Assembly (NCBI GenBank): GCA_017856115.1
Contig: JAFMFM010000001.1
Coordinates: 44,961 to 108,960, forward strand
Source of the DNA: Actinomycetota bacterium
GTDB lineage: Bacteria > Actinomycetota > Acidimicrobiia > Acidimicrobiales > Ilumatobacteraceae
Reading direction: 5' to 3'
Length of the DNA stretch: 64,000 nt
Part shown: positions 1 to 64,000 of the stretch, in pieces
How positions within the stretch are numbered: position 1 is the first letter of the stretch
How the letters are laid out: each line of letters opens with the position of its first letter
Position numbers and translations under genes: made by a program
The notes under the pieces: generated by a model
The model's input: the letters and a program-made list of their open reading frames with translations, nothing else
Databases searched by the model: none
What the model was told of the DNA's origin: nothing

Positions 1-1748
1 AGTACCGGAACCGCTACGGCAAGGTCCGCGAGTACAGCACCACCTTCGAAGGCGTCATCCCGTGGTTGAAGCGTCGGCACGAAACCGCCGAGAGCGACCA
101 TCAGCGCGAACAATACGAGAGTTACATGCGAGAACGACCGTGTTCGGCGTGCAAGGGTGCACGGTTGAAGCCCGAGTCACTCGCCGTGAAGGTGAACGAC
201 CGAACCATCTCCGACGTGTGTGGTATGTCGATTGGTGAATCGGCAAAATTCCTGGTGGGCCTCAAGCTCAACAAACGCGAGAAACTCATCGCCGAGAGAA
301 TCACGAAGGAGATCAACGCGCGTCTCGGGTTCTTGTTGGACGTCGGTCTGGATTACCTCACACTCAGTCGCTCGGCGAGCACGCTGGCAGGCGGTGAGGC
401 GCAGCGGATTCGGCTGGCAAGCCAGATCGGTTCCGGACTCGTCGGCACGTTGTACGTGCTGGACGAACCATCCATCGGGCTGCATCAGCGCGACAACCAC
501 CGACTCATAGATACATTGCACCGGTTGCGCGATCTCGGGAACACCGTCCTGGTGGTGGAGCACGACGAGGAGACGATTCGAGCCAGCGACTGGATCGTCG
601 ACATCGGTCCGGGAGCCGGTGAACATGGCGGCGAAGTCGTGTACAGCGGTGTCGTGAAGGGAATCGAGAAAGCCGGCGATTCGATCACCGGTCAATACCT
701 CTCGGGGAAGCGTGCGATCGAGGTGCCAAAGAAGCGCCGATCGATCGGGTCCGACGCACTCGTCGTGCGCGGGGCGCGGGAACACAATCTGAAACAGCTG
801 GACGTGCGGATTCCCCTCGGCTGTTTCGTGGCGGTCACGGGCGTGTCGGGAAGCGGAAAGAGCACGTTGGTGCGGGACATCCTGTTGCCGGCACTGATGC
901 AAAAGATCTACAAGACCAAGGAATCTCCGGGTCGCCACAAGAGCGTGGCGGGTATCGACCTGCTCGACAAAGTGATCGACATGGACCAGTCACCCATCGG
1001 CCGAACACCACGCTCGAACCCCGCCACGTATACGGGGGTGTTCGACGACATCAGGAAACTCTTCGCCAATACGCCCGACGCCAAGGTTCGCGGCTACCAG
1101 CCCGGTCGATTCTCGTTCAACGTGCCGGGTGGGAGATGCGAGGCCTGTTCGGGGGACGGAACCATACGAATCGAGATGCAGTTCCTCCCCGACGTGTACG
1201 TGCCGTGCGAGGTGTGCAAGGGTGCGCGTTACAACCGCGACACGCTGGAGATTCGTTTCAAGGGCAAGAACATCGCCGACGTACTGGAGATGCCGATCAG
1301 CGAAGCGGTCGAGTTCTTCTCGAACCAACCTCGCATCGCGAGACACCTCCAAACGTTGATGGACGTCGGCTTGGGCTACGTGCGACTCGGGCAGTCGGCC
1401 CCCACGCTGTCGGGTGGGGAGGCCCAACGAGTGAAGTTGGCGAGCGAGTTGGCTCGTCGAAGCACCGGTCACACCATTTATCTGTTGGACGAACCCACGA
1501 CCGGATTGCATTTCGAGGATGTTCGTCGTCTCTTGGTGGTGCTGGCCAGGTTGGTCGATCAGGGCAACACGGTGCTCGTGATCGAGCACAATCTCGACGT
1601 GATAAAGACCGCCGACTGGATCATCGATCTCGGTCCGGAGGGTGGCGACGGTGGCGGCAGCATCGTGGCCGAGGGTACGCCCGAACAGGTCGCGAAGGTG
1701 AAGGGGAGCCATACGGCCCGGTTCTTGGCGGAAGTCCTGCGCGGGTAG
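1..1748 (+). CDS. uvrA: Excinuclease ABC subunit A (UvrA), C-terminal ~580 aa; the 5' end lies upstream of the window
   Basis: Frame 3 is open from the window edge to TAG at 1746-1748. The translation shows Cys4 zinc modules (CSACKGARL; CEACSGDG...CEVCKGARY), two ABC signatures (LSGGEAQR twice), Walker [10 protein letters not shown] and Walker B LYVLDEP / IYLLDEP. Confidence 0.95.
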
Positions 1749-1797
1749 GTGACCACATCAACGGGCGACTGATCGTGTCGATGGAAGCGCAACGAAC

Positions 1798-3666
1798 GTG
1801 TTGAAGCCGAATCTCACCGAGGTTCCGACGGGTCCGGGCTCGTACCAGTTCAAGGACGAGCACGGTCGAATCATCTACGTGGGTAAGGCGTCGAACTTGC
1901 GGGCCCGGTTGGCGAACTACTTCGTCGACCCGGCGCTCCTGCACACCCGAACGGCGGCGATGGTGACGGCCGCACGAGAGATGACATGGATCGAGGTGGA
2001 CAACGAGGTTGCCGCATTGTTGTTGGAGTACAACCTGATCAAACAACATCGGCCGAGATTCAACGTTCGGCTCCGCGACGACAAGAGCTATCCCTTCCTC
2101 GCCGTGACGCTCGACGAGGAGTGGCCGCGTGCCGTGGTGATGCGTGGTCGAAAACGCAAAGGCACCAAGTACTTCGGGCCCTTCACCCACGCCTGGGCGA
2201 TTCGCGACACCTTGGACGCGCTGTTGCGAACGTTCCCCGTGCGCACGTGTTCGCCGGCCAAGTTTCGTCAGCACGAGCGGCTGGGTCGGCCGTGTCTGTT
2301 GTTCCATATCGAGAAATGCGCGGGGCCGTGCGTGAACGAAGTGAGTGTCGACGCGTACAGCCAGCACGTGCGCGGACTCACGAAGTTTCTCGGTGGCGAT
2401 ACCGAGGGCATTCGTGACGACTTGCAACGAGCGATGGTGGAAGCGTCCCGGAACCAGCGCTTCGAGGACGCAGCCCGTCTGCGGGACCGGTTGGGAGCGA
2501 TCGATCGTGCGCTCGAGCGCCAGACGATGGTCGGCGAGCGCGGCGACGATTTCGACGTGGTGGCACTCTGCGACTCCGATCTCGAGGCCAGTGTTCACGT
2601 GTTTTATGCGCGCAAGGGGCGTGTGCTTGGCAACAACGGCTACGTCATCGACAAGTCGGAACCGCTCACCGCCGGTGAATTGATGAGTCGGGTCATCGTC
2701 GATCTGTACGCGGATGAACCGGCGTTGGGTTGGCCCAAGGAGGTGATGGTCAGTGTCGAGCCCGACGACCTCACGACGTGCGGAGAAATGCTGTCGCAAA
2801 AGCGCGGTTCGCACGTGGATATACGTGTTCCGCAACGAGGGGACCGACGAGAGCTACTCGCCACTGTGATGAAGAACGCCAACGACGCGCTCGTACGTCA
2901 CAAGATCCGGCGGGCGAGCGACCACAATGCGCGAAGTCGGGCGATCTCGGAGTTGCAGGACCTACTCGGGCTGTCGCAAGCACCGCTTCGTATCGAGTGC
3001 TACGACATGGCCCATCTCCATGGAACCGATTACGTGGGTTCCATGGTGGTACTCGAGGATGGACTGCCCGCGAAACGGGAATACCGCAAGTTCAAGGTTG
3101 GCACCGTCCCGGGCAACGACGACTATGCCGCGATGCGAGAGGTGCTCACCCGACGGCTCACCGCGTACGTGGCCGAGCGGGATGCGCCGATCGAGGAGCG
3201 TCGGGAGAAGCCGGGAAAGTTCGCCTATCCACCGCAGTTGGTGCTGGTGGACGGAGGAAAGGGACAGCTCGGAGTGGCAATCGAGGTGGTGCGCGATCTG
3301 GGTCTGGAGGACGAAATCAACGTTGCGTCCCTGGCCAAACGATTCGAGGAGGTGTTCGTGCCCGATCGCCCCGATCCGGTGCGAATTCCACGTGGAAGCG
3401 ATGCGCTGTACATGTTGCAGGTGGTCCGCGACGAGGCGCATCGCTTCGCCAATTCGTTCCACCGACAGCGTCGATCGCGTCGCATGAAGTCCAGCGAATT
3501 GGATGGAATTAAGGGATTCGGTGCCGCTCGTCGGGAACGTCTGCTGAAGGAGTTCGGTGGAATCGCCGGCGTGCGCGCAGCGTCCCTCGCGGATCTTGAG
3601 GCGCTCTCGTGGCTGCCGACGGAAATTGCGCGCGCCGTTCACGCTCGGTTGCATCCCACTCGGTAG
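1798..3666 (+). CDS. uvrC: Excinuclease ABC subunit C (UvrC)
   Basis: GTG start at 1798, 49 nt after uvrA. N-terminal GIY-YIG module (GSYQFKDEHGRIIYVGKASNLRARL), 622 aa, C-terminal helix-hairpin-helix region (GIKGFGAARRERLLKEFGG). Confidence 0.95.
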   Translation: MLKPNLTEVPTGPGSYQFKDEHGRIIYVGKASNLRARLANYFVDPALLHTRTAAMVTAAREMTWIEVDNEVAALLLEYNLIKQHRPRFNVRLRDDKSYPFLAVTLDEEWPRAVVMRGRKRKGTKYFGPFTHAWAIRDTLDALLRTFPVRTCSPAKFRQHERLGRPCLLFHIEKCAGPCVNEVSVDAYSQHVRGLTKFLGGDTEGIRDDLQRAMVEASRNQRFEDAARLRDRLGAIDRALERQTMVGERGDDFDVVALCDSDLEASVHVFYARKGRVLGNNGYVIDKSEPLTAGELMSRVIVDLYADEPALGWPKEVMVSVEPDDLTTCGEMLSQKRGSHVDIRVPQRGDRRELLATVMKNANDALVRHKIRRASDHNARSRAISELQDLLGLSQAPLRIECYDMAHLHGTDYVGSMVVLEDGLPAKREYRKFKVGTVPGNDDYAAMREVLTRRLTAYVAERDAPIEERREKPGKFAYPPQLVLVDGGKGQLGVAIEVVRDLGLEDEINVASLAKRFEEVFVPDRPDPVRIPRGSDALYMLQVVRDEAHRFANSFHRQRRSRRMKSSELDGIKGFGAARRERLLKEFGGIAGVRAASLADLEALSWLPTEIARAVHARLHPTR

Positions 3667-3676
3667 TCTTCGCAGC

Positions 3677-4534
3677 GTGGCGGAGATTCTGCTCATCACC
3701 GGCTTGTCCGGTGCCGGGCGTTCGCAGGCGGCCGACACCCTGGAGGACCTCGGTTGGTTCGTGGTCGACAACATGCCGGTCGAGCTGGTCGACAAGTTCG
3801 TGGAACTGGCCGGTGTGTCCGGCGATACGCGATCACGGCTGGCACTGGTGATCGGTGTCGCAACACAGCAGATCGATGCCGTCAAGTTGGTGCCGAGGTT
3901 GCGTGGTGCCGGACACGACGTGCGGATTCTGTTCTTGGAGGCGTCGACCCAGTCGCTGGTCAAGCGCTACACGGAGTCGCGTCGCAAGCACCCGCTCCGC
4001 TCCGAGACCGGAACCGTCTCGGAGGCGATCGAGCACGAGCGTGACGTACTGGAAACCGTGCGCGGGGTTGCCGACAAGGTGATCGACACCACGTCGTTGC
4101 AACTCTCGCAATTCAAGGCCCAAATGGTGGAGTTGTTCTCCCGGGAAGACCTTCCCGACACGTTGCAGGTCTCCGTCATGTCGTTCGGGTTCAAACACGG
4201 TCTTCCGCTCGACGTGGACTCGGTGTTCGACGTGCGGTTCATCCCGAATCCCCACTACGACGAGGCGCTTCGTCCTTTGAGCGGTCTCGACGACGCGGTG
4301 CGCAACTTCGTCCTGTCGCAGCCGGCCACCAGGGACTTTCTCGACCGCGTGGAGGGACTGTTCGAATCGCTGATTCCGGCGTATCGGAACGAAGGAAAGA
4401 GTTACCTCACCATCGCAGTGGGGTGCACGGGTGGACGGCATCGTTCCGTGGCGATAGCGGAGGCGTTGAGTTTGCGGTTGGCGAACCGCGGTATCCAGGC
4501 ACGAGTGGCCCACCGCGACATCGAAAAAAACTAG
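3677..4534 (+). CDS. rapZ: RNase adapter / nucleotide-binding protein RapZ (YvcJ family)
   Basis: P-loop LITGLSGAGRS at the N-terminus and the C-terminal GCTGGRHRSV motif typical of the family. The ORF-track start 3557 overlaps uvrC. GTG 3677, 11 nt after the uvrC stop, gives the family-typical N-terminus. Confidence 0.85.
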   Translation: MAEILLITGLSGAGRSQAADTLEDLGWFVVDNMPVELVDKFVELAGVSGDTRSRLALVIGVATQQIDAVKLVPRLRGAGHDVRILFLEASTQSLVKRYTESRRKHPLRSETGTVSEAIEHERDVLETVRGVADKVIDTTSLQLSQFKAQMVELFSREDLPDTLQVSVMSFGFKHGLPLDVDSVFDVRFIPNPHYDEALRPLSGLDDAVRNFVLSQPATRDFLDRVEGLFESLIPAYRNEGKSYLTIAVGCTGGRHRSVAIAEALSLRLANRGIQARVAHRDIEKN

Positions 4535-4544
4535 GCTCTCACGC

Positions 4545-5552
4545 ATGACTGTACGTGTGGGTATCAATGGCTTCGGCCGTATCGGGCGAAGTTTGTGGCG
4601 GGCGATTGCGCGGAGTGGTGCCGATATCGAGGTGGTAGCGGTGAACGATTTGGGTGACAAAAAAACCATGGCCCACCTCCTCAAATACGACTCGGTCATG
4701 GGAGTGCTGCCCGACGTCGTTACGTCGACCGATGATGGTCTCACCATCAATGGTCGTGCATTGAAGGTGTTGTCCGAGCGTGACCCTCGGAATCTGCCAT
4801 GGGCTGCCTTGGCGGTGGATGTCGTCGTGGAGTCGACCGGTTTCTTCACCGAGCGTGACAAGGCTGCCGCGCACCTCGATGCGGGAGCCAAGGTGGTGAT
4901 CGTTTCGGCCCCCGCAACCGGGGCCGACGCAACGTTCGTCTACGGCGTGAACCACACCGACTTCGATGCCGCAAAACACAAGGTGGTGTCGAATGCCAGT
5001 TGCACCACCAATTGCTTCGTTCCGTTGGTCAAGGTGCTCGACGATGCATTCGGGGTGGAGACGGGGATGATGACCACCGTGCACGCATACACGGGGGATC
5101 AGATGCTGGTGGACGGTCCGCACAAGGACCTGCGTCGCGCACGTGGGGCAGCCATCAACATCACGCCAACCTCCACCGGTGCGGCTCGCGCCACCAGTTT
5201 GGTGATGGAGACGATGAAGGGAAAACTCGACGGCACGTCGTTGCGTGTGCCGGTGCCGACCGGATCCATCACCGACTTCGTTGCCAACCTCAAGAAGCCG
5301 GCGTCGACGACGGAGATCAATGCCGCATTCGAGTCCGCGGCCGCGGGTTCGCTGAAGGGTGTTCTGGAATATTGCACCGCGCCAATCGTGTCGAGCGACA
5401 TCGTCGGAAATCCGCACAGTTGTGTGTTCGACTCGGAACTGACCATGAGCATGGGAACGATGGTGAAGGTGTTTGGTTGGTACGACAACGAGTGGGGCTA
5501 CTCGAACCGCCTCGTGGATCTCACCAACTACATCGGTCGAAACGTCAAGTAA
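4545..5552 (+). CDS. gap: Glyceraldehyde-3-phosphate dehydrogenase
   Basis: INGFGRIGR Rossmann N-terminus, catalytic SNASCTTNC, C-terminal WYDNEWGYSNR; 335 aa. ATG lies 10 nt after the rapZ stop. Confidence 0.96.
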   Translation: MTVRVGINGFGRIGRSLWRAIARSGADIEVVAVNDLGDKKTMAHLLKYDSVMGVLPDVVTSTDDGLTINGRALKVLSERDPRNLPWAALAVDVVVESTGFFTERDKAAAHLDAGAKVVIVSAPATGADATFVYGVNHTDFDAAKHKVVSNASCTTNCFVPLVKVLDDAFGVETGMMTTVHAYTGDQMLVDGPHKDLRRARGAAINITPTSTGAARATSLVMETMKGKLDGTSLRVPVPTGSITDFVANLKKPASTTEINAAFESAAAGSLKGVLEYCTAPIVSSDIVGNPHSCVFDSELTMSMGTMVKVFGWYDNEWGYSNRLVDLTNYIGRNVK

Positions 5553-5574
5553 CGACGACGAGCTCCTGGGCCGC

Positions 5575-6687
5575 GTGAAACTTCCACTCCTGGAGGACCT
5601 TGGCGACGTGCGGGGTCGCAGCGTCTTGGTGCGAACGGACTTCAACGTGCCGATGAGTGGCGCCGATGACGCACGAATCATCAGCGACGACTTTCGTATC
5701 CGCGCCGCACTCCCGACGATTGCGTGGTTGACGGACCGGGGAGCCAAGGTGGTGTGCGTGAGTCACCTCGGCCGTCCCAAGGGTGCTCCATCGACGAAGT
5801 ATTCGATGGCACCGGTGGCCGCGCGCTTGGCCGAGCTCGCACCCGGCGTGGAGGTGCGCGAGAACCTGCGATTCTCGCCCGGAGAGGAGGGCAACGATCC
5901 TGCGTTCGTGGCCGAGCTCATCCGCGGTATGGATCTGTACGTGAACGATGCGTTCGGTGCGGCGCACCGGGCGCACGCATCGGTGGTGGGGCCGCCGCAG
6001 TTCCTCCCGTCGGCCGCGGGACGCCTGATCGAACGGGAAGTAGCGGTCCTGGATCGCCTTCGTTCCACGCCGAAGCGTCCGTTCGTTGCCGTGCTGGGTG
6101 GAGCGAAGGTGAGCGACAAACTCGGGGTCATCGAAGCGTTGGTGAAGGTGGTGGATCGGTTGCTCATCGGTGGCGGAATGTGCTTCACCTTCCTGGCTGC
6201 ACAGGGATATTCCATCGGCGACTCGTTGTGCGAGCCAGACCAAGTAGACCACTGCCGAACGTTGCTTCGCGAGCATCCGTCCATCGTGCTGCCCGACGAC
6301 ATCATCGGTCTGGATGCCGACGGTGTGTACGCGACGTTCGGCAAGCGACTACCCGACGGTGCAAAGGGCATGGACATCGGCCCCGGTAGCGCCGCGGCAT
6401 TCGGCGATGCGGTAATGGAGGCGCGATCGGTGTTCTGGAATGGTCCGATGGGTGTGTTCGAGGATCCGAGGTTCGCCAAGGGAACCCGGACCGTCGCGCA
6501 GGCGATGGCCGACACCAAAGCCTTCACGGTGGTGGGCGGCGGGGACTCGGCGGCCGCATTGGCGCAATTTGGTTTGGACGGCGACGTCGACCATGTATCC
6601 ACCGGGGGTGGGGCATCATTGGAGTTCCTCGAGTTCGGCGATCTGCCCGGACTCGCAGCACTACGAAAGGCACCAAATGTCGAGTGA
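5575..6687 (+). CDS. pgk: Phosphoglycerate kinase
   Basis: VLVRTDFNVP N-terminal motif, FTVVGGGDSAAA and STGGGASLEFLE near the C-terminus. Trimmed from the ORF-track start 5473 (which overlaps gap) to GTG 5575, giving the typical N-terminus VKLPLLEDL. Confidence 0.93.
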   Translation: MKLPLLEDLGDVRGRSVLVRTDFNVPMSGADDARIISDDFRIRAALPTIAWLTDRGAKVVCVSHLGRPKGAPSTKYSMAPVAARLAELAPGVEVRENLRFSPGEEGNDPAFVAELIRGMDLYVNDAFGAAHRAHASVVGPPQFLPSAAGRLIEREVAVLDRLRSTPKRPFVAVLGGAKVSDKLGVIEALVKVVDRLLIGGGMCFTFLAAQGYSIGDSLCEPDQVDHCRTLLREHPSIVLPDDIIGLDADGVYATFGKRLPDGAKGMDIGPGSAAAFGDAVMEARSVFWNGPMGVFEDPRFAKGTRTVAQAMADTKAFTVVGGGDSAAALAQFGLDGDVDHVSTGGGASLEFLEFGDLPGLAALRKAPNVE

Positions 6688-7462
6688 ACGTCAGCCCATC
6701 GTGAGCGGCAACTGGAAGATGAACAACAACCACTTCGAGGCGATCCAGTGCGTCCAGAAACTGGCGTACCTCCTGCAAAAGGAGGACTTCGATGCCGTCG
6801 AAGTCACGGTGCATCCGCCGTTCACCGACTTGCGCAGCATGCAGACGCTCATCGACGCCGACCAGTTGCGCTTGAAGTTGGGTGCGCAGAACTGTCATTC
6901 CGAGGACAAGGGTGCCTTCACCGGTGAAGTTTCGCCGGTGTTCCTCGGCAAATTGGGTGTGCACTACGTGATCGTCGGTCACAGCGAGCGTCGCGAGTTG
7001 TTCGGTGAAACCGACGAGTTCGTCGCGGCGAAAGTGGCCGCCGTTCTGAAACACGGGATGGCACCGATCCTCTGCGTGGGTGAGACGCTTGCAGAGCGCG
7101 AGGCCGGAGTCACGCTCGACAAGGTGAAACGGCAAGTGGGGATCGCCCTGGAGAAGCGGAGCAACGAACAGGTGAAGAACATGGTGATTGCCTACGAACC
7201 GATCTGGGCGATCGGTACGGGCAAGAATGCGTCGCCGGCCGATGCGCAGGAAGTGATTGCGGCGATTCGTGCGGAGGTCGCGTCGGTGGCCTCCGCTCCG
7301 GCTGCCAATGCCATTCGACTGCAGTACGGGGGCAGTGTGAAGGCGGGAACCATCGCCGACATCATGCGTCAACCGGACATCGACGGGGTGTTGGTAGGTG
7401 GGGCCAGCCTGGATCCGACGGAGTTCGCCCGCATCGTGCAGTATCGACGTCACGCGTTCTAG
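6677..7462 (+). CDS. tpiA: Triosephosphate isomerase
   Basis: SGNWKMN, VGHSERR and AYEPIWAIGTG motifs. ATG 6677 overlaps the pgk stop (6685-6687) by 11 nt. The ORF-track start 6440 lies inside pgk. Confidence 0.94.
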   Translation: MSSERQPIVSGNWKMNNNHFEAIQCVQKLAYLLQKEDFDAVEVTVHPPFTDLRSMQTLIDADQLRLKLGAQNCHSEDKGAFTGEVSPVFLGKLGVHYVIVGHSERRELFGETDEFVAAKVAAVLKHGMAPILCVGETLAEREAGVTLDKVKRQVGIALEKRSNEQVKNMVIAYEPIWAIGTGKNASPADAQEVIAAIRAEVASVASAPAANAIRLQYGGSVKAGTIADIMRQPDIDGVLVGGASLDPTEFARIVQYRRHAF

Positions 7463-7526
7463 GACCGCAGTACGTCGCTGCAAAGCCCATGGTGGACTGG
7501 TCGCAGACGACCCTGGGCCTACGGGA

Positions 7527-7569
7527 GGGTCAGCCCCCGTTGATGCCAATCATCGCGAGGGGGTGACCC
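7527..7569 (+). terminator. GC-rich stem-loop downstream of tpiA (terminator candidate, no U-tract)
   Basis: GGGTCAGCCCCC (7527-7538) pairs with GGGGGTGACCC (7559-7569) with one bulge. It starts 65 nt after the tpiA stop. No T-run follows, so its function is uncertain. Confidence 0.3.
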
Positions 7570-7681
7570 GGGCGGTGATGGGGCGAACTTGGGGGGCGAT
7601 CGTGGTCACACCGGCTGGGTAGTGTTGAGACGTCAAACATGGGGGTGACGCCCCACCTCATTCGACGGGGAGGTCGAATAC

Positions 7682-9430
7682 ATGAAGAAACACAACAAGG
7701 CGATTCGCGTCGCTGCGTCGTTGTTCGCGGTCTCGTTGATCGTGGCGGCGTGCGGTGGCAACGACGAAGACGCCGTAACGGAGGACACCGAAGCAACGGA
7801 GGAGCCGGCAGCAGAGCCGGTTTCCTACCCGACGCTGGCCGAGTGTGCCGACGTTACGTATGACTACACCTTCACTGCTCCGGCATCCGCCGGCATGACG
7901 GTGACCTATGACATCGCACCCGAAGCCGTGTGGGAAGATGGCTCGCCCATCACTGCCGCCGACTTCAAAGCGACATGGGAAGCAGCATTGAACACACCAG
8001 GTTCGATCTCGACCGTGGGTTACGACCAGATCGATTCGGTCGAAGCCGGTTCCAGCGACAAGCAAGTCGTCGTGGAATTCAAGTCGGTGTACGGACCGTA
8101 CAAGGGTCTCTTCGGTGGTCTCATCAAGGCCTCAACCGTCGAGAACGCATCCGACGTATCGGCGGACTTTGCCGACTTCCTCTCGTTCTCGGGTCGCCCG
8201 TGGAAGATGAAGTCGTGGAGCCCGAGCCAGGTTGTCTACGTTCCAAACGACAAGTACTGGGGCGATGACAAGGCCGTCACCAAGGAACTCGTCATGGTGC
8301 CGCTGGCTGACAGCGACACCGAGGCGGCAGCCTTGAAGGCCGGCGAAGTCGACTTCGTGTATCCGCAGTACTTCGGCGGAATCGAGGAGTCGTTCTCCGA
8401 TCCGAACATCACGCTGCAGAAGGAACTCGGCGGCGACTACGAAGGCTTCTACTTCCAACAGAAGTGTGGTCCGTTCGCCAACCCGATTTTCCGTGAGGCG
8501 TTCTCCAAGTCGATCGACCGAGATGCGCTCTTCCAGCAGATCTACGTTCCACTCGGTGGCGACTCGCCACTGCAGTGTGGTCCGATCGTCCCTGGTCCGT
8601 ACTGTGAGGGCGATGAATTCGCCGGCTCATACGATCCAGCCGCCGCCGAAGCCTTGCTGACCGACAACGGTTGGACCAAGGGTGCAGACGGTTACTGGAT
8701 CGACCCAGCTACGGGCGAGGCTCCGGACGTGCGTTGGATCATCAACACGGGTAACACCCGCCGCGAGAACACCCAGGCTTACCTGATTCCGCTGCTCAAT
8801 GCGGCCGGTTTCAAGGTGCGTGCAGACAACTGCGACGCAGCCTGCTACTTCCAGCAGCGGCTCCCAGCCCTCGACTACGACATGGCGATGTACATCTCGA
8901 CCGCTCCGCCGGACCCGGGTTACCTCACCTCGTCGTTCACCTGTGACCTCATTCCGACCAACGCGAACAACAACATTGGTCAGAACTCACAGGGCTGGTG
9001 CAACGAGGAAGCATCCGACTTGCTCCACAACGCGGACTACGAGCCAGATGAAGCCATGCGCGCCGACATGATCAAGAGCGCACTCAGGCTGATGGCCGCC
9101 GACCACGTGATGCTGCCATTGATGCAGTTCCCGAAGTCGGGCTTCTGGCGCACGGACAAGGTGGGTGGACCGGTTGATGCCGAGCTCCGCAACTACACCT
9201 CGTTCATCAACAACCACTTGTGGACCGACCTCGACGGTGATGGCAAGGTTGTCATCGGTGCCGAGCAGTGGCCAGAGTGCTTGAACCCGTTTACCGAGTG
9301 TGCCAACTCGTCCTGGATGGTGTGGACGACGATCAACCAGGTGATGCCTGGTGCGTTCGCCACCACCAACGACGGCGCATACGTGGTAACCAACCTGCTG
9401 ACGGGCGAACCAACGGTCACCCTGAAGTAA
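7682..9430 (+). CDS. ABC transporter substrate-binding lipoprotein, family 5 (peptide/nickel/opine type)
   Basis: GGAGG 8 nt upstream of ATG. Signal peptide with lipobox (SLIVAAC GG). The 582-aa size and composition are typical of DppA/OppA-class binding proteins, and two permease and two ATPase genes follow. Confidence 0.88.
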   Translation: MKKHNKAIRVAASLFAVSLIVAACGGNDEDAVTEDTEATEEPAAEPVSYPTLAECADVTYDYTFTAPASAGMTVTYDIAPEAVWEDGSPITAADFKATWEAALNTPGSISTVGYDQIDSVEAGSSDKQVVVEFKSVYGPYKGLFGGLIKASTVENASDVSADFADFLSFSGRPWKMKSWSPSQVVYVPNDKYWGDDKAVTKELVMVPLADSDTEAAALKAGEVDFVYPQYFGGIEESFSDPNITLQKELGGDYEGFYFQQKCGPFANPIFREAFSKSIDRDALFQQIYVPLGGDSPLQCGPIVPGPYCEGDEFAGSYDPAAAEALLTDNGWTKGADGYWIDPATGEAPDVRWIINTGNTRRENTQAYLIPLLNAAGFKVRADNCDAACYFQQRLPALDYDMAMYISTAPPDPGYLTSSFTCDLIPTNANNNIGQNSQGWCNEEASDLLHNADYEPDEAMRADMIKSALRLMAADHVMLPLMQFPKSGFWRTDKVGGPVDAELRNYTSFINNHLWTDLDGDGKVVIGAEQWPECLNPFTECANSSWMVWTTINQVMPGAFATTNDGAYVVTNLLTGEPTVTLK

Positions 9431-9463
9431 GTTCGAACGTCGTTCATTGAACGACACTCGCGC

Positions 9464-9501
9464 GACGCGCGGGTCTTGCCTTCGGGCGGGGCCCGCGCGT
9501 C
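9464..9501 (+). promoter_or_regulatory. Intercistronic GC-rich stem-loop between the binding-protein gene and the permease genes (attenuator / mRNA-stabiliser candidate)
   Basis: GACGCGCGGG (9464-9473) is perfectly complementary to CCCGCGCGTC (9492-9501). A T6 run lies at 9519-9524 and a second hairpin is TCGCCCGA (9541-9548) / TCGGGCGA (9563-9570). Confidence 0.4.
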
Positions 9502-9583
9502 GTCGCGTAATGGCGGTGTTTTTTGGGGCCGCGGGGGTGGTCGCCCGAGGCTCCAAGGCCCGTCGGGCGAGTAGTTTTATGAG

Positions 9584-10558
9584 GTGCTGCGTTTCGTCCT
9601 GCGCCGTCTCGCCTGGGCGGTGCCGACCTTGTTCCTGGTGACGTTCCTCGTGTACGTGGCCCTGCGAATCGGTACGAATCCCGTCGAGAGCTACAAGCGC
9701 ATCAATCCTCGTGCCACGCCGGCCAAGATTCAGCAATACATCGAAGTGAATGGTCTGGATCCCAACTACGTGCGCGGATACTTCCGGTGGTTGGCCAATT
9801 TCGTCACGTTGGACTGGCCGCGCAGCATAAAGGGTTCGCGAGAGGTGTGGCCGCAGCTGAAGGATGCGCTCGCCAACACGCTACGACTGGGCGCCGCGGC
9901 GAGCACGGTGGGTATCTTCTTCGGGCTGATGCTGGGTATCTATGCGGCACTGCGCCCGGGTGGAAGGCGAGACGTGGGTGTGAACACGGCCGCCTTCGTC
10001 GGTATCTCGATCCCGCCGTACGTCTCGGCGATTCTCCTGCAGTTGGTCTTTGCCGTGTACTGGAGCCGGTGGTTCGGAGCCACCTTGTTTCCAACTTCCG
10101 GTGTCTATCCCCCCGGTCATACGGGTTTCAACTTGTTCTTGATGATGAAGCACATGGTGCTTCCGGTCACGGTCGTGGCGATCCAAATCATCGCGGTGTA
10201 TGCCAGGTACATGCGTTCATCGTTGTTGGACGTACTGAGCAGTGAATACATGCGAACAGCACGTTCGAAGGGGATCAGCGAGAGGAGGGTGTTGTTCAAA
10301 CACGGCTTGCGCAATGCGCTCATTCCCGTGGTGACCATCGCCGCGCTGGACGTGGGTTCGATCGTCGGTGGCCTGATCATTACCGAGAACATCTTCAGCT
10401 ATCCGGGGATGGGCAAGTACTTCCTCAGCTCGTTCGGCGAGGGCGACTTTCCCTTGCTGATGCCGTGGATGGTCATCATCGTGGCGTCAGTCCTGCTCTT
10501 CAACCTGTTGGCAGACGTCTCCTATGCCTGGCTCGACCCGAGGATTCGACTTGAGTAA
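9584..10558 (+). CDS. ABC transporter permease (DppB/OppB-like)
   Basis: GTG start. Multi-pass membrane protein with the binding-protein-dependent transporter loop (MRTARSKGISERRVLFKHGLRNALIPV). Confidence 0.9.
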   Translation: MLRFVLRRLAWAVPTLFLVTFLVYVALRIGTNPVESYKRINPRATPAKIQQYIEVNGLDPNYVRGYFRWLANFVTLDWPRSIKGSREVWPQLKDALANTLRLGAAASTVGIFFGLMLGIYAALRPGGRRDVGVNTAAFVGISIPPYVSAILLQLVFAVYWSRWFGATLFPTSGVYPPGHTGFNLFLMMKHMVLPVTVVAIQIIAVYARYMRSSLLDVLSSEYMRTARSKGISERRVLFKHGLRNALIPVVTIAALDVGSIVGGLIITENIFSYPGMGKYFLSSFGEGDFPLLMPWMVIIVASVLLFNLLADVSYAWLDPRIRLE

Positions 10559-11501
10559 CGACACGACATCGACCATGGCTGTGGTGGACACCGTTTTGCC
10601 CACCGTTTCGCCGCGTCGTATGGCGTTCAATCGATTCGTCAGCCACAAGGCGGCAGTGGTGAGCGTGTTCATCCTGGCGACCCTGGTGTTGTTCGTGGCG
10701 TTGTCGCCATTCACCGCACGGTACGGGGTGAACGAGGCGGTGCAAGCCCCACCCAACTACTTCTTGTCGCCGCGCGCGAATGCGTGGTTGGGAACCGATG
10801 ACATCGGTCGCGATCTGTACAGCCGACTCATCTACGGGGTTCGTGTATCCCTCATCATCGGGTTGTTTTCGGCGATGATCTCCGTCGCCATCGGCTGTCT
10901 CGTCGGCTCCGTCGCCGGCTTCCGCGGCGGTCGATTCGACGATGTCGTCATGCGTGTAACCGACCTGTTCCTCGCGTTCCCATTCCTGGTCACACTGCTG
11001 GTGATGCGCAACATGCTCGGGGCCATCACCTGGCTCACTCCGGTGATCGGCGAATTGTCGTCGGTGCGATTCATCATCGTGCTGTTTGCGATCTTTGGCT
11101 GGATGGGCGTTGCTCGCATCGTTCGTGGTCAGGTGTTGGCATTGAAGGAGCGCGAGTTCATCGAAGCCGCGCGAGCGGTTGGTGCGTCGCGGTGGTACAT
11201 CGTTCGGCGACACCTGTTGCCCAACTCCATCGGGCCGATCATGGTGGCGCTCACCTTCTCCGTGGTGTCGGCGATCATCGGGGAATCAACGCTTGCCTTC
11301 TTCGGCTACGGACCACAGGCGGGCGCCGGTGCGACGTCGTTGGGAATCCTCGTCGGTCAGGCCAAGGGCGCCGTGAACACCGGCTTCTGGTGGCTGGCAT
11401 TGTTTCCCTGTCTCACATTGGTAACGATTGCGCTGACCATCAACTTCATCGGTGACGCACTTCGCGATGCAACGGATCCACGCATGCAAAAGGACGCCTG
11501 A
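10524..11501 (+). CDS. ABC transporter permease (DppC/OppC-like)
   Basis: Membrane protein with an EAA-type loop (EAARAVGASRWYIVRRHLLPNSIGPIMV). The start is uncertain: 10524 overlaps the upstream gene, and ATG 10575 is an alternative. Confidence 0.88.
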   Translation: MPGSTRGFDLSNDTTSTMAVVDTVLPTVSPRRMAFNRFVSHKAAVVSVFILATLVLFVALSPFTARYGVNEAVQAPPNYFLSPRANAWLGTDDIGRDLYSRLIYGVRVSLIIGLFSAMISVAIGCLVGSVAGFRGGRFDDVVMRVTDLFLAFPFLVTLLVMRNMLGAITWLTPVIGELSSVRFIIVLFAIFGWMGVARIVRGQVLALKEREFIEAARAVGASRWYIVRRHLLPNSIGPIMVALTFSVVSAIIGESTLAFFGYGPQAGAGATSLGILVGQAKGAVNTGFWWLALFPCLTLVTIALTINFIGDALRDATDPRMQKDA

Positions 11502-12469
11502 TGACCACGCCCGTCCTGCAAATTCGGGATTTGAAGGTTACGTTCACCACGCCCCTCGGACCCCTCGTTGCGGTTCGTGGTATCGACCTCGACGTTCATC
11601 CGGGAGAGATGACTGCGGTAGTGGGGGAGTCTGGTTCGGGCAAGTCGGTGACGTTCTTGGCGGCGATGGGACTGTTGCCGCGCACCGCAACCGTCGAGGG
11701 ATCGGTGATGTTGGATGGTCACCAGCTGGTGGGGGCAAGTCCGAAGTTGCTCCGGTCGATCCGTGGCCGCCTGCTTTCGATGATCTTTCAGGATCCGCTC
11801 TCGGCATTGAATCCGGTGCATCGAATCGGTGCACAGATATCGGAGATGCTTCGGGCGCACTCATCGATGAGCGAACGTGCCGCACGTATCCGTGCCGTGG
11901 AATTGTTGGAGATCGTCGGGATTCCGCAGCCCGGAGATCGAGCACTTCAATATCCCCACGAGTTCTCCGGCGGTATGCGTCAGCGAGTGGTAATCGCCAT
12001 GGCGATTGCGAACAGCCCGAAGGTGTTGATCGCCGACGAGCCGACAACGGCGCTCGACGTGACGGTGCAAGCACAGATTCTCGAGGTGATTCAGCGTGTG
12101 CAGGCCCAATTCGGTACCGCCGTCGTTCTCATCACCCATGACTTGGGTGTGGTGGCGCGAGTATGCGAGCGGGTGAACGTGATGTATGCCGGACGTGTGG
12201 TGGAACGGGCCGACATCGGCACCATCTTCGACGAGCCCACGCACCCCTACACGCGTGGACTGCTCGCCTCGCTACCGCAGGCGGGCGTGGATCGTTTGGT
12301 CCCGATCGCCGGATTTCCGCCCAACATGTTGAACCCGCCGACGGGCTGTGCATTTCGCACCCGGTGCGAACACGCGATGGACGAATGTAGCCAGCGGCTT
12401 CCCGAACTCGAGCAACTGGGTTCTTCCATGACGGCCTGCATCCGCGCAAAGGAATTGGTGGGACGATGA
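11501..12469 (+). CDS. ABC transporter ATP-binding protein (DppD/OppD-like)
   Basis: Walker A GESGSGKS, signature FSGGMRQR, Walker [12 protein letters not shown], and a C-terminal oligopeptide-type extension (GCAFRTRC). The start overlaps the permease stop by 1 nt. Confidence 0.93.
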
Positions 12470-13440
12470 CGGATTCCCTTCTCCACGTGCACGGCCTCGT
12501 CAAGGAGTTCCACTTGAAGCCTGCACGTGGCGCCGGCTGGAAGAAGCGCATCGTGCAGGCGGTGAGTGGCGTGTCCTTCGACGTGGCCCGGGGTGAGACC
12601 CTGGGCTTGGTGGGCGAGAGTGGTTCGGGGAAGACCACCGTCGGGCGCTGTGTGCTGCGATTGCTCGAACCAACTGCTGGTCAAGTGTCGTTCGATGGAG
12701 TTGATCTGGCAACGCTGAGTTTCGATGAGTTGCGCGAAGTGCGGCGGCGAATGCAGATCGTGTTCCAGGATCCCTATGCGTCACTCGACCCCAAGATGAC
12801 GGTCGGTGCGTCGATCGCCGAGCCCCTCGTGGTGCAGGGCATCGGTGGAGATCACCAGGAAAAGGTGGTGAGCCTCCTCGAATTGGTAGGTCTCTCGGCC
12901 GACCATGCCCGTCGATTCCCGCACGAGTTCTCCGGCGGGCAAAGGCAGCGCATCGGTGTGGCCCGCGCACTCGCACTCGATCCGGCGCTCATCGTGTTGG
13001 ACGAGCCGGTATCAGCCCTTGACGTCAGCATTCAGGCGGGCGTGGTGAATCTGTTCGACGACCTCCAGCAGCGCCTGGGGATGTCATACATCTTCATTGC
13101 CCACGACCTCTCAGTCGTTCGCCACATCGCCGATCGTGTGGCGGTCATGTACCTCGGCAAGATCATGGAAATCGGCCCCGCCGAACAGGTGTATGAGCAC
13201 CCGACGCACCCGTACACCAAGGCGTTGCTCTCTGCCGTACCGCTGCCGAACCCACGTGTCGAACGCGGTCGGAGCCGCATCATGCTGGAAGGAGACGTGC
13301 CCTCACCGGTGAATCCGCCATCGGGATGCCGCTTCCGCACGCGATGCTGGAAGGCCACCGAGCTGTGTTCGATGCAGGAGCCGGAATTGCAGATGCGTGC
13401 CGATGGGCAATCGTCGGCGTGTCATCACCCCGAGGGATGA
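12466..13440 (+). CDS. ABC transporter ATP-binding protein (DppF/OppF-like)
   Basis: Walker A GESGSGKT, signature FSGGQRQR, Walker [13 protein letters not shown]-terminal GCRFRTRC. 4-nt overlap with the preceding ATPase gene. Confidence 0.93.
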
Positions 13441-13465
13441 GGGCGCACCTCGGTAGACTGACACG

Positions 13466-13705
13466 GTGCGTTCGGCCATCACTTTCATCACCGTCATCGT
13501 CAACGTGCTCTCCATGATCGGAATGATCGTTGGAGTCTTGCTGCACAGTGGTCGCGGCGGCGGTTTGTCCGACATGTTCGGAGGCGGGGGAGCAGCCGCA
13601 CTGGGTTCGGCCGCCGCCGAACGCAACTTGAACCGAATCACCACCGTGTTGGCCCTGGTATGGATCCTGACGGTGACCGCACTCGGCATCCTGTTGTCGG
13701 CCTAG
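13466..13705 (+). CDS. secG: Preprotein translocase subunit SecG
   Basis: 79 aa with two hydrophobic helices flanking a Gly-rich loop (HSGRGGGLSDMFGGGG), as in SecG. Its position relative to gap-pgk-tpiA matches the usual actinobacterial arrangement. Confidence 0.85.
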   Translation: MRSAITFITVIVNVLSMIGMIVGVLLHSGRGGGLSDMFGGGGAAALGSAAAERNLNRITTVLALVWILTVTALGILLSA

Positions 13706-13813
13706 CGCCGGTCGTTCCACGTTTTCGACGCTGGTGCAGTGCGTTCGACGTTCAGGTTCGAACGTCCGGCATGTGGGTGGAGAAACGACGATAGTTTGGG
13801 GGACGCAGTCCAC

Positions 13814-13900
13814 GTCGAAGTGGCGAAATTGGCAGACGCACCAGCTTGAGGGGCTGGCGCTCGAAAGGGCGTGGGGGTTCAAGTCCCCCCTTCGACACCA
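13814..13900 (+). tRNA. tRNA-Leu (anticodon GAG), long variable arm, CCA encoded
   Basis: Cloverleaf folded by hand. Acceptor GTCGAAG/CTTCGAC. Anticodon stem CCAGC/GCTGG with loop TTGAGGG (anticodon GAG). Variable arm CGCTC-GAAA-GGGCG. T-arm GGGGG-TTCAAGT-CCCCC. Discriminator A followed by CCA at 13898-13900. Confidence 0.88.
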
Positions 13901-13942
13901 CATGATGCAAAACGCGTCATCCAACGGCGAGAATGGACGTTG

Positions 13943-15307
13943 ATGCGACGCACGAAAGTCATTGCAACCGTCGGGCCTGCGTCGTTGTCGCCACAAATCA
14001 TTGGTGCGCTCGTCGACGCCGGGGCGGACGTGCTGCGCCTCAATTGTTCGCATGTGGATACGGACGGGTTGCGGGAACGAATTCGATCCGTTCGGGCAGT
14101 TCGTCCGGAAGTGGCGATTCTGGTCGACATCCAAGGTCCGAAACTCCGGTATTCGGGGGAGCCACGGGTGTTCCAGGACGGGGACGTGTGCACCTTCACC
14201 TTCACCGAGCTCGGTTTGCCCGAGTCGCGTAGCCATGGCGACGGGGGCCTGCAAGCCGGACAACGCATCCTGCTGCACGACGGTCGTATCGAAACCGTGA
14301 TCGAGCAGGTGGCGGGTACCTGGCCGGACGGCAACGTGACGGTTCGTGTGCTGCACGGTGGCGCCCTGCAGACGAACAAGGGTGTGAACTTGCCCGATAC
14401 CGAGGTGATGGGCAGCGTGTTGTCCGACAAGGATCGTGCCGATCTCGAGGTCGCCAAGCGTGAACACGTGGAATTCGTCGGCGTATCGTTCGTGCAACGG
14501 CCGAGCGACATCGAAGAGGTTCGCAGTCTGCTGGGGCCGACCTGTCACGTCATCGCAAAGATCGAACGTCCCCAAGCGCTCGAGCGGATCGACGAGATCT
14601 GCCGTGTGAGCAACGGTGTGATGGCCGCCCGAGGAGACCTGGGCGTGGAACTGCCGTTTCAGGTCGTTCCAGCCGCCCAACACAAGATTGCCCGAACCGC
14701 ACTGCGTAACGGGGTGATTTCGATCTGCGCCACCGAGATGCTCGAGTCGATGACGACATCGTCGCGCGCCACACGGGCGGAGGTGGCCGACGTTGCGGGC
14801 GCAGTTCGCGATGGTTTCGATGCGGTGATGTTGTCGGGGGAGACCGCGGTCGGGGTGGATCCGGTGCGAGCCGTGGAAGTGATGTGCGCAATATGCGAGG
14901 CCGCGGAACGTGACGTGGTGCTACCGCCGATCTTTGCCGACGCGAACCCCTCGACGGCCGCCGTCACTGCCGCTGCGAGCTCCTTGGCGCGCCGCGTGGG
15001 TGCCGACGCGATGCTGTCCCTTACGTACACGGGACATTCCGTTCGGTTGCTGGCGGCGTGTCGCCCGGGCTCGGCCATCATTGCCGCAACGCCGAGTCTC
15101 GAGACGGCACGCAAATTGAGACTCGTTTGGGGGGTGCATGCAGTGGTGGCCGAACGCAATACCGACGTCGAGGTCGCGATCGGCGCGGGTTTGGCCGCGG
15201 CTAGGGATCGTGGAATGCTCCGGCACGGCGACAAGGTCGTGGTGTGCGCGTCTCGCCTCAGTTTGCGATCCGATGCCGACACCATCTGGCTCCACATAGA
15301 GCCGTAA
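13943..15307 (+). CDS. pyk: Pyruvate kinase
   Basis: RRTKVIATVGPAS N-terminus and the MLSGETAVG motif; ~455 aa. The ORF-track start 13871 overlaps the tRNA, so I trimmed to ATG 13943. Confidence 0.92.
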   Translation: MRRTKVIATVGPASLSPQIIGALVDAGADVLRLNCSHVDTDGLRERIRSVRAVRPEVAILVDIQGPKLRYSGEPRVFQDGDVCTFTFTELGLPESRSHGDGGLQAGQRILLHDGRIETVIEQVAGTWPDGNVTVRVLHGGALQTNKGVNLPDTEVMGSVLSDKDRADLEVAKREHVEFVGVSFVQRPSDIEEVRSLLGPTCHVIAKIERPQALERIDEICRVSNGVMAARGDLGVELPFQVVPAAQHKIARTALRNGVISICATEMLESMTTSSRATRAEVADVAGAVRDGFDAVMLSGETAVGVDPVRAVEVMCAICEAAERDVVLPPIFADANPSTAAVTAAASSLARRVGADAMLSLTYTGHSVRLLAACRPGSAIIAATPSLETARKLRLVWGVHAVVAERNTDVEVAIGAGLAAARDRGMLRHGDKVVVCASRLSLRSDADTIWLHIEP

Positions 15308-15316
15308 AGTACCTTC

Positions 15317-15895
15317 ATGGATTCTGCTCCTCCACACGTGCCTGATCGGGCGAGATTCCGATCCTTCCAAGAATCAACGAAGGATGACTGGTCGTTGATC
15401 ATGAGTCATATCGGAGATACCCAGGACATGGTCGCCGACAATGCGCTTCATCTCCTTCGTCGACTTGCCAGCGATCATGGCGGTTTCCCCGTCACCCGAC
15501 TGGAACACTCGCTGCAAACCGCAACTCGTGCGGAAGCCGATGGTCGGGACGAGGAGTACGTGCTCTGCGCATTGCTGCACGACATCGGTGACACGCTCGC
15601 ACCTTTCAACCACCCGTACATTGCGTCGACGATGGTGAAGCCCTTCGTGACCGAAGCCAACCACTTCATGGTGGCGCAGCACGGCATCTTCCAGGGCTAC
15701 TACTTTTGGCACCACATCGGAATGGATCGCAACGCCCGCGACGCGTTCAAGGACTCGCCGTACTACCACTACACGGAGGAGTTCTGTGCCAAGTACGACT
15801 CGCCGGCGTTCGACCCCGACTACGTCAGCGCCCCCCTCGAGCATTTCGAGCCGCTCGTTCGTCGCTTCTTCGCTGATCGTTCGAAAACGAAGTAA
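15317..15895 (+). CDS. HD-domain protein with an extended H..HD..H..H..D ligand pattern (PhnZ / myo-inositol-oxygenase-like diiron oxygenase candidate)
   Basis: Motifs LEHSLQ, LLHDIGD, FNHPY, AQHGIF and KYDSPAFD in the order expected for mixed-valent diiron HD oxygenases; 192 aa. The stop overlaps the next start (TAATG at 15893-15897). Confidence 0.75.
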   Translation: MDSAPPHVPDRARFRSFQESTKDDWSLIMSHIGDTQDMVADNALHLLRRLASDHGGFPVTRLEHSLQTATRAEADGRDEEYVLCALLHDIGDTLAPFNHPYIASTMVKPFVTEANHFMVAQHGIFQGYYFWHHIGMDRNARDAFKDSPYYHYTEEFCAKYDSPAFDPDYVSAPLEHFEPLVRRFFADRSKTK

Positions 15896-17184
15896 TGCCC
15901 ACGTGGCGTAACTGGGCGGGAAGCGTCCGGGTGCACCCGGAACGAATCGTCACACCGACGTCGATCGAGCATTTGCAGGAGGTGGTTCGCCTCGCTCCGG
16001 AGGGTCAACGGGTGCGTATGGTCGGAAGCGGACACAGTTTCACTCCGATTGCGGTTACGCACGACACGCTCCTGCGACCCGGAACGTTCGACGAGGGCAT
16101 CGGGATAGACGGCCACTCCGGGATCGCGCGAATTCCCGCCGGCATGGTACTGAGCGATGTGAACGAGCATCTCGCTACCGCTGGGTTCGCATTGACGAAC
16201 ATGGGTGACATCACGGCACAGACCATGGCCGGTTCAATCTCGACGTCCACGCACGGCACCGGTCTCCGATACACCGGTTTGGCAGGTCAAGTTGCCGGAT
16301 TCGGTCTGGTGACGGCCGACGGAACACACATCACATGTTCCGCCACCGAGAACGCGGATGTCTTCCGCCTTGGTCGGGTTGCCCTCGGGGCGTTCGGAAT
16401 CCTCACCTACGTGGATATGAAGGTCGTGCCGACCTTCCAACTGCGGGCAGTGGAGGAGCCGCGCCGCCTCGACGATGTTTTGGGCCACTTTGACACGACG
16501 GTGACGTCGGTGGATCACTTCGAGTTCTATTGGATTCCCCACACCAGGTGGGCACTCACCAAGACCAACCAGCGGACGCAGGATCCACCCGAGCCGAGGT
16601 CGCGTGCCTCGGTTTGGTGGAACAAAACGATCATGGAGAATTATGCCTTCGGGGCGGTGTGTGCTACCGGGCGCGCGTTCCCCTCGTTGATACCGCGACT
16701 CGCCACCGCGCTTCCCTCCACGGGTCGCCATGAATTCGTCGAGGAGAGCCATCGTGTCTTTGCCACGCGCCGTTTGGTCAAGTTCCATGAAATGGAATAC
16801 TCCATTCCGCGCGAGCGGTTGGTGGAGGCAATGACGCGGATCGTGGACGAGGTTGAGCGGTCGGATTTGAGGATCAGTTTTCCGGTGGAGGTGAGGGTTG
16901 CCGGAGCCGACGATGTACCACTTTCCACGTCGTACGGGCGTGAATCGGCGTACATCGCCGTGCATATGTACAAGGGCATGGTCTACGAGCCGTATTTCCG
17001 GATGATCGAGCGGATTCTCCTACCGTTGGAGGGTCGTCCGCACTGGGGAAAGATACACTTTCAAAGTGCCGAAACCCTGCAATCGCGCTACGAGCATTTC
17101 GACGCGTTTCGTGCCATGCGCCGGCAACTCGACCCGAGCGGAAAGTTCCTCAACCAGTACGTTGAGCGGGTGCTGGGATGCTGA
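15895..17184 (+). CDS. FAD-linked aldonolactone oxidase/dehydrogenase (L-gulono- / D-arabinono-1,4-lactone oxidase family)
   Basis: The N-terminal WAGS...VVTP...GSGHSFT region is typical of FAD_binding_4 enzymes. The C-terminal GRPHWGKIHF (HWGK) motif belongs to the ALO domain. 429 aa. Confidence 0.85.
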   Translation: MPTWRNWAGSVRVHPERIVTPTSIEHLQEVVRLAPEGQRVRMVGSGHSFTPIAVTHDTLLRPGTFDEGIGIDGHSGIARIPAGMVLSDVNEHLATAGFALTNMGDITAQTMAGSISTSTHGTGLRYTGLAGQVAGFGLVTADGTHITCSATENADVFRLGRVALGAFGILTYVDMKVVPTFQLRAVEEPRRLDDVLGHFDTTVTSVDHFEFYWIPHTRWALTKTNQRTQDPPEPRSRASVWWNKTIMENYAFGAVCATGRAFPSLIPRLATALPSTGRHEFVEESHRVFATRRLVKFHEMEYSIPRERLVEAMTRIVDEVERSDLRISFPVEVRVAGADDVPLSTSYGRESAYIAVHMYKGMVYEPYFRMIERILLPLEGRPHWGKIHFQSAETLQSRYEHFDAFRAMRRQLDPSGKFLNQYVERVLGC

Positions 17185-17253
17185 CCTCGTGTCGCTGCTG
17201 AATGCAGTATTCGTCTGAGCACCTTCGCCTCACTCGGTATCGCCGAGCAGCTC

Positions 17254-18396
17254 GTGACCGGAATGGGTCGACGCGGTATCACCGAGCCAACCGCCATTCA
17301 GACCATGACCGTTCCCGATGGTTTGGCGGGGCGGGACGTTTGCGGTAAGGCGCCGACCGGCTCGGGGAAAACCATCGCGTTCGGGCTGGTGTTGGTGTCG
17401 AGGCTGAGACGTGCAAAACCGTCGGCACCCACGGGTTTGGTACTCGTTCCCACGCGCGAGCTCGCATCCCAGGTATGTGCGGAGATCGATTTGCTCGATT
17501 CCGGGCGCACGTTGCGCGCCACCGCAGTATTCGGCGGCGCGGGTTACGGGCCCCAGGTACGACGGATTTCCTCCGCAAGCGTTGTGGTGGCCACGCCCGG
17601 ACGTTTGGAGGATTTGATCAGTCGCCGCGACATCGATCTGCGATCGGTACAAATCGCAGTGCTGGATGAAGCCGATCGGATGGCGGACATGGGATTCCTT
17701 CCGGCAGTCAAGAAGATTCTCGACCGCCTCCCGGCGACCCGACAGGTCTTGTTGTTTTCGGCAACCCTCGATGGGGCGGTATCGGAATTGATTACGCGTT
17801 ACCAGCGAAATCCGGCTCGCCATGACGCGAGTTCGCCCGAGACCGAGCCGGATATCGAGCACGTGTTCGAGTTGATTCCGAAGGACAGACGATTGCGGCG
17901 TATCGCCGAATTGCTGGACCAGCACGAGCAAATCATCGTGTTCTGTCGCACCAAGCACGGATCGGATCGCGTGGCCCGACAATTGGAGGCCGATGATGCA
18001 CGGTGTGCGGTCATCCACGGGAATCGCAGTCAGGCCCAGCGGGAACGAGCGCTCGACGATTTTCGTCGAGGTCGTGCTCGAATCCTCGTTGCCACGGACG
18101 TTGCGGCCAGGGGTATCCACATCGACGACGTGCCCTGCGTCGTGCATTGGGACCCACCCGACGACCCGAAGGACTACGTGCACCGCTCAGGGCGCACGGG
18201 TCGAGCCGGCGCACGGGGAGTGGTCGTTTCGTTCGTCGACCCTTCACAACGAAGATCCGTCATGCGCGACATGCGAAGCATCGGTATCGACGTGCACTTC
18301 GTCGACGGCAAGCCACCATCACGTGCCCGGCCGGGCGAACTCGGTTGGCTCGCAAGCCGGGTGCAACGACCCGTGGAGTTCTCCGGCAGCGAGTGA
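17254..18396 (+). CDS. DEAD-box ATP-dependent RNA helicase (5' boundary uncertain, see findings)
   Basis: Q-motif PTAIQ, Walker A APTGSGKT, VLDEADRM, SAT, ARGIH and HRSGRTGRAG. GTG 17254 is the first canonical start. The conserved Q-motif Phe (17224-17226) lies upstream of it in the same open frame. Confidence 0.88.
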   Translation: MTGMGRRGITEPTAIQTMTVPDGLAGRDVCGKAPTGSGKTIAFGLVLVSRLRRAKPSAPTGLVLVPTRELASQVCAEIDLLDSGRTLRATAVFGGAGYGPQVRRISSASVVVATPGRLEDLISRRDIDLRSVQIAVLDEADRMADMGFLPAVKKILDRLPATRQVLLFSATLDGAVSELITRYQRNPARHDASSPETEPDIEHVFELIPKDRRLRRIAELLDQHEQIIVFCRTKHGSDRVARQLEADDARCAVIHGNRSQAQRERALDDFRRGRARILVATDVAARGIHIDDVPCVVHWDPPDDPKDYVHRSGRTGRAGARGVVVSFVDPSQRRSVMRDMRSIGIDVHFVDGKPPSRARPGELGWLASRVQRPVEFSGSE

Positions 18397-18399
18397 GGC

Positions 18400-20670
18400 T
18401 CAGCCAAAGACGATGTCGTGTGGTCGTACCGGCACGCGCGGCAATTCCTTGCCCGTTGCCTGACGAATGGCCGCGACGATGGCGGGCGTCACCGAGATGC
18501 ACGGGGGTTCGCCGATTCCCTTGGCTCCCAGCGGTGCCTGGGGTTCGGGTTCCTCGATCATGCTGACCACGACCTCGGGGGCGTCGAGTGCCGTGGGTAG
18601 TAGATAGTCGGTGAACGACGGATTCCTCATCCTTCCGTTCTCGAGCACGATCTCTTCCATCACTGCCAGACCAAGGCCTTGAGCGATACCACCTTCCACC
18701 TGGCCGAGCGCCGCAAGTGGGTTCAATACGCGTCCGACATCCTGTGCGGTGGCAACCTGCACCACCTTTACGAGACCAAGTTCCGTGTCGACATCGACCA
18801 CCGCTCGGTGCGCGACGAAAGCGAAGGCGACGTGGCAATTGCCTTGGCCGTTTTCATCCAATTCCTCGGTTGCGCGATGGTGGTGTTCGAACGTCTCGTC
18901 GAAGGTGAGATCCTTCGAAGCCTCCGTAACCGTCACCCGCAACGTTCCCATGCTGTCCACCACGTCCGTTCCATCGATGACCAGGCGGAGGGGGTCGACG
19001 TGGTGCGTTGCTGCTACGTGCTCGAAGAGACGTTCCCGCACGAGTCGACATGCACCATCGACCGCACCACCGCTCATCCATGTTTGACGCGATGCCGACG
19101 TACTGCCTGCACTCCCGATGGCGGTGGAAATCGGCTCGAGGAGTACCGTGTCGACTCCTAGCACCGTACGCGCAATCTGTTGTGCAAGGACGACGAATCC
19201 CTGGCCCACCTCCGCGGTGGCGAACTGCAGCGTGGCCACCCCGTTGGCGAGACGACATCGTGCGGTTGCGTAGTCGTCGAAGCCCTCGCTGTACATCAGA
19301 TTCTTGATGGAGACACCCCAGCCGATGCCTCGTGTGATGTTGCCGCGACGTGCGGTCAAGCCTGCCCCGCCCGGAATGAGCAACGGATCGGGGTCCGCGG
19401 GCAACGGCTCGGGTAGCGGTATCGCGGCGGTCTCGCGGATACAACGTTCAACGGGGGCGACGCTGTCCATGACCTGGCCGGTGATCAGACGGTCACCGGT
19501 GCGCATCGCATTCTTCAGTCGTATGTCGACGGGGTCCAGTCCGCAGGCAGCGGCGAGCTTGTCCATCTGGGACTCGTGGGCGAAGCACGCCTGCACGACT
19601 CCGAAACCGCGCATTGCGCCGCACGGGGGATTGTTCGAACGAACGGCGTAACCGTCGACGGTTGCCATCTCGCACTTGTACGGCCCTTGCATGTGGGTAA
19701 CCGCGTTGATGAGAACCGCCGACGAGGTGGACGCGTAGGCACCACCGTCGAGGACGACTCGGGCCTCCACTCTGCGCAGGGTTCCATCCCAGTCGGCGTG
19801 GTGACGCATGAAGATTCGTGCCGGATGGCGATGAATATGCCCGAAGAACGACTCTTCACGTCCGTACTGCATCTTGATGGGTCGACCCGTCGTGAGTGCC
19901 AGCAGGCAACAATGAACCTGCAGGCTGATGTCCTCCCTGCCTCCGAATGCACCGCCCACGCCGCCGAGCGTGAGACGAACCTTCTCGATCGGCAGATCGA
20001 GGCACGCTGCGATCTGTTTCTGATCCTCGTGCAACCACTGTGTGGCGACGAACAGTTCGACACCACCTCCTGCGTCGTCGGGCAGTGCCAATGCAGCTTC
20101 CAGCCCGAGGAATGCCTGATCCTGCATGCCGACGTCGTAGTAGCCCTCCACCACGACGTCACCCACGAACGATTGGTCACCACGAATGATGCGTTGTCTG
20201 CGGATCACGTTGCCGTCGGGATGAATGGCGGGAAATGAACCGGAGATCGCATCCTCTGCGTCGACGAGCGGCGGGAGCACCTCGTAGTCGACACGAATGG
20301 CATCGAGCGCCCGACGCGCAGTTTCGGGATGATCGGCTGCCACTGCCGCCACGGGTTCACCGGCATACCGCACCATCTCGCTGGCGAAGACCGGCTGATC
20401 GCTGGCGATGAGTCCGTACGTCAGTTGTCCCGGAACGTCCTTGGCGGTGATCACCGCACTCACCCCGTTGATGGCCAGTGCTCCGGAGACGTCGATCGAG
20501 ACGATCCGGGCGTGCGGATGGGGGCTTCGTAGTGTCGCGCCCCACAGCATGCTGTCCGCCCACGCATCGGACGAGAACGCGAACCGACCCTGTACCTTCG
20601 GGATGCCATCGGGTCGTAGCGCCGATGATCCGAGGGCTCCTCGTCGTTGGGTTGACGTCTTGGTGGTCAT
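18400..20670 (-). CDS. Xanthine dehydrogenase family molybdopterin-binding large subunit
   Basis: 756 aa with GGVGGAFGGRED, CGAMRGFG and GAKGIGEPP motifs, which resemble the XDH-type Glu/Arg/Glu active-site positions. It lacks the AYRCSFR loop of true CO dehydrogenases. Confidence 0.9.
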   Translation of the reverse strand: MTTKTSTQRRGALGSSALRPDGIPKVQGRFAFSSDAWADSMLWGATLRSPHPHARIVSIDVSGALAINGVSAVITAKDVPGQLTYGLIASDQPVFASEMVRYAGEPVAAVAADHPETARRALDAIRVDYEVLPPLVDAEDAISGSFPAIHPDGNVIRRQRIIRGDQSFVGDVVVEGYYDVGMQDQAFLGLEAALALPDDAGGGVELFVATQWLHEDQKQIAACLDLPIEKVRLTLGGVGGAFGGREDISLQVHCCLLALTTGRPIKMQYGREESFFGHIHRHPARIFMRHHADWDGTLRRVEARVVLDGGAYASTSSAVLINAVTHMQGPYKCEMATVDGYAVRSNNPPCGAMRGFGVVQACFAHESQMDKLAAACGLDPVDIRLKNAMRTGDRLITGQVMDSVAPVERCIRETAAIPLPEPLPADPDPLLIPGGAGLTARRGNITRGIGWGVSIKNLMYSEGFDDYATARCRLANGVATLQFATAEVGQGFVVLAQQIARTVLGVDTVLLEPISTAIGSAGSTSASRQTWMSGGAVDGACRLVRERLFEHVAATHHVDPLRLVIDGTDVVDSMGTLRVTVTEASKDLTFDETFEHHHRATEELDENGQGNCHVAFAFVAHRAVVDVDTELGLVKVVQVATAQDVGRVLNPLAALGQVEGGIAQGLGLAVMEEIVLENGRMRNPSFTDYLLPTALDAPEVVVSMIEEPEPQAPLGAKGIGEPPCISVTPAIVAAIRQATGKELPRVPVRPHDIVFG

Positions 20671-20688
20671 GGTGATGGGTCGTCTCCG

Positions 20689-21177
20689 CTACTTCGCCTG
20701 CATCGCACGGCGCTGGTCGCGAGCACGTTCCACCGCGGCGAAGATTCGCCCGTAGCCGGTGCAGCGGCAGATGTTGCCACTGATTGCTTCTTTGATGGCC
20801 AATTCATCGGGGCTCGGGTTGCGATCGAGCAGGTGATGCACCGCAACGATGAGGCCCGGGGTGCAGAAACCGCATTGCACGCCACCGGCTTCGACGAAGG
20901 ATTGTTGAACGTCGGTTGGCTCACCGTCGAGCGATAGCCCTTCGACGGTGGTGATGTCCGCGTCGACCGCAGTTGCCGCCATCACGAGGCACGAGCAGAC
21001 GGCCTCACCGTCCATCACCACGGTGCACGAACCGCATTCCCCCTGCTCGCAGGCTCCCTTCGTACCGGGCAGGCCGAGGCGTTCGCGCAGAACGTACAGC
21101 AGGCTTTCACCGGCCCAGGCGTCCTTCACCTCGTGCTCGATTCCATTCACCGTGAGTCGGTATATCTCGTTGCTCAT
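20689..21177 (-). CDS. Xanthine dehydrogenase family [2Fe-2S] small subunit
   Basis: 162 aa with CEQGECGSCTV, CGFCTPG and CRCTGY cysteine clusters. ATG 21177 overlaps the upstream stop (ATGA at 21174-21177). The ORF-track extension to 21375 is rejected. Confidence 0.92.
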   Translation of the reverse strand: MSNEIYRLTVNGIEHEVKDAWAGESLLYVLRERLGLPGTKGACEQGECGSCTVVMDGEAVCSCLVMAATAVDADITTVEGLSLDGEPTDVQQSFVEAGGVQCGFCTPGLIVAVHHLLDRNPSPDELAIKEAISGNICRCTGYGRIFAAVERARDQRRAMQAK

Positions 21178-22040
21178 CGTGGTGACTTTCCATGGTCGTT
21201 GGCTCGCAGGAGCAGGCGTTCGACGAGCACCGCGATGGCATGGCGTCGATACGAGGCGGTGGATCGATGGTCGTCGATGGGAGAGCATTCCGCGGCAGCG
21301 CGTCGACCAAACTCGCGGGCGAGTTCCGGTGTAACGGTCAGTGGGGCTGCGAGGTTCGTCTGCGATGCCAGCCATGCTTCGGCCTCGCGCGTCCGCACGA
21401 CGGTCGGGGCGACCGCACCGAGAGCCACGCGGATGGTGCCGCCGAGGGCGTCGTGCACCACGCAGACAGAGGCAGCAGAGATGACCATTGCGTTGCGCGT
21501 TCCCACCTTGGCGTAGCCCTGGAACCCGTTGAGGACCGGCAAGGTGACGGCCACGATCACCTCATTGGGCTGGCGCGCGTTCTTCTTTACCCCGAGCATG
21601 AATTCATGGATCGACAGATCGCGGGACGCATCCAGACTCTGGAGGTGCACGGTGGCATCGAGTGCAGAAAGGACCGGTAGTCCGTCGCCCGCAGGTGAAC
21701 ACGTTCCGAGATTGCCGCCCAGTGACCCCGCTGCGCGAATTTGCGGCGATCCGACCGTGCGAGCCGCTTGGGCGAGTGCCGGAAGATGGTGACAGAGAGG
21801 GGAGCGTTCCATCTCCGCGTAGGGAATGCCGGCACCGAGGCGGATGGTTTGGGAATCCTCGGCGATGTGCCAGCGCTTGAGTTCGTTTACTCGTCGAAGG
21901 GCGACGACGTCGTGCAATGTCGTGCGATTGAAGTTGACCTCGACCATCAGGTCGGTACCGCCCTGCACCAGGCGTGCTCCCGGGTGATCGTGCAACGCCT
22001 CCAGTGCCTGTTGCAACGACGTGGCATTGACGACCGTCAT
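21174..22040 (-). CDS. Xanthine dehydrogenase family FAD-binding medium subunit (CoxM/XdhB-like)
   Basis: ~288 aa with the [16 protein letters not shown]-binding motif. ATG 22040 overlaps the stop of the upstream LLM gene (ATGA at 22037-22040). TTG 22055 is an alternative start. Confidence 0.88.
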
Positions 22041-23044
22041 AGGTTCGGGCTCCAATCCGAGAAGGCGTCGATCATGGATTTCACGTCACCAAGCGGGTAC
22101 AGGATGGGGCACGTGGCACCATTGCGCATGTAGTGCTCCACCTGAGCGCGTGCATCGGCGGGCGTGCCGCTGGCGGTGAGCATCTGAACGATCTCGTCGG
22201 GAACGAACTTGGACGCCGCTACCACCTGCTGGTGCGTCGCCGGCCATGTGAGCACGCTTCCCACCTTGTCGAGCAGCGATTGGGGCACCCCCGAGGCCTT
22301 CATGATGTGTGGCTGTTGGCCAAGGTATTGGGTGACCATTTGGCGTGCCATGTCGAGGGCGGTCGCGCGGTCTTCATGCACGCTGCACACGACGAGTTGC
22401 GGACGATCGATCGACTCGAGTGAGCGACCCGCCTTGGCTGCGCCCCGTTCCAATGCCTCCAGTGCTTTTGCGTTGTACTCGGGGGACACCAGGTAGTTCA
22501 GGACCACGCCGTCGGCGATTTCACCGGTGAGTTCCATCATCTGCATGCCGGTGGCGCCGATGTAGATCGGCACGTCCTTCTTTCGGCGTTCCTGATACAC
22601 GTAGTCGAGCTCGACTCCGTCGAGTTGCACGAACTCTCCCTGCATCGTGACGGTTTCGTTGTTCAGGAGTGCGCGAACCGCGGTAACGATCTCACGCATG
22701 GCACGCAGGGGTCTGCTGCGATCGATACCAACTTTCTTGGCAAGTGGATCCCACCAGGCGCCGATGCCCAGCAATACTCGACCGGGCGCAAGATCATCGA
22801 GCGTGCTGAAGGTTGCAGCGAGACGTGCGGGATTCCGGCTCCAACAGTCGACCACTCCCGAGCCGACCTTCAGCTTCGTGGTGACCGATGCGAAGGCGGC
22901 CATCGGCACGGTTGCTTCACGTACGAGACGACTCTCGGCTTGCCACACCGCCTCGAAACCCTTGGATTCGGCGTACTTGGCGAACTCCATTCCCTCACGC
23001 AGTGGGTGGGCATCCTGCAGGTACAACGCGACTCGTGCGGCCAT
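22037..23044 (-). CDS. Luciferase-like monooxygenase (LLM) class oxidoreductase, probably F420-dependent
   Basis: 335 aa. TIM-barrel LLM features ([26 protein letters not shown]) resemble Mer-like F420 reductases. ATG 23044 lies 2 nt after the upstream stop. The Arg-rich ORF-track extension to 23227 is rejected. Confidence 0.82.
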
Positions 23045-23046
23045 GG

Positions 23047-24168
23047 TTACAGGTCCTCCATTCGGCGGTGTAGACGAGCGGCAGCTTCGGCGGCCTTCGC
23101 TCGAATCTCGACCTCGTCGACCAGCGTCGTCGTCCCCCGATCGACGATGATTCGGGGACTCGATGAGCCATCCGTGGCGGTCTCGACGCGCTCGACTCGC
23201 ATGCCGGTGGTGAAAGCGGCGTGCCATGCATCATCGGCATGCGGATATCGCCATGTCACTCGATCATCCTTGGATTGAGGGAACAACTCTCGGGTATTGT
23301 CCAGCCAGCCCGATACCACGTCGGGTGTTGCGGTTTGATCGAACTCGCGTAGCCGCACGTATGCGAGACGGAATTCTTCGTACATGTCGGATCCGATGCC
23401 GTCGGATCCGAGTACCACGGTGTTGGGGCGAGTGGTGGGTGCGGCATACCCGACACCGTTGTTCATGTTGGAGCGGGGGTTGTGGGCGAGGCGGCCGGGC
23501 AGTGTGCGGTCGAGGTGCACACCATGCACGATGAGCCATTCGTCCGTTGCGTGTGGGGCCAGGCGTGCGGCAGCCTGCGAGTCGTCGATCGCCTCGGCAA
23601 CATGTACGTGCACGCCCACGTTCAACGATGTGGCCAAGTCTGCGGCCGCGGCGATGGTTTCATTGCTGCAGGTGAATGCGGCATGGAGTCCGACCATGCC
23701 GGCCTTGCCCGAGCGGATGTGACGCTCGCACTCCTCGAGACCGCGCTTGGCACCTTTCGTCATCGGGGAAAGAGGGGATACCTTCTGGTGCAGCGTGTCG
23801 TCGTCGCGCCAGCGATCCGTTGCTCCGTAGCACGTGCGCACACGAACCCCTACCTCGCTGCAGGCGCGGTCGATCGCCTCCAGCGATCCCTCGATGGCGC
23901 GGGGCGATTCATGGTGATCCACGATGCAGGTGGTTCCCGCCAGTACTGCCTCGACTGCACCGAGTTTTGCCGACCAGTAGATGGTGTCGAGGTCGAGGGC
24001 AGCATCGAGGCGCCACCATACGAGTTCGAGCATGTGGGGGAAACTTGTGGCGACTCCTCGCGATGCCGGCATGCCTCGAGCCATGGCGGAGTACAAGTGG
24101 TGGTGGGCGTTGACCAAACCGGGTGTCACGCTGAGCATGTCTGCTCGGTGTGCGGAGATGGCGTTCAT
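23047..24168 (-). CDS. Amidohydrolase-fold enzyme, SsnA / chlorohydrolase-like, with a short N-terminus
   Basis: HxH metal motif in [15 protein letters not shown] (compare SsnA-type NHFYSGLSRG). Further His/Asp ligands are spread along 373 aa. ATG 24168 overlaps the stop of the upstream hydroxylase (ATGA at 24165-24168). Confidence 0.8.
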
Positions 24169-26750
24169 TCGTCGTCTCCAACTCGGCGCATCGGCAGCGT
24201 GGTGCGCCACTGACCGTCGAGGTCGTGCAGTGCTGCGGCCACGGCGCCCGCCGTCGGCACGAGTCCGATCTCTCCGACGCCCTTGATTCCGTACGGAGCA
24301 TTCGGCTGTGCGCGCTCGACGAGGATGACATCCATCGGTGGCACGTCCTTGGCTCGCAGGATGCCGAGGCTTCGCAGCGTCATATTCGTGGGGAATCCCG
24401 TTTCCGGATCACTGGGAAAGTCCTCGGTCAGTGCATAACCAAGACCCATGTGGATGCTGCCTTCGATTTGTCCCTCGCAGAGCGTGGGGTTCATCGCGCG
24501 TCCAACGTCGTGCGCAGCAACCACACGTTCGACATTGCCCGTCTCGCGGTTGAGGACGGTCATCTGGGCTGCGTAGCCGAACGTGGAGTGAATGATTGGG
24601 CTGGTTACCTTCGGGTCGCCGAGTTTGGTGGTCCAGTCGACGCGGTATTCACCTAGATGGTCCACGCCGCGAGTGAGTCCAGCCGCCTTGGCCGTGTTGC
24701 ATGCAGCGTGCACGGCACCCGCACCCATCAACGTGCCGCGCGATCCCGTGGTCTGTCCCAGCCCGAGTTCGCGCGTGGTGTCGACGATGACCCGTATCTT
24801 TCCGGGGTCGATGTCCAGAACGCCGCCGAGTTCCTCGATTGCGACCTGGATGGCGATGGTATTGATGCCCTGACCCATCTCGGTCCATCCGTGACGAATC
24901 TCGAGCGTTCCGTCGTGTTCGATGCGAACCACGGCCTTGGTGACTTCCTTGAATCCATTGCCGAGCCCACTGTTCTTCAGACCGAGACCGAGCCCCACCG
25001 CACTACCTGCTGCGCGTGCCGCGTCGTAATGCGGTTTGATGGCCTCAAGACAGGCGAGAGCCCCATCGCAACCGTCGTCCATGATTTGGCCGGGACCCCA
25101 TACCATGCCGGGGCGAATCACATTGCGTCGACGTATCTCCCAACCGCTGAGGCCAACTCGCTCGGCCAAACGGTCGAGCATGCCTTCCATCGCAAACTGT
25201 GCCTGGTTGGCACCGAAACCGCGGAACGCACCACCGACCGGGTTGTTCGTGCGCACGGCAATGGACTCCACGTCGATGTTGGGCAGGTGGTAGGGACCAC
25301 TTGCGTGGCCGGCCATGCGTTCGAGCACCTTCATGCCGACACTCGCGTACGCTCCGGAGTCACCGACTGCACGCACGCGCAACGCCGTGAGCATGCCATC
25401 GGTATCGCAGGCCATCCGGTATCTCATGCGGATGGGATGCCGTTTTGCGTGCATGAGAAAGGATTCTTCGCGCGAGAGCACACACTTCACGGGCGCGTCG
25501 ACCAGCCAGGCGGCGAGTGCGGCGTGGGCTTGGTTCGACATGTCTTCCTTGCCACCGAATGCACCGCCGTTGGTGACGAGTTCGACGGTGACTCGGGCGT
25601 CGTCGATTCCAAGAACGCGAGCGATGTCGTTACGGTCGTCCCAAATTCCTTGCCCGCCCGAGTAGACGTGCAATGTTCGCGAGGTCCCCGTGCCTGCCGG
25701 TACCGCAAGCGTGGCCTCGGGTTCGAGGAATGCATGCTCGATTCTCTGTGTTTGGAAGGTTTCCTCGATCACGTGTGCGCTCGAGGCGAATGCAGCGTCG
25801 ACGTCACCACGCGCATAGGTGCTGGTGCTGAGGATGTTGTCGTTGGTTCGCCACACGGCGACTTCCGGGGAGGACAGCGCGACGTCGACGTCGGTGATGG
25901 GAGCATGAACTTCGTAGTCGACCCGGATTAGTTTTGTTGCCGCACGTGCGTTGAGGCGCGAATCGGCAACGACGATTGCGAGCACGTCACCGGCGTACGA
26001 GGTACGACCACCCACGGGAATCATCACTGGCCAGTCCTTGTGGATGATGCCGACCATCAGTTCCCCCGGGATGTCGGCAGCGGTGTAGACCGCCCTAACA
26101 CCTTCGGACTTCCGAGCGTCATCCACGTCGATTCGCGTCACTGTCGCTCGCGCGTGTGCGGTGAAATGGAGCGCCGCATGGAGCATCCCGGAGATTCGAA
26201 TGTCGTCGACGTAGCCGCGGTCACCGAGTGCCAGTGATTCGGCTTCGTACTTGGGCGTTCGGCTCCCGATTCCTGCGACGGGTGGCATCGCAGGTATCTC
26301 GTTGCGCGCAACGCATTCGATTGCATCGAGGATCTTTGCGTACCCGGTGCAACGACACAGGTGTGCACCCAGGTGTCGCGCCATGTCTTCGCGCTTGAGT
26401 GTCGATCCTTTCTTGTCGATCTGGGCCTTTGCGCGCACGACGATTCCCGGGATGCAGAATCCGCACTGCAGCCCGCCGCATGCCGCAAAGGCCGAAGCGA
26501 ACCTTGCCCGCTCAGTTTCCGGGACACCCTCGAGTGTGACGACGGATTTTCCGTCGACTTTCTCGAGGCTGGTCTGGCACGAAACCACCGCCTTGCCTTC
26601 GATGAGGACGGTGCAACACCCACACTGACCGCTCGGTGAACACCCATCCTTGGGTGACGTGATGTCGAGTTCCTCGCGAAGTGCCGAGAGCAGATGTGGG
26701 TGTGACTGCCGGACCACGACGGGGCTTCCGTTGACGATCAGGGATGTCAC
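24165..26750 (-). CDS. Fused [2Fe-2S] + molybdopterin-binding hydroxylase (XdhD / aldehyde-oxidoreductase architecture, no FAD domain)
   Basis: 861 aa. N-terminal cysteine clusters CSPSGQCGCCTV, CGFCIPG and CRCTGY run straight into a Mo-binding domain with GGAFGGKED, GGAFRGFG and GVGEIG. GTG start at 26750. Confidence 0.9.
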   Translation of the reverse strand: MTSLIVNGSPVVVRQSHPHLLSALREELDITSPKDGCSPSGQCGCCTVLIEGKAVVSCQTSLEKVDGKSVVTLEGVPETERARFASAFAACGGLQCGFCIPGIVVRAKAQIDKKGSTLKREDMARHLGAHLCRCTGYAKILDAIECVARNEIPAMPPVAGIGSRTPKYEAESLALGDRGYVDDIRISGMLHAALHFTAHARATVTRIDVDDARKSEGVRAVYTAADIPGELMVGIIHKDWPVMIPVGGRTSYAGDVLAIVVADSRLNARAATKLIRVDYEVHAPITDVDVALSSPEVAVWRTNDNILSTSTYARGDVDAAFASSAHVIEETFQTQRIEHAFLEPEATLAVPAGTGTSRTLHVYSGGQGIWDDRNDIARVLGIDDARVTVELVTNGGAFGGKEDMSNQAHAALAAWLVDAPVKCVLSREESFLMHAKRHPIRMRYRMACDTDGMLTALRVRAVGDSGAYASVGMKVLERMAGHASGPYHLPNIDVESIAVRTNNPVGGAFRGFGANQAQFAMEGMLDRLAERVGLSGWEIRRRNVIRPGMVWGPGQIMDDGCDGALACLEAIKPHYDAARAAGSAVGLGLGLKNSGLGNGFKEVTKAVVRIEHDGTLEIRHGWTEMGQGINTIAIQVAIEELGGVLDIDPGKIRVIVDTTRELGLGQTTGSRGTLMGAGAVHAACNTAKAAGLTRGVDHLGEYRVDWTTKLGDPKVTSPIIHSTFGYAAQMTVLNRETGNVERVVAAHDVGRAMNPTLCEGQIEGSIHMGLGYALTEDFPSDPETGFPTNMTLRSLGILRAKDVPPMDVILVERAQPNAPYGIKGVGEIGLVPTAGAVAAALHDLDGQWRTTLPMRRVGDDE

Positions 26751-26814
26751 CTTTACAGTTTGTCAAAGACCACCCCCACCTCCAACGGATGGCCGGAGGG
26801 GCCGTTGCGGCCGC

Positions 26815-27792
26815 TCAGTCGGGGGTTGTGGGCAATTCCGAGCCGTCAGAACGCGTGCGTGGACCTCGTTGTGACGTCAGCCGGGTGTACACCTCGGGGC
26901 GTCGGTAGAAGTCCATGTCGAACAGTGTGTTTTGGTAGTTCTTGCACCATTCAAGGTCACAGTCGGCCACGACGACTTCATCGCCGTTGCCGACGGTCTT
27001 GGCCAGGATTTCTCCCGATGGTGCGATGATCTGGGATTCGGCAAGGGAGTCCACGCCCTCCTCGCAGCCGCCCTTGGCCACGCCCACCACGAAGGTGCCA
27101 TTCTGATACGCGCCCGACTGCATCACGAGCGTGTTGTGGAAACCGGCAAGTCGGTCTTGACTCGGATCGGGAAGATAACTGAGCGGTGTGTTGTAGCCGC
27201 ACAGGATGAGTTCCACACCCTGCAATCCCATCTCCCGATACGTCTCGGGCCATCGGCGATCGTTGCAAATCATCATGCCGATGCGTCCCGTAAACGCGGT
27301 CCAGACACCGAAGCCTTCGTTGCTCGGCTGAAAGTAGTAACGCTCGGCGTGCTGGAATTTGCGTTTCGGTTCATGCGTTGCATGACCCGGCACGTGAACC
27401 TTCCGGTACGAACCGACGATCGAGCCGTCGCGTTCGACGAGGATTTGTGTGTTGAATCGCTCACCCGCGGCGGTGAGCTCGGCGTAGCCGAGTGAGAACC
27501 CGACCGATCGTTCCCTTGCTGCCTCGAACAGCGGGGCGGTGATCGTCGATGGCATTTCCCGTTCGTAGTAGTGGTCGGCTTCGGAGATGTTCTCGACGAA
27601 CCATCTCGGAAAGAAGGTGGTGAGGGCCAGTTCGGGGAACACCACGAGGTGAGCCCCCCGATCGGCGGCATTGTGCAGCAGCGCGCACAACCTCGACACG
27701 ACGGATTCGCGAGCATCGGATGCCTGTACCGGACCCATTTGCGCCGCCGCCACACGCACGATCCGTGGAGAGCCGCGCAGTTCTCCGCGCAT
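26815..27792 (-). CDS. Nitrilase-superfamily N-carbamoyl-D-amino-acid hydrolase-like decarbamoylase
   Basis: Glu-Lys-Cys triad contexts VVFPELALTTFFPRW, YRKVHVPG and MMICNDRRWPE closely resemble D-carbamoylase. The ATG overlaps the upstream stop (TAATG at 27790-27794). Confidence 0.88.
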   Translation of the reverse strand: MRGELRGSPRIVRVAAAQMGPVQASDARESVVSRLCALLHNAADRGAHLVVFPELALTTFFPRWFVENISEADHYYEREMPSTITAPLFEAARERSVGFSLGYAELTAAGERFNTQILVERDGSIVGSYRKVHVPGHATHEPKRKFQHAERYYFQPSNEGFGVWTAFTGRIGMMICNDRRWPETYREMGLQGVELILCGYNTPLSYLPDPSQDRLAGFHNTLVMQSGAYQNGTFVVGVAKGGCEEGVDSLAESQIIAPSGEILAKTVGNGDEVVVADCDLEWCKNYQNTLFDMDFYRRPEVYTRLTSQRGPRTRSDGSELPTTPD

Positions 27793-29054
27793 TAGAAATT
27801 GGTCCCTGCGAGTCGCAACATCACATCAAGGAGGATGTTCGCACCTGAAACGAGGTCGGCTTCGTCGGTGTGTTCGTTCACGTTGTGGCTGAGTCCGCCA
27901 TGGCTGGGAACGAAGATCATGCCCGTTGGACACAGGCGTGCGAGCATTTGTGCATCGTGTCCGGCACCCGAGGGCATGCGTTGGACGGAGTTACCACGAT
28001 CACGCGCCACGGATTCGACCAGGTCCACCACGCGATCATCGAAAATGACGGGTTCGAATCGCGCCAGCGGGCGGCGAACGATTCGCACGCGCTCTGCGAC
28101 GGCGAGTTCTTCGCAGAACCTGGCGATGTCGGCCTCGGCCGATTGCAGTATCGATTCATCGGTATTGCGAACGTCGAGTGTCATCACCACCTTGGATGGC
28201 ACCACGTTGGTGAGGTTCGGATGAACGTCGATCTTGCCCACGGTGCACACCTGGTTGCCGGCGAGGCGTGTCGCCAGATCGCGCAGGAATACGGTCAGTT
28301 TGGCCGCCGCAAATGCGGGATCCTTGCGCAGGTGCATCGGCGTGGTTCCTGCATGGTTGCTTTGGCCTTCGATCGTTACTTCCTGCCAGGAGATGCCCTG
28401 CACACCCGTGACGGCGCCGATGCGAACCTGGTTGACCTCCAGCAGCGGCCCCTGCTCGATGTGGAGCTCCACGAAGGCGTGCGGCACCACACCCGGACAC
28501 GGAGTGGCTCCGAGGTAGCCGATACGTTCCAATTCATCGCCGAGTCGGGTTCCATCGATACCGATCACATCGTGTGCCGTTTCGGGCAACATACCGCCGA
28601 CGTAGACGAGGGACCCCAGCATGTCGGGCGCGTACCGCGCACCCTCTTCGTCCGTGAAGATTCCCACGGCGAGCGGACGCCGTGGTTCGATACCACGTTC
28701 CTGGCAGGTCTCGATGACCTCGAGTCCGGCGAGCACGCCGTAGTTGCCGTCGTAGAGACCGCCGGTGCGCACGGTGTCGATGTGCGAGCCGGTCATCACC
28801 GGCGCGCCCGTACCAACCTGCCAGGTTCCAACGATGTTTCCGACCACGTCGATGGCGACGTTCATGTTCAGGTCCCGCATCCACGCCACCACGAGATTGC
28901 GGCCGTCGCGGTCGGCATCGGTCAGTGCGAGACGGTTGCAGCCCCCACCTGGAAGCCCGCCCACCTCGCCGAGTGCCATGATTCGCTTCATCAGGCGACG
29001 GTCGTTGATGTCCACTCGAGTGCCATGTGGGGGGACGAACTCCGCCGAGCGCAC
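27792..29054 (-). CDS. M20-family Zn-dependent amidohydrolase (allantoate amidohydrolase / N-carbamoyl-L-amino-acid hydrolase / beta-ureidopropionase class)
   Basis: 420 aa. GSHIDTVRTGGLYDGNYGV metal-binding motif and the overall pattern of the AllC/AmaB family. GTG start at 29054. Confidence 0.86.
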   Translation of the reverse strand: MRSAEFVPPHGTRVDINDRRLMKRIMALGEVGGLPGGGCNRLALTDADRDGRNLVVAWMRDLNMNVAIDVVGNIVGTWQVGTGAPVMTGSHIDTVRTGGLYDGNYGVLAGLEVIETCQERGIEPRRPLAVGIFTDEEGARYAPDMLGSLVYVGGMLPETAHDVIGIDGTRLGDELERIGYLGATPCPGVVPHAFVELHIEQGPLLEVNQVRIGAVTGVQGISWQEVTIEGQSNHAGTTPMHLRKDPAFAAAKLTVFLRDLATRLAGNQVCTVGKIDVHPNLTNVVPSKVVMTLDVRNTDESILQSAEADIARFCEELAVAERVRIVRRPLARFEPVIFDDRVVDLVESVARDRGNSVQRMPSGAGHDAQMLARLCPTGMIFVPSHGGLSHNVNEHTDEADLVSGANILLDVMLRLAGTNF

Positions 29055-29108
29055 CGCGCCATTCTATGAATGGCAGACTTGTGCACCGATGATGAATGAA
29101 ACAGTGCA

Positions 29109-30458
29109 ATGACCGGTATCGACCGCAGCGTCTTGGCGGGGCTCATGGCGCAGGAGACGGACCGGTTCGTCACGACGCATCCGCGTTCCGGTGAACACGC
29201 CCGATCGGCGTCATCGCTCGTTGGTGGAGTTCCGATGCCGTGGATGCGTCGGTGGCCCGGACCATTTCCGCTCGTACTCGAGGCCGCGAACGGTGCACGC
29301 TTTACGGATATCGATGGTCACGAGTACGTGGACCTGTGTCTCGGTGACACCGGTGCGATGACGGGTCATGCGCACCCCGCGGTGGGGCGGGCAATCGCCG
29401 AGCAACTGGGTCGTGGCGCAACGGTGATGTTGCCGACCACCGATGCCAGTTGGGTGGGCGACGAATTGGCTCGTCGCTTCGGCCTGCCAAAGTGGCAGTT
29501 TGCACTGAGTGCCACGGATGCGAATCGTTTCGTGCTCCGCTTTGCACGCGGAATCACGGGTCGGCCCAAGGTGCTCGTGCACGACTGGTGCTACCACGGC
29601 ACCGTCGACGAAACGCTCGTCGTTGCGATGGGCGATCGTACGGTGAGTAGACCCGGTGCGATCGGACCTCAGGTGAATCCCGCGCTCACGACGCGCGTGG
29701 TGCAGTTCAACGATCTGGCGGGTCTCGAGGAGGCGGCAGCCATTGGCGACGTGGCGTGCATGTTGATCGAACCCGCGCTCACCAATATCGGCATCGTGTT
29801 ACCGGAACCCGGCTACCTGGAGGGCGTTCGCGAGATCACACGACGGTACGGCATCTTGTTGATCATCGACGAGACGCACACCATTTGTGCGGGGCCTGGT
29901 GGCTGTACCGCGGCATGGGGGCTGGAGCCGGACATCGTGGTGATCGGCAAGACGATCGGCGGGGGAACTCCGGTCGGGGCCTACGGGTTTTCGGCCGATG
30001 TGGCGGCGCAGGTTGCCGCGTTGCAGGATCATGACGGAATCGACGTTTCTGGAGTGGGCGGAACGCTCGCTGGCAACGCACTGTCGATGGCGGCCGTTCG
30101 GGCAACGCTGACGCATGCACTGCTTCCGGAACAGTTTGCCCATACGGTGCAACTGGCGAAGGAATGGACGAACGGTGTACAGGACGCCTACGAGCGCCGG
30201 GGTCTTTCATGGAGCGTCCAGCAACTCGGTGCACGTGCCGAATACTGGTTTTGTCCACCACCACGGACCGGCGCCGACGCGGCTGCGGCGGTCGACCATG
30301 AACTCGATGCATTCATGCACCTGTGGGCAATTAATCGCGGCGTCCTGCTGACGCCGTTCCACAACATGGCGTTGTTCTCACCCTTCCATACGCAGGCCGA
30401 TGTCGATGCCCATACCCGGCAGTTCGACGCCGCTCTCTTGGCTTTGACGGGCCGTTAA
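29109..30458 (+). CDS. Class-III (GSA-aminomutase-like) PLP-dependent aminotransferase
   Basis: 449 aa with LIIDETHT and the Schiff-base lysine context VVIGKTIGGG. It is divergent from the minus-strand operon across a 54-nt spacer. Confidence 0.86.
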   Translation: MTGIDRSVLAGLMAQETDRFVTTHPRSGEHARSASSLVGGVPMPWMRRWPGPFPLVLEAANGARFTDIDGHEYVDLCLGDTGAMTGHAHPAVGRAIAEQLGRGATVMLPTTDASWVGDELARRFGLPKWQFALSATDANRFVLRFARGITGRPKVLVHDWCYHGTVDETLVVAMGDRTVSRPGAIGPQVNPALTTRVVQFNDLAGLEEAAAIGDVACMLIEPALTNIGIVLPEPGYLEGVREITRRYGILLIIDETHTICAGPGGCTAAWGLEPDIVVIGKTIGGGTPVGAYGFSADVAAQVAALQDHDGIDVSGVGGTLAGNALSMAAVRATLTHALLPEQFAHTVQLAKEWTNGVQDAYERRGLSWSVQQLGARAEYWFCPPPRTGADAAAAVDHELDAFMHLWAINRGVLLTPFHNMALFSPFHTQADVDAHTRQFDAALLALTGR

Positions 30459-30470
30459 GTACATCTCAGG

Positions 30471-31256
30471 ATGGGATGGCTGGGTGCTGGTCTGGTGGAC
30501 ATCGGCGCGGGGAACACAGTGTGGGTTCTCGTCGTCATGCTCTTGGCCGCCCTCGTGCAGGCCCTCGGAGGGTTCGGTTTCGCCCTCATGGCGGTTCCTC
30601 TTGCCGCTCTCGTCGTGGATCTCGAATTGGCGGTGGTCGCTGTGAGTGTCGGCTCCCTCGTCAACACGGCCCTGCTGTGTGCTCGTACGTATCGGCGAGT
30701 GGAACGCAAGGTTGCCGTGCGCTTCAACGTTCCGGCCCTCATCGGTATGCCGATCGGGCTGTGGGTCCTGCGGACCGCGCCACAGAACCCCCTCAAGGTG
30801 ATGCTGGGAGTCATCATCGTCGTTGCAACGCTTGCATTGATGCGGTCGGCATTCCGAGTGCCGGGTGATTCCATGTTGAAGCCCGCTGCGAGGGCCGCGG
30901 TTGATGTAATTGCCGGATGGCTATCGGGCATTCTTTCGACGTCCACCGGAACCAACGGGCCACCCCTCGTGCTTGCATTGGCGTCCCGACGTCTCTCGCC
31001 CGAAGTTTTTCGTGCGACATTGGCGTTCACGTTCACCGTCACCGGCTCATTGAGCCTCGCGATGTTCGCCGTGTCCGGAATGGTGTCGCGCGATGCCCTG
31101 ACGATCGCCGCCGTTGCCGTTCCGCTGATCCTGCTCGGTCAGGGTGTGGGGATTCGATTGCAGCCGAAACTGTCCAATCGACGCTTCGATCGACTCGTGT
31201 ACGTCTTGCTCATCCTGAGCGGATTGTCGGTCGGGATATCGGGAGTGACGGGCTGA
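30471..31256 (+). CDS. TauE/SafE-family (DUF81) anion permease
   Basis: 261 aa, about 8 hydrophobic helices and Gly-rich helix motifs typical of sulfite-exporter TauE/SafE proteins. It lies 12 nt downstream of the aminotransferase gene. Confidence 0.8.
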   Translation: MGWLGAGLVDIGAGNTVWVLVVMLLAALVQALGGFGFALMAVPLAALVVDLELAVVAVSVGSLVNTALLCARTYRRVERKVAVRFNVPALIGMPIGLWVLRTAPQNPLKVMLGVIIVVATLALMRSAFRVPGDSMLKPAARAAVDVIAGWLSGILSTSTGTNGPPLVLALASRRLSPEVFRATLAFTFTVTGSLSLAMFAVSGMVSRDALTIAAVAVPLILLGQGVGIRLQPKLSNRRFDRLVYVLLILSGLSVGISGVTG

Positions 31257-31276
31257 TACGTAGGCGTTGTTCGTCG

Positions 31277-31984
31277 TTACCGGCCGAACCAGCCGAGCCA
31301 CGCCTCCTTGGACTTCGGCTTGAAGATTGCGTTGCTGTTGCGAATGGTCCCCATCGGACCGTGGGACTCCGTCGAATAGCGATGACCCGGGTAGACGACC
31401 GTGTCGTCGGGAAGGCTGGAAAGTTTCTGCAAGCTGTCGTACATGTCCTCGGGGTTGCTGCCAGGTAGATCGGTACGACCGCAGCCATCGAGGAACAGGG
31501 TGTCGCCGGACACCAGTCGCCCCTCGACGAGAAAGCATTGACTGCCCGGTGTGTGACCCGGTGTGTGGAGCAGCGTGACGGGCACGTCGCCCACCATCAC
31601 CACGTCGCCCGGCTCGTGTACGGACAGATGCGATCGGTGCACGCCGGTCACCTTCGTCACCCACTCCGCTTCGGCTCGTTGAACGTGCACGGGAACGGAA
31701 CAATGCTCCAGGAGAGCGGCGATTCCCTCGATGCGATGGCCCATCATCGATCCACCGACGTGGTCGGGATGGTAGTGGGTGGCGAGCACTCCCGTCACCG
31801 TCATGTGGTCCTGCGATACGGCGTCGATGAGGGACTTCACGTCGTACGCCGGATCGACGAGCAAACACTCGCCGGTCGATCTGTCGCCGATCACGTAGAC
31901 GAAGTTCACCATCTGTCGTGCCATGTCGTCGTCACCTGCGAAGTCTCGACCCGAGAGCAACTGGCGGAAGTACAACCGGTCCAT
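31277..31984 (-). CDS. MBL-fold metallo-hydrolase (glyoxalase II-like)
   Basis: HxHxDH motif THYHPDHVGG, later HTPGHTPG and DTLFLDGCGR. ATG 31984 gives 235 aa. The Arg/Pro-rich ORF-track extension to 32284 is rejected. Confidence 0.86.
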   Translation of the reverse strand: MDRLYFRQLLSGRDFAGDDDMARQMVNFVYVIGDRSTGECLLVDPAYDVKSLIDAVSQDHMTVTGVLATHYHPDHVGGSMMGHRIEGIAALLEHCSVPVHVQRAEAEWVTKVTGVHRSHLSVHEPGDVVMVGDVPVTLLHTPGHTPGSQCFLVEGRLVSGDTLFLDGCGRTDLPGSNPEDMYDSLQKLSSLPDDTVVYPGHRYSTESHGPMGTIRNSNAIFKPKSKEAWLGWFGR

Positions 31985-32040
31985 CACGTGAACGAAACTA
32001 TCCGTCCATCGGGATACCCCGCGGCAATTACCCTGAAGGG

Positions 32041-33153
32041 GTGACTTCACGCAACCTCGAGTCGCACTCTCCACTGCGCTATGCGGTCGTTGGCACGGGA
32101 ATGATGGGTGTCGAGCACATCTATGCGTTGGGTGCGATACCCGGCTGCGAAGTGGTTGCGCTGTGCGATCCGCACGAGGCGAGTCGGTCCCGTGCACTGG
32201 CCGCCTTGTCGCGTTCCGTTGCCGAGTTCGCCTCGGTGGGGGAGTTGGCGGCGCACGGAGGATTCGACGTGGCGGTGGTGGCATCGCCGAACTTCACGCA
32301 TCGTTCGGTCGTTGAAACCCTGCTTGCCACCAACGCCCATATCCTCATCGAGAAGCCACTGTGCACCACGGTGGACGACTGTCGCGCCGTCATCGAGGCA
32401 GAGCGGAGCTTGAACGTGCCGGGTCGCGTGGTGTGGGTGGGGTTGGAATACCGCTACATGGCGCCAACCAAACGATTGCTGGAACACACGCGCAGTGGGA
32501 GCCTTGGATCCCTTCGGATGCTCGCGATACGTGAGCATCGTTTCCCGTTCCTAGTGAAGGTGAACGACTGGAATCGATTCTCCGTAAATACCGGCGGCAC
32601 ACTCGTTGAAAAGTGCTGCCATTTTTTCGACCTGATGCGTTTGATGCTGGGAAGCGAACCCGTACGTGTGTACGCGTCGGGGGCCCAGGATGTGAACCAC
32701 CTGGACGAGCGGTACGACGGCAAGGTGCCCGACATCCTCGACAATGCGATGGTCATCGTGGACTTTGCGAACGGCGAACGAGCGTCACTTGACCTGTGCA
32801 TGTTCGCGGAAGCCACCAAGAACGAGCAGGAGATTTCCGTGGTCGGTGACCTCGGAAAAGCCGAGGCACTTGTAACGGAGGGAGTCGTACGATTCGGCCT
32901 ACGGGCGAATGGATGGTTCCAGTGCGAGGAGGAGAGACTGGGTCACGGTGACATTCCCGACGTCGTTCTGGAACACGGTGCGCATCACGGCTCCTCCTGG
33001 CGTCAGCACCTTGCGATGCAGGCGGCCATTCGTACCGGATCCCCAGCGGAGGTCTCCCTGCGTGACGGTCTGATGTCGGTGGCGATGGGGCAAGCCGCCC
33101 ATCGCAGCATCGACGAGGGCCGTCCCATTCTCATGGCCGAGGTGGTCGACTAA
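32041..33153 (+). CDS. Gfo/Idh/MocA-family NAD(P)-dependent oxidoreductase
   Basis: Rossmann N-terminus LRYAVVGTGMMG and the ILIEKPLC motif. GTG 32041 is preceded by GAAGGG. The ORF-track start 31918 overlaps the divergent MBL gene. Confidence 0.85.
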   Translation: MTSRNLESHSPLRYAVVGTGMMGVEHIYALGAIPGCEVVALCDPHEASRSRALAALSRSVAEFASVGELAAHGGFDVAVVASPNFTHRSVVETLLATNAHILIEKPLCTTVDDCRAVIEAERSLNVPGRVVWVGLEYRYMAPTKRLLEHTRSGSLGSLRMLAIREHRFPFLVKVNDWNRFSVNTGGTLVEKCCHFFDLMRLMLGSEPVRVYASGAQDVNHLDERYDGKVPDILDNAMVIVDFANGERASLDLCMFAEATKNEQEISVVGDLGKAEALVTEGVVRFGLRANGWFQCEEERLGHGDIPDVVLEHGAHHGSSWRQHLAMQAAIRTGSPAEVSLRDGLMSVAMGQAAHRSIDEGRPILMAEVVD

Positions 33154-33191
33154 GCCGTCCGGCGAGCGCGTGCGATCGGAGTCTTCGGCCG

Positions 33192-34577
33192 TCACAGCAA
33201 CGCGTCGAAGATGCGTTGCCTGATTCGTGGTGATGCTCCATGACGCGCCTCGTGCGAGTCGATCGACTCGCTCAGTTTCAGCAATGCATTGATTCCGAGG
33301 AATCTGAATGGCTCGGGTTCCCAAAGTGGCGAGTGGTGATTGATGAACGGCAGTCGAGTGAGCGGTGTGTCGCGTTGATGCCAGGTGTCGACGAGCATAC
33401 GGGCGAAGAGATTCGTGGCGGCGACTCCGTCACCGGTGTAGCCGCCAAGTCGGGCGTAACGCGCGGACCTGTTCAACGTCATCGTTGGGATCCAGTCGCG
33501 TGGCACGCCGAGTGGACCACCCCAACGATGGGTAATGCTTGCATCTGCGACCGCCGGAAAGTGGCGAGCTATCGATTCGGTGATACGACGATGCGTGGAG
33601 GTATCCAGATCGAACGAATCCCTCACTCGCGATGCAAAATGGTACGGTGCACCTCGTCCACCAAAGGCGATGCGATTGTCGGCAGTGAGTTGGGCATAGA
33701 TCACCATGTTGCCCCCATCGTTGAACGTGACGCGATTCGTCCAGCCGAGGTCGGAAACCACGGCAGCACTCAGCGGCTCGGTGGCCACCATTAACGAATA
33801 GAGCGGCACTACGCGGCGTTTGGTTTGGTGAAACCCGTTGGAGTATCCCTCCGTTGCCTGTACGACGAGTGCTGCTCGCACGTGTCCGTGATCGTGTTCG
33901 ACCATGCCGTCACGGATCTCGTGAACGACGGTGTCCTCCCAGAGGTGAACCCGTCGTGCCCGCAGCACCCGTGCGAGTCCAGTCACCAGGGCGTGCGGGT
34001 TCACCGTTGCGCAATGGGGACTGAAGATCGCACCGTACGTTTCCGCAAGACGCAGATGCTCGCGTACCTCGACAGGCGACAACCATCGCAGGTCGTCTCG
34101 GGTCATTCCAAGGTGATGTTGTCGACGAACCACTTCCTGGAGACGTGAGGCTTGAACCGTGGTCGAAGCCGACTGGATCGTTCCTCCGCGATGGAATTGG
34201 CACTCGATGGCTTCGGATTCAACTACGCGCTGGACCTCATCGATGCTGGCGAAACTTTCCCGGTAGGCAGCCAGCGCCGCGTCCCGACCGAAACGATCGG
34301 CAAGTTCGCTGGGCAGAAGCGGGAAAAATCCGCTGCACCAACCGCCGTTTCGTCCGCTGGCGCCGAAACCTATTCGACGCGCCTCCACCACCGCTATTCG
34401 CGTTCGTGGTTCTGCCTCGGAGAGGTAGAAGGCCGTCCAAAGTCCGCTGAGACCACCGCCGACGATGGCGACGTCGACCTCGGCCGCGCTCGGAGCCGCC
34501 TCGGGTTGCCAGTCGACCTGTGCCGTCTCGTGCCAGACGGGGAATGTGGCGGCGTCGCGGAGGGAATCCGTCATCAC
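33192..34577 (-). CDS. FAD-dependent oxidoreductase (DAO / gamma-glutamylputrescine-oxidase-like)
   Basis: Dinucleotide-binding motif DVAIVGGGLSGLWTAFYL; 461 aa. It lies 6 nt downstream of the carboxylesterase gene on the same strand. Confidence 0.85.
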   Translation of the reverse strand: MMTDSLRDAATFPVWHETAQVDWQPEAAPSAAEVDVAIVGGGLSGLWTAFYLSEAEPRTRIAVVEARRIGFGASGRNGGWCSGFFPLLPSELADRFGRDAALAAYRESFASIDEVQRVVESEAIECQFHRGGTIQSASTTVQASRLQEVVRRQHHLGMTRDDLRWLSPVEVREHLRLAETYGAIFSPHCATVNPHALVTGLARVLRARRVHLWEDTVVHEIRDGMVEHDHGHVRAALVVQATEGYSNGFHQTKRRVVPLYSLMVATEPLSAAVVSDLGWTNRVTFNDGGNMVIYAQLTADNRIAFGGRGAPYHFASRVRDSFDLDTSTHRRITESIARHFPAVADASITHRWGGPLGVPRDWIPTMTLNRSARYARLGGYTGDGVAATNLFARMLVDTWHQRDTPLTRLPFINHHSPLWEPEPFRFLGINALLKLSESIDSHEARHGASPRIRQRIFDALL

Positions 34578-34583
34578 CGACTT

Positions 34584-35936
34584 TCAGCGAATCCAGAGAT
34601 CGTAAATGTCGCGTTCCGGGTCGACCAGAAGCAGATTTTCTTCGTGGATTTGCATTGTGGTTCTGGTCGCGCCCGTGGGGCTCCATGTGCACTGCGATGA
34701 GCGGGCGAACAGGACGAGAGTATCCGCAAGGGAAGTGACGAGGTGGCGATGTGTCGGCGACGCACCAATGAAGTGTTCGACGTTGGGTGCGTCGATGTTG
34801 TCGAAGGTGAAGGGAATATCGAGTCCGTGACATGCCCCGAGTACGCCCTCGAACACCGGAGTCGGCCAGGTAAAAAAGTACGACCAGGTGGTGGCGCCCG
34901 TACGTGCCCGACCATCGATGATGCGCCAGGCCGGTACCCGGAACGATTCGTCGCTCTGCATGGCGGCAAGGAGTTGGGCGGGAGTGGATTCCGGTCGGAG
35001 TCGTTCGTAGGTGCGCCACGCCGCGTCCATGTTCGCCCCGAAACGTCGTGCAAACTCCGACTTGACGTCGTCCGTGGTCAGGTTGGCCGACGCCGGATTG
35101 AGCGCCACCCACAAGCGATTCTCATCGCGGACAGTTCCGATGACCAAGGGTCGCTGATCGCTGGCGATGAGGTCGTATGCGTCGGACGCCACCACGTCGC
35201 CACCCACGGTCGGGCTGAACATCGTGACGACATCCTTCGGGTCCTGCAACAACCGGCCCTGTGCTTGCAGGACGGCGGAGGTGTCGAGAGGGCGAACTTC
35301 GATGATCGATGAAACCCCCAGCTCCTTGGCGAGTAGCCGCTCGGATTGTGTGGCGCGTTCGGGTGTTCTCAGTTGTCCGAGCGAAGGGCTCATCGCCCAC
35401 CCCTTGTGGAAGAGGTGTCGGGCGTCCGGCGCGCCAAAGAGCGCCAGCACACTGCATCCTCCAGCCGACTCGCCAAAGATCGTGACGTTGGAAGGGTCGC
35501 CCCCGAAGCGATGAATGTTGTCGCGTACCCATGAGAGCGCGGAGATCTGGTCTTGTAGACCGAGATCGCGGGCGCCGGAGAAACCGAAGGCTCCGAGACG
35601 ATAATTCAGGCATACGACGACGCATCCACGCGCCGCAAGGTTGCTTCCGTCGTACCATGCGGCATTCGCGGTGCCGTTGGTGAAGGCACCACCGTGGATC
35701 CACACCAACACCGGAAGGCGCAACGAGGAGTCGATCGGATGGTGGACGTTGAGAGTCAGACACTCCTCGCTCATTGGGAGCTGCGTCGTTCCCATCGCCG
35801 TCTCGAGAAAGCCCGGCACCTGCGGGCATTGGACGGCGGATGGTAGCTGCTCGAAGATATCGACCGTCTCGGGACGGTCGAATCGTGCTGCCCGTGCGTA
35901 CACGATGTTTCGGACGGTTTGCACCGACGGCTTCAC
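34584..35936 (-). CDS. Type-B carboxylesterase / lipase
   Basis: Oxyanion-hole VWIHGGAF and nucleophile elbow FGESAGG; 450 aa. Confidence 0.88.
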   Translation of the reverse strand: MKPSVQTVRNIVYARAARFDRPETVDIFEQLPSAVQCPQVPGFLETAMGTTQLPMSEECLTLNVHHPIDSSLRLPVLVWIHGGAFTNGTANAAWYDGSNLAARGCVVVCLNYRLGAFGFSGARDLGLQDQISALSWVRDNIHRFGGDPSNVTIFGESAGGCSVLALFGAPDARHLFHKGWAMSPSLGQLRTPERATQSERLLAKELGVSSIIEVRPLDTSAVLQAQGRLLQDPKDVVTMFSPTVGGDVVASDAYDLIASDQRPLVIGTVRDENRLWVALNPASANLTTDDVKSEFARRFGANMDAAWRTYERLRPESTPAQLLAAMQSDESFRVPAWRIIDGRARTGATTWSYFFTWPTPVFEGVLGACHGLDIPFTFDNIDAPNVEHFIGASPTHRHLVTSLADTLVLFARSSQCTWSPTGATRTTMQIHEENLLLVDPERDIYDLWIR

Positions 35937-35977
35937 GTTCTCAGGGTAGCCATCGGCGCGAGGGATACCGTGATGAT

Positions 35978-36622
35978 GTGTTGCGACGTCGTGTGGAGCG
36001 GTTGATTGGCGCGGTGGTCGCCGATCGCTGGGAGACCTGGCAGTTCAGCGCAGCAATCAACAATCAAACCTCTCGTGGGCGACGATTCAAACGGATGGGC
36101 GATGGTTCGCTCATCGCTTTCCCGTGGGTGACCATTTACAACGAGGAATACATCGAGATCGGTAGCGACACCATGATTGGTCCGTATTGCGCGCTGTCGG
36201 CCGGAATGATGCCCGGTCAACGATGCGTGACATCGCCGGTGGTGCGAATTGGTGATCGTTGTCTCATCGGGCGGGGGAGCGGCATCGTGGGTCACCTCGC
36301 GATCGACATCGGCAACGACGTCTGGACGGGCCACCACGTATACATCACGGATCAGAATCATGGTTACGGCGACGTCCATCGCCCCATTTCCCAGCAAACC
36401 CAACCCGAACGTCCGGTATCGATTGGTGATGGTTCGTGGCTCGGGACGGGGACGGTGGTGCTCCCGGGTGCGTTGATCGGAAGACACGTTGCCGTCGGGG
36501 CGAACTCGGTGGTAACGGGATCTTTGCCGGACTACAGCGTTGCTGTTGGAGCTCCGGCACGAGTGATCCGCCAGTACTCCGCTGATTCAGGCTGGAGCCC
36601 AGCGGCGGAGTTCTCGTCGTAG
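35978..36622 (+). CDS. Hexapeptide-repeat acyltransferase (left-handed beta-helix, maltose/galactoside O-acetyltransferase-like)
   Basis: Repeated [LIV]-G-x4 hexapeptides (IGDRCLIGRGSGIVGHLAIDIGNDVWTG ... IGDGSWLGTGTVVLPGALIGRHVAVGANSVV). The start is set at GTG 35978 with GAGGGA upstream; the ORF-track start 35774 overlaps the divergent esterase gene. Confidence 0.75.
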   Translation: MLRRRVERLIGAVVADRWETWQFSAAINNQTSRGRRFKRMGDGSLIAFPWVTIYNEEYIEIGSDTMIGPYCALSAGMMPGQRCVTSPVVRIGDRCLIGRGSGIVGHLAIDIGNDVWTGHHVYITDQNHGYGDVHRPISQQTQPERPVSIGDGSWLGTGTVVLPGALIGRHVAVGANSVVTGSLPDYSVAVGAPARVIRQYSADSGWSPAAEFSS

Positions 36623-36637
36623 TCAGAGTCCCGTAGG

Positions 36638-37150
36638 TCACACCGACAAGTCGATGGGTGGGGCACAGGCCGGCATGCGGTTGTCGCCGGCGAACGTGGC
36701 GAGACGTTCCGCGAGCGGCAGTCCCTCGAAGGTCGACTCTGAGAACGGGGCATTGTCACCGGTTCGTAATCGCTGCGCGTAGGACCGACGGTCATCTACG
36801 TACCGTTCGTACTCGGCGAGCCAGAGGGGAACGATGGCGCGACCCTTCTCATCGGCAGGTTGGTCGGCTTTCAGCGAGCGAATCATTGCATCGAGCGTGT
36901 CGGTAGCCCGGTCAACCAAGTCGGCGCGCTGTCTAAGCCCATCAACCCCAACGTCCGAGATGAGGCGATAATCCGCGAGCGCTTCGCGCTCCCGTTCGGC
37001 GTCCAGGCAACGACGTTGAGCGCGCTGGGCCCACGCGTCGTCGCCGATCTTGTTGATCGACTCCTTGGAGGCAAAGAAGAGGGCGTACACCCACATGACC
37101 GCAAGTGCAGTGCAGATGAGTGACAGAATGATTCGTGCCGTTGTACGCAT
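36638..37150 (-). CDS. Hypothetical membrane-anchored protein (one N-terminal TM helix plus a helical exported domain)
   Basis: ATG 37150 gives MRTTARIILSLICTALAVMWVYALFF followed by a charged helical region. I recognised no family motif. It is divergent from the ABC exporter genes. Confidence 0.5.
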   Translation of the reverse strand: MRTTARIILSLICTALAVMWVYALFFASKESINKIGDDAWAQRAQRRCLDAEREREALADYRLISDVGVDGLRQRADLVDRATDTLDAMIRSLKADQPADEKGRAIVPLWLAEYERYVDDRRSYAQRLRTGDNAPFSESTFEGLPLAERLATFAGDNRMPACAPPIDLSV

Positions 37151-37169
37151 TCGCTCCGAGACGCTACCC

Positions 37170-38921
37170 GTGAACACTTCCCTGAACCGCTTCGTCGTGG
37201 CGAAGAACCTCATTCGCGCACTCGTGAGTTTTCATCGTGGTTACTTCATAGTTGCGGTTTCTGGTGCCGCGGTGTTCGCGACGGCCACGGTCGTGTCTTC
37301 GTACGGTGTGAAACTCGTCATCGATGACGTGATTCTTCCGGCCTTCACTCGGGATGGAGTGTCGTTCGGTACCTGGTTCGCAACGTCCCTAATCGTCGTT
37401 GGAATCGGCGTGGTTCGCGCCTGCGGGGTCGTCGTTCGGCGTTCATTCGCCGGAAAATTGCAATGGGCCACCGCCGAGACGCTTGCCAATCGGGTGTTGC
37501 GACACGTGATGTCGCAGCCTGCCTACTGGCACCGCTCGAGGATGACGGGTGACGTTGCGGCGCGCGCGGGTGTGGACACCGATGCTGCAGTTGCCATCCT
37601 TGCTCCGCTCCCGTTTTCGACGTCGATCGCAGTGCTCCTCGTAGTGGCGGGAACCTGGTTGATCGTCACCGACGTTTGGTTGGGTCTCTTCGCCACCATG
37701 GTCTTTCCGGCGATGCTGGTGATGAACGTGCTGTATCAGCGGAAGGTTGACCGCTTCTATCGTTCGGCGCAGGACGAATTGGGAGAGCTGTCCGAGGCCG
37801 CCCACGAGAGTTTCGATGGAGTGCTCGTGGTGAAGGCGTTCGGCGCCGAGGAACGCGAGACCGAGCGATTGGCCGTGATCTCGCGACGTTTGCAGACTGC
37901 ACGAACCCGGGCGATAAACCTGCGGTCGACGTTCGAAGCGCTCATCGATGCCACGCCGTCGTTGGTGAACGTGTCGATCATCGGACTCGGGGCGTTGCGA
38001 ATACGAAGTGGTGACATGACGGTGGGCGACCTCTCGTCCTTCGTGTACCTGTTCACGCTCGTCACCTTGCCGTTACGAATCGTCAGTTATCTCTTCTCCG
38101 AGCTTCCGCATTCACTGAGCGGCTGGGACCGTGTGCAGCAGGTTTTGCGAGAGCCGTTGAGTCCAACGCCACGCAGTATCAAGACCTCCATCGTCGAGCG
38201 CAGTTCCACGACAACCCCCGTCATGGTGGAACTGGAACACGTCTTTGCCGGTCATGGTTCAGAGGACGTAGTTTCGGACGTGAACCTTCGCGTGAAGCAG
38301 GGCGACACCCTCGCCATCGTCGGTGCGACTGGTTCGGGCAAGAGCACCTTGCTACAGGTGATTGCAGGATTGATTCCCATTCGCTCCGGGTCGATGGTGA
38401 TTGGTACCTCCAGAGTGGGCTTGGTGTTCCAGGAAGCGTTCCTCTTTTCCGAGTCGTTGCGATACAACCTCTCGCTTGGAGCGGATACCGATTCCGACAC
38501 CCTGTGGAAGGCGCTGGAAGTTGCCTGTGCGGCAGAATTCGTGAGGGAAATGGGGGTCGGACTCGACGCGGAATTGGGTGAACGTGGCGTGAGCCTGAGC
38601 GGAGGCCAGCGCCAACGGCTGGCATTGGCGAGGGCGCTGGCCATGGGATGCGAACTGTTGTTGTTGGATGACACGACCTCCGCCCTCGATCCCACCACTG
38701 AAGAGCAGGTTCTCAGGAATCTCGGGGACTTCAACCAAGATCTCACCACCATCCTGGTGGCGTCACGGCCATCGACCATTGCCCTGGCACGATCGGTGTT
38801 GTACCTCGACGACGGGCGCATCGCGGCTCATGCGCGACACACCGAACTTCTCGCCACCAATGTCGGATACCGGACCCTCATCTCGGCGTTTGAACACGAT
38901 CGTTCGAAGGACGCATCGTGA
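37170..38921 (+). CDS. ABC exporter, fused permease/ATPase, subunit 1 of a heterodimer
   Basis: Six-helix TM domain followed by an NBD (GATGSGKST, LSGGQRQRLALARAL, LLLDDTTSALD). The start is uncertain: GTG 37170 or GTG 37197. The ORF-track start 37050 overlaps the divergent gene. Confidence 0.85.
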   Translation: MNTSLNRFVVAKNLIRALVSFHRGYFIVAVSGAAVFATATVVSSYGVKLVIDDVILPAFTRDGVSFGTWFATSLIVVGIGVVRACGVVVRRSFAGKLQWATAETLANRVLRHVMSQPAYWHRSRMTGDVAARAGVDTDAAVAILAPLPFSTSIAVLLVVAGTWLIVTDVWLGLFATMVFPAMLVMNVLYQRKVDRFYRSAQDELGELSEAAHESFDGVLVVKAFGAEERETERLAVISRRLQTARTRAINLRSTFEALIDATPSLVNVSIIGLGALRIRSGDMTVGDLSSFVYLFTLVTLPLRIVSYLFSELPHSLSGWDRVQQVLREPLSPTPRSIKTSIVERSSTTTPVMVELEHVFAGHGSEDVVSDVNLRVKQGDTLAIVGATGSGKSTLLQVIAGLIPIRSGSMVIGTSRVGLVFQEAFLFSESLRYNLSLGADTDSDTLWKALEVACAAEFVREMGVGLDAELGERGVSLSGGQRQRLALARALAMGCELLLLDDTTSALDPTTEEQVLRNLGDFNQDLTTILVASRPSTIALARSVLYLDDGRIAAHARHTELLATNVGYRTLISAFEHDRSKDAS

Positions 38922-40720
38922 CGTTCACGGACGACATCACGGAAGGTCTCCGCCGCCGCGGAGCCGTCGACACGATACGTGCAGGTATCGCCGAAGCCCC
39001 GGCACTCGGACGCGGGCTCGCCGTTACATTCCTTCTTGCATTGATCGGGGCGGCGGGGCGTGTGACGATCCCGGTGGTCATGCAACAAGCCATCGACAAT
39101 GGTCTGGCCGACGGTGGCGTCCGGGTCGGATACATCACGAGGCTCTGCGTCGTTGCCGGTGTGGTGGTGCTGTTTGCGGCGGTCAGTCAGCGAATGGCCG
39201 TCTTTCGGCTCGGTTCGGCGGCGGAGGAAGGGCTCTACGGTTTGCGTGTCCGGCTGTTCGACCACATCCACCGGCTGAGTTTGGCCGACCACAACGAAGA
39301 GCGGCGCGGTGCGCTCGTCGCCCGTGTAACGAGCGATATTGAGACGTTGACCATGTTCTTTGCGTGGGGTGGTCTGGCGTGGATGCTGGATCTGTCCTTG
39401 ATGTTCGTCGTGGCGTGCGCCATGTTGGCGTACGACTGGGTCTTGGCACTCGTGGCATTCGCTGTGGTTGCGCCGCTCATCGTGGTACTGCGGCTGGTCC
39501 AGAAGCGGCTCGTGCGCGCATACGACGGTGTGCGAACGAACAACGCCGGAATGCTGTCCTTGATGACGGAAACGGTGTCGGGAGTGGAGACGCTGCAAGC
39601 GTACGGAGCCGTGGAGCCCGCGTTGTTGAGGGTGCAGGACGCAACTGCTCGTCGTTCCAAGACCTCGATTCGCGCCGGCATCATCGGTGCCTTTCTCTTT
39701 CCGTCGGGAGAAGTGTTCAGCGTCTTCACCGTCACTGCGGTGGTGGGGATCGGGGTGGCGCGCGGCGAGGGCGCGGGATTGTCTGCCGGGGCACTGGTCG
39801 GATTCATGTTCCTCACCTACCGGTTCTTGGAGCCGATTGCAGAGTTCACGGAGGTGATCGACCAGACGCAAACGGCAGTTGCAGGTCTACGTCGCGTATT
39901 AGGAATCCTCGACACGCCGATCGGACCTCCGCCGCCCACCGACCCCGTGAAGTTGCCGAATGGTCGACTCGGAATCGCACTGAACGAGGTGTCGTTCTAC
40001 TACGCCCCACGTGAGGACGAGACAAGTCCCACGAACGTGTTGTCCAATTTGACACTGATCATTCCACCATCGCAGCACGTTGCGCTCGTTGGGGAGTCCG
40101 GCTCGGGGAAGACCACAATCGCACGGTTGATAGCGCGACTCGCCGATCCGACATCCGGACGTGTGGTGATCGGCGGTGTCAATCTGAAGCACGTGGCCAA
40201 CGACGATCTTCGGCGACGCCTCACCGTGGTACCCCAGGAACCGTTTCTCTTCGCCGAATCCATCGCTTACAATCTTCGCTTCGCCGATCCTCTCGCATCC
40301 GACGAACAACTGCAACGGGCCGTCGGGGAACTCGGACTCGAAGAGTGGATTGCGACGCTGCCCGATGGACTCGACACGCAGGTAGGGCAACGAGGTCAGG
40401 CCCTTTCCGCTGGAGAACGGCAGATGGTCGCACTGCTTCGCGCTTCCCTGGTGAACCCCGACGTGTTGATCCTCGACGAGGCAACGTCGTCGGTTGATGC
40501 GCTCACCGAGGTTCGATTGGCCCGCGCATTGCGAAAATTGTCGAAGGGCCGAACCACCATTTCGATTGCCCATCGACTCTCCACTGCCGCACGAGCCGAT
40601 CGGGTCATCCTGCTGGCCGATGGTCAGGTGGTGGAAGATGGCTCGCACGAGGAGCTGATGGTTCGTCGGGGTCAATATTCGGTGATGTACGAGTCGTGGC
40701 TGGCGGCAACTCGAACGTGA
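38918..40720 (+). CDS. ABC exporter, fused permease/ATPase, subunit 2 of a heterodimer
   Basis: The GTG start overlaps the subunit-1 stop (GTGA at 38918-38921). NBD motifs [23 protein letters not shown] and LILDEATSSVD; 600 aa. Confidence 0.9.
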   Translation: MTFTDDITEGLRRRGAVDTIRAGIAEAPALGRGLAVTFLLALIGAAGRVTIPVVMQQAIDNGLADGGVRVGYITRLCVVAGVVVLFAAVSQRMAVFRLGSAAEEGLYGLRVRLFDHIHRLSLADHNEERRGALVARVTSDIETLTMFFAWGGLAWMLDLSLMFVVACAMLAYDWVLALVAFAVVAPLIVVLRLVQKRLVRAYDGVRTNNAGMLSLMTETVSGVETLQAYGAVEPALLRVQDATARRSKTSIRAGIIGAFLFPSGEVFSVFTVTAVVGIGVARGEGAGLSAGALVGFMFLTYRFLEPIAEFTEVIDQTQTAVAGLRRVLGILDTPIGPPPPTDPVKLPNGRLGIALNEVSFYYAPREDETSPTNVLSNLTLIIPPSQHVALVGESGSGKTTIARLIARLADPTSGRVVIGGVNLKHVANDDLRRRLTVVPQEPFLFAESIAYNLRFADPLASDEQLQRAVGELGLEEWIATLPDGLDTQVGQRGQALSAGERQMVALLRASLVNPDVLILDEATSSVDALTEVRLARALRKLSKGRTTISIAHRLSTAARADRVILLADGQVVEDGSHEELMVRRGQYSVMYESWLAATRT

Positions 40721-41502
40721 CCATCAGACGACGTCGCTCCGTGCTGGTTCTGTTCTTGGGTTTCGTGATGGTGTCCCTCGCGGCCTGCGGCGAGGAGTCG
40801 ACGGACGATGCTTGTATTCAGGGTCCGCTCTTTGCGTCGGCTCGTTCACGCGCGGAGCGTGCCATCGTCGAACTTGATCGGACCACCACCATCGAGCTCG
40901 AGGAGGCTGTTCTGGGAATCACCGATCAGGTGTCGGTTTTGCGTGAGGTCTCACCCCGTTCGTTACGCGATCCACTCGGGGTGGTGCTGGCCGCGTACGG
41001 ACAACTCGTCGTCGCGCTGGATTCGGTGGGTTGGGATCCCGGCGTTGCATCGAGCGATCCACGAGTCGCCACGGCGCGATCGGCGTTCGCAGAGGAATCC
41101 GTCTCACGGGCCTTGACCAACGTGGAGGACTTTCTCACCGAAAGATGCAACCAGGTACGAGGTGAAGTGGATGCCAATTTTGCTCTCACAGGCACCTCGT
41201 TGCCTCTCCCGGAAATATCCGAGGAACCGAGCACGGATGCGTTGGAGGATGACTCCCTCTCGGCGTCGGAGTGGGAAGCACTCGGTTTCGCAGTGGCAGA
41301 GACGTACGGTATCGCCGTCACGAAAGACGAGGCGCCCTGCATCGCACGTCGTCTTGGGTCGGCGTTTGCAAGCGGCTCGGATGCCGACTTCGACGACGTG
41401 AGATACTTCGAGCTCATCGTCTCGGCATTCGACGTATGCGGTGTGGCAACCACACCGACCACGGAGGCACCGAGTGCTCCGACGACGAATCCGGGCAACT
41501 AG
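40717..41502 (+). CDS. Hypothetical secreted lipoprotein coupled to the ABC exporter
   Basis: GTG 40717 overlaps the exporter stop (GTGA at 40717-40720). Signal peptide IRRRRSVLVLFLGFVMVSLAAC with lipobox LAAC. Acidic mature protein with four Cys and a Thr/Pro tail. No family recognised. Confidence 0.62.
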   Translation: MTIRRRRSVLVLFLGFVMVSLAACGEESTDDACIQGPLFASARSRAERAIVELDRTTTIELEEAVLGITDQVSVLREVSPRSLRDPLGVVLAAYGQLVVALDSVGWDPGVASSDPRVATARSAFAEESVSRALTNVEDFLTERCNQVRGEVDANFALTGTSLPLPEISEEPSTDALEDDSLSASEWEALGFAVAETYGIAVTKDEAPCIARRLGSAFASGSDADFDDVRYFELIVSAFDVCGVATTPTTEAPSAPTTNPGN

Positions 41503-41511
41503 AGTTCCGGC

Positions 41512-42189
41512 GTGTTCATCTCCCTCATACGTCACGCCGAGCCCGAGTGGGTTCGAGATGGTTTCAGTCAGGACAATCCTCCGCTCACCGCACGTGGCCA
41601 TCGCCAGGCGCGGCGCCTCGCGGACCGACTCGAACGAGAACACTTCGACCACGTGTACGTGTCGCCGTTGTTGCGCGCACGTCAAACTGCGGCACCGATT
41701 CTCGATGCACAGCGTCGGGGAGAGGTGATCGAGCCGTGGTTGGAGGAGATTCGAAGTCCCATCTGGCAGGGAAACCCCGCCGACAAAGCCGAGGCGGCCT
41801 ATCGGGAGGAAAAGCGGCGACCTGCCGCGGAACGCTGGAAGGGTCTCGAAGGCGGTGAGGCGGTGAGCGATTTCACCAAGCGAATTCACGCTGGTGCCAC
41901 CAAGTTCCTCGCCGAACGAGGCATCTATCGAATCGAGCACGAACTCCCGGTGTGGCACGTGGAGGAGCCGGGTGATCGATTGGCCTTCGTGGCTCACGCG
42001 GGCACCAACAGCGTCTTCATCTGTCACCTTCTTGGATTGTCGCCCACGCCGTGGGAATGGGAACGATTCGTCATCGGGCATGCAACCATCAGCCGTCTCG
42101 AGGCTCTTCGTTTGGGCGATGGCTACACCTTCAGCCTCACCCGCCTCGCCGACAACACGCATCTGATCGAGGACGACCACACCTACTGA
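41512..42189 (+). CDS. Histidine phosphatase family protein (phosphoglycerate-mutase-like)
   Basis: N-terminal catalytic RH motif (FISLIRHAEPEW) and a second His in FVAHAGT; 225 aa. GTG start 9 nt after the lipoprotein gene. Confidence 0.84.
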   Translation: MFISLIRHAEPEWVRDGFSQDNPPLTARGHRQARRLADRLEREHFDHVYVSPLLRARQTAAPILDAQRRGEVIEPWLEEIRSPIWQGNPADKAEAAYREEKRRPAAERWKGLEGGEAVSDFTKRIHAGATKFLAERGIYRIEHELPVWHVEEPGDRLAFVAHAGTNSVFICHLLGLSPTPWEWERFVIGHATISRLEALRLGDGYTFSLTRLADNTHLIEDDHTY

Positions 42190-42299
42190 GTCGGGTCGCC
42201 CGGTGAACCGACCCTCCACCGCGAAGCGACGTGGTTCTCACATCGCGTCGCTCCGCGGCGAGAGCGCGGCACAACGTCGTCACGTTGGACCGTATTCGG

Positions 42300-43682
42300 T
42301 TACTGCTGTGGTCGTGGTTCGGTGACGTGGCAGGCATTCACCGCAGCAACGATCGGGGTCGGATCGATTGCGGCGCCACCACGCGGATGCACCTCGAAAT
42401 GCAGGTGGGGCGTGGTGGTATTGCCCGTCGAGCCGTTGGTACCGAGGATTTGACCCGCCCGCACCGCAGTGCCAACCGCGATGTTGGGTGCAATGGTGTC
42501 AAGATGCGCATAGAAGAAGTATGTTCCGTCGCTGGTCGTGAGTCGTACTCCGTTGCCGGTGAGGCTTGCATTGTTGTACACCTTGGTGATGGTTCCGTCC
42601 ACTACGGCATAGATAAGGTTGCCGCGCGGCGCGACGATGTCGACACCTTCGTGGCGACGGCTGCCACGCGACTCCTGCCAGGTGTTGGTGAAGCTACAGC
42701 GACCTTGTACTGGGAACACCTGGATCGAGGGGATACCAAGTGACTCGAGCGAAGGAATCAGACCCAACGCCTGGGCGGTCGGGTAGTCGACCGCCTGCGA
42801 CGCATTCAACCCACGACTCGTCTGGAACGAACCGAGTGCGATGGAGGTGGCGACACCGAACACGCCGTCGGCACCGCCCTTTACTTCGATACCGATGTTG
42901 ATCAGCGTCTGTTGCACCAAACGCACGGCGTCACTGCGCTGACCACGCGATGGCAATGCGTTGACATCGAGCTGTGTAAGGGATGTAGGTTGTGCGGTCG
43001 GCTGCGCGGTCGGTTGCGCGGCTACCACGGCGGTGTTGGCGTTCGCCACTGCGGGCGACTTCGTCGCGGTGGGTTTTGCTGCCGGGGTGGCAACCAGTAC
43101 CGGCGGCGCATCGTCAACCAGACCCAGAGCGAATGCGGTTGCATGGTCGAGCGTCTTAGTGACTCGCAGACCTTTGCGGCTCTGGTACGTCGTCAGGGCG
43201 ACCGTGGTCGCCACGCCGAATGCGCCGTCAGCACCACCTTTCACGGTGACGCCACTGTTGATCAAGGCCTGCTGGACGGTCCATACCGCCTCGCCGTTGT
43301 CGCCCACCTTGGGCAGCGTTTCGGGCGTAAGGCGTGACACCGTGATGAGACCCAGGAAACGGGCGGTTCGCTCGTCGACCGTTCCGGTGGCCTTGAGGCC
43401 GACCGCGCGCTGCATGTTGCGCAGCGTGGCTTGCGTGCGTGCGGAGAATTGCCCGTCGATGCCGCCCTTCAGCGTGAAGCCGCGGGCCACCATTGCCTGC
43501 TGAAGACGAACCACATCGTCACCCGTATCGCCGAACGTCGGAAAGTTTGACGAACGTGTCGAGCTCTTGGCAGCCGTGGAGGCGACGCCAGAGGCCTGCG
43601 TGGCTGCGGTGGTTCCGCCGGACGGCACACCCTGGGCGGCCAAACTGAGAACGATGGTGGTGGCAAGTGCGGTGAGAACCAT
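42300..43682 (-). CDS. Secreted M23 (LytM-type) peptidoglycan endopeptidase with three PG-binding domains
   Basis: C-terminal HEGVDI and HLHFEV metal motifs. Three copies of a PG_binding_1-like repeat (e.g. AVRLVQQTLINIGIEVKGGADGVFGVATSIALGSFQ). ATG 43682 is preceded by AAGGAG at 8 nt and opens a signal peptide. The ORF-track TTG 43712 is less likely. Confidence 0.88.
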   Translation of the reverse strand: MVLTALATTIVLSLAAQGVPSGGTTAATQASGVASTAAKSSTRSSNFPTFGDTGDDVVRLQQAMVARGFTLKGGIDGQFSARTQATLRNMQRAVGLKATGTVDERTARFLGLITVSRLTPETLPKVGDNGEAVWTVQQALINSGVTVKGGADGAFGVATTVALTTYQSRKGLRVTKTLDHATAFALGLVDDAPPVLVATPAAKPTATKSPAVANANTAVVAAQPTAQPTAQPTSLTQLDVNALPSRGQRSDAVRLVQQTLINIGIEVKGGADGVFGVATSIALGSFQTSRGLNASQAVDYPTAQALGLIPSLESLGIPSIQVFPVQGRCSFTNTWQESRGSRRHEGVDIVAPRGNLIYAVVDGTITKVYNNASLTGNGVRLTTSDGTYFFYAHLDTIAPNIAVGTAVRAGQILGTNGSTGNTTTPHLHFEVHPRGGAAIDPTPIVAAVNACHVTEPRPQQ

Positions 43683-43768
43683 TGGTGTTGCTCCTTGGTG
43701 AGATCCGCACAAGAGATCGGCACCATCGGGGCATACATAAGCAATTTCTCACGGAAAGCGTGGCTATG

Positions 43769-43783
43769 ACCACTTAAAGTGGT
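43769..43783. promoter_or_regulatory. Perfect 7-1-7 palindrome ACCACTT-A-AAGTGGT in the AT-rich leader of the M23 peptidase gene (operator or small hairpin candidate)
   Basis: Read directly from the sequence. It sits about 87 nt upstream of ATG 43682 in the most AT-rich patch I noticed in the surrounding DNA. Confidence 0.25.
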
Positions 43784-43900
43784 TATCAGGGGCGCTGCGT
43801 GTCGGAGATCTCACTCACTGTGGCGGGAAGCGACATAGCGTCACCCAAGGCGTCCAGGCACCCGCGGTGCTGCATGTACGGGTCAACGCTGGTGCCCCGT

Positions 43901-44974
43901 TTAGTCGAGAACCTCGTACCGTCGTGCAGCGATGAGCCACCCATGGTGATGGCGTTCGTAGCGGTCATGCAGGGTGGCAATTCGTGAACCGATCACGCCG
44001 TTGCGACGTTGAAAGCGTTCGGTGACGGTGATGCGACCGGTTGCGGTGCCCGCTGACTCGTTGGCGAGAAAGACCACGATCTCCGGACTCTGCAGGGTCC
44101 AGCGGTCGGTTCCATACTGCTTGGCGAAGGAATCGGCGAGAGCGTCGACTCCCTTGGCGTTCGATCCATCGGGCGTGGTCAGTTCACCACTGGACGTCCA
44201 CAGTGCAAGCCACGATGCCGAGTCCGATCGAAGCTGTGCGTCGGAGAGCGCTGAAATAAGTTGACGCAGCGCCGAATCGGTGATGGCGGTTGGTGGAGTT
44301 CCGCCGTTTACGACGTGGTTGGAGGCAGGAGTTGGTCGCGGAGCTGCCGGTCGCGGTGCGCGCCTCCCATCCCGAATGTCGTCGGGGGACAGCCCCGTTT
44401 CATAGGCGGCCAGCGAGCGCAGCGCCCGCATCAGTTCCTTTCGCTTGACCACACCCTCGTGTGCGGCGAATTGCACGGCGAGCCCGTCGATGAGGGCGGT
44501 CAGACGCATTGCCGACACACGCGGCTGATCACAGCGAAACTCGCCAGTCTCGTTGCCGCGCCGTAGGACGCGCTCGAGGAAGGCAATCGACTGCTCGTCC
44601 AACTGCTGGCTGATGCTCTTCATCAGCGGGTTTCGAAGCGCCTCGCCCCACGCATCTATCCACAACATCCACTCCACGTCGTCACTACCTTCCGGCACGT
44701 AACTCTCGATGAGACGCCACAGTTGGGCGGTGGCTGACTGTCCGAGTTCGATGTCGCGCTCCATCTCGGACAGGTCCTTTCGCGCGTAGTACTCGAATGC
44801 AGCCGCGAGCAGTGCTTCCTTGCTGTCGAAATGGTAATGAATGAGACTGTTCGAGACGTTCAGGCGTTTTGCAACGTCGGCGATCCGGGTGCCGGCGAAG
44901 CCACGCTCGATCACGACCTCGCACGTGGCCTCGAGGATCTCCACTCGACGGGCTTCAACGGCGTACTTCTTCAC
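43901..44974 (-). CDS. TetR-family transcriptional regulator fused to a C-terminal NTF2/SnoaL-like domain
   Basis: N-terminal HTH (TRIADVAKRLNVSNSLIHYHF) and a TetR ligand-domain-length region. A Pro/Ala-rich linker (RRAPRPAAPRPTPAS) follows, then a ~135-aa module ending HDRYERHHHGWLIAARRYEVLD that resembles NTF2-like folds. Confidence 0.8.
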   Translation of the reverse strand: MKKYAVEARRVEILEATCEVVIERGFAGTRIADVAKRLNVSNSLIHYHFDSKEALLAAAFEYYARKDLSEMERDIELGQSATAQLWRLIESYVPEGSDDVEWMLWIDAWGEALRNPLMKSISQQLDEQSIAFLERVLRRGNETGEFRCDQPRVSAMRLTALIDGLAVQFAAHEGVVKRKELMRALRSLAAYETGLSPDDIRDGRRAPRPAAPRPTPASNHVVNGGTPPTAITDSALRQLISALSDAQLRSDSASWLALWTSSGELTTPDGSNAKGVDALADSFAKQYGTDRWTLQSPEIVVFLANESAGTATGRITVTERFQRRNGVIGSRIATLHDRYERHHHGWLIAARRYEVLD

Positions 44975-45015
44975 GAGCAGACAATACCCGCGGTGTCGAT
45001 GCGTAGCCTTGGGAT

Positions 45016-45933
45016 GTGGCAGAGACGAACACCAGGGGGCGAGGTCTCGCGTTGGCGAGGTATCGCCCGATCGCCTGGGTCGCCTTCGCCTCGCTCTACA
45101 TCATCATCGTGACGGGATCCCTGGTGCGTCTGACGGGTTCGGGGCTCGGATGCGTCGACTGGCCTGCCTGCAACGAGGAGCGCTTCGTGGATGTGTCATC
45201 GCCCCACGCCGCGATCGAGCAATTGAATCGGCTATTCACCGGTGTGGTCGCCGCAAGTGTCATCGTTGCAGCTCTCGCGGCATTGGCAGTCCGGCCGCGG
45301 AATAGGCGACTGGTTCGATTCGCGGTGTTGTTGGTGGTGGGGGTGGTCGCCCAGGTGGTACTCGGTGGCATCGTCGTTCTCACCGGACTGCACCCGTTGT
45401 CCAACATGGGGCATTTCTTGTTGTCCATTCTTCTCATGACCTGGGCCTTGTGGCTGCTGCATGCAATCGCCGACGCAGGGGACGACATCCCGCGAGCGAG
45501 TCGTGCCCCACGGACGCGCGAGTCGATGTTGACCGGAGCCCTCGTGGCCCTGACATTGGTCGCCATCGTGACGGGCACCGTGGTAACCGGAACGGGCCCG
45601 CATGCGGGGGACGAGGAGGCTCCGCGCTTCGCGTTCGAAATTTCATCGGTAGCCCGTGTGCACGGCGCATCCGTGCTCCTGACCCTCGCGACAGCGGTCG
45701 TACTCGGGTTGATCTTGCGATCGTCGGCTGCACGTCGTTTACGGCAAGCGTTCGAGTCGTTCCTGTTCATCGCCCTCCTACAGGGAGGAATCGGGTACCT
45801 GCAATACTTCACGGGAGTTCCCGTTCCACTGGTGGCCCTGCACGTCGCTTTGTCGGTAGCCGTGTGGCTATCCGTGTTGCAGCTCGCAAGAATCGCGAAA
45901 TTCACCGGTTCGGAACGCACTGTGGCACACTGA
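45016..45933 (+). CDS. ctaA: Heme A synthase (COX15/CtaA family)
   Basis: LVRLTGSGLGCVDWPAC motif, multiple TM helices with conserved His (MGHFLL, RVHGASV, ALHVALS); 305 aa. Confidence 0.86.
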   Translation: MAETNTRGRGLALARYRPIAWVAFASLYIIIVTGSLVRLTGSGLGCVDWPACNEERFVDVSSPHAAIEQLNRLFTGVVAASVIVAALAALAVRPRNRRLVRFAVLLVVGVVAQVVLGGIVVLTGLHPLSNMGHFLLSILLMTWALWLLHAIADAGDDIPRASRAPRTRESMLTGALVALTLVAIVTGTVVTGTGPHAGDEEAPRFAFEISSVARVHGASVLLTLATAVVLGLILRSSAARRLRQAFESFLFIALLQGGIGYLQYFTGVPVPLVALHVALSVAVWLSVLQLARIAKFTGSERTVAH

Positions 45934-45937
45934 ACGG

Positions 45938-47293
45938 GTGCCGTTTACGGGTGTTCGATCCTCGTTCCTCGTGGTGGTGGCAGCCCTCGGCGTGCTGGCG
46001 GGTGCCCAGTCGGCCAGTGCGCAAGTGTCCGACGATCTGGGGGTAATCGGGCAACTGCAGTACCAGGACGCCAATGGCGTAAAGGTCTTCGTGGAGGGTG
46101 TGGACCTGTCGATCGACGATGTAGGTGGTGCGACGACGGACAAGGACGGGTCGTTCCGCATCGAGGTGGAGGGTCCGGGTGAGTACACGATCAACATCGA
46201 CGTAGCCACGCTGCCTACGGGGATCTCTTTGCGCGATCCCGAGCGTTCATCGCTGCAGGTAACCGTAAGTGAAAACGGGGACCAGCGGATCATCTTCCCC
46301 CTCGTGTCGAGCGAGAGCGGGGCGGTGGCCAATGCCGCGTCGAGCGCGAGTGAGGGCAACTGGTCGGTTCGGCGAGTGAGTCAGTTGACGCTCGAGGGCA
46401 TCAAGCTCGGACTGTACCTCGCGATGGCCGCCATCGGCTTGTCGCTCATCTTCGGCACCACTGGGTTGGTGAACTTCGCGCATGCCGAGCTCATCACGTG
46501 GGGAACGCTGATGGCGTATTTCTTCAACATCTACGGCTTGGTGGGGTTCCTCGGTTTCATGAGCGGCTGGCCGGCACCCTTCGGCGAAGGAGTGAATTTC
46601 ATCGTCGCAACGGTTCTGAGCATGGTGATGGGCGGCGTTCTCGGTTACGTTCTCAATCGCGTGGTGTTCCGCACCGCACGCAACAGCGGGGTGTCATTGT
46701 TGGCACAAATGGTGATGACCATTGGACTCTCCATCTTCCTGCGGTACGTGTACCTGTATTTCTTCGGCGGTCGGTATCGCTCATACGGGCAGTACGCCTC
46801 CCAGCGGGCGAATTCTTTCCTGGGAATGGAGCTGACGACGAGGGATGCAACCGCAATGCTGGTATCCGTGGTGGTGCTGGTTGCAGTGGGAGTCGGTCTG
46901 ACGCGCACCCGAATGGGTCGCGCGATGCGCGCCGTCAGCGACAACAAGGATCTTGCGGAATCCTCCGGTATCGACGTGGAGAAGGTCATCTCACAGGTAT
47001 GGATCTTCGGAGGGGCGCTGGCTGCACTGGCCGGCACGTTCTTCGGCTTCGACCAGGTCAAGTGGGACCTGGGGACACGGATATTGCTGCTCATCTTCGC
47101 AGCCGTCACCCTCGGCGGCCTCGGTACGGCCTTCGGTGCTCTCGTTGGAGCACTCATCGTCGGCATTGCGATCAACTGGTCGACCCTGGTCATCGATAGC
47201 GAACTGAAAAACATGACCGCGCTGGTGGTGTTGATCTTCGCACTGTTGTTGCGACCGCAGGGCATTCTCGGCAAGAAGCAACGGATCGGCTGA
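45938..47293 (+). CDS. livH: Branched-chain amino-acid ABC permease (LivH-like) with a ~150-aa N-terminal signal peptide + beta-sandwich extension
   Basis: Residues ~150-451 look like a LivH core (LGLYLAMAAIGLSLIFGTTGLVNFAHAE...). Residues 1-28 form a signal peptide (AGAQSASA). Residues ~35-125 resemble a carboxypeptidase-regulatory / SdrD-B-like fold (DKDGSFRIEVEGPGEYTINI). Confidence 0.86.
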   Translation: MPFTGVRSSFLVVVAALGVLAGAQSASAQVSDDLGVIGQLQYQDANGVKVFVEGVDLSIDDVGGATTDKDGSFRIEVEGPGEYTINIDVATLPTGISLRDPERSSLQVTVSENGDQRIIFPLVSSESGAVANAASSASEGNWSVRRVSQLTLEGIKLGLYLAMAAIGLSLIFGTTGLVNFAHAELITWGTLMAYFFNIYGLVGFLGFMSGWPAPFGEGVNFIVATVLSMVMGGVLGYVLNRVVFRTARNSGVSLLAQMVMTIGLSIFLRYVYLYFFGGRYRSYGQYASQRANSFLGMELTTRDATAMLVSVVVLVAVGVGLTRTRMGRAMRAVSDNKDLAESSGIDVEKVISQVWIFGGALAALAGTFFGFDQVKWDLGTRILLLIFAAVTLGGLGTAFGALVGALIVGIAINWSTLVIDSELKNMTALVVLIFALLLRPQGILGKKQRIG

Positions 47294-47295
47294 CG

Positions 47296-48300
47296 ATGGA
47301 TTGGGGATTCATCATCGAGCGCACCTTCTCGGCCATGATCGGGCCGGAGGTCATGATCTACGCGCTTGCTGCCGTTGGTCTCAACGTGCATTTCGGATAC
47401 ACGGGCCTCATGAACTTCGGGCAAGTGGGTTTCATGGCCGCAGGCGCATACGGGGTCGGCGTCACCGTGTTCTGGCTCAACTGGAGTTTCTGGATCGGAC
47501 TGGTGTTCGTTTTCGTGTACGCCGCGGTCCTTGCACTGCTGCTGGGTATTCCCACCCTGCGACTCCGGGCCGACTATCTCGGATTGGTGACGATTGCGGC
47601 ATCGGAAACCATTCGACTCCTGGCGCGTTCACGAGTGATGAAGCCGGTGACGGGTGGTGTGGAAGGAATCGACAAATTCGCCGAGCCGTTCTACAACTTG
47701 AGTCCGTTCGAACTCGGAAAGTTCTACTCGTTCGGTCCCTTCAAGTACCTCGGACGTGACGTCTGGGTGTTGATGGTCGGTTGGACGTTGCTCATTCTCG
47801 TCACCCTGATGGTGCAGCAGTTGATGCGATCACCCTGGGGTCGGACGTTGCGAGCCATTCGAGAAGACGAAGACGCAGCACGTGCACTCGGCAAGAACGC
47901 GTACTTCTTCAAGATGCAGTCGCTGATGCTCGGCGGCATGATCGGGGCCCTTGCGGGTCTCATTCAGGTGATCCAAAAGTCGTCGGTGCAGGCCGACACG
48001 TTCAATCCGGTAATCACCTTCACCATCTGGACGATTCTCATCATCGGTGGGCCGGGTCGGGTGTGGTCACCAATCATCGGCTCGTCGATCTATTGGTCGC
48101 TCATCGTGTTCGTTGAGAATACGCTCCGCCAGCTCCCTGCAGGCGCCCGCGATACGTTGCGCGACACCGTGGAGTTGTCGGATTTCAACATCGGTATGTT
48201 GCGTTTCATGCTTGTGGGTGGCGGTCTGCTCCTGCTGGCCCGATTCCGTCCGCAAGGCATCTTCGGATCACGAGAGGAGATGGCCCTTGACCGCCGTTGA
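47296..48300 (+). CDS. livM: Branched-chain amino-acid ABC permease (LivM-like)
   Basis: 334-aa polytopic membrane protein starting 2 nt after the livH stop, with a typical LivM pattern (YTGLMNFGQVGFMAAGAY). Confidence 0.9.
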   Translation: MDWGFIIERTFSAMIGPEVMIYALAAVGLNVHFGYTGLMNFGQVGFMAAGAYGVGVTVFWLNWSFWIGLVFVFVYAAVLALLLGIPTLRLRADYLGLVTIAASETIRLLARSRVMKPVTGGVEGIDKFAEPFYNLSPFELGKFYSFGPFKYLGRDVWVLMVGWTLLILVTLMVQQLMRSPWGRTLRAIREDEDAARALGKNAYFFKMQSLMLGGMIGALAGLIQVIQKSSVQADTFNPVITFTIWTILIIGGPGRVWSPIIGSSIYWSLIVFVENTLRQLPAGARDTLRDTVELSDFNIGMLRFMLVGGGLLLLARFRPQGIFGSREEMALDRR

Positions 48301-49111
48301 GTCCGCGTCCGGCGCCTTGGACACGCCGATCATCACGGCGACCGGAGTCGTGAAAACGTTCGGTGGCTTGCGGGCGGTCGACGTCGACAAGGTGGAGATT
48401 CGCCGCAACAAGATCACGGCACTCATCGGTCCGAACGGTGCGGGGAAGACGACGTTCTTCAATCTGCTCACTGGCTTCGATCAGGTCGATTCGGGAACCA
48501 TCACGTTGGATGGGAACGACATCACTGGGACGCCACCGCACAGGCTGGCCGAGAAGGGCATGGTTCGGACCTTCCAATTGACCAAGGCCCTGGCGAAACT
48601 CTCGACCATCGAGAACATGAAACTCGGTGCGCTCGATCAACTGGGGGAGAAGTTCTGGGCGGCGTTGATTCCAGGTGCCTGGGCCAAACAAGAACGCGAA
48701 ATCGAGGCACGGGCCGACGCGATTCTCAAGCGGTTCAATCTCACCCACATGCGCGACGAATTCGCCGGAACGATGTCCGGTGGGCAGCGCAAGCTGCTCG
48801 AGATGGCAAGGGCCCTCATGACCGATCCTCGCGTCGTCATGCTCGACGAGCCCATGGCCGGAGTGAATCCTGCCCTCGCACAGAGTCTGTTGGAACTCAT
48901 CAAGATGCTTCCCGCGGAGGGTCGCACCGTCATCTTCGTCGAACACAACATGGACGTCGTACAGGAGATCTCCGATTGGGTCATCGTGATGGCCGAGGGT
49001 CGAATCATCGCCGAGGGCACTCCAGCCGAAATAAAGAGCAACAAAGCCGTGGTGGATGCCTATCTCGGCGCCCACCACGGCGAAGACCTGTCGAAGGTGC
49101 AGCTCTCATGA
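48287..49111 (+). CDS. livG: Branched-chain amino-acid ABC ATP-binding protein (LivG-like)
   Basis: TTG 48287 is preceded by GAGAGGAGA and overlaps the livM stop. Motifs GPNGAGKTT, MSGGQRKLLEMARAL and VMLDEPMAG. The ORF-track start 48047 lies inside livM. Confidence 0.9.
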   Translation: MTAVESASGALDTPIITATGVVKTFGGLRAVDVDKVEIRRNKITALIGPNGAGKTTFFNLLTGFDQVDSGTITLDGNDITGTPPHRLAEKGMVRTFQLTKALAKLSTIENMKLGALDQLGEKFWAALIPGAWAKQEREIEARADAILKRFNLTHMRDEFAGTMSGGQRKLLEMARALMTDPRVVMLDEPMAGVNPALAQSLLELIKMLPAEGRTVIFVEHNMDVVQEISDWVIVMAEGRIIAEGTPAEIKSNKAVVDAYLGAHHGEDLSKVQLS

Positions 49112-49860
49112 CCAACATCGGTGCAACAGGTACGGAAGTCCGCGATGTCTTGCTCGAGGCCAAGGACGTAACGGCGGGGTATACGCCCGGAGTCAACATC
49201 CTCACCAATTGTTCCCTCACGCTCAACAGGGGCGAGATCGTCGGCATCATCGGTCCGAATGGTGCGGGGAAGAGCACGCTGTTGAAGGCTCTCTTCGGGC
49301 TTCTCTCGGTGCAGTCGGGGAGCATCACGCATCGCGGCGAATCGATCGTCGGTATGCACGCACACGAACTCGTCGAACGCGGCATCGGCTACGTGCCACA
49401 GCGCGACAACGTGTTTCCCTCACTGACGGTGTTGGAGAATCTGGAGATGGGCATCTATCTGAAGCCGAAGGAGTTCCACGAACGAGCCGATTTCGTACAA
49501 ACGATGTTTCCGCGTCTGGCCGAGCGGAAGAACCAACGTGCAGGTTCACTCTCGGGTGGAGAGCGACAGATGTTGGCGATGGGTCGGGCATTGATGATGA
49601 ACCCGGAAGTGGTGCTGCTTGACGAACCCTCTGCCGGACTTTCACCGGTCTTGCAGGATCAGGTGTTCGTGCGCACCCGTGAGATCAACAAGGCGGGAGT
49701 TTCCGTGGTGATGGTCGAGCAGAATGCGCGGCGCTGTTTGCAGATTTGTGATCGAGGTTACGTACTCGACCAGGGTACGAACGCCTACACCGACACCGGT
49801 GAGAAGCTGCTCCACGACCCCAAGGTCATCGAGCTGTACCTCGGCACCCTCGCGTCATAA
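49108..49860 (+). CDS. livF: Branched-chain amino-acid ABC ATP-binding protein (LivF-like)
   Basis: ATG 49108 overlaps the livG stop (ATGA at 49108-49111). Motifs GPNGAGKST, LSGGERQMLAMGRAL and VLLDEPSAGLSP. Confidence 0.9.
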   Translation: MTNIGATGTEVRDVLLEAKDVTAGYTPGVNILTNCSLTLNRGEIVGIIGPNGAGKSTLLKALFGLLSVQSGSITHRGESIVGMHAHELVERGIGYVPQRDNVFPSLTVLENLEMGIYLKPKEFHERADFVQTMFPRLAERKNQRAGSLSGGERQMLAMGRALMMNPEVVLLDEPSAGLSPVLQDQVFVRTREINKAGVSVVMVEQNARRCLQICDRGYVLDQGTNAYTDTGEKLLHDPKVIELYLGTLAS

Positions 49861-49931
49861 CCGTTCGACGAGCGATCGCCGATCGGGGTGATCCAGCGCC
49901 ACGTTTCCGAACCTTACGGGACAAAAGAAAA

Positions 49932-49955
49932 CCCCGCCCGGTTTCCCGGGCGGGG
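49932..49955. terminator. Bidirectional intrinsic terminator between the convergent livF and binding-protein genes
   Basis: Perfect 10-bp GC stem CCCCGCCCGG / CCGGGCGGGG with loop TTTC. It is flanked by AAAAGAAAA on the plus strand, which is a U-tract for the minus-strand transcript, and by a weaker T-rich stretch downstream. Confidence 0.75.
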
Positions 49956-49976
49956 CCTTCCTGTTCTGAGATGGGC

Positions 49977-51254
49977 TCAGCTCGCGAAGACGTACTGGTC
50001 TAGCGAGATGTCTGCACCGGCCGCACCGTAAGTGATGATGCGGAACGAAGCAGCGGCGGGTTCACCGGCATCGACGAACTCGTACGGTCCACCAAGACCG
50101 TCATAGTCGATGTCGGTTCCGGCCTGGACGAGCGCGAGGCACGACGCGTAGTCTGTGCACTTCTCGCCATCCTTGGTGACGTCGTTGATCTGGGCTCCGA
50201 TCGAGGCACCATCGGCACAACCGGCGATTTCAGCAGCAAGTGCCGAGATCACGATTGCATCGTAGGTTTCTGCGCCGTAGTCGTAGACACCGTCGACACC
50301 TGCGGCATCGAGACGTGCCGTGAACTCCGAGATCGACGCGAGGTCGACGGAGGGCACGGTGCCCTTGATGCCTTCGAGGATCGATGCGTCATCGACGAGC
50401 TTGTCGAGACCCGAGATGTTGCCGTCAACGCCGTACACCATCTTTGCGGTCGGTCCGACGCCACGCTCGTGCATGGTCGAAAGGATCGTGCCCGACTCCT
50501 CGAAGCCGATAATGACAACGGCATCTGGGTTGGCTGCAACGACCTTGTCGACTTCGGCGTCGAACGTGTCGGTTTCCGGTGCGTAGGCGAGGAACTCGGC
50601 TACGGTGCCACCGGACGACTCAAAGTTGGCCTTGAACGCGTCGGCAAGTCCCTGACCGTAGGACTCCTGACGGAACAGCACCGCGGCGGTGGTGTTGCCT
50701 TCCTCGATGACGAGGTTGGCGAGCACTCGGCCCTGGAGCAGGTCCGACGGAGCAGTACGGAAGTACAGACCCTTGTCGTCGTAGTTCGTGAAGTCAGGCG
50801 AGGTGTTGGCTGGCGAGAATTGCACCACACCAGCGGACGTGATCTTGTCGATCACGGTCTTCGACACGGCCGACGAGGCCGCACCGACGATCACCTGCGC
50901 ACCGGCTGCGAGCAGACGGTCGACTTCGGTGTTTGCGAGGTCCGTCGACGTATCGCCCGAGTCACCTTGATTGATGACCACGGAATTGCCGAGGACGCCA
51001 CCGGCTGCATTGATGTCTTCCACCGCGAAGTCGGAGGCCGCGATTTCCGGCGGTCCGAGGAACGCGAGTGAACCAGTCACCGGAAGGATCGTTCCGATGT
51101 TGAGGGTGGTGACTGCGCAGTCCGAAGCGTCTTGCGATGCCTCGGTCTCCTCAGTAACCTCCTCGGCCGCTTCGTCGTCGCCGCCGCAAGCCGCGAGCAC
51201 GAGTGCTCCGGCTGCAACCAGCGCGCCGAAACGACGCATGTTGGTTTTCTTCAT
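49977..51254 (-). CDS. Branched-chain amino-acid ABC substrate-binding lipoprotein (LivJ/LivK family)
   Basis: Signal peptide with lipobox (ALVLAAC GGDDE). 425 aa with type-I periplasmic binding protein composition. RBS GGGGGAGAA upstream of ATG 51254. Confidence 0.88.
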   Translation of the reverse strand: MKKTNMRRFGALVAAGALVLAACGGDDEAAEEVTEETEASQDASDCAVTTLNIGTILPVTGSLAFLGPPEIAASDFAVEDINAAGGVLGNSVVINQGDSGDTSTDLANTEVDRLLAAGAQVIVGAASSAVSKTVIDKITSAGVVQFSPANTSPDFTNYDDKGLYFRTAPSDLLQGRVLANLVIEEGNTTAAVLFRQESYGQGLADAFKANFESSGGTVAEFLAYAPETDTFDAEVDKVVAANPDAVVIIGFEESGTILSTMHERGVGPTAKMVYGVDGNISGLDKLVDDASILEGIKGTVPSVDLASISEFTARLDAAGVDGVYDYGAETYDAIVISALAAEIAGCADGASIGAQINDVTKDGEKCTDYASCLALVQAGTDIDYDGLGGPYEFVDAGEPAAASFRIITYGAAGADISLDQYVFAS

Positions 51255-51273
51255 TGTTCTCCCCCTAGGAGGT

Positions 51274-51294
51274 GGGACGGCATCTGACCGTCCC
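51274..51294 (-). terminator. Short stem-loop downstream of tsaC (weak terminator candidate)
   Basis: GGGACGG (51274-51280) / CCGTCCC (51288-51294) form a 7-bp stem with a 7-nt loop between the tsaC stop and the binding-protein gene start. There is no clear U-tract. Confidence 0.25.
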
Positions 51295-51311
51295 GATTGG
51301 GTGAGGAAAGG

Positions 51312-52244
51312 CTACAAGCCAGCCGCGGCTTTGGTGAGCCGATCTCGAAGGGCGTAACCGAGACCGCGCGCCGGTGGAAGTACGACGTGAGCCAGAGGGA
51401 TGTGACGCTCGTCCAACTCGCGCAATCGTTGGTACAGGACCCGGGCGGCTTCGACCACATCGTCATCGAAGCGCAGCACGGGTGCCCCGTCTCTGGGCAC
51501 GGTGCCGACGTCGTCGTGGAGCACGAGCGTTGCATGCGGGGCGTAATGACGGTCCATCATTCCCGGAGCCCGCGATGGTCCCGTTGTTTGAAGCGAAACC
51601 CGTGAATCGCCTGAGCCTGCAGGAGACGCCGATTCCACGATGCGGTGGACGTCCTCGGGAGTGATAGCGCCGTGTCGCAGGATCTGCAAGGGAGACGTGG
51701 TGCAATCGACGATGGTGGATTCCACGCCAATGTCGCAAGGGCCACCGTCGAGAATCAGGTCGATCTCTTCGCCGATATCGGCGTCGACGTGTTGTGCACT
51801 GGTGGGGGAGACGTGTCCGAATCGGTTGGCCGACGGCGCAACCACCGGTGTTCCCAGCGCGGTGATGACGCGTTGGGCCACCTCGTGCGCCGGCATCCGG
51901 ACCGCGACGGTGTCGCGACCTCCCGTGCATACCCGACTCACTCCGGGTGCGGCCCGAACGATCACGGTGAGTGGCCCGGGCCAGCACACCGACACGAGGA
52001 GGCGACACGTTTCGCTGAGATCTTGCGAGAGCTCCTCGAGTTGGTCGAAACGAGCGATGTGCGCAATCAGGGGATGAGAGGCAGGGCGCCCCTTCACGGT
52101 GAAGATACGACGCACGGCATCGTCGTTGCGCATCTCGGCGGCCAGGCCGTAGACGGTTTCCGTAGGCAGACCCACGATGTCGCCGTGGCGCAGCGCGTGA
52201 ACGGTCTCGAGTTCACCTGCGGTTCCCGAGACGATTCGCGCCAT
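51312..52244 (-). CDS. tsaC: L-threonylcarbamoyladenylate synthase (Sua5/TsaC, YrdC domain + Sua5 C-terminal domain)
   Basis: LPTETVYGLAA and VKGRPASHPLIAHI motifs of the YrdC fold. The 310-aa length implies the extra Sua5 domain. Confidence 0.9.
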   Translation of the reverse strand: MARIVSGTAGELETVHALRHGDIVGLPTETVYGLAAEMRNDDAVRRIFTVKGRPASHPLIAHIARFDQLEELSQDLSETCRLLVSVCWPGPLTVIVRAAPGVSRVCTGGRDTVAVRMPAHEVAQRVITALGTPVVAPSANRFGHVSPTSAQHVDADIGEEIDLILDGGPCDIGVESTIVDCTTSPLQILRHGAITPEDVHRIVESASPAGSGDSRVSLQTTGPSRAPGMMDRHYAPHATLVLHDDVGTVPRDGAPVLRFDDDVVEAARVLYQRLRELDERHIPLAHVVLPPARGLGYALRDRLTKAAAGL

Positions 52245-52297
52245 AGTTAGTCGATCATCGCCAATCGAGTCGTTTCATACCGTTTGGATCGTAGGCA

Positions 52298-53017
52298 TCA
52301 TGCTGTCTGGAACGTACGCACCACGAGATCGATGAAGTCGAACGACTCCGGTGTGCGGAAATGGTCGAGGTTCTTCAGCGACACGCTCGTGGCGTTGGGC
52401 AGCGTTTCGGCCAATCGCGTGGCGGGAGCAGAAAAATCCTTCTCGCCCAATGCGATGACGACCGGATTCGAAATCGCAGCAAGGGCCACGGGCGATAATG
52501 GTTCCTCGCGGGGCCGGCGGAGAACGGCAGCGAGCGCCTTCGGATCGTTGTGGGGTTCGTTGCCGATCTTTCCGAATACGCGGGCCACCACGTCACCGGC
52601 TTCAGATCGCCCTTCCAGTCCGGAGAGAATGCGCTCGGCACGTGCCGGATCGTGCGGATGGAACACACCGTCCCCGATCCCCGCTAGTACCACCGTGCCG
52701 AACGTACTCGGTGACGTGGCGAGCGCATGCAGCAACACAATCGCGCCCAGGGAGAATCCCACCGCGTCGAGAGAGCCGTCTACGGAGGAGGCCGCGTGAC
52801 CAGCGACGTCACGCAGAAACCGCTGCGGAAGATTGCGATAGTCGTCGGGGTCGTGGGATTTCGTCGCTGTACCGTGCCCCGGGAGGTCGTAGGGAATCAC
52901 ATGACGGCCATTTTCGGCCAGGAGTTCCACCACTCCCGAGCGGCCCCACGTATGTTCGAACGATCCCGCCCAACCATGGACCATTAGTAACGGCCGAACA
53001 CCACCCACGGCGGCCAA
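52298..53017 (-). CDS. Alpha/beta hydrolase fold protein
   Basis: PLLMVHGWAGS oxyanion-strand motif and nucleophile elbow GFSLGA. The start is uncertain: TTG 53017 with AAGG upstream, GTG 53008 or ATG 52984. The long ORF-track extension to 53419 overlaps guaB1 and is rejected. Confidence 0.7.
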   Translation of the reverse strand: MAAVGGVRPLLMVHGWAGSFEHTWGRSGVVELLAENGRHVIPYDLPGHGTATKSHDPDDYRNLPQRFLRDVAGHAASSVDGSLDAVGFSLGAIVLLHALATSPSTFGTVVLAGIGDGVFHPHDPARAERILSGLEGRSEAGDVVARVFGKIGNEPHNDPKALAAVLRRPREEPLSPVALAAISNPVVIALGEKDFSAPATRLAETLPNATSVSLKNLDHFRTPESFDFIDLVVRTFQTA

Positions 53018-53023
53018 GAGTAG

Positions 53024-54499
<1,476 letters not shown>

Positions 54500-54500
54500 G

Positions 54501-55154
54501 ATGACGCCTCTCGTCATTGCAATCGATGGACCTGCGGGAGCGGGTAAGTCGACCATCGCGAAGGCCTTGGCCAGGAGCATGGGAATCGGGTATCTGGACA
54601 CGGGTGCGATGTACAGGGGGGTCACCTTCGAGGTTCTACGGCGTGGGCTCGAGGCCACCGATGTCGAGGCCGTTGCACGGGTCGCACGCGAAGTGGTGCT
54701 CGAACAAGGGATGGATTCCCTCCGCGTGAATGGTGAGGACGCCACCGCAGCCATTCGAACGCCGGCGGTCGACGCCGCGGTCAGCCACGTTGCGGCGAAC
54801 TCGGCGGTACGAGAGGAACTGCGAGAGCGTCAACGCAAGTGGATTGCCGAACACGGCGGCGGTGTGGTGGAGGGCAGGGACATCGGATCGGTCGTGTTCC
54901 CGGATGCAACGCTGAAGGTGTATCTGGTGGCCTCGCCCTTGGTTCGTGCAAAACGTCGAGTAGCACAGCACGGAGGCAACGTGGAGGAGATCGCCCGGGC
55001 AATCACCGAACGCGATCAACGCGATTCATCCCGCGATGACAGCCCGCTTCGGCAGATGCCCGATGCGGTGGTGGTGGATACCGGTGATCGCACCATCGAG
55101 GATGTGGTGAAGCACATCTCCTCGCTGGTACGCGCTACGCGGGATTCGTCATGA
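54501..55154 (+). CDS. cmk: Cytidylate kinase
   Basis: P-loop IAIDGPAGAGKST and the YLDTGAMYR motif. ATG lies 1 nt after the guaB1 stop. The ORF-track start 54369 lies inside guaB1. Confidence 0.93.
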   Translation: MTPLVIAIDGPAGAGKSTIAKALARSMGIGYLDTGAMYRGVTFEVLRRGLEATDVEAVARVAREVVLEQGMDSLRVNGEDATAAIRTPAVDAAVSHVAANSAVREELRERQRKWIAEHGGGVVEGRDIGSVVFPDATLKVYLVASPLVRAKRRVAQHGGNVEEIARAITERDQRDSSRDDSPLRQMPDAVVVDTGDRTIEDVVKHISSLVRATRDSS

Positions 55155-55828
55155 CGAAATATTCGACGAAGTTCTCAGGGCAAAATACCGTGCACAAGTT
55201 GGCGTACGTCATCGTGCGAGACATCCTGGCGTTGCTGTGCAAGGTGTGGTTTCGCTACAGCATCAGTGGACGCGAACACCTTCCGGCGCAGGGACCATAC
55301 ATCATCGCTCCAGTGCATCGATCGAACATCGATACGCCGCTGTCGGCATTCCTCACTCGTCGGCGTGTGAGGTTCATGGGCAAGGACTCCCTGTGGAAGA
55401 ACGCTGTCGTCGGCAGGATGTTCACGTTGTTGGGTGGTTTTCCGGTGAGCCGTGGTACCGCGGACGTGGAGGCGCTCAAGCGTTGCGTGAAGGTGCTCGA
55501 TCAAGGAGAGCCGTTGGTCATGTTTCCGGAGGGCACCCGTCAATTCGGACCGACGGTTCACCAATTGTTCGACGGCCCCGCGTACGTGGCGCTGAAGCGC
55601 GGTGTCCCGATCGTCCCCGTAGGAATTGGCGGGTCCGAACGCGTGATGCGTAAGGGCTCCAAGGTGATCCGGCCGAGCAAGTGTCATCTCACGATCGGCG
55701 CACCGATCTCCGTCCAACACGGCGGCGACGGTCGGGTCGACCGGGAGCGAATGCGCGAGATAACCGCGGAGCTTGCCGCTCGACTGCAAGTCGTTTTCGA
55801 TGACGCACGCTTCCGTGCGGGCGAGTGA
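55151..55828 (+). CDS. plsC: 1-acyl-sn-glycerol-3-phosphate acyltransferase family protein
   Basis: HX4D motif (APVHRSNIDTP) and FPEGTR. The ATG overlaps the cmk stop (ATGA at 55151-55154). Confidence 0.85.
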   Translation: MTKYSTKFSGQNTVHKLAYVIVRDILALLCKVWFRYSISGREHLPAQGPYIIAPVHRSNIDTPLSAFLTRRRVRFMGKDSLWKNAVVGRMFTLLGGFPVSRGTADVEALKRCVKVLDQGEPLVMFPEGTRQFGPTVHQLFDGPAYVALKRGVPIVPVGIGGSERVMRKGSKVIRPSKCHLTIGAPISVQHGGDGRVDRERMREITAELAARLQVVFDDARFRAGE

Positions 55829-55837
55829 ATGTCGGCG

Positions 55838-57106
55838 CTAGCCGCCCAGGAACGCCGAAATCAGTTTCGGGAGATCGAGAGCATCCGAAACTCCGCACAC
55901 CTCGCGTGCGGAATGCATGGATAGTTGCGGCACTCCGACGTCTACGGTGTCGATACCGAGACGGGTGGCGGTGATCGGGCCGATGGTCGAACCACAGGGC
56001 ATGTTGTTGCGTGAAGCGAATACCTGATGCTCGATGCGCGCCCTCTCGCAAGCATTGAGGAACGCGACGGTCGACGCCGTTGAACTGGCATACCGTTGGT
56101 TGGAGTTCACCTTCAAGGCGAGACCCCGGTTGATGAGAGGTGCATGCCGTGCATCGTGCCGGTCCGGATAATTCGGGTGCACCGCATGTGCATTGTCGCA
56201 TGACAGGCATGCCGATGCGGGAAGCATCATCAGGTACTCCGACCGTGTCTTTCCCAGCGCGTGGGCGATGCGTTCGAGAACTTGTTCCAGAAGCGGGCCG
56301 GCGGCGCCGGTCGTGCTGGAACTGCCGACCTCTTCGTGGTCGAACAGGGCGCAGACTGCGACGCCCGAGTGGCCCCGGATGTGGAGCAGCGAGGTGATGG
56401 CGGCCCAACACGACAACTGGTTGTCCAACCTTCCGGATGCCAGCAGCGATCCGTCGGCCCCGAGCAGCGACGCGGGAGTGCTGTCGACGAGTTGCGCGTG
56501 GACGGTTGCGATCTCGCCGTTCGGAACTGCGGTTGCCCGTGCCACCCATTGTCGAAGTGTGAGGTCGTCGTTGCCGGTGGTCCACACCGGTCGAAGATGG
56601 GCATGCTTGTCGAGAACCAGACCGCTTTCGTTCACCGTTCGGTCGAGATGGATCGCCAGTTGCGGAAGGCGTGCGACCGGAGCGTTGGATCGGAAGAGTC
56701 GGCGAGCACCGTTCTTCAGAACGACGTGACCGGCCAGATCCAGGTCGCGATCGAGCCAGGAGTTCAGAAGGGGCGAGCCGTAGACCTCGACGTCGAGCGT
56801 TCCGAAATTGGATGCCGTTCCCTCGGGTCGTGGCTTGAGATGCAGTCCCGGTGAGTCGGTATGCGCTCCGACCACGTTGAACCTGTCGTTTGCGCGGCTG
56901 GAGGTTGCAAAGGCGATGATGGCACCGTCACGTGCGACGAAGCCCCTGACGACGGCTCCGGAAAAATCGGGGAATTCGCTGCGTTCGTCGAACCACGTAA
57001 AGCCTGCGTCGAGTAGGAGGCGTGCAGCGGACGCCACGACGTGGTGCGGTGTTGGTGAGTCGTCGAGGAAGCGTTGTAGCGAAGCAATGTCGAACACCGG
57101 CGTCAC
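55838..57106 (-). CDS. M18-family (aspartyl) aminopeptidase
   Basis: SPTPHHVV N-terminal motif, GAHTDSPGL and the overall M18 pattern. The start is set at GTG 57106, which gives a family-typical ~17 aa before SPTP. GTG 57172 would overlap the upstream small ORF. Confidence 0.85.
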   Translation of the reverse strand: MTPVFDIASLQRFLDDSPTPHHVVASAARLLLDAGFTWFDERSEFPDFSGAVVRGFVARDGAIIAFATSSRANDRFNVVGAHTDSPGLHLKPRPEGTASNFGTLDVEVYGSPLLNSWLDRDLDLAGHVVLKNGARRLFRSNAPVARLPQLAIHLDRTVNESGLVLDKHAHLRPVWTTGNDDLTLRQWVARATAVPNGEIATVHAQLVDSTPASLLGADGSLLASGRLDNQLSCWAAITSLLHIRGHSGVAVCALFDHEEVGSSSTTGAAGPLLEQVLERIAHALGKTRSEYLMMLPASACLSCDNAHAVHPNYPDRHDARHAPLINRGLALKVNSNQRYASSTASTVAFLNACERARIEHQVFASRNNMPCGSTIGPITATRLGIDTVDVGVPQLSMHSAREVCGVSDALDLPKLISAFLGG

Positions 57107-57137
57107 CCGGGACGGTGTGGCACGACGAGAGGTTCGT

Positions 57138-57428
57138 TTATTGCTGGAACGGGATTTCGACCGTGACTTCACGACCCAAGAAACTACAGGTGATGTCGCT
57201 CAGGTCACCTTGTTCGACCCGCGCTTGGATTTCCCCGATGCATGCGGTGAGATCGTCGCGTTGGGTGAATCCCAACCAAATCACGCCGGCGAAGAGCGCC
57301 GACAACAACAATTTGGTCACGAGGGACGACACGAATTTGAGGACAAGCAGCACCCCGAGCACTCCGACGACCATCGCGATGAACGATGCATCACGCGCGG
57401 ATTGGGCATCGAAGGACGAAAGATCCAT
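57138..57428 (-). CDS. Hypothetical small membrane protein (two predicted TM helices)
   Basis: 96 aa. Hydrophobic segments FIAMVVGVLGVLLVLKF and LLLSALFAGVIWLGF. No family recognised. Coding status rests only on ORF length, hydrophobicity pattern and position. Confidence 0.45.
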   Translation of the reverse strand: MDLSSFDAQSARDASFIAMVVGVLGVLLVLKFVSSLVTKLLLSALFAGVIWLGFTQRDDLTACIGEIQARVEQGDLSDITCSFLGREVTVEIPFQQ

Positions 57429-57470
57429 GACGCTCCGATTCTGCCATCATCAACTTCGTAGACTGCGCAT

Positions 57471-57908
57471 ATGAGCGACCAACCGATCAGCATGTCGCGT
57501 AGCGGTCCTCCCGAAACGGTTCTTGCGCCCGATGACGCGTCGATCCGCCACGAACTCGCACAAGTGGAAGCTGGCGATCCGACGCTTCGTCATGACCGAC
57601 TCTTGGCCTTGGCTGCGCGGCATCCGAACAGCCTTCATGTTTGGGCTGCGCTTGGGCGTGCGAGTACGCCGGGAATCGAGGCGTACATGCCATTCCGTAT
57701 CGGGTATCACCGGGGTTTGGACCATCTGCGCGCCAGCGGTTGGCGCGGTTCCGGTTTCGTGCGTTGGCGACACGAATCCAACAGGGGATTCCTGGCGTGT
57801 CTCGAAGGACTCGCAGTCAACGCACGAATCATCGGCGAAGAGTCGGAAGCGATTCGTTGTGGGCAATTCCTGATTCAACTCGACCCGCAGGGACGGCACC
57901 AGGCTTGA
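57471..57908 (+). CDS. Conserved actinobacterial protein (DUF3151-like)
   Basis: 145 aa. AWAALGR...YMPFRIGYHRGLDHLRASGWRGSGFVRW resembles the DUF3151 family as I recall it. ATG 57471. Confidence 0.7.
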   Translation: MSDQPISMSRSGPPETVLAPDDASIRHELAQVEAGDPTLRHDRLLALAARHPNSLHVWAALGRASTPGIEAYMPFRIGYHRGLDHLRASGWRGSGFVRWRHESNRGFLACLEGLAVNARIIGEESEAIRCGQFLIQLDPQGRHQA

Positions 57909-58498
57909 ATCCGTGCGGTGCCGTCTTGGTTGGCGGACGTAGTACGCGTTTTGGTTCCGACAAGTCCCACGCAGAGGTGGGTGGGATGCCGTTGTTGGCG
58001 CGAATTTTTACCATACTGCGATCGGCGGACGTGGAATCATTGGCGTACGTGGGCGGGCTCCCGCGCTCCGACATTCCGCCCGACATCGTGCACGTTGCCG
58101 ACGAAGTGGCTGGACATCCCGGGGACGATCGAAGCTCATTGTTGGGTGTCCTCGCCGCGATGACGCATGCCCGGGCGAACGGACATGACTCGATCGTCGT
58201 ACTTGGGTGCGACGTGCCGATGGTGGAGACGGGTACGATTCGAGCACTCACATCGACCCTCGAATCGGTGGATGCGTCCGTTGCGCACCACGACGGTGAC
58301 CACTGGTCGATAATGGCCGTTCGAACGATCGCATACGAGGCAATCGAATCCCACTACGCACGTGGTGAGCGCGCCATCCATCGTGCGGTTTCGCAATTGA
58401 GTGTTGCACGTGTTCCCGTGTCCGCATCCGAATGTGTGAACGTGAACGATGTCGCGACACTGCACGCGGTGTCGGTTCTGCTCGGGACCGCTGACTAA
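57905..58498 (+). CDS. mobA: Molybdenum cofactor nucleotidyltransferase (MobA/MocA family)
   Basis: N-terminal AVLVGGRSTRFGSDK nucleotide-binding motif. TTG 57905 overlaps the upstream stop (TTGA). The ORF-track start 57641 lies inside the DUF3151-like gene. Confidence 0.78.
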   Translation: MNPCGAVLVGGRSTRFGSDKSHAEVGGMPLLARIFTILRSADVESLAYVGGLPRSDIPPDIVHVADEVAGHPGDDRSSLLGVLAAMTHARANGHDSIVVLGCDVPMVETGTIRALTSTLESVDASVAHHDGDHWSIMAVRTIAYEAIESHYARGERAIHRAVSQLSVARVPVSASECVNVNDVATLHAVSVLLGTAD

Positions 58499-58509
58499 GG
58501 TGGCAAGCC

Positions 58510-58833
58510 GTGTCCATGAGGGAAATATCTGCGGCGGATTTGGTTCAGGTAATCGATCGGGGTGGAGTCGTCGTTGACGTCCGTGAGTTCGACGAATATC
58601 TCGAGGGACACGTGCCCGGTGCCATCTCCGTTCCACTCAGCCGGGTGCCCGAGAATATCGAGACGTTCCGGAGGCCGGTGCCGGTGTACGTGGTATGTCA
58701 GAGCGGTGGGAGAAGTAGCCGGGCATGCGAACTTCTCTTGGACGCCGACGTCACCAACGTGGTGAACGTCGCAGGTGGCACCATGGGATACGCCGCCTTG
58801 GGGAATCCACTGAATGTCGGCGAAACGCCGTAG
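58510..58833 (+). CDS. Single-domain rhodanese-like sulfurtransferase
   Basis: 107 aa with the active-site loop VVCQSGGRS and DVREFDEYLEGHVPGAISVP. Start is GTG 58510 or ATG 58516. Confidence 0.85.
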   Translation: MSMREISAADLVQVIDRGGVVVDVREFDEYLEGHVPGAISVPLSRVPENIETFRRPVPVYVVCQSGGRSSRACELLLDADVTNVVNVAGGTMGYAALGNPLNVGETP

Positions 58834-58842
58834 TTTCGTCGT

Positions 58843-60003
58843 GTGAACATCTCGGAGCATTTCGTCGCTGACGACGCATCCCTTCGCGATGTCGTAAGCG
58901 ACGCGAAGAACGCTCAGGCATACGCGTTGGATACGGAGTTCCATCGCGAGCGCACGTACTTTCCTCGTCTTGCACTCGTGCAGTTGCAGTGGGGCAGGAC
59001 GAACGTTCTCATCGACCCGCTTGCCGTCGATCCGCGGGGGTTGGCCGACCTACTTCGCGGCCCGGGACTTGCGATCCTGCACGCGTCGCAACAGGATCTC
59101 GAGGTGTTGCGCTATGCGGTTGGAGACGTTCCATCGCGATTGTTCGACACCCAGCTCGCCGCTGGTTTCGTCGGTTACTCCACGCCGTCGTTGGCGGCGC
59201 TGGTGCAGTCGCAGTTGAAGGTCACGTTGTCCAAGGGCGATCGAATGACCGACTGGCTACGGCGCCCACTCACGTCGAGTCAATGCTCGTATGCGCGCAG
59301 CGATGTTGCCCATCTCGAGCAACTCTTCGAAAGAATTCGTGCCAGATTGGAGGAACTCGGTCGAACGACGTGGGTCGAAGAGGCCTGCGAGGAGTTGCGA
59401 CAACGTCCATGGGGGGAGAGCAACCCGGACGATGCGTGGTTGCGAATCAAGGACGCGCGCGCACTGAAGGGCACCGCGCGCGGCGTCGCACAAGCCCTGG
59501 CAGCATGGCGGGAGCGCCGAGCGATGGCCACGAACGTGCCGCTTCGACGTGTGATGAGCGACATGGCACTACTTGGCATCGCACAGGCAGCTCCCCAATC
59601 CACGGAGGAGCTCGCCCATGCCCGCGGTGTGGACGAGCGGTACCTCGGTGGTTCGGTCGCTCGGGAGATCTTGGCCGCGGTGCGTGATGGTCGCGAACGC
59701 GTGGTCGAGGTCGATACACAATCCCACGAGCCGCTGGAAAAGCGTTTGCGTCCGGCGGTAACACTGGTTACCGCATGGATCGGCGAACTGGCCCGGTCCG
59801 CCGAGATCGATCCGATGCTCGTTGCGACCAACCGCGACATCGTGGCGCTGCTCGCCGGTGGAGAATCGCGTCTCTCCCACGGCTGGCGCCGAGACCTCGT
59901 TGGTCGGGATATCCAGCGACTGCTGAAGGGGGAGTCGGGTTTGTCCTTCGATGGTGACGGTCGGCTCAGGCTCATCCCTGCCAAAGATGCCGAGGCGCAG
60001 TAA
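58843..60003 (+). CDS. rnd: Ribonuclease D (3'-5' exonuclease + HRDC domain)
   Basis: DEDD exonuclease motifs (YALDTEFHRE, HASQQDLEVL, YARSDVAHL) and an HRDC-like region; 386 aa. GTG start. Confidence 0.86.
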   Translation: MNISEHFVADDASLRDVVSDAKNAQAYALDTEFHRERTYFPRLALVQLQWGRTNVLIDPLAVDPRGLADLLRGPGLAILHASQQDLEVLRYAVGDVPSRLFDTQLAAGFVGYSTPSLAALVQSQLKVTLSKGDRMTDWLRRPLTSSQCSYARSDVAHLEQLFERIRARLEELGRTTWVEEACEELRQRPWGESNPDDAWLRIKDARALKGTARGVAQALAAWRERRAMATNVPLRRVMSDMALLGIAQAAPQSTEELAHARGVDERYLGGSVAREILAAVRDGRERVVEVDTQSHEPLEKRLRPAVTLVTAWIGELARSAEIDPMLVATNRDIVALLAGGESRLSHGWRRDLVGRDIQRLLKGESGLSFDGDGRLRLIPAKDAEAQ

Positions 60004-60072
60004 ACTTTCAGTCAATGTCCATCGCCTAGGCGGATGGCCCTCTGGGCTCCGCTAGTACAAACGGAGCCCATC

Positions 60073-60270
60073 GTGAAAAAGGGACGTCATCGTCGGTTCG
60101 AAGAAGCGCGTCGTCTGAAGCAGTCCGGCCCAACTGCCGAGGATCTCGGGCTTTCTGCGGAGAAGTCCACGAAGAGCGAAGAAGACGAATTTGCTGAGAT
60201 TGCCGAACGCTATGGCGTGGTGTTCGACGACGATGGCGAGATCGCCGACAATGACGAGGCTTCCTCCTGA
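60073..60270 (+). CDS. Hypothetical small protein with a basic N-terminus and acidic C-terminus
   Basis: GTG 60073 with GGAG 6 nt upstream gives VKKGRHRRFEEARRLK...[14 protein letters not shown] (65 aa). ATG 60034 is an alternative start. The stop TGA (60268-60270) overlaps the only plausible typA start. Coding status is tentative. Confidence 0.4.
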   Translation: MKKGRHRRFEEARRLKQSGPTAEDLGLSAEKSTKSEEDEFAEIAERYGVVFDDDGEIADNDEASS

Positions 60271-62096
60271 ACGATCTCATCCGTAACGTCGCGATCGTCG
60301 CGCACGTTGACCATGGCAAAACCACGTTGGTCGACGAGTTGTTGCGCCAAACGGGCACCTTTGCCGCGCATCAGGCCGTGGTGGAGCGTGTCATGGACAA
60401 CAACGACCAGGAACGTGAACGTGGAATCACCATCCTTGCCAAGGCCGCTTCGGTGGAATGGCGTGGGGTCAAGGTCAACCTCGTCGACACACCGGGGCAC
60501 GCGGATTTCGGTGGCGAGGTGGAACGTGCCCTGGCTCTGGTCGACGGTGTGCTCCTGCTCGTTGACGCCGCGGAAGGCCCACTGCCACAGACGCGATACG
60601 TCTTGTCCAAGGCCCTGAACCAGGACCTCCCCGTGGTGCTGGTGATCAACAAGGTGGACCGCAGCGATGCGCGCCCCGAAGAGGTGCTGCTCGAGGTTGA
60701 ACACCTCTTCCTCGATCTCGCCCATCATGACCATCACTTGAACTTTCCGGTGATCTCCGCGATTGCACGCGAGGGAAGGGCGATGAAGGGACTCGGAATG
60801 CCGGGATCCGATGCCGACTTGGTACCGCTCCTGGACGCCATCCTCGACACCATTCCGGCGCCGCAGGGCGATCCAACTGCTCCGTTGCAGGCGCTCGTCA
60901 CCAACCTCGACGCAAGTGACTATCTCGGTCGCCTGGCGATCGGACGAGTGCACGCGGGCACGCTGAAAAAAGGGGAGTTCGTGGCTCTCCTGGGTAAGCC
61001 GGATGGCGACACTCAACCGGTCCTGAAGCGTCGGATCTCCCATCTCTCCCAGTTCATGGGTATCGCCCGCAAGGAGGTGGACACCATCGCCGCTGGTGAT
61101 CTCTTCATCGTGGCCGGCATCGACGAGGTGGAAGTTGGAGACACCCTCGCCAGTGTGGATGCTCCCTCGGCTCTCGCGCGCCTCGAGGTGGATGAGCCGG
61201 TGCTGCGGATGAGTTTTGCCGTGAACTCGTCGCCGTTCTCCGGTCGCGAAGGCACCTACGTGACGAGTCGCCACCTACACGACCGCTTGAAGAAGGAAAT
61301 CCTCGGAAACGTGTCGATCAAACTCTTCCCGACCGACTCGCCTGATGTGATCGAGGTGGCGGGACGTGGAGAATTGCAACTCGCGGTCTTGATCGAGAAC
61401 ATGCGGCGAGAGGGTTATGAACTGCAGGTGAGTCGCCCCGAGGTGATCACCAAGGAGATCGACGGCAAGAAGCACGAGCCGTACGAGCGTGGCACCATCG
61501 ACGTGCCGGACGAATTCGTGGGTGCCGTCACCCAGGCCATCGCGCCGCGCCGCGGACGGATCGTCGACATGCGTCCCGGTGACGCCGGCCGAACCATCAT
61601 GCATTTCACGGCACCGTCGCGCGGACTCATCGGATTTCGATCACTGCTCCTCACGGTGACCCGCGGTACCGCACTCGTTCACCAGAGCTTTGCGGGCTTC
61701 GAACCGTGGGCCGGCGACGTACCGCATCGTTTGGGAGGCGCCATGATCGCCGACCGAATCGGTCCCGTCACTGCGTACGCGCTCGACAATTTGCAGATGC
61801 GAGGAACGCTCTTCGTGGAGCCCGGCGACGAGGTGTACGAGGGCATGGTGGTGGGCGAGTGCGCTCGTGGCGAGGAGATGGTGGTGAACGCCGTTCGGGC
61901 GAAGGAAAAAAACAACATCCGCACCCACAGTCACGATGACGGCGTCAAACTCGCCGCCCCGGTCATCCATACGTTGGAGACGGCGATCGAGTGGATCGGT
62001 GATGACGAGCTCGTCGAGGTAACCCCGAAGTCGATCCGTATCCGGAAACGTTGGTTGGGTCTCGAGGATCGACGACGCGCGAACAAGAAGGGCTGA
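60267..62096 (+). CDS. typA: Translational GTPase TypA/BipA (inferred CTG start)
   Basis: G1 [11 protein letters not shown]3 [13 protein letters not shown]4 NKVDR, and full-length similarity to BipA through the C-terminal [16 protein letters not shown]. The G1 motif lies upstream of the first canonical start (TTG 60327), and the frame is open only from 60255. Confidence 0.9.
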
Positions 62097-62101
62097 GCAG
62101 C

Positions 62102-62308
62102 ATGTCGGAATTCGACGACATCGTGGAACGTCTACGATCCGTATCGGAAGACTTGTCCGACCATGCGATTCGGATCTTGAGCGAAGCTTCCCGTGCCGGA
62201 GCAACCAAGCGGCCGGACACGGAACGAAGCATCACCCAAGCGCGACGGGCCGTCGAAAAGGCAATCGTGCTGCTCGAGCGAATGGACGCGAATCTCGACG
62301 AGGAATAA
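62102..62308 (+). CDS. Hypothetical small helical protein
   Basis: ATG 62102, 5 nt after the typA stop, gives a 68-aa charged helical peptide (MSEFDDIVERLRSVSEDLSDHAIRILSEA...). No family recognised. Confidence 0.4.
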   Translation: MSEFDDIVERLRSVSEDLSDHAIRILSEASRAGATKRPDTERSITQARRAVEKAIVLLERMDANLDEE

Positions 62309-62346
62309 CCGCCCACAGGCAGAGCATCGGGGTCGATTACCGAGCG

Positions 62347-63459
62347 TCAGCGGGGATTCCGGTGGTACTCCTTGGCCTTTGCTTCCAGTGCAGCGATGAG
62401 TTCGTCGAAGCTCTTCTGAAACGAGGACACACCTTCTTGCTCGAGGAGGCCGGCCACGTCGTCGAGGTCCACACCGGCATGGGAGATGTCGTCCCACAAT
62501 CGACGTGCGGTATCGGGTGCCGAATCGACCGTGCGTTCAAGTCGACCGTGATCGTCAAACGCCTCCAGGGTGGCATCCGGCAGGGTGTTCACCGTGTCGG
62601 GGCCGATCAACTGATCCACGTACATGGTGTCGGGATACTCGGGATTCTTCGTAGACGTGGACGCCCAGAGGGGACGCTGCGCGCGCGCCCCGAAGCGTTG
62701 GAGCCTGGTCCATCGCTCGCCGGCGAACGTCTCACGAAACATCGCATACGCAAGTTGGCCCTGGGCGACCGCGGCCGTGCCACAAAGTGAGGTTGCGGTT
62801 CCTCCCAGCGCCGCGAGGCGTCGGTCGACCTCGGTGTCGACGCGTGAGATGAAGAAACTTCCCACGCTGCTGATTCCGGAGAGGTCCGTGACGCCGGAGG
62901 CCACTCGGTCCTCGAGACCCGAGACGTAGGCCTCCAAGACTGCGGCGTACCGTTCAAGGCTGAAGATGAGCGTGACGTTCACGCTGCGACCCTCGGAAAT
63001 CATCGTCCGGATGGCCGGGAGACCTTGCGTCGTGGCGGGAATCTTGATCATGACGTTGCGCCGTCCGATTCGATCGTGGAGTCGTCGCGCCGCATTAAGG
63101 GTTTGGACTCCATCGTGCGCGAGACCGGGATCCACCTCGACGCTGACGAAACCGTCCGATCCGTTCGACTCCTCGTGGATCGGTGCAAAGACGTCGAGCG
63201 CGGAGTCGATGTCGCGAAGCACCAGTTCCCAATAGGCATCGATTGATGACATGCCGTCGCGGGCAAGTGTTTCGAACTGCGAGTCGTAGTCGTTGGAACC
63301 CTGGATCGCCTTTTGAAAGATGGTTGGGTTGCTCGTCAGGCCCCGGATACCGCGATCACGCAGTGCCGCCAGCTGTCCGTTGGTGATCCACCCTCGCCGC
63401 AGATTGTCGAGCCACGGACTCTGGCCGTGCTCCAGGTAGAGGCGTCGAAGTCGGGTCAC
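62347..63459 (-). CDS. tal: Transaldolase (long actinobacterial type)
   Basis: GQSPWLDNLRR N-terminus, TSNPTIF and the Schiff-base lysine context VMIKIPAT; 370 aa. The GTG start lies 2 nt after the tkt stop. Confidence 0.93.
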   Translation of the reverse strand: MTRLRRLYLEHGQSPWLDNLRRGWITNGQLAALRDRGIRGLTSNPTIFQKAIQGSNDYDSQFETLARDGMSSIDAYWELVLRDIDSALDVFAPIHEESNGSDGFVSVEVDPGLAHDGVQTLNAARRLHDRIGRRNVMIKIPATTQGLPAIRTMISEGRSVNVTLIFSLERYAAVLEAYVSGLEDRVASGVTDLSGISSVGSFFISRVDTEVDRRLAALGGTATSLCGTAAVAQGQLAYAMFRETFAGERWTRLQRFGARAQRPLWASTSTKNPEYPDTMYVDQLIGPDTVNTLPDATLEAFDDHGRLERTVDSAPDTARRLWDDISHAGVDLDDVAGLLEQEGVSSFQKSFDELIAALEAKAKEYHRNPR

Positions 63460-63461
63460 GG

Positions 63462-64000
63462 TCAGGCTCCCAGCGTGTCGATGAGGTCGCGGGCCCGGGC
63501 AACCACGTTGTCCACCGAGATACCGAGGCGCTGCAGGGCCACGTTTCCCGGGGCGGATGCACCGAAACGATCGATGCCGATCGAGTCATCTGCAAGTGCA
63601 CTCCAACCGTAGGTGCTGCCGGCCTCAACCGACAGCACGGGCACACCGATTGGCAGGACGTGCGATCGATAGGTCGGATCCTGCCCGGCGAACAATTCCA
63701 GACATGGCATCGAAACGACACGCACCCGAAGTCCGGCTTCGCCGAGTTGGCGTGCGGCGTCGACGGCGAGAGCAACCTCGGTACCCGTGGCCACCACGTT
63801 GAGTTGGGGAGTGTCATCGGTGTCGCGAACGATTGCTGCCCCCCGTTCGACGGCCCGTCCATCGGTGACGATTGGTGTGTTTTGGCGTGACAGGATGAGC
63901 GCGGTAGGACCGTCATGGTCGCAGGCTTGACGCCAAGCAGCCGCGGTTTCGTTTGCATCCGCCGGACGTACCACGCGCAGACCCGGGATGACTCGCAACG
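63462..64000 (-). CDS. tkt: Transketolase, C-terminal ~179 aa; the 5' end lies beyond the window
   Basis: The translation (RVIPGLRVVRPADANETAAAW ... SMPCLELF ... FGASAP) matches the transketolase C-terminal domain. The frame is open to the window edge. Confidence 0.92.
   Translation of the reverse strand, partial: LRVIPGLRVVRPADANETAAAWRQACDHDGPTALILSRQNTPIVTDGRAVERGAAIVRDTDDTPQLNVVATGTEVALAVDAARQLGEAGLRVRVVSMPCLELFAGQDPTYRSHVLPIGVPVLSVEAGSTYGWSALADDSIGIDRFGASAPGNVALQRLGISVDNVVARARDLIDTLGA

Follow-up and report, generated by a model that had tools for sequence, protein, structure and literature searches.

Known Reductive Degradation of Uric Acid and the Present Locus

A reductive route of uric-acid degradation was described in 2025 in gut anaerobes, in which XdhD/XdhAC reduces urate, yielding 2,8-dioxopurine, and SsnA opens the ring once it is reduced; YgfK/UacX acts together with SsnA to give the ring-opened ureidomethyl-hydantoin or 5-ureido-dihydrouracil, HyuA leads to diureidopropionate, YgeW/UacY with YgeY to diaminopropionate, and YgeX to pyruvate (PMC12507026; bioRxiv 10.1101/2025.04.24.650524). 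The substrate of the E. coli xdhD-ssnA pair, regarded as unresolved in an earlier note on this DNA, was solved by these two studies, and with their XdhD/SsnA biochemistry the route proposed in that note is no longer uncharacterised in kind. In Chloroflexota, F420-type luciferase-like monooxygenases (LLMs, PF00296) adjoin SsnA instead of YgfK/UacX, an arrangement mentioned in passing and untested there (Li et al., PMC12507026), and F420 biosynthesis has been reported for Acidimicrobiia (PMC7771536).

The window examined here, a stretch of 64,000 nucleotides from an Ilumatobacteraceae (Acidimicrobiia) MAG that carries a haem A synthase gene, contains a block of eight minus-strand genes (18400–29054; nine were counted previously, and the recount of open reading frames gave eight). 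As judged from sequence comparison, the block is probably, on balance, a single purine-mineralisation operon encoding a variant of the reductive pathway that breaks down uric acid by way of 2,8-dioxopurine ('yanthine'). The logic put forward in the earlier note, which comprised Mo-dependent hydroxylation, a flavin/F420 redox step, hydrolytic opening, decarbamoylation and possibly transamination of an N-heterocycle, is retained, with its substrate range (purine-, pyrimidine- or hydantoin-like) narrowed to purine/urate. The block differs from the known route in several respects: an F420-class LLM stands where the known route has the FeS-flavoproteins YgfK/UacX, a hydrolytic D-carbamoylase and an M20 enzyme stand where it has YgeW/UacY and YgeY, and HyuA and YgeX are both missing from the block. 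No homologues of HyuA, YgeX, YgeW/UacY or YgfK/UacX were detected in the window. Of the seven signature proteins that define the known pathway, homologues of just two are present, so the block is negative by the 4-of-7 criterion (Liu et al., 10.1101/2025.04.24.650524). Comparison of the whole block with characterised pathways gave no match at high identity; such a match is what the earlier note had named as counting against its proposal.

Operon Organisation and the Putative Divergent Promoter Spacer

The overlaps and spacers reported earlier were all exact on re-checking, and the domain calls were all borne out by Pfam and NCBIfam profile searches. The M20 and CN-hydrolase genes share TAATG (27790–27794), the fused FeS/Mo hydroxylase and SsnA-like genes share ATGA (24165–24168), the SsnA-like stop and the LLM start lie 2 nt apart in TAA-CC-ATG (23042–23049), and ATGA is shared both by the LLM and FAD-subunit genes (22037–22040) and by the FAD-subunit and 2Fe-2S-subunit genes (21174–21177). 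Thus five of the seven junctions are overlaps or a 2-nt gap, the only longer spacers being 26751–26814 (64 nt) and 20671–20688 (18 nt), and coding-strand terminator-like sites were found in none of the intergenic spacers. Tight packing by itself is ordinary in high-GC actinobacterial operons; the arrangement exceeds chance because its gene order is conserved, not because the genes are tightly packed. A DEAD-box helicase gene, convergent with the last gene of the block, ends at 18396.

The M20 gene and a plus-strand class-III aminotransferase gene (29109–30458) diverge from a 54-nt spacer (29055–29108), as previously stated; the TauE/SafE (TSUP) permease gene (30471–31256, plus strand), which had been included in that divergence, lies instead 12 nt downstream of the aminotransferase on the same strand. 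A -10-like box, TAGAAT (29061–29066, minus strand), is located exactly 6 nt ahead of the GTG start at 29054, which suggests a leaderless operon mRNA, and the arrangement TAGA[AC]T or TAGGAT, 6 nt and GTG is kept at eight related loci. The operon would probably be transcribed from this spacer as a leaderless mRNA and translated with stop/start coupling. A perfect palindrome, GCCATTC-N3-GAATGGC (29058–29074), overlaps the -10-like box; it was found in near-identical loci only, and its chance expectation is about 0.19 matches per window.

Candidate Enzymes along the Proposed Pathway

The first step, hypoxanthine/xanthine to urate, is proposed for a three-gene PucCED-type xanthine dehydrogenase (XDH; 18400–22040). 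Its Mo subunit (18400–20670, minus strand), the last gene, passes the pucD equivalog TIGR03196 (831.6 bits, cut-off 783.65) and keeps the equivalents of bovine XOR E802, R880, F914 and E1261; the pucD alignment begins at residue 17, in favour of the 756-aa start over the 716-aa start of the gene callers. The 2Fe-2S subunit (20689–21177, minus strand) matches PF01799 and PF00111, with XdhC_XDHase (159 bits) and pucE (157 bits) both under cut-offs, and the FAD subunit (21174–22040, minus strand) matches PF00941 and PF03450, with XdhB as its top NCBIfam family (171.8 bits, under cut-off).

The fused 2Fe-2S and molybdopterin hydroxylase (24165–26750, minus strand) is the candidate for the second step, in which the 6-oxo group of urate would be removed to give 2,8-dioxopurine. 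It scores 824.5 bits against TIGR03311 (Se_dep_XDH), 6 bits under the equivalog cut-off of 830.45, with residues 3–855 aligned on positions 2–842 of 848, the second-best NCBIfam family being pucD at 442 bits. Its previous label, XdhD-like, is imprecise, as identity to E. coli XdhD is only 24% and the protein groups with the clostridial XdhAC/DOPDH type. Bovine XOR E802, R880, F914 and E1261 correspond to E402, R437, F512 and E827, the set E802/R880/E1261 being catalytic residues of the purine type; F1009 is still F, and A1078 is replaced by T668 here and by S in the PucD-type subunit, and these published discriminating residues (F1009, A1078) are uninformative. Electrons would possibly pass through the single FAD subunit of the operon, shared by the two Mo enzymes. 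Known DOPDH is oxygen-sensitive and selenium-dependent, whereas the present host carries a haem A synthase gene; YqeB, YqeC and XdhC were found neither in the window nor within 10 kb in 80 genome loci.

Dearomatisation of 2,8-dioxopurine, the third step, is proposed for the Mer-like LLM (22037–23044, minus strand), a candidate F420H2-dependent 2,8-dioxopurine (yanthine) reductase that would take the place of YgfK/UacX. The protein matches PF00296 (224.9 bits); its best 15 NCBIfam matches are F420-LLM families throughout, all under cut-offs, with FMN-type LLMs at 50 bits or less, and among PDB sequences Mer-F420 reached 130 bits versus 37 for SsuD. Its AF2 model (pLDDT 76) is closest to Mer with bound F420 (TM 0.81–0.82). 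No other gene of the block is as well conserved: its median identity is 85%, where that of SsnA is 59%.

The short SsnA-like amidohydrolase (23047–24168, minus strand; 373 aa) is the candidate opener of the reduced purine and would hydrolyse the dihydro compound at its amidine carbon, C4. It matches NF005540 (221.5 bits) and TIGR03314 (211.6 bits), the next NCBIfam family scoring 72; these scores are about half of the cut-offs (444 and 455) and cover profile positions 57–349 only. Identity to E. coli SsnA is 34% across residues 54–355 of the latter, and the SsnA-specific motifs WWRLD, DHHESP, a further stretch of 13 residues and GxDGIGSDMxEE are present. The N-terminal 55 or so residues are missing, and all Acidimicrobiia homologues have 353–382 aa. 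The closest folds to its AF2 model (pLDDT 87) are COG0402 deaminase-type amidohydrolases. The second ring would be opened by an activity encoded outside the block; with no HyuA homologue in the window or in 80 genome-derived loci, and none evident among the Pfam domains called at the marine loci, one ring-opening step is left without a candidate.

Decarbamoylation is assigned tentatively to two hydrolases. The D-carbamoylase (DCase)-type CN-hydrolase (26815–27792, minus strand), a proposed functional analogue of UacY/YgeW acting on the 2-ureido (D-alpha) group, aligns over its full length with the solved DCases 8i99/6le2 (377 bits), scores 313–321 bits against the Agrobacterium DCase 1erz/1fo6, and carries the Glu-Lys-Cys triad in the motifs FPE (52–54), RK (130–131) and ICND (C176); its D-carbamoylase match agrees with the D-stereochemistry that has been suggested for this route (PMC12990295). 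The M20 Zn-amidohydrolase (27792–29054, minus strand), the first gene of the operon, belongs to the carbamoylase/beta-ureidopropionase/allantoate-amidohydrolase family and is the candidate decarbamoylase for a ureido group of 2,3-diureidopropionate or albizziin, as a functional analogue of YgeY; against E. coli YgeY it scores only 31 bits. It exceeds the cut-offs of TIGR01879 (380.6 versus 204 bits) and NF006771 (413.9 versus 399), and its best PDB matches (262–318 bits) are amidases of the hydantoinase/carbamoylase family, L-carbamoylase 3n5f and N-carbamoyl-beta-alanine amidohydrolase 8c46, with AllC at 197; it thus falls with the L-/beta-carbamoylases.

The resulting 2,3-diaminopropionate may, in this lineage, find its outlet in the divergent aminotransferase instead of the YgeX lyase. 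This GSA-aminomutase-like protein (PRK07046) exceeds the cut-off of NF005453 (638.5 versus 425 bits), and its PDB matches are 5ykr, a 'probable aminotransferase' (430 bits), and GSAMs at about 200 bits. Its gene, a lineage-specific accessory, lies beside M20 in about 15 loci of Ilumatobacteraceae and is missing from many core-bearing loci and from the marine loci. The permease (PF01925, 106.2 bits) is the likely transporter of the system; in most Ilumatobacteraceae loci its gene adjoins the M20 side of the block, including loci that lack the aminotransferase. The earlier note was right that a regulator and an XdhC-type chaperone are absent from the block and overlooked this presumably co-transcribed permease in reporting no importer.

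Conservation in Relatives and Alternative Readings

The core order M20-DCase-XdhD-SsnA-LLM was observed in dozens of Acidimicrobiia MAGs, with SsnA identity down to 54%, and recurs, on the neighbourhood check suggested earlier, from freshwater to marine relatives; in marine Acidimicrobiia, with proteins 53–75% identical, both the order and the overlapping junctions are kept. In 52 related loci whose sequence covers both sides of SsnA, XdhD-SsnA-LLM is kept in 40, XdhD without the LLM in none, and the full eight-gene order is kept in 14. The marine loci also contain YqeB and YqeC selenium-cofactor equivalogs, XdhC, and a second paralogous triad of Mo-enzyme, SsnA and Mer-like LLM. Among relatives, an 8-oxoguanine deaminase equivalog (547.4 bits versus 532; orthologues in L078 and L088), whose product is urate, or a YgeX homologue (L066, L078) directly follows the LLM, a YgeY orthologue occurs in L055, and a Bmp/PnrA-type nucleoside ABC transporter lies upstream of M20 at four loci; the deaminase, the transporters and YgeX point to purine/urate as substrate and diaminopropionate as end-product.

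Two clades of relatives keep M20-DCase-SsnA followed by the FAD, FeS and Mo genes of XDH, with both XdhD and the LLM absent at the locus, so that SsnA may have no strict need for a reduced substrate, or the XdhD and LLM genes may lie elsewhere. These clades favour a purine operon without 2,8-dioxopurine, in which XDH makes xanthine/urate, the SsnA-like enzyme acts on the unreduced purine in a xanthinase- or deaminase-like manner, the two carbamoylases strip ureido groups, and the second Mo enzyme and LLM form a side-substrate module. The COG0402 deaminase-type structure of the short SsnA, the absence of HyuA and YgeX, which suits the canonical reductive scheme poorly, and the hydrolytic 'xanthinase' route without prior reduction in Clostridia (PMC12507026) are in line with it. 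This reading is nevertheless unlikely, as XdhD and the LLM directly flank SsnA in the 40 loci, often with overlapping stop and start codons, a DOPDH-type domain is fused to a short SsnA domain in one database protein (P0312), the marine triad repeats the association, the SsnA-specific motifs are retained, and no neighbourhood showed any of the downstream activities of the xanthinase pathway (decarboxylase, aminoimidazole deaminase, formiminotransferase).

XDH-family enzymes also hydroxylate pterins, Mer, to which the LLM is closest, acts on a pterin derivative, and isoxanthopterin and isocytosine deaminases are among the COG0402 relatives, so that two Mo enzymes could instead perform successive hydroxylations of a pterin/lumazine, a pyrimidine (oxidative barbiturate-type), a methylxanthine or nicotinate, with the Mer-like LLM reducing a pteridine-like ring. 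Such a substrate appears very unlikely, since the two purine-binding residues, E802 and R880, which aldehyde oxidases lack and nicotinate dehydrogenase lacks in part (Leu at the E802 position), are retained in both Mo enzymes, the Mo subunit clears the PucD cut-off, and relatives recruit the deaminase, nucleoside transporters and YgeX noted above. The XDH genes vary in position in distant relatives (after the LLM, upstream, or inverted) and the aminotransferase, TauE and MBL genes are restricted to particular lineages, which would suit a housekeeping XDH operon beside an unrelated N-carbamoyl-amino-acid/hydantoin unit and an unrelated F420 enzyme. That the genes do not form one pathway is most improbable in view of the close junctions, the terminator-free spacers and the core order kept from freshwater to marine genomes, and the D-carbamoylase has no accompanying hydantoinase in the window or the 80 loci.

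The known route belongs to gut anaerobes, whereas the present host is an aerobic freshwater actinobacterium. If the preferred reading, a variant of the reductive uric-acid pathway, is true, abundant aquatic bacteria have an as yet unstudied variant of a pathway that was supposed to be confined to anaerobes.

Gene organization of the operon and its surroundings

The six-frame ORF listing and the reading of each junction exposed eight co-directional minus-strand genes running from 29054 to 18400, and the nine genes counted in the earlier note were not borne out. These include the M20 carbamoylase-family gene (27792–29054), which opens the operon, the CN-hydrolase gene of the N-carbamoyl-D-amino-acid hydrolase (DCase) type (26815–27792), the FeS-Mo hydroxylase gene (24165–26750, 861 aa), the SsnA-like amidohydrolase gene (23047–24168, 373 aa), the gene of a Mer-like luciferase-like oxidoreductase (LLM; 22037–23044), the FAD subunit gene (21174–22040; PF00941/PF03450), the 2Fe-2S subunit gene (20689–21177; PF01799/PF00111) and the PucD-type Mo subunit gene (18400–20670; TIGR03196). 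The junctions reported in that note all proved exact on direct reading, with TAATG at 27790–27794, ATGA at 24165–24168, 22037–22040 and 21174–21177, and TAA-CC-ATG at 23042–23049 between the SsnA-like and LLM genes, and the longer spacers are likewise limited to two, of 64 nt (26751–26814) and 18 nt (20671–20688). Of the divergent pair that had been described upstream, the class-III aminotransferase gene (29109–30458, plus strand) does diverge from the M20 gene across 54 nt, whereas the TauE/TSUP permease gene (30471–31256, plus strand) instead trails the aminotransferase gene by 12 nt on the same strand.

The base composition is uniform at about 61–63% GC, identical copies of the block were found in the MAGs GCA_046766455.1 and GCA_046766235.1 and in several metagenomes, and the close relatives are labelled Ilumatobacteraceae or Acidimicrobiia. 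The rest of the window is housekeeping in character, with gap-pgk-tpi, an Opp-type ABC system, secG, pyk, IMPDH, BipA and a haem A synthase gene (COX15/CtaA), the last of which indicates that the host would respire aerobically. A tblastn search of the window with E. coli HyuA, YgeX, YgeW, YgfK, YqeA/B/C, MocA, XanQ, UacT and GuaD gave only paralogous matches, the homologue search of the window recovered no YqeB/C, HyuA, YgeX, YgeW, YgfK or XdhC, and the earlier statement that the block holds neither a regulator nor XdhC agrees with this search. The Rfam search of the whole window at gathering thresholds returned tRNA-Leu (GAG; 13814–13900, plus strand) as the sole RNA gene, with no purine, xanthine or Moco riboswitch.

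A -10-like hexamer, TAGAAT (29061–29066), is located in the spacer 29055–29108, exactly 6 nt ahead of the GTG codon at 29054 with which the first gene starts. The pattern TAGA[AC]T or TAGGAT followed by 6 nt and GTG is retained in relatives whose spacers have otherwise diverged, which supports the start at 29054 and, by analogy with known actinobacterial leaderless transcripts, suggests that the operon mRNA may be leaderless. The hexamer is overlapped by a perfect 7+7 palindrome (GCCATTC-N3-GAATGGC, 29058–29074), which was considered as a conserved operator and set aside because it was found in near-identical loci only. The sigma-70 and terminator scan of 18000–31500 gave fewer sites than shuffled sequences; on the coding strand, the spacers of the operon contained no site.

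Several further genes were observed around the operon. A GloB/ETHE1-like MBL-fold hydrolase gene (31277–31984, minus strand) is convergent with the TauE/TSUP permease gene, and this pairing is maintained in most Ilumatobacteraceae loci; the two could form a persulfide-dioxygenase and sulfite-exporter pair with no purine link, and the MBL-fold gene was rejected as the missing ring-opener on account of its family, its convergence with TauE and its position outside the operon. A DAO-family FAD oxidoreductase gene (33192–34577, minus strand), whose top profile match, the 'aminophosphonate oxidoreductase' family, does not reach the cut-off, keeps its synteny with the cluster in several relatives and is followed by a type-B carboxylesterase gene (34584–35936, minus strand). 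A Liv/Urt-type ABC transporter (45938–51254), consisting of two BPD_transp_2 permeases, two ATPases and a divergent Peripla_BP_6 binding protein, adjoins the haem A synthase gene and a TetR-SnoaL fusion regulator and could import urea, amides or amino acids. A MobA-like NTP transferase (57641–58498, plus strand; PF12804) with an N-terminal extension of about 90 aa scores below the MobA cut-offs and may serve as Mo-cofactor nucleotidyltransferase for both Mo enzymes, 27 kb away.

Molybdenum hydroxylases

The FeS-Mo protein (24165–26750) matches TIGR03311 ('selenium-dependent xanthine dehydrogenase', length 848) over the whole length with 824.5 bits, 6 bits short of the equivalog cut-off of 830.45, and shares just 24% identity with E. 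coli XdhD (TIGR03313-type), a low value that is expected since the XdhD proteins of E. coli and C. difficile are themselves about 25.6% identical (Li et al. 2025, PMC12507026). Judged by the full-length TIGR03311 match and the low identity to E. coli XdhD, the protein belongs with the clostridial XdhAC type, the enzyme purified as 2,8-dioxopurine dehydrogenase, whose Mo-binding region spans residues 307–839 (Liu et al., bioRxiv 10.1101/2025.04.24.650524). The equivalents of E802, R880, F914 and E1261 (bovine XOR numbering) are retained in an alignment with human XOR and paralogues. Among the published selectivity residues, F1009V was not seen (F in the window protein, A in the marine orthologue) and A1078T was seen; these residues were judged uninformative because F1009V is unseen and the PucD-type subunit carries S at the A1078 site. 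A database protein of 1169 aa (P0312) consists of an XdhAC-type domain (residues 1–843, 46% identical to the window protein) fused to a short SsnA (about 858–1112), and could be either a Rosetta-stone fusion or a frameshift or assembly artefact at the ATGA overlap.

The Mo subunit (18400–20670) passes the TIGR03196 PucD xanthine-dehydrogenase equivalog (831.6 vs 783.65 bits) and also contains the E802/R880/F914/E1261 equivalents, with the FAD and 2Fe-2S subunits adjacent to it, both below their own equivalog cut-offs. With the PucD equivalog, the subunits and the active-site residues in place, the last three genes (18400–22040) are predicted to encode a PucCDE-type xanthine dehydrogenase. In public gene calls the Mo subunit begins 40 codons further downstream and has 716 aa; the 756-aa form, which leaves the 18-nt spacer, is more likely to be correct because residue 17 of that ORF is where the PucD profile alignment sets in.

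SsnA-like amidohydrolase and LLM

SsnA is the best family for the protein of 23047–24168 by a wide margin (221 bits vs 72 bits for the next family), with a score half of the family cut-offs (444 and 455 for NF005540 and TIGR03314). The protein is a short form of 373 aa, missing the N-terminal residues (about 55) and retaining the SsnA-specific motifs, and the short length is common to all Acidimicrobiia SsnA-like homologues. The nearest structures to its AF2 model (pLDDT 87) are COG0402 deaminase-type amidohydrolases. The short form would probably be missed by a survey of the SsnA family (IPR017700) because its score lies far below the TIGR03314/NF005540 cut-offs.

No YgfK/UacX-type reductase was detected in the window in the YgfK homologue search, and the Mer-like LLM gene (22037–23044) occupies the position beside SsnA; among the loci, a YgfK-like GltD-type gene was found only in L029, a soil/groundwater relative. 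The LLM is nearest, by sequence and by fold, to F420-dependent methylene-H4MPT reductase (Mer) and other F420-dependent LLMs, with FMN-type LLMs far lower. Its best profile matches are all F420-LLM families, each below cut-off (top PRK02271, 176 vs 276). Mer is its nearest relative, with TM 0.81–0.82 and 25–27% identity, but the LLM falls below all Mer equivalog cut-offs, its gene context would be purine catabolism, and the window organism is neither a methanogen nor a methylotroph. It is also the most conserved member of the cluster, with a median identity of 85% across the homologues of L013–L092, where SsnA reaches 59% and the FAD subunit 58% over the same loci. F420 biosynthesis has been reported in marine Acidimicrobiia (PMC7771536), and full-text literature searches returned, apart from Li et al., no report tying F420 or LLMs to the reductive urate pathway.

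Ureido hydrolases, aminotransferase and missing steps

The M20 protein (27792–29054) falls in the 'amidase, hydantoinase/carbamoylase family' (TIGR01879, 380.6 vs 204 bits) and also passes the 'allantoate amidohydrolase' subfamily NF006771 (413.9 vs 399), with scores below the AllC equivalogs. Its nearest solved structures are L-carbamoylases and N-carbamoyl-beta-alanine amidohydrolase, not AllC, and its match to YgeY reaches just 31 bits (E 7e-4), so that it was not assigned to YgeY. The 'allantoate amidohydrolase' label, together with an oxidative puc-like route, was rejected: uricase, HIU hydrolase, OHCU decarboxylase and allantoinase domains are absent from the called genes within 10 kb, and the closer kinship of M20 to L-/beta-carbamoylases than to AllC also disfavours the label. 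The CN-hydrolase (26815–27792) is a close DCase homologue, with 377 bits to 8i99/6le2 and 313–321 bits to 1erz/1fo6, and harbors the motifs of the Glu-Lys-Cys triad; by this full-length similarity and triad it is predicted to be a DCase. YgeW has no homologue in the window or the loci by tblastn, the Pfam calls of the block include no PF07969 protein, and the DCase, of a different fold, is a possible analogue of YgeW/UacY.

For the hydantoinase step, tblastn with E. coli HyuA gave no match, either to the window or across the 80 genome loci, and the Pfam calls of the marine loci show no evident hydantoinase. A hidden hydantoinase was sought among the unassigned ORFs beside the core in 27 diverse loci, where no cyclic amidohydrolase was found and several ORFs had no Pfam match; the ORFs in these positions encode ABC transporter parts, an amidase-signature protein (L088), an Amidohydro_2 protein (L074), and a PFOR with a GltD-like protein (L029). 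YgeX is absent from the window by tblastn, and the literature on PDB 5ykr/5ykt, searched for the aminotransferase function, yielded nothing relevant.

Conservation of the cluster in related genomes

The survey set consisted of 80 genome loci with relatives of the short SsnA (54–95% identity), onto which the window proteins were mapped, and arrangement counts were restricted to the 52 loci covering both SsnA flanks. XdhD and LLM both lie beside SsnA in 40 of the 52, the LLM alone in three, XdhD alone in none and neither in nine, and all eight genes are in order in 14 loci, so that the gene order does recur in related genomes, the question that the earlier note posed for a neighbourhood survey. 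In distant lineages, including Microthrixaceae, 'Aldehydirespiratoraceae' and Poriferisocius, the XDH genes are upstream or inverted and the core M20-DCase-XdhD-SsnA-LLM is unmoved. The marine Acidimicrobiia loci, found via LLM homologues, carry the order FAD-FeS-Mo-M20-DCase-XdhAC-SsnA-LLM with overlapping junctions and proteins 53–75% identical to those of the window. Nine loci (L027, L039, L040, L041, L043, L047, L053, L068 and L075) contain M20-DCase-SsnA-FAD-FeS-Mo with neither the XdhAC-type gene nor the LLM at the locus. The joint loss of XdhD and LLM was weighed as strong evidence of co-evolution and discarded, because the SsnA tree places the nine core-less loci in two clades, with scattered rearrangements besides, and so leaves only about two events.

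Accessory genes were also observed in the relatives. An 8-oxoguanine deaminase equivalog (547.4 vs 532), the product of which enzyme is urate, lies right after the LLM in the marine loci and has orthologues in L078 and L088; YgeX homologues lie right after the LLM in L066 and L078, a YgeY orthologue (42% identity) is present in L055, and Bmp/PnrA-type nucleoside ABC transporters are found upstream of the M20 gene in four loci. Beside the marine cluster are the YqeB (292.6 vs 220) and YqeC (144.6 vs 73) equivalogs, which are markers of the selenium-dependent Mo cofactor, and XdhC. The marine YqeB/YqeC/XdhC set and the HTH_22 regulator are absent from the window and the 80 genome loci, where the search for selenium-cofactor genes (YqeB, YqeC) extended to 10 kb. 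In the marine loci L094–L097, a second paralogous module lies on the other strand beside the conserved cluster (about 12300–21000), encoding a YgfM-like FAD subunit, a 973-aa XdhD/XdhA-like FeS-Mo enzyme, a full-length SsnA-like protein (443 aa), XdhC, YqeB, YqeC, a second Mer-like LLM and an M15 peptidase. In L029 (12212–18838), two further genes come after the cluster, one for a GltD/PreT-like FeS flavoprotein that shares 33% identity with part of YgfK and one for a pyruvate:ferredoxin oxidoreductase, an arrangement that hints at a ferredoxin-linked electron supply and pyruvate as a possible end-product.

Discussion

The reductive urate pathway was established by two 2025 studies (PMC12507026; 10.1101/2025.04.24.650524; commentary PMC12990295). 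In it, XdhD/XdhAC converts urate to 2,8-dioxopurine, YgfK or UacX then dearomatises the product, SsnA opening yields ureidomethyl-hydantoin/5-ureido-dihydrouracil, HyuA forms 2,3-diureidopropionate, the ureido groups are removed by YgeW/UacY and YgeY, and YgeX turns 2,3-diaminopropionate into pyruvate (PMC12507026; 10.1101/2025.04.24.650524). The earlier note had outlined hydroxylation, a redox step, ring opening, decarbamoylation and transamination in an uncharacterised route; its outline stands, and the two studies have made its account of what was known outdated.

The characterised clusters differ from the window block to varying degrees. The clostridial clusters of C. sporogenes and C. difficile (xdhAC, ygfK/uacX, ssnA, hyuA, ygeW/uacY, ygeY, ygeX) share with it a hydroxylase of the TIGR03311 type adjoining an SsnA-like gene and a gene for a reductase, putative in the window, two hydrolases that cleave or would cleave ureido groups, an XDH that would feed urate into the route, and YgeX, YqeB and YqeC in relatives. 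Unlike them, the window has a Mer-like F420-class LLM as putative reductase in place of YgfK/UacX, a truncated SsnA of about 370 aa below cut-off, no HyuA, a class-III aminotransferase and no YgeX, would use a CN-hydrolase DCase and an AmaB/AllC-like M20 rather than UacY/YgeW and YgeY, and belongs to an aerobic planktonic actinobacterium with no nearby selenium-cofactor genes. By the published 4-of-7 criterion (Liu et al.), the block falls outside the characterised cluster type. As in the E. coli cluster (ygeW-ygeX-ygeY-hyuA-yqeA ... ygfK-ssnA-ygfM-xdhD), the Mo hydroxylase adjoins SsnA and an FAD subunit is in the cluster, whereas the ATP-yielding carbamoyltransferase/carbamate kinase branch, the sigma-54 regulator and UacT are lacking. 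The closest precedent for an LLM gene beside SsnA in place of YgfK/UacX is the PF00296 luciferase-family gene of Chloroflexota, given in one sentence as a prediction only (Li et al. 2025, PMC12507026); by that description, which does not include the downstream set of DCase, M20 and aminotransferase, it belongs to another phylum than the window (Actinomycetota, Acidimicrobiia), and Acidimicrobiia are absent from Li et al. The B. subtilis pucABCDE/puc regulon shares the PucD-passing Mo subunit, the separate FAD and 2Fe-2S genes, the allantoate-amidohydrolase-like M20 and an aminotransferase (class III here, PucG there), but uricase, HIU hydrolase, OHCU decarboxylase, allantoinase, PucR and PucA/B are absent within 10 kb in the window. 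The hyu systems of Agrobacterium and Arthrobacter share the close DCase homologue (313–377 bits to solved DCases), but the window has no hydantoinase or racemase and its DCase lies inside a purine-type Mo-hydroxylase operon.

The best-supported reading is that the block encodes a variant of the reductive urate pathway, with all chemical steps drawn from homology and context. The XDH would make urate, the XdhAC-type enzyme would convert it to 2,8-dioxopurine, the LLM with F420H2 would reduce this product, the short SsnA would open its ring, and a GSAM-like aminotransferase may stand in for YgeX in the window lineage. The D-specificity of DCase would fit the pathway because D/R stereochemistry has been proposed for the intermediates, and M20 would suit diureidopropionate, which has been called reminiscent of allantoate (PMC12990295), because it is kin to allantoate and beta-ureido amidohydrolases. 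Most likely, the block works like the characterised cluster in the first half and would employ non-homologous enzymes for reduction and decarbamoylation.

The weak points of this pathway reading are the lack of HyuA in the window, the 80 loci and the marine Pfam calls, the sub-threshold SsnA and XdhAC scores, the aerobic host with no nearby selenium-cofactor genes, and the two clades of relatives with no XdhD and LLM at the locus, which keep SsnA, XDH and both carbamoylases. A purine route with other chemistry, hydrolytic and xanthinase-like, is considered unlikely, since it hardly accounts for the tight linkage of XdhD, SsnA and LLM, for the second triad of paralogues or for the apparent XdhAC-SsnA fusion. 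Another heterocycle, such as a pterin, has a slimmer chance still of being the substrate, as the active sites carry purine-type residues, the Mo subunit passes the PucD equivalog and relatives have accessory genes linked to purines and diaminopropionate, and it is highly improbable, given the overlapping junctions and the conserved gene order, that unrelated units are merely adjacent.

For the reductive pathway in its fullest form, it is tentatively proposed, at somewhat less than an even chance, that aerobic planktonic Acidimicrobiia of lakes and ocean run an oxygen-compatible, F420H2-driven 2,8-dioxopurine pathway, in which the Mer-like LLM would act as reductase, a minimal SsnA, by itself or helped by some unrecognised partner, would open the rings in the absence of a dedicated hydantoinase, DCase and the AllC-like M20 would hydrolyse both ureido groups, and the GSAM-like aminotransferase would dispose of the vicinal diamine. 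The absent hydantoinase step marks a concrete gap in the proposed pathway. The proposed F420 2,8-dioxopurine reductase, the minimal SsnA and the hydrolytic decarbamoylases would be candidate parts for engineered urate-lowering systems. The pathway was solved only in 2025 and has been portrayed as belonging to anaerobes, of the gut and elsewhere, and as dependent on selenium and FeS-flavoprotein reductases; if the reading is true, 'reductive' urate degradation would not be confined to anaerobes, and F420 would have its first physiological role in purine catabolism. That would assign the coenzyme a concrete catabolic function in aquatic actinobacteria; what it does in them has been described as unclear. 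In freshwater and marine Acidimicrobiia, which are abundant and aerobic, a conserved version with different equipment would widen the ecology of the pathway to the scavenging of purine nitrogen in oligotrophic waters.
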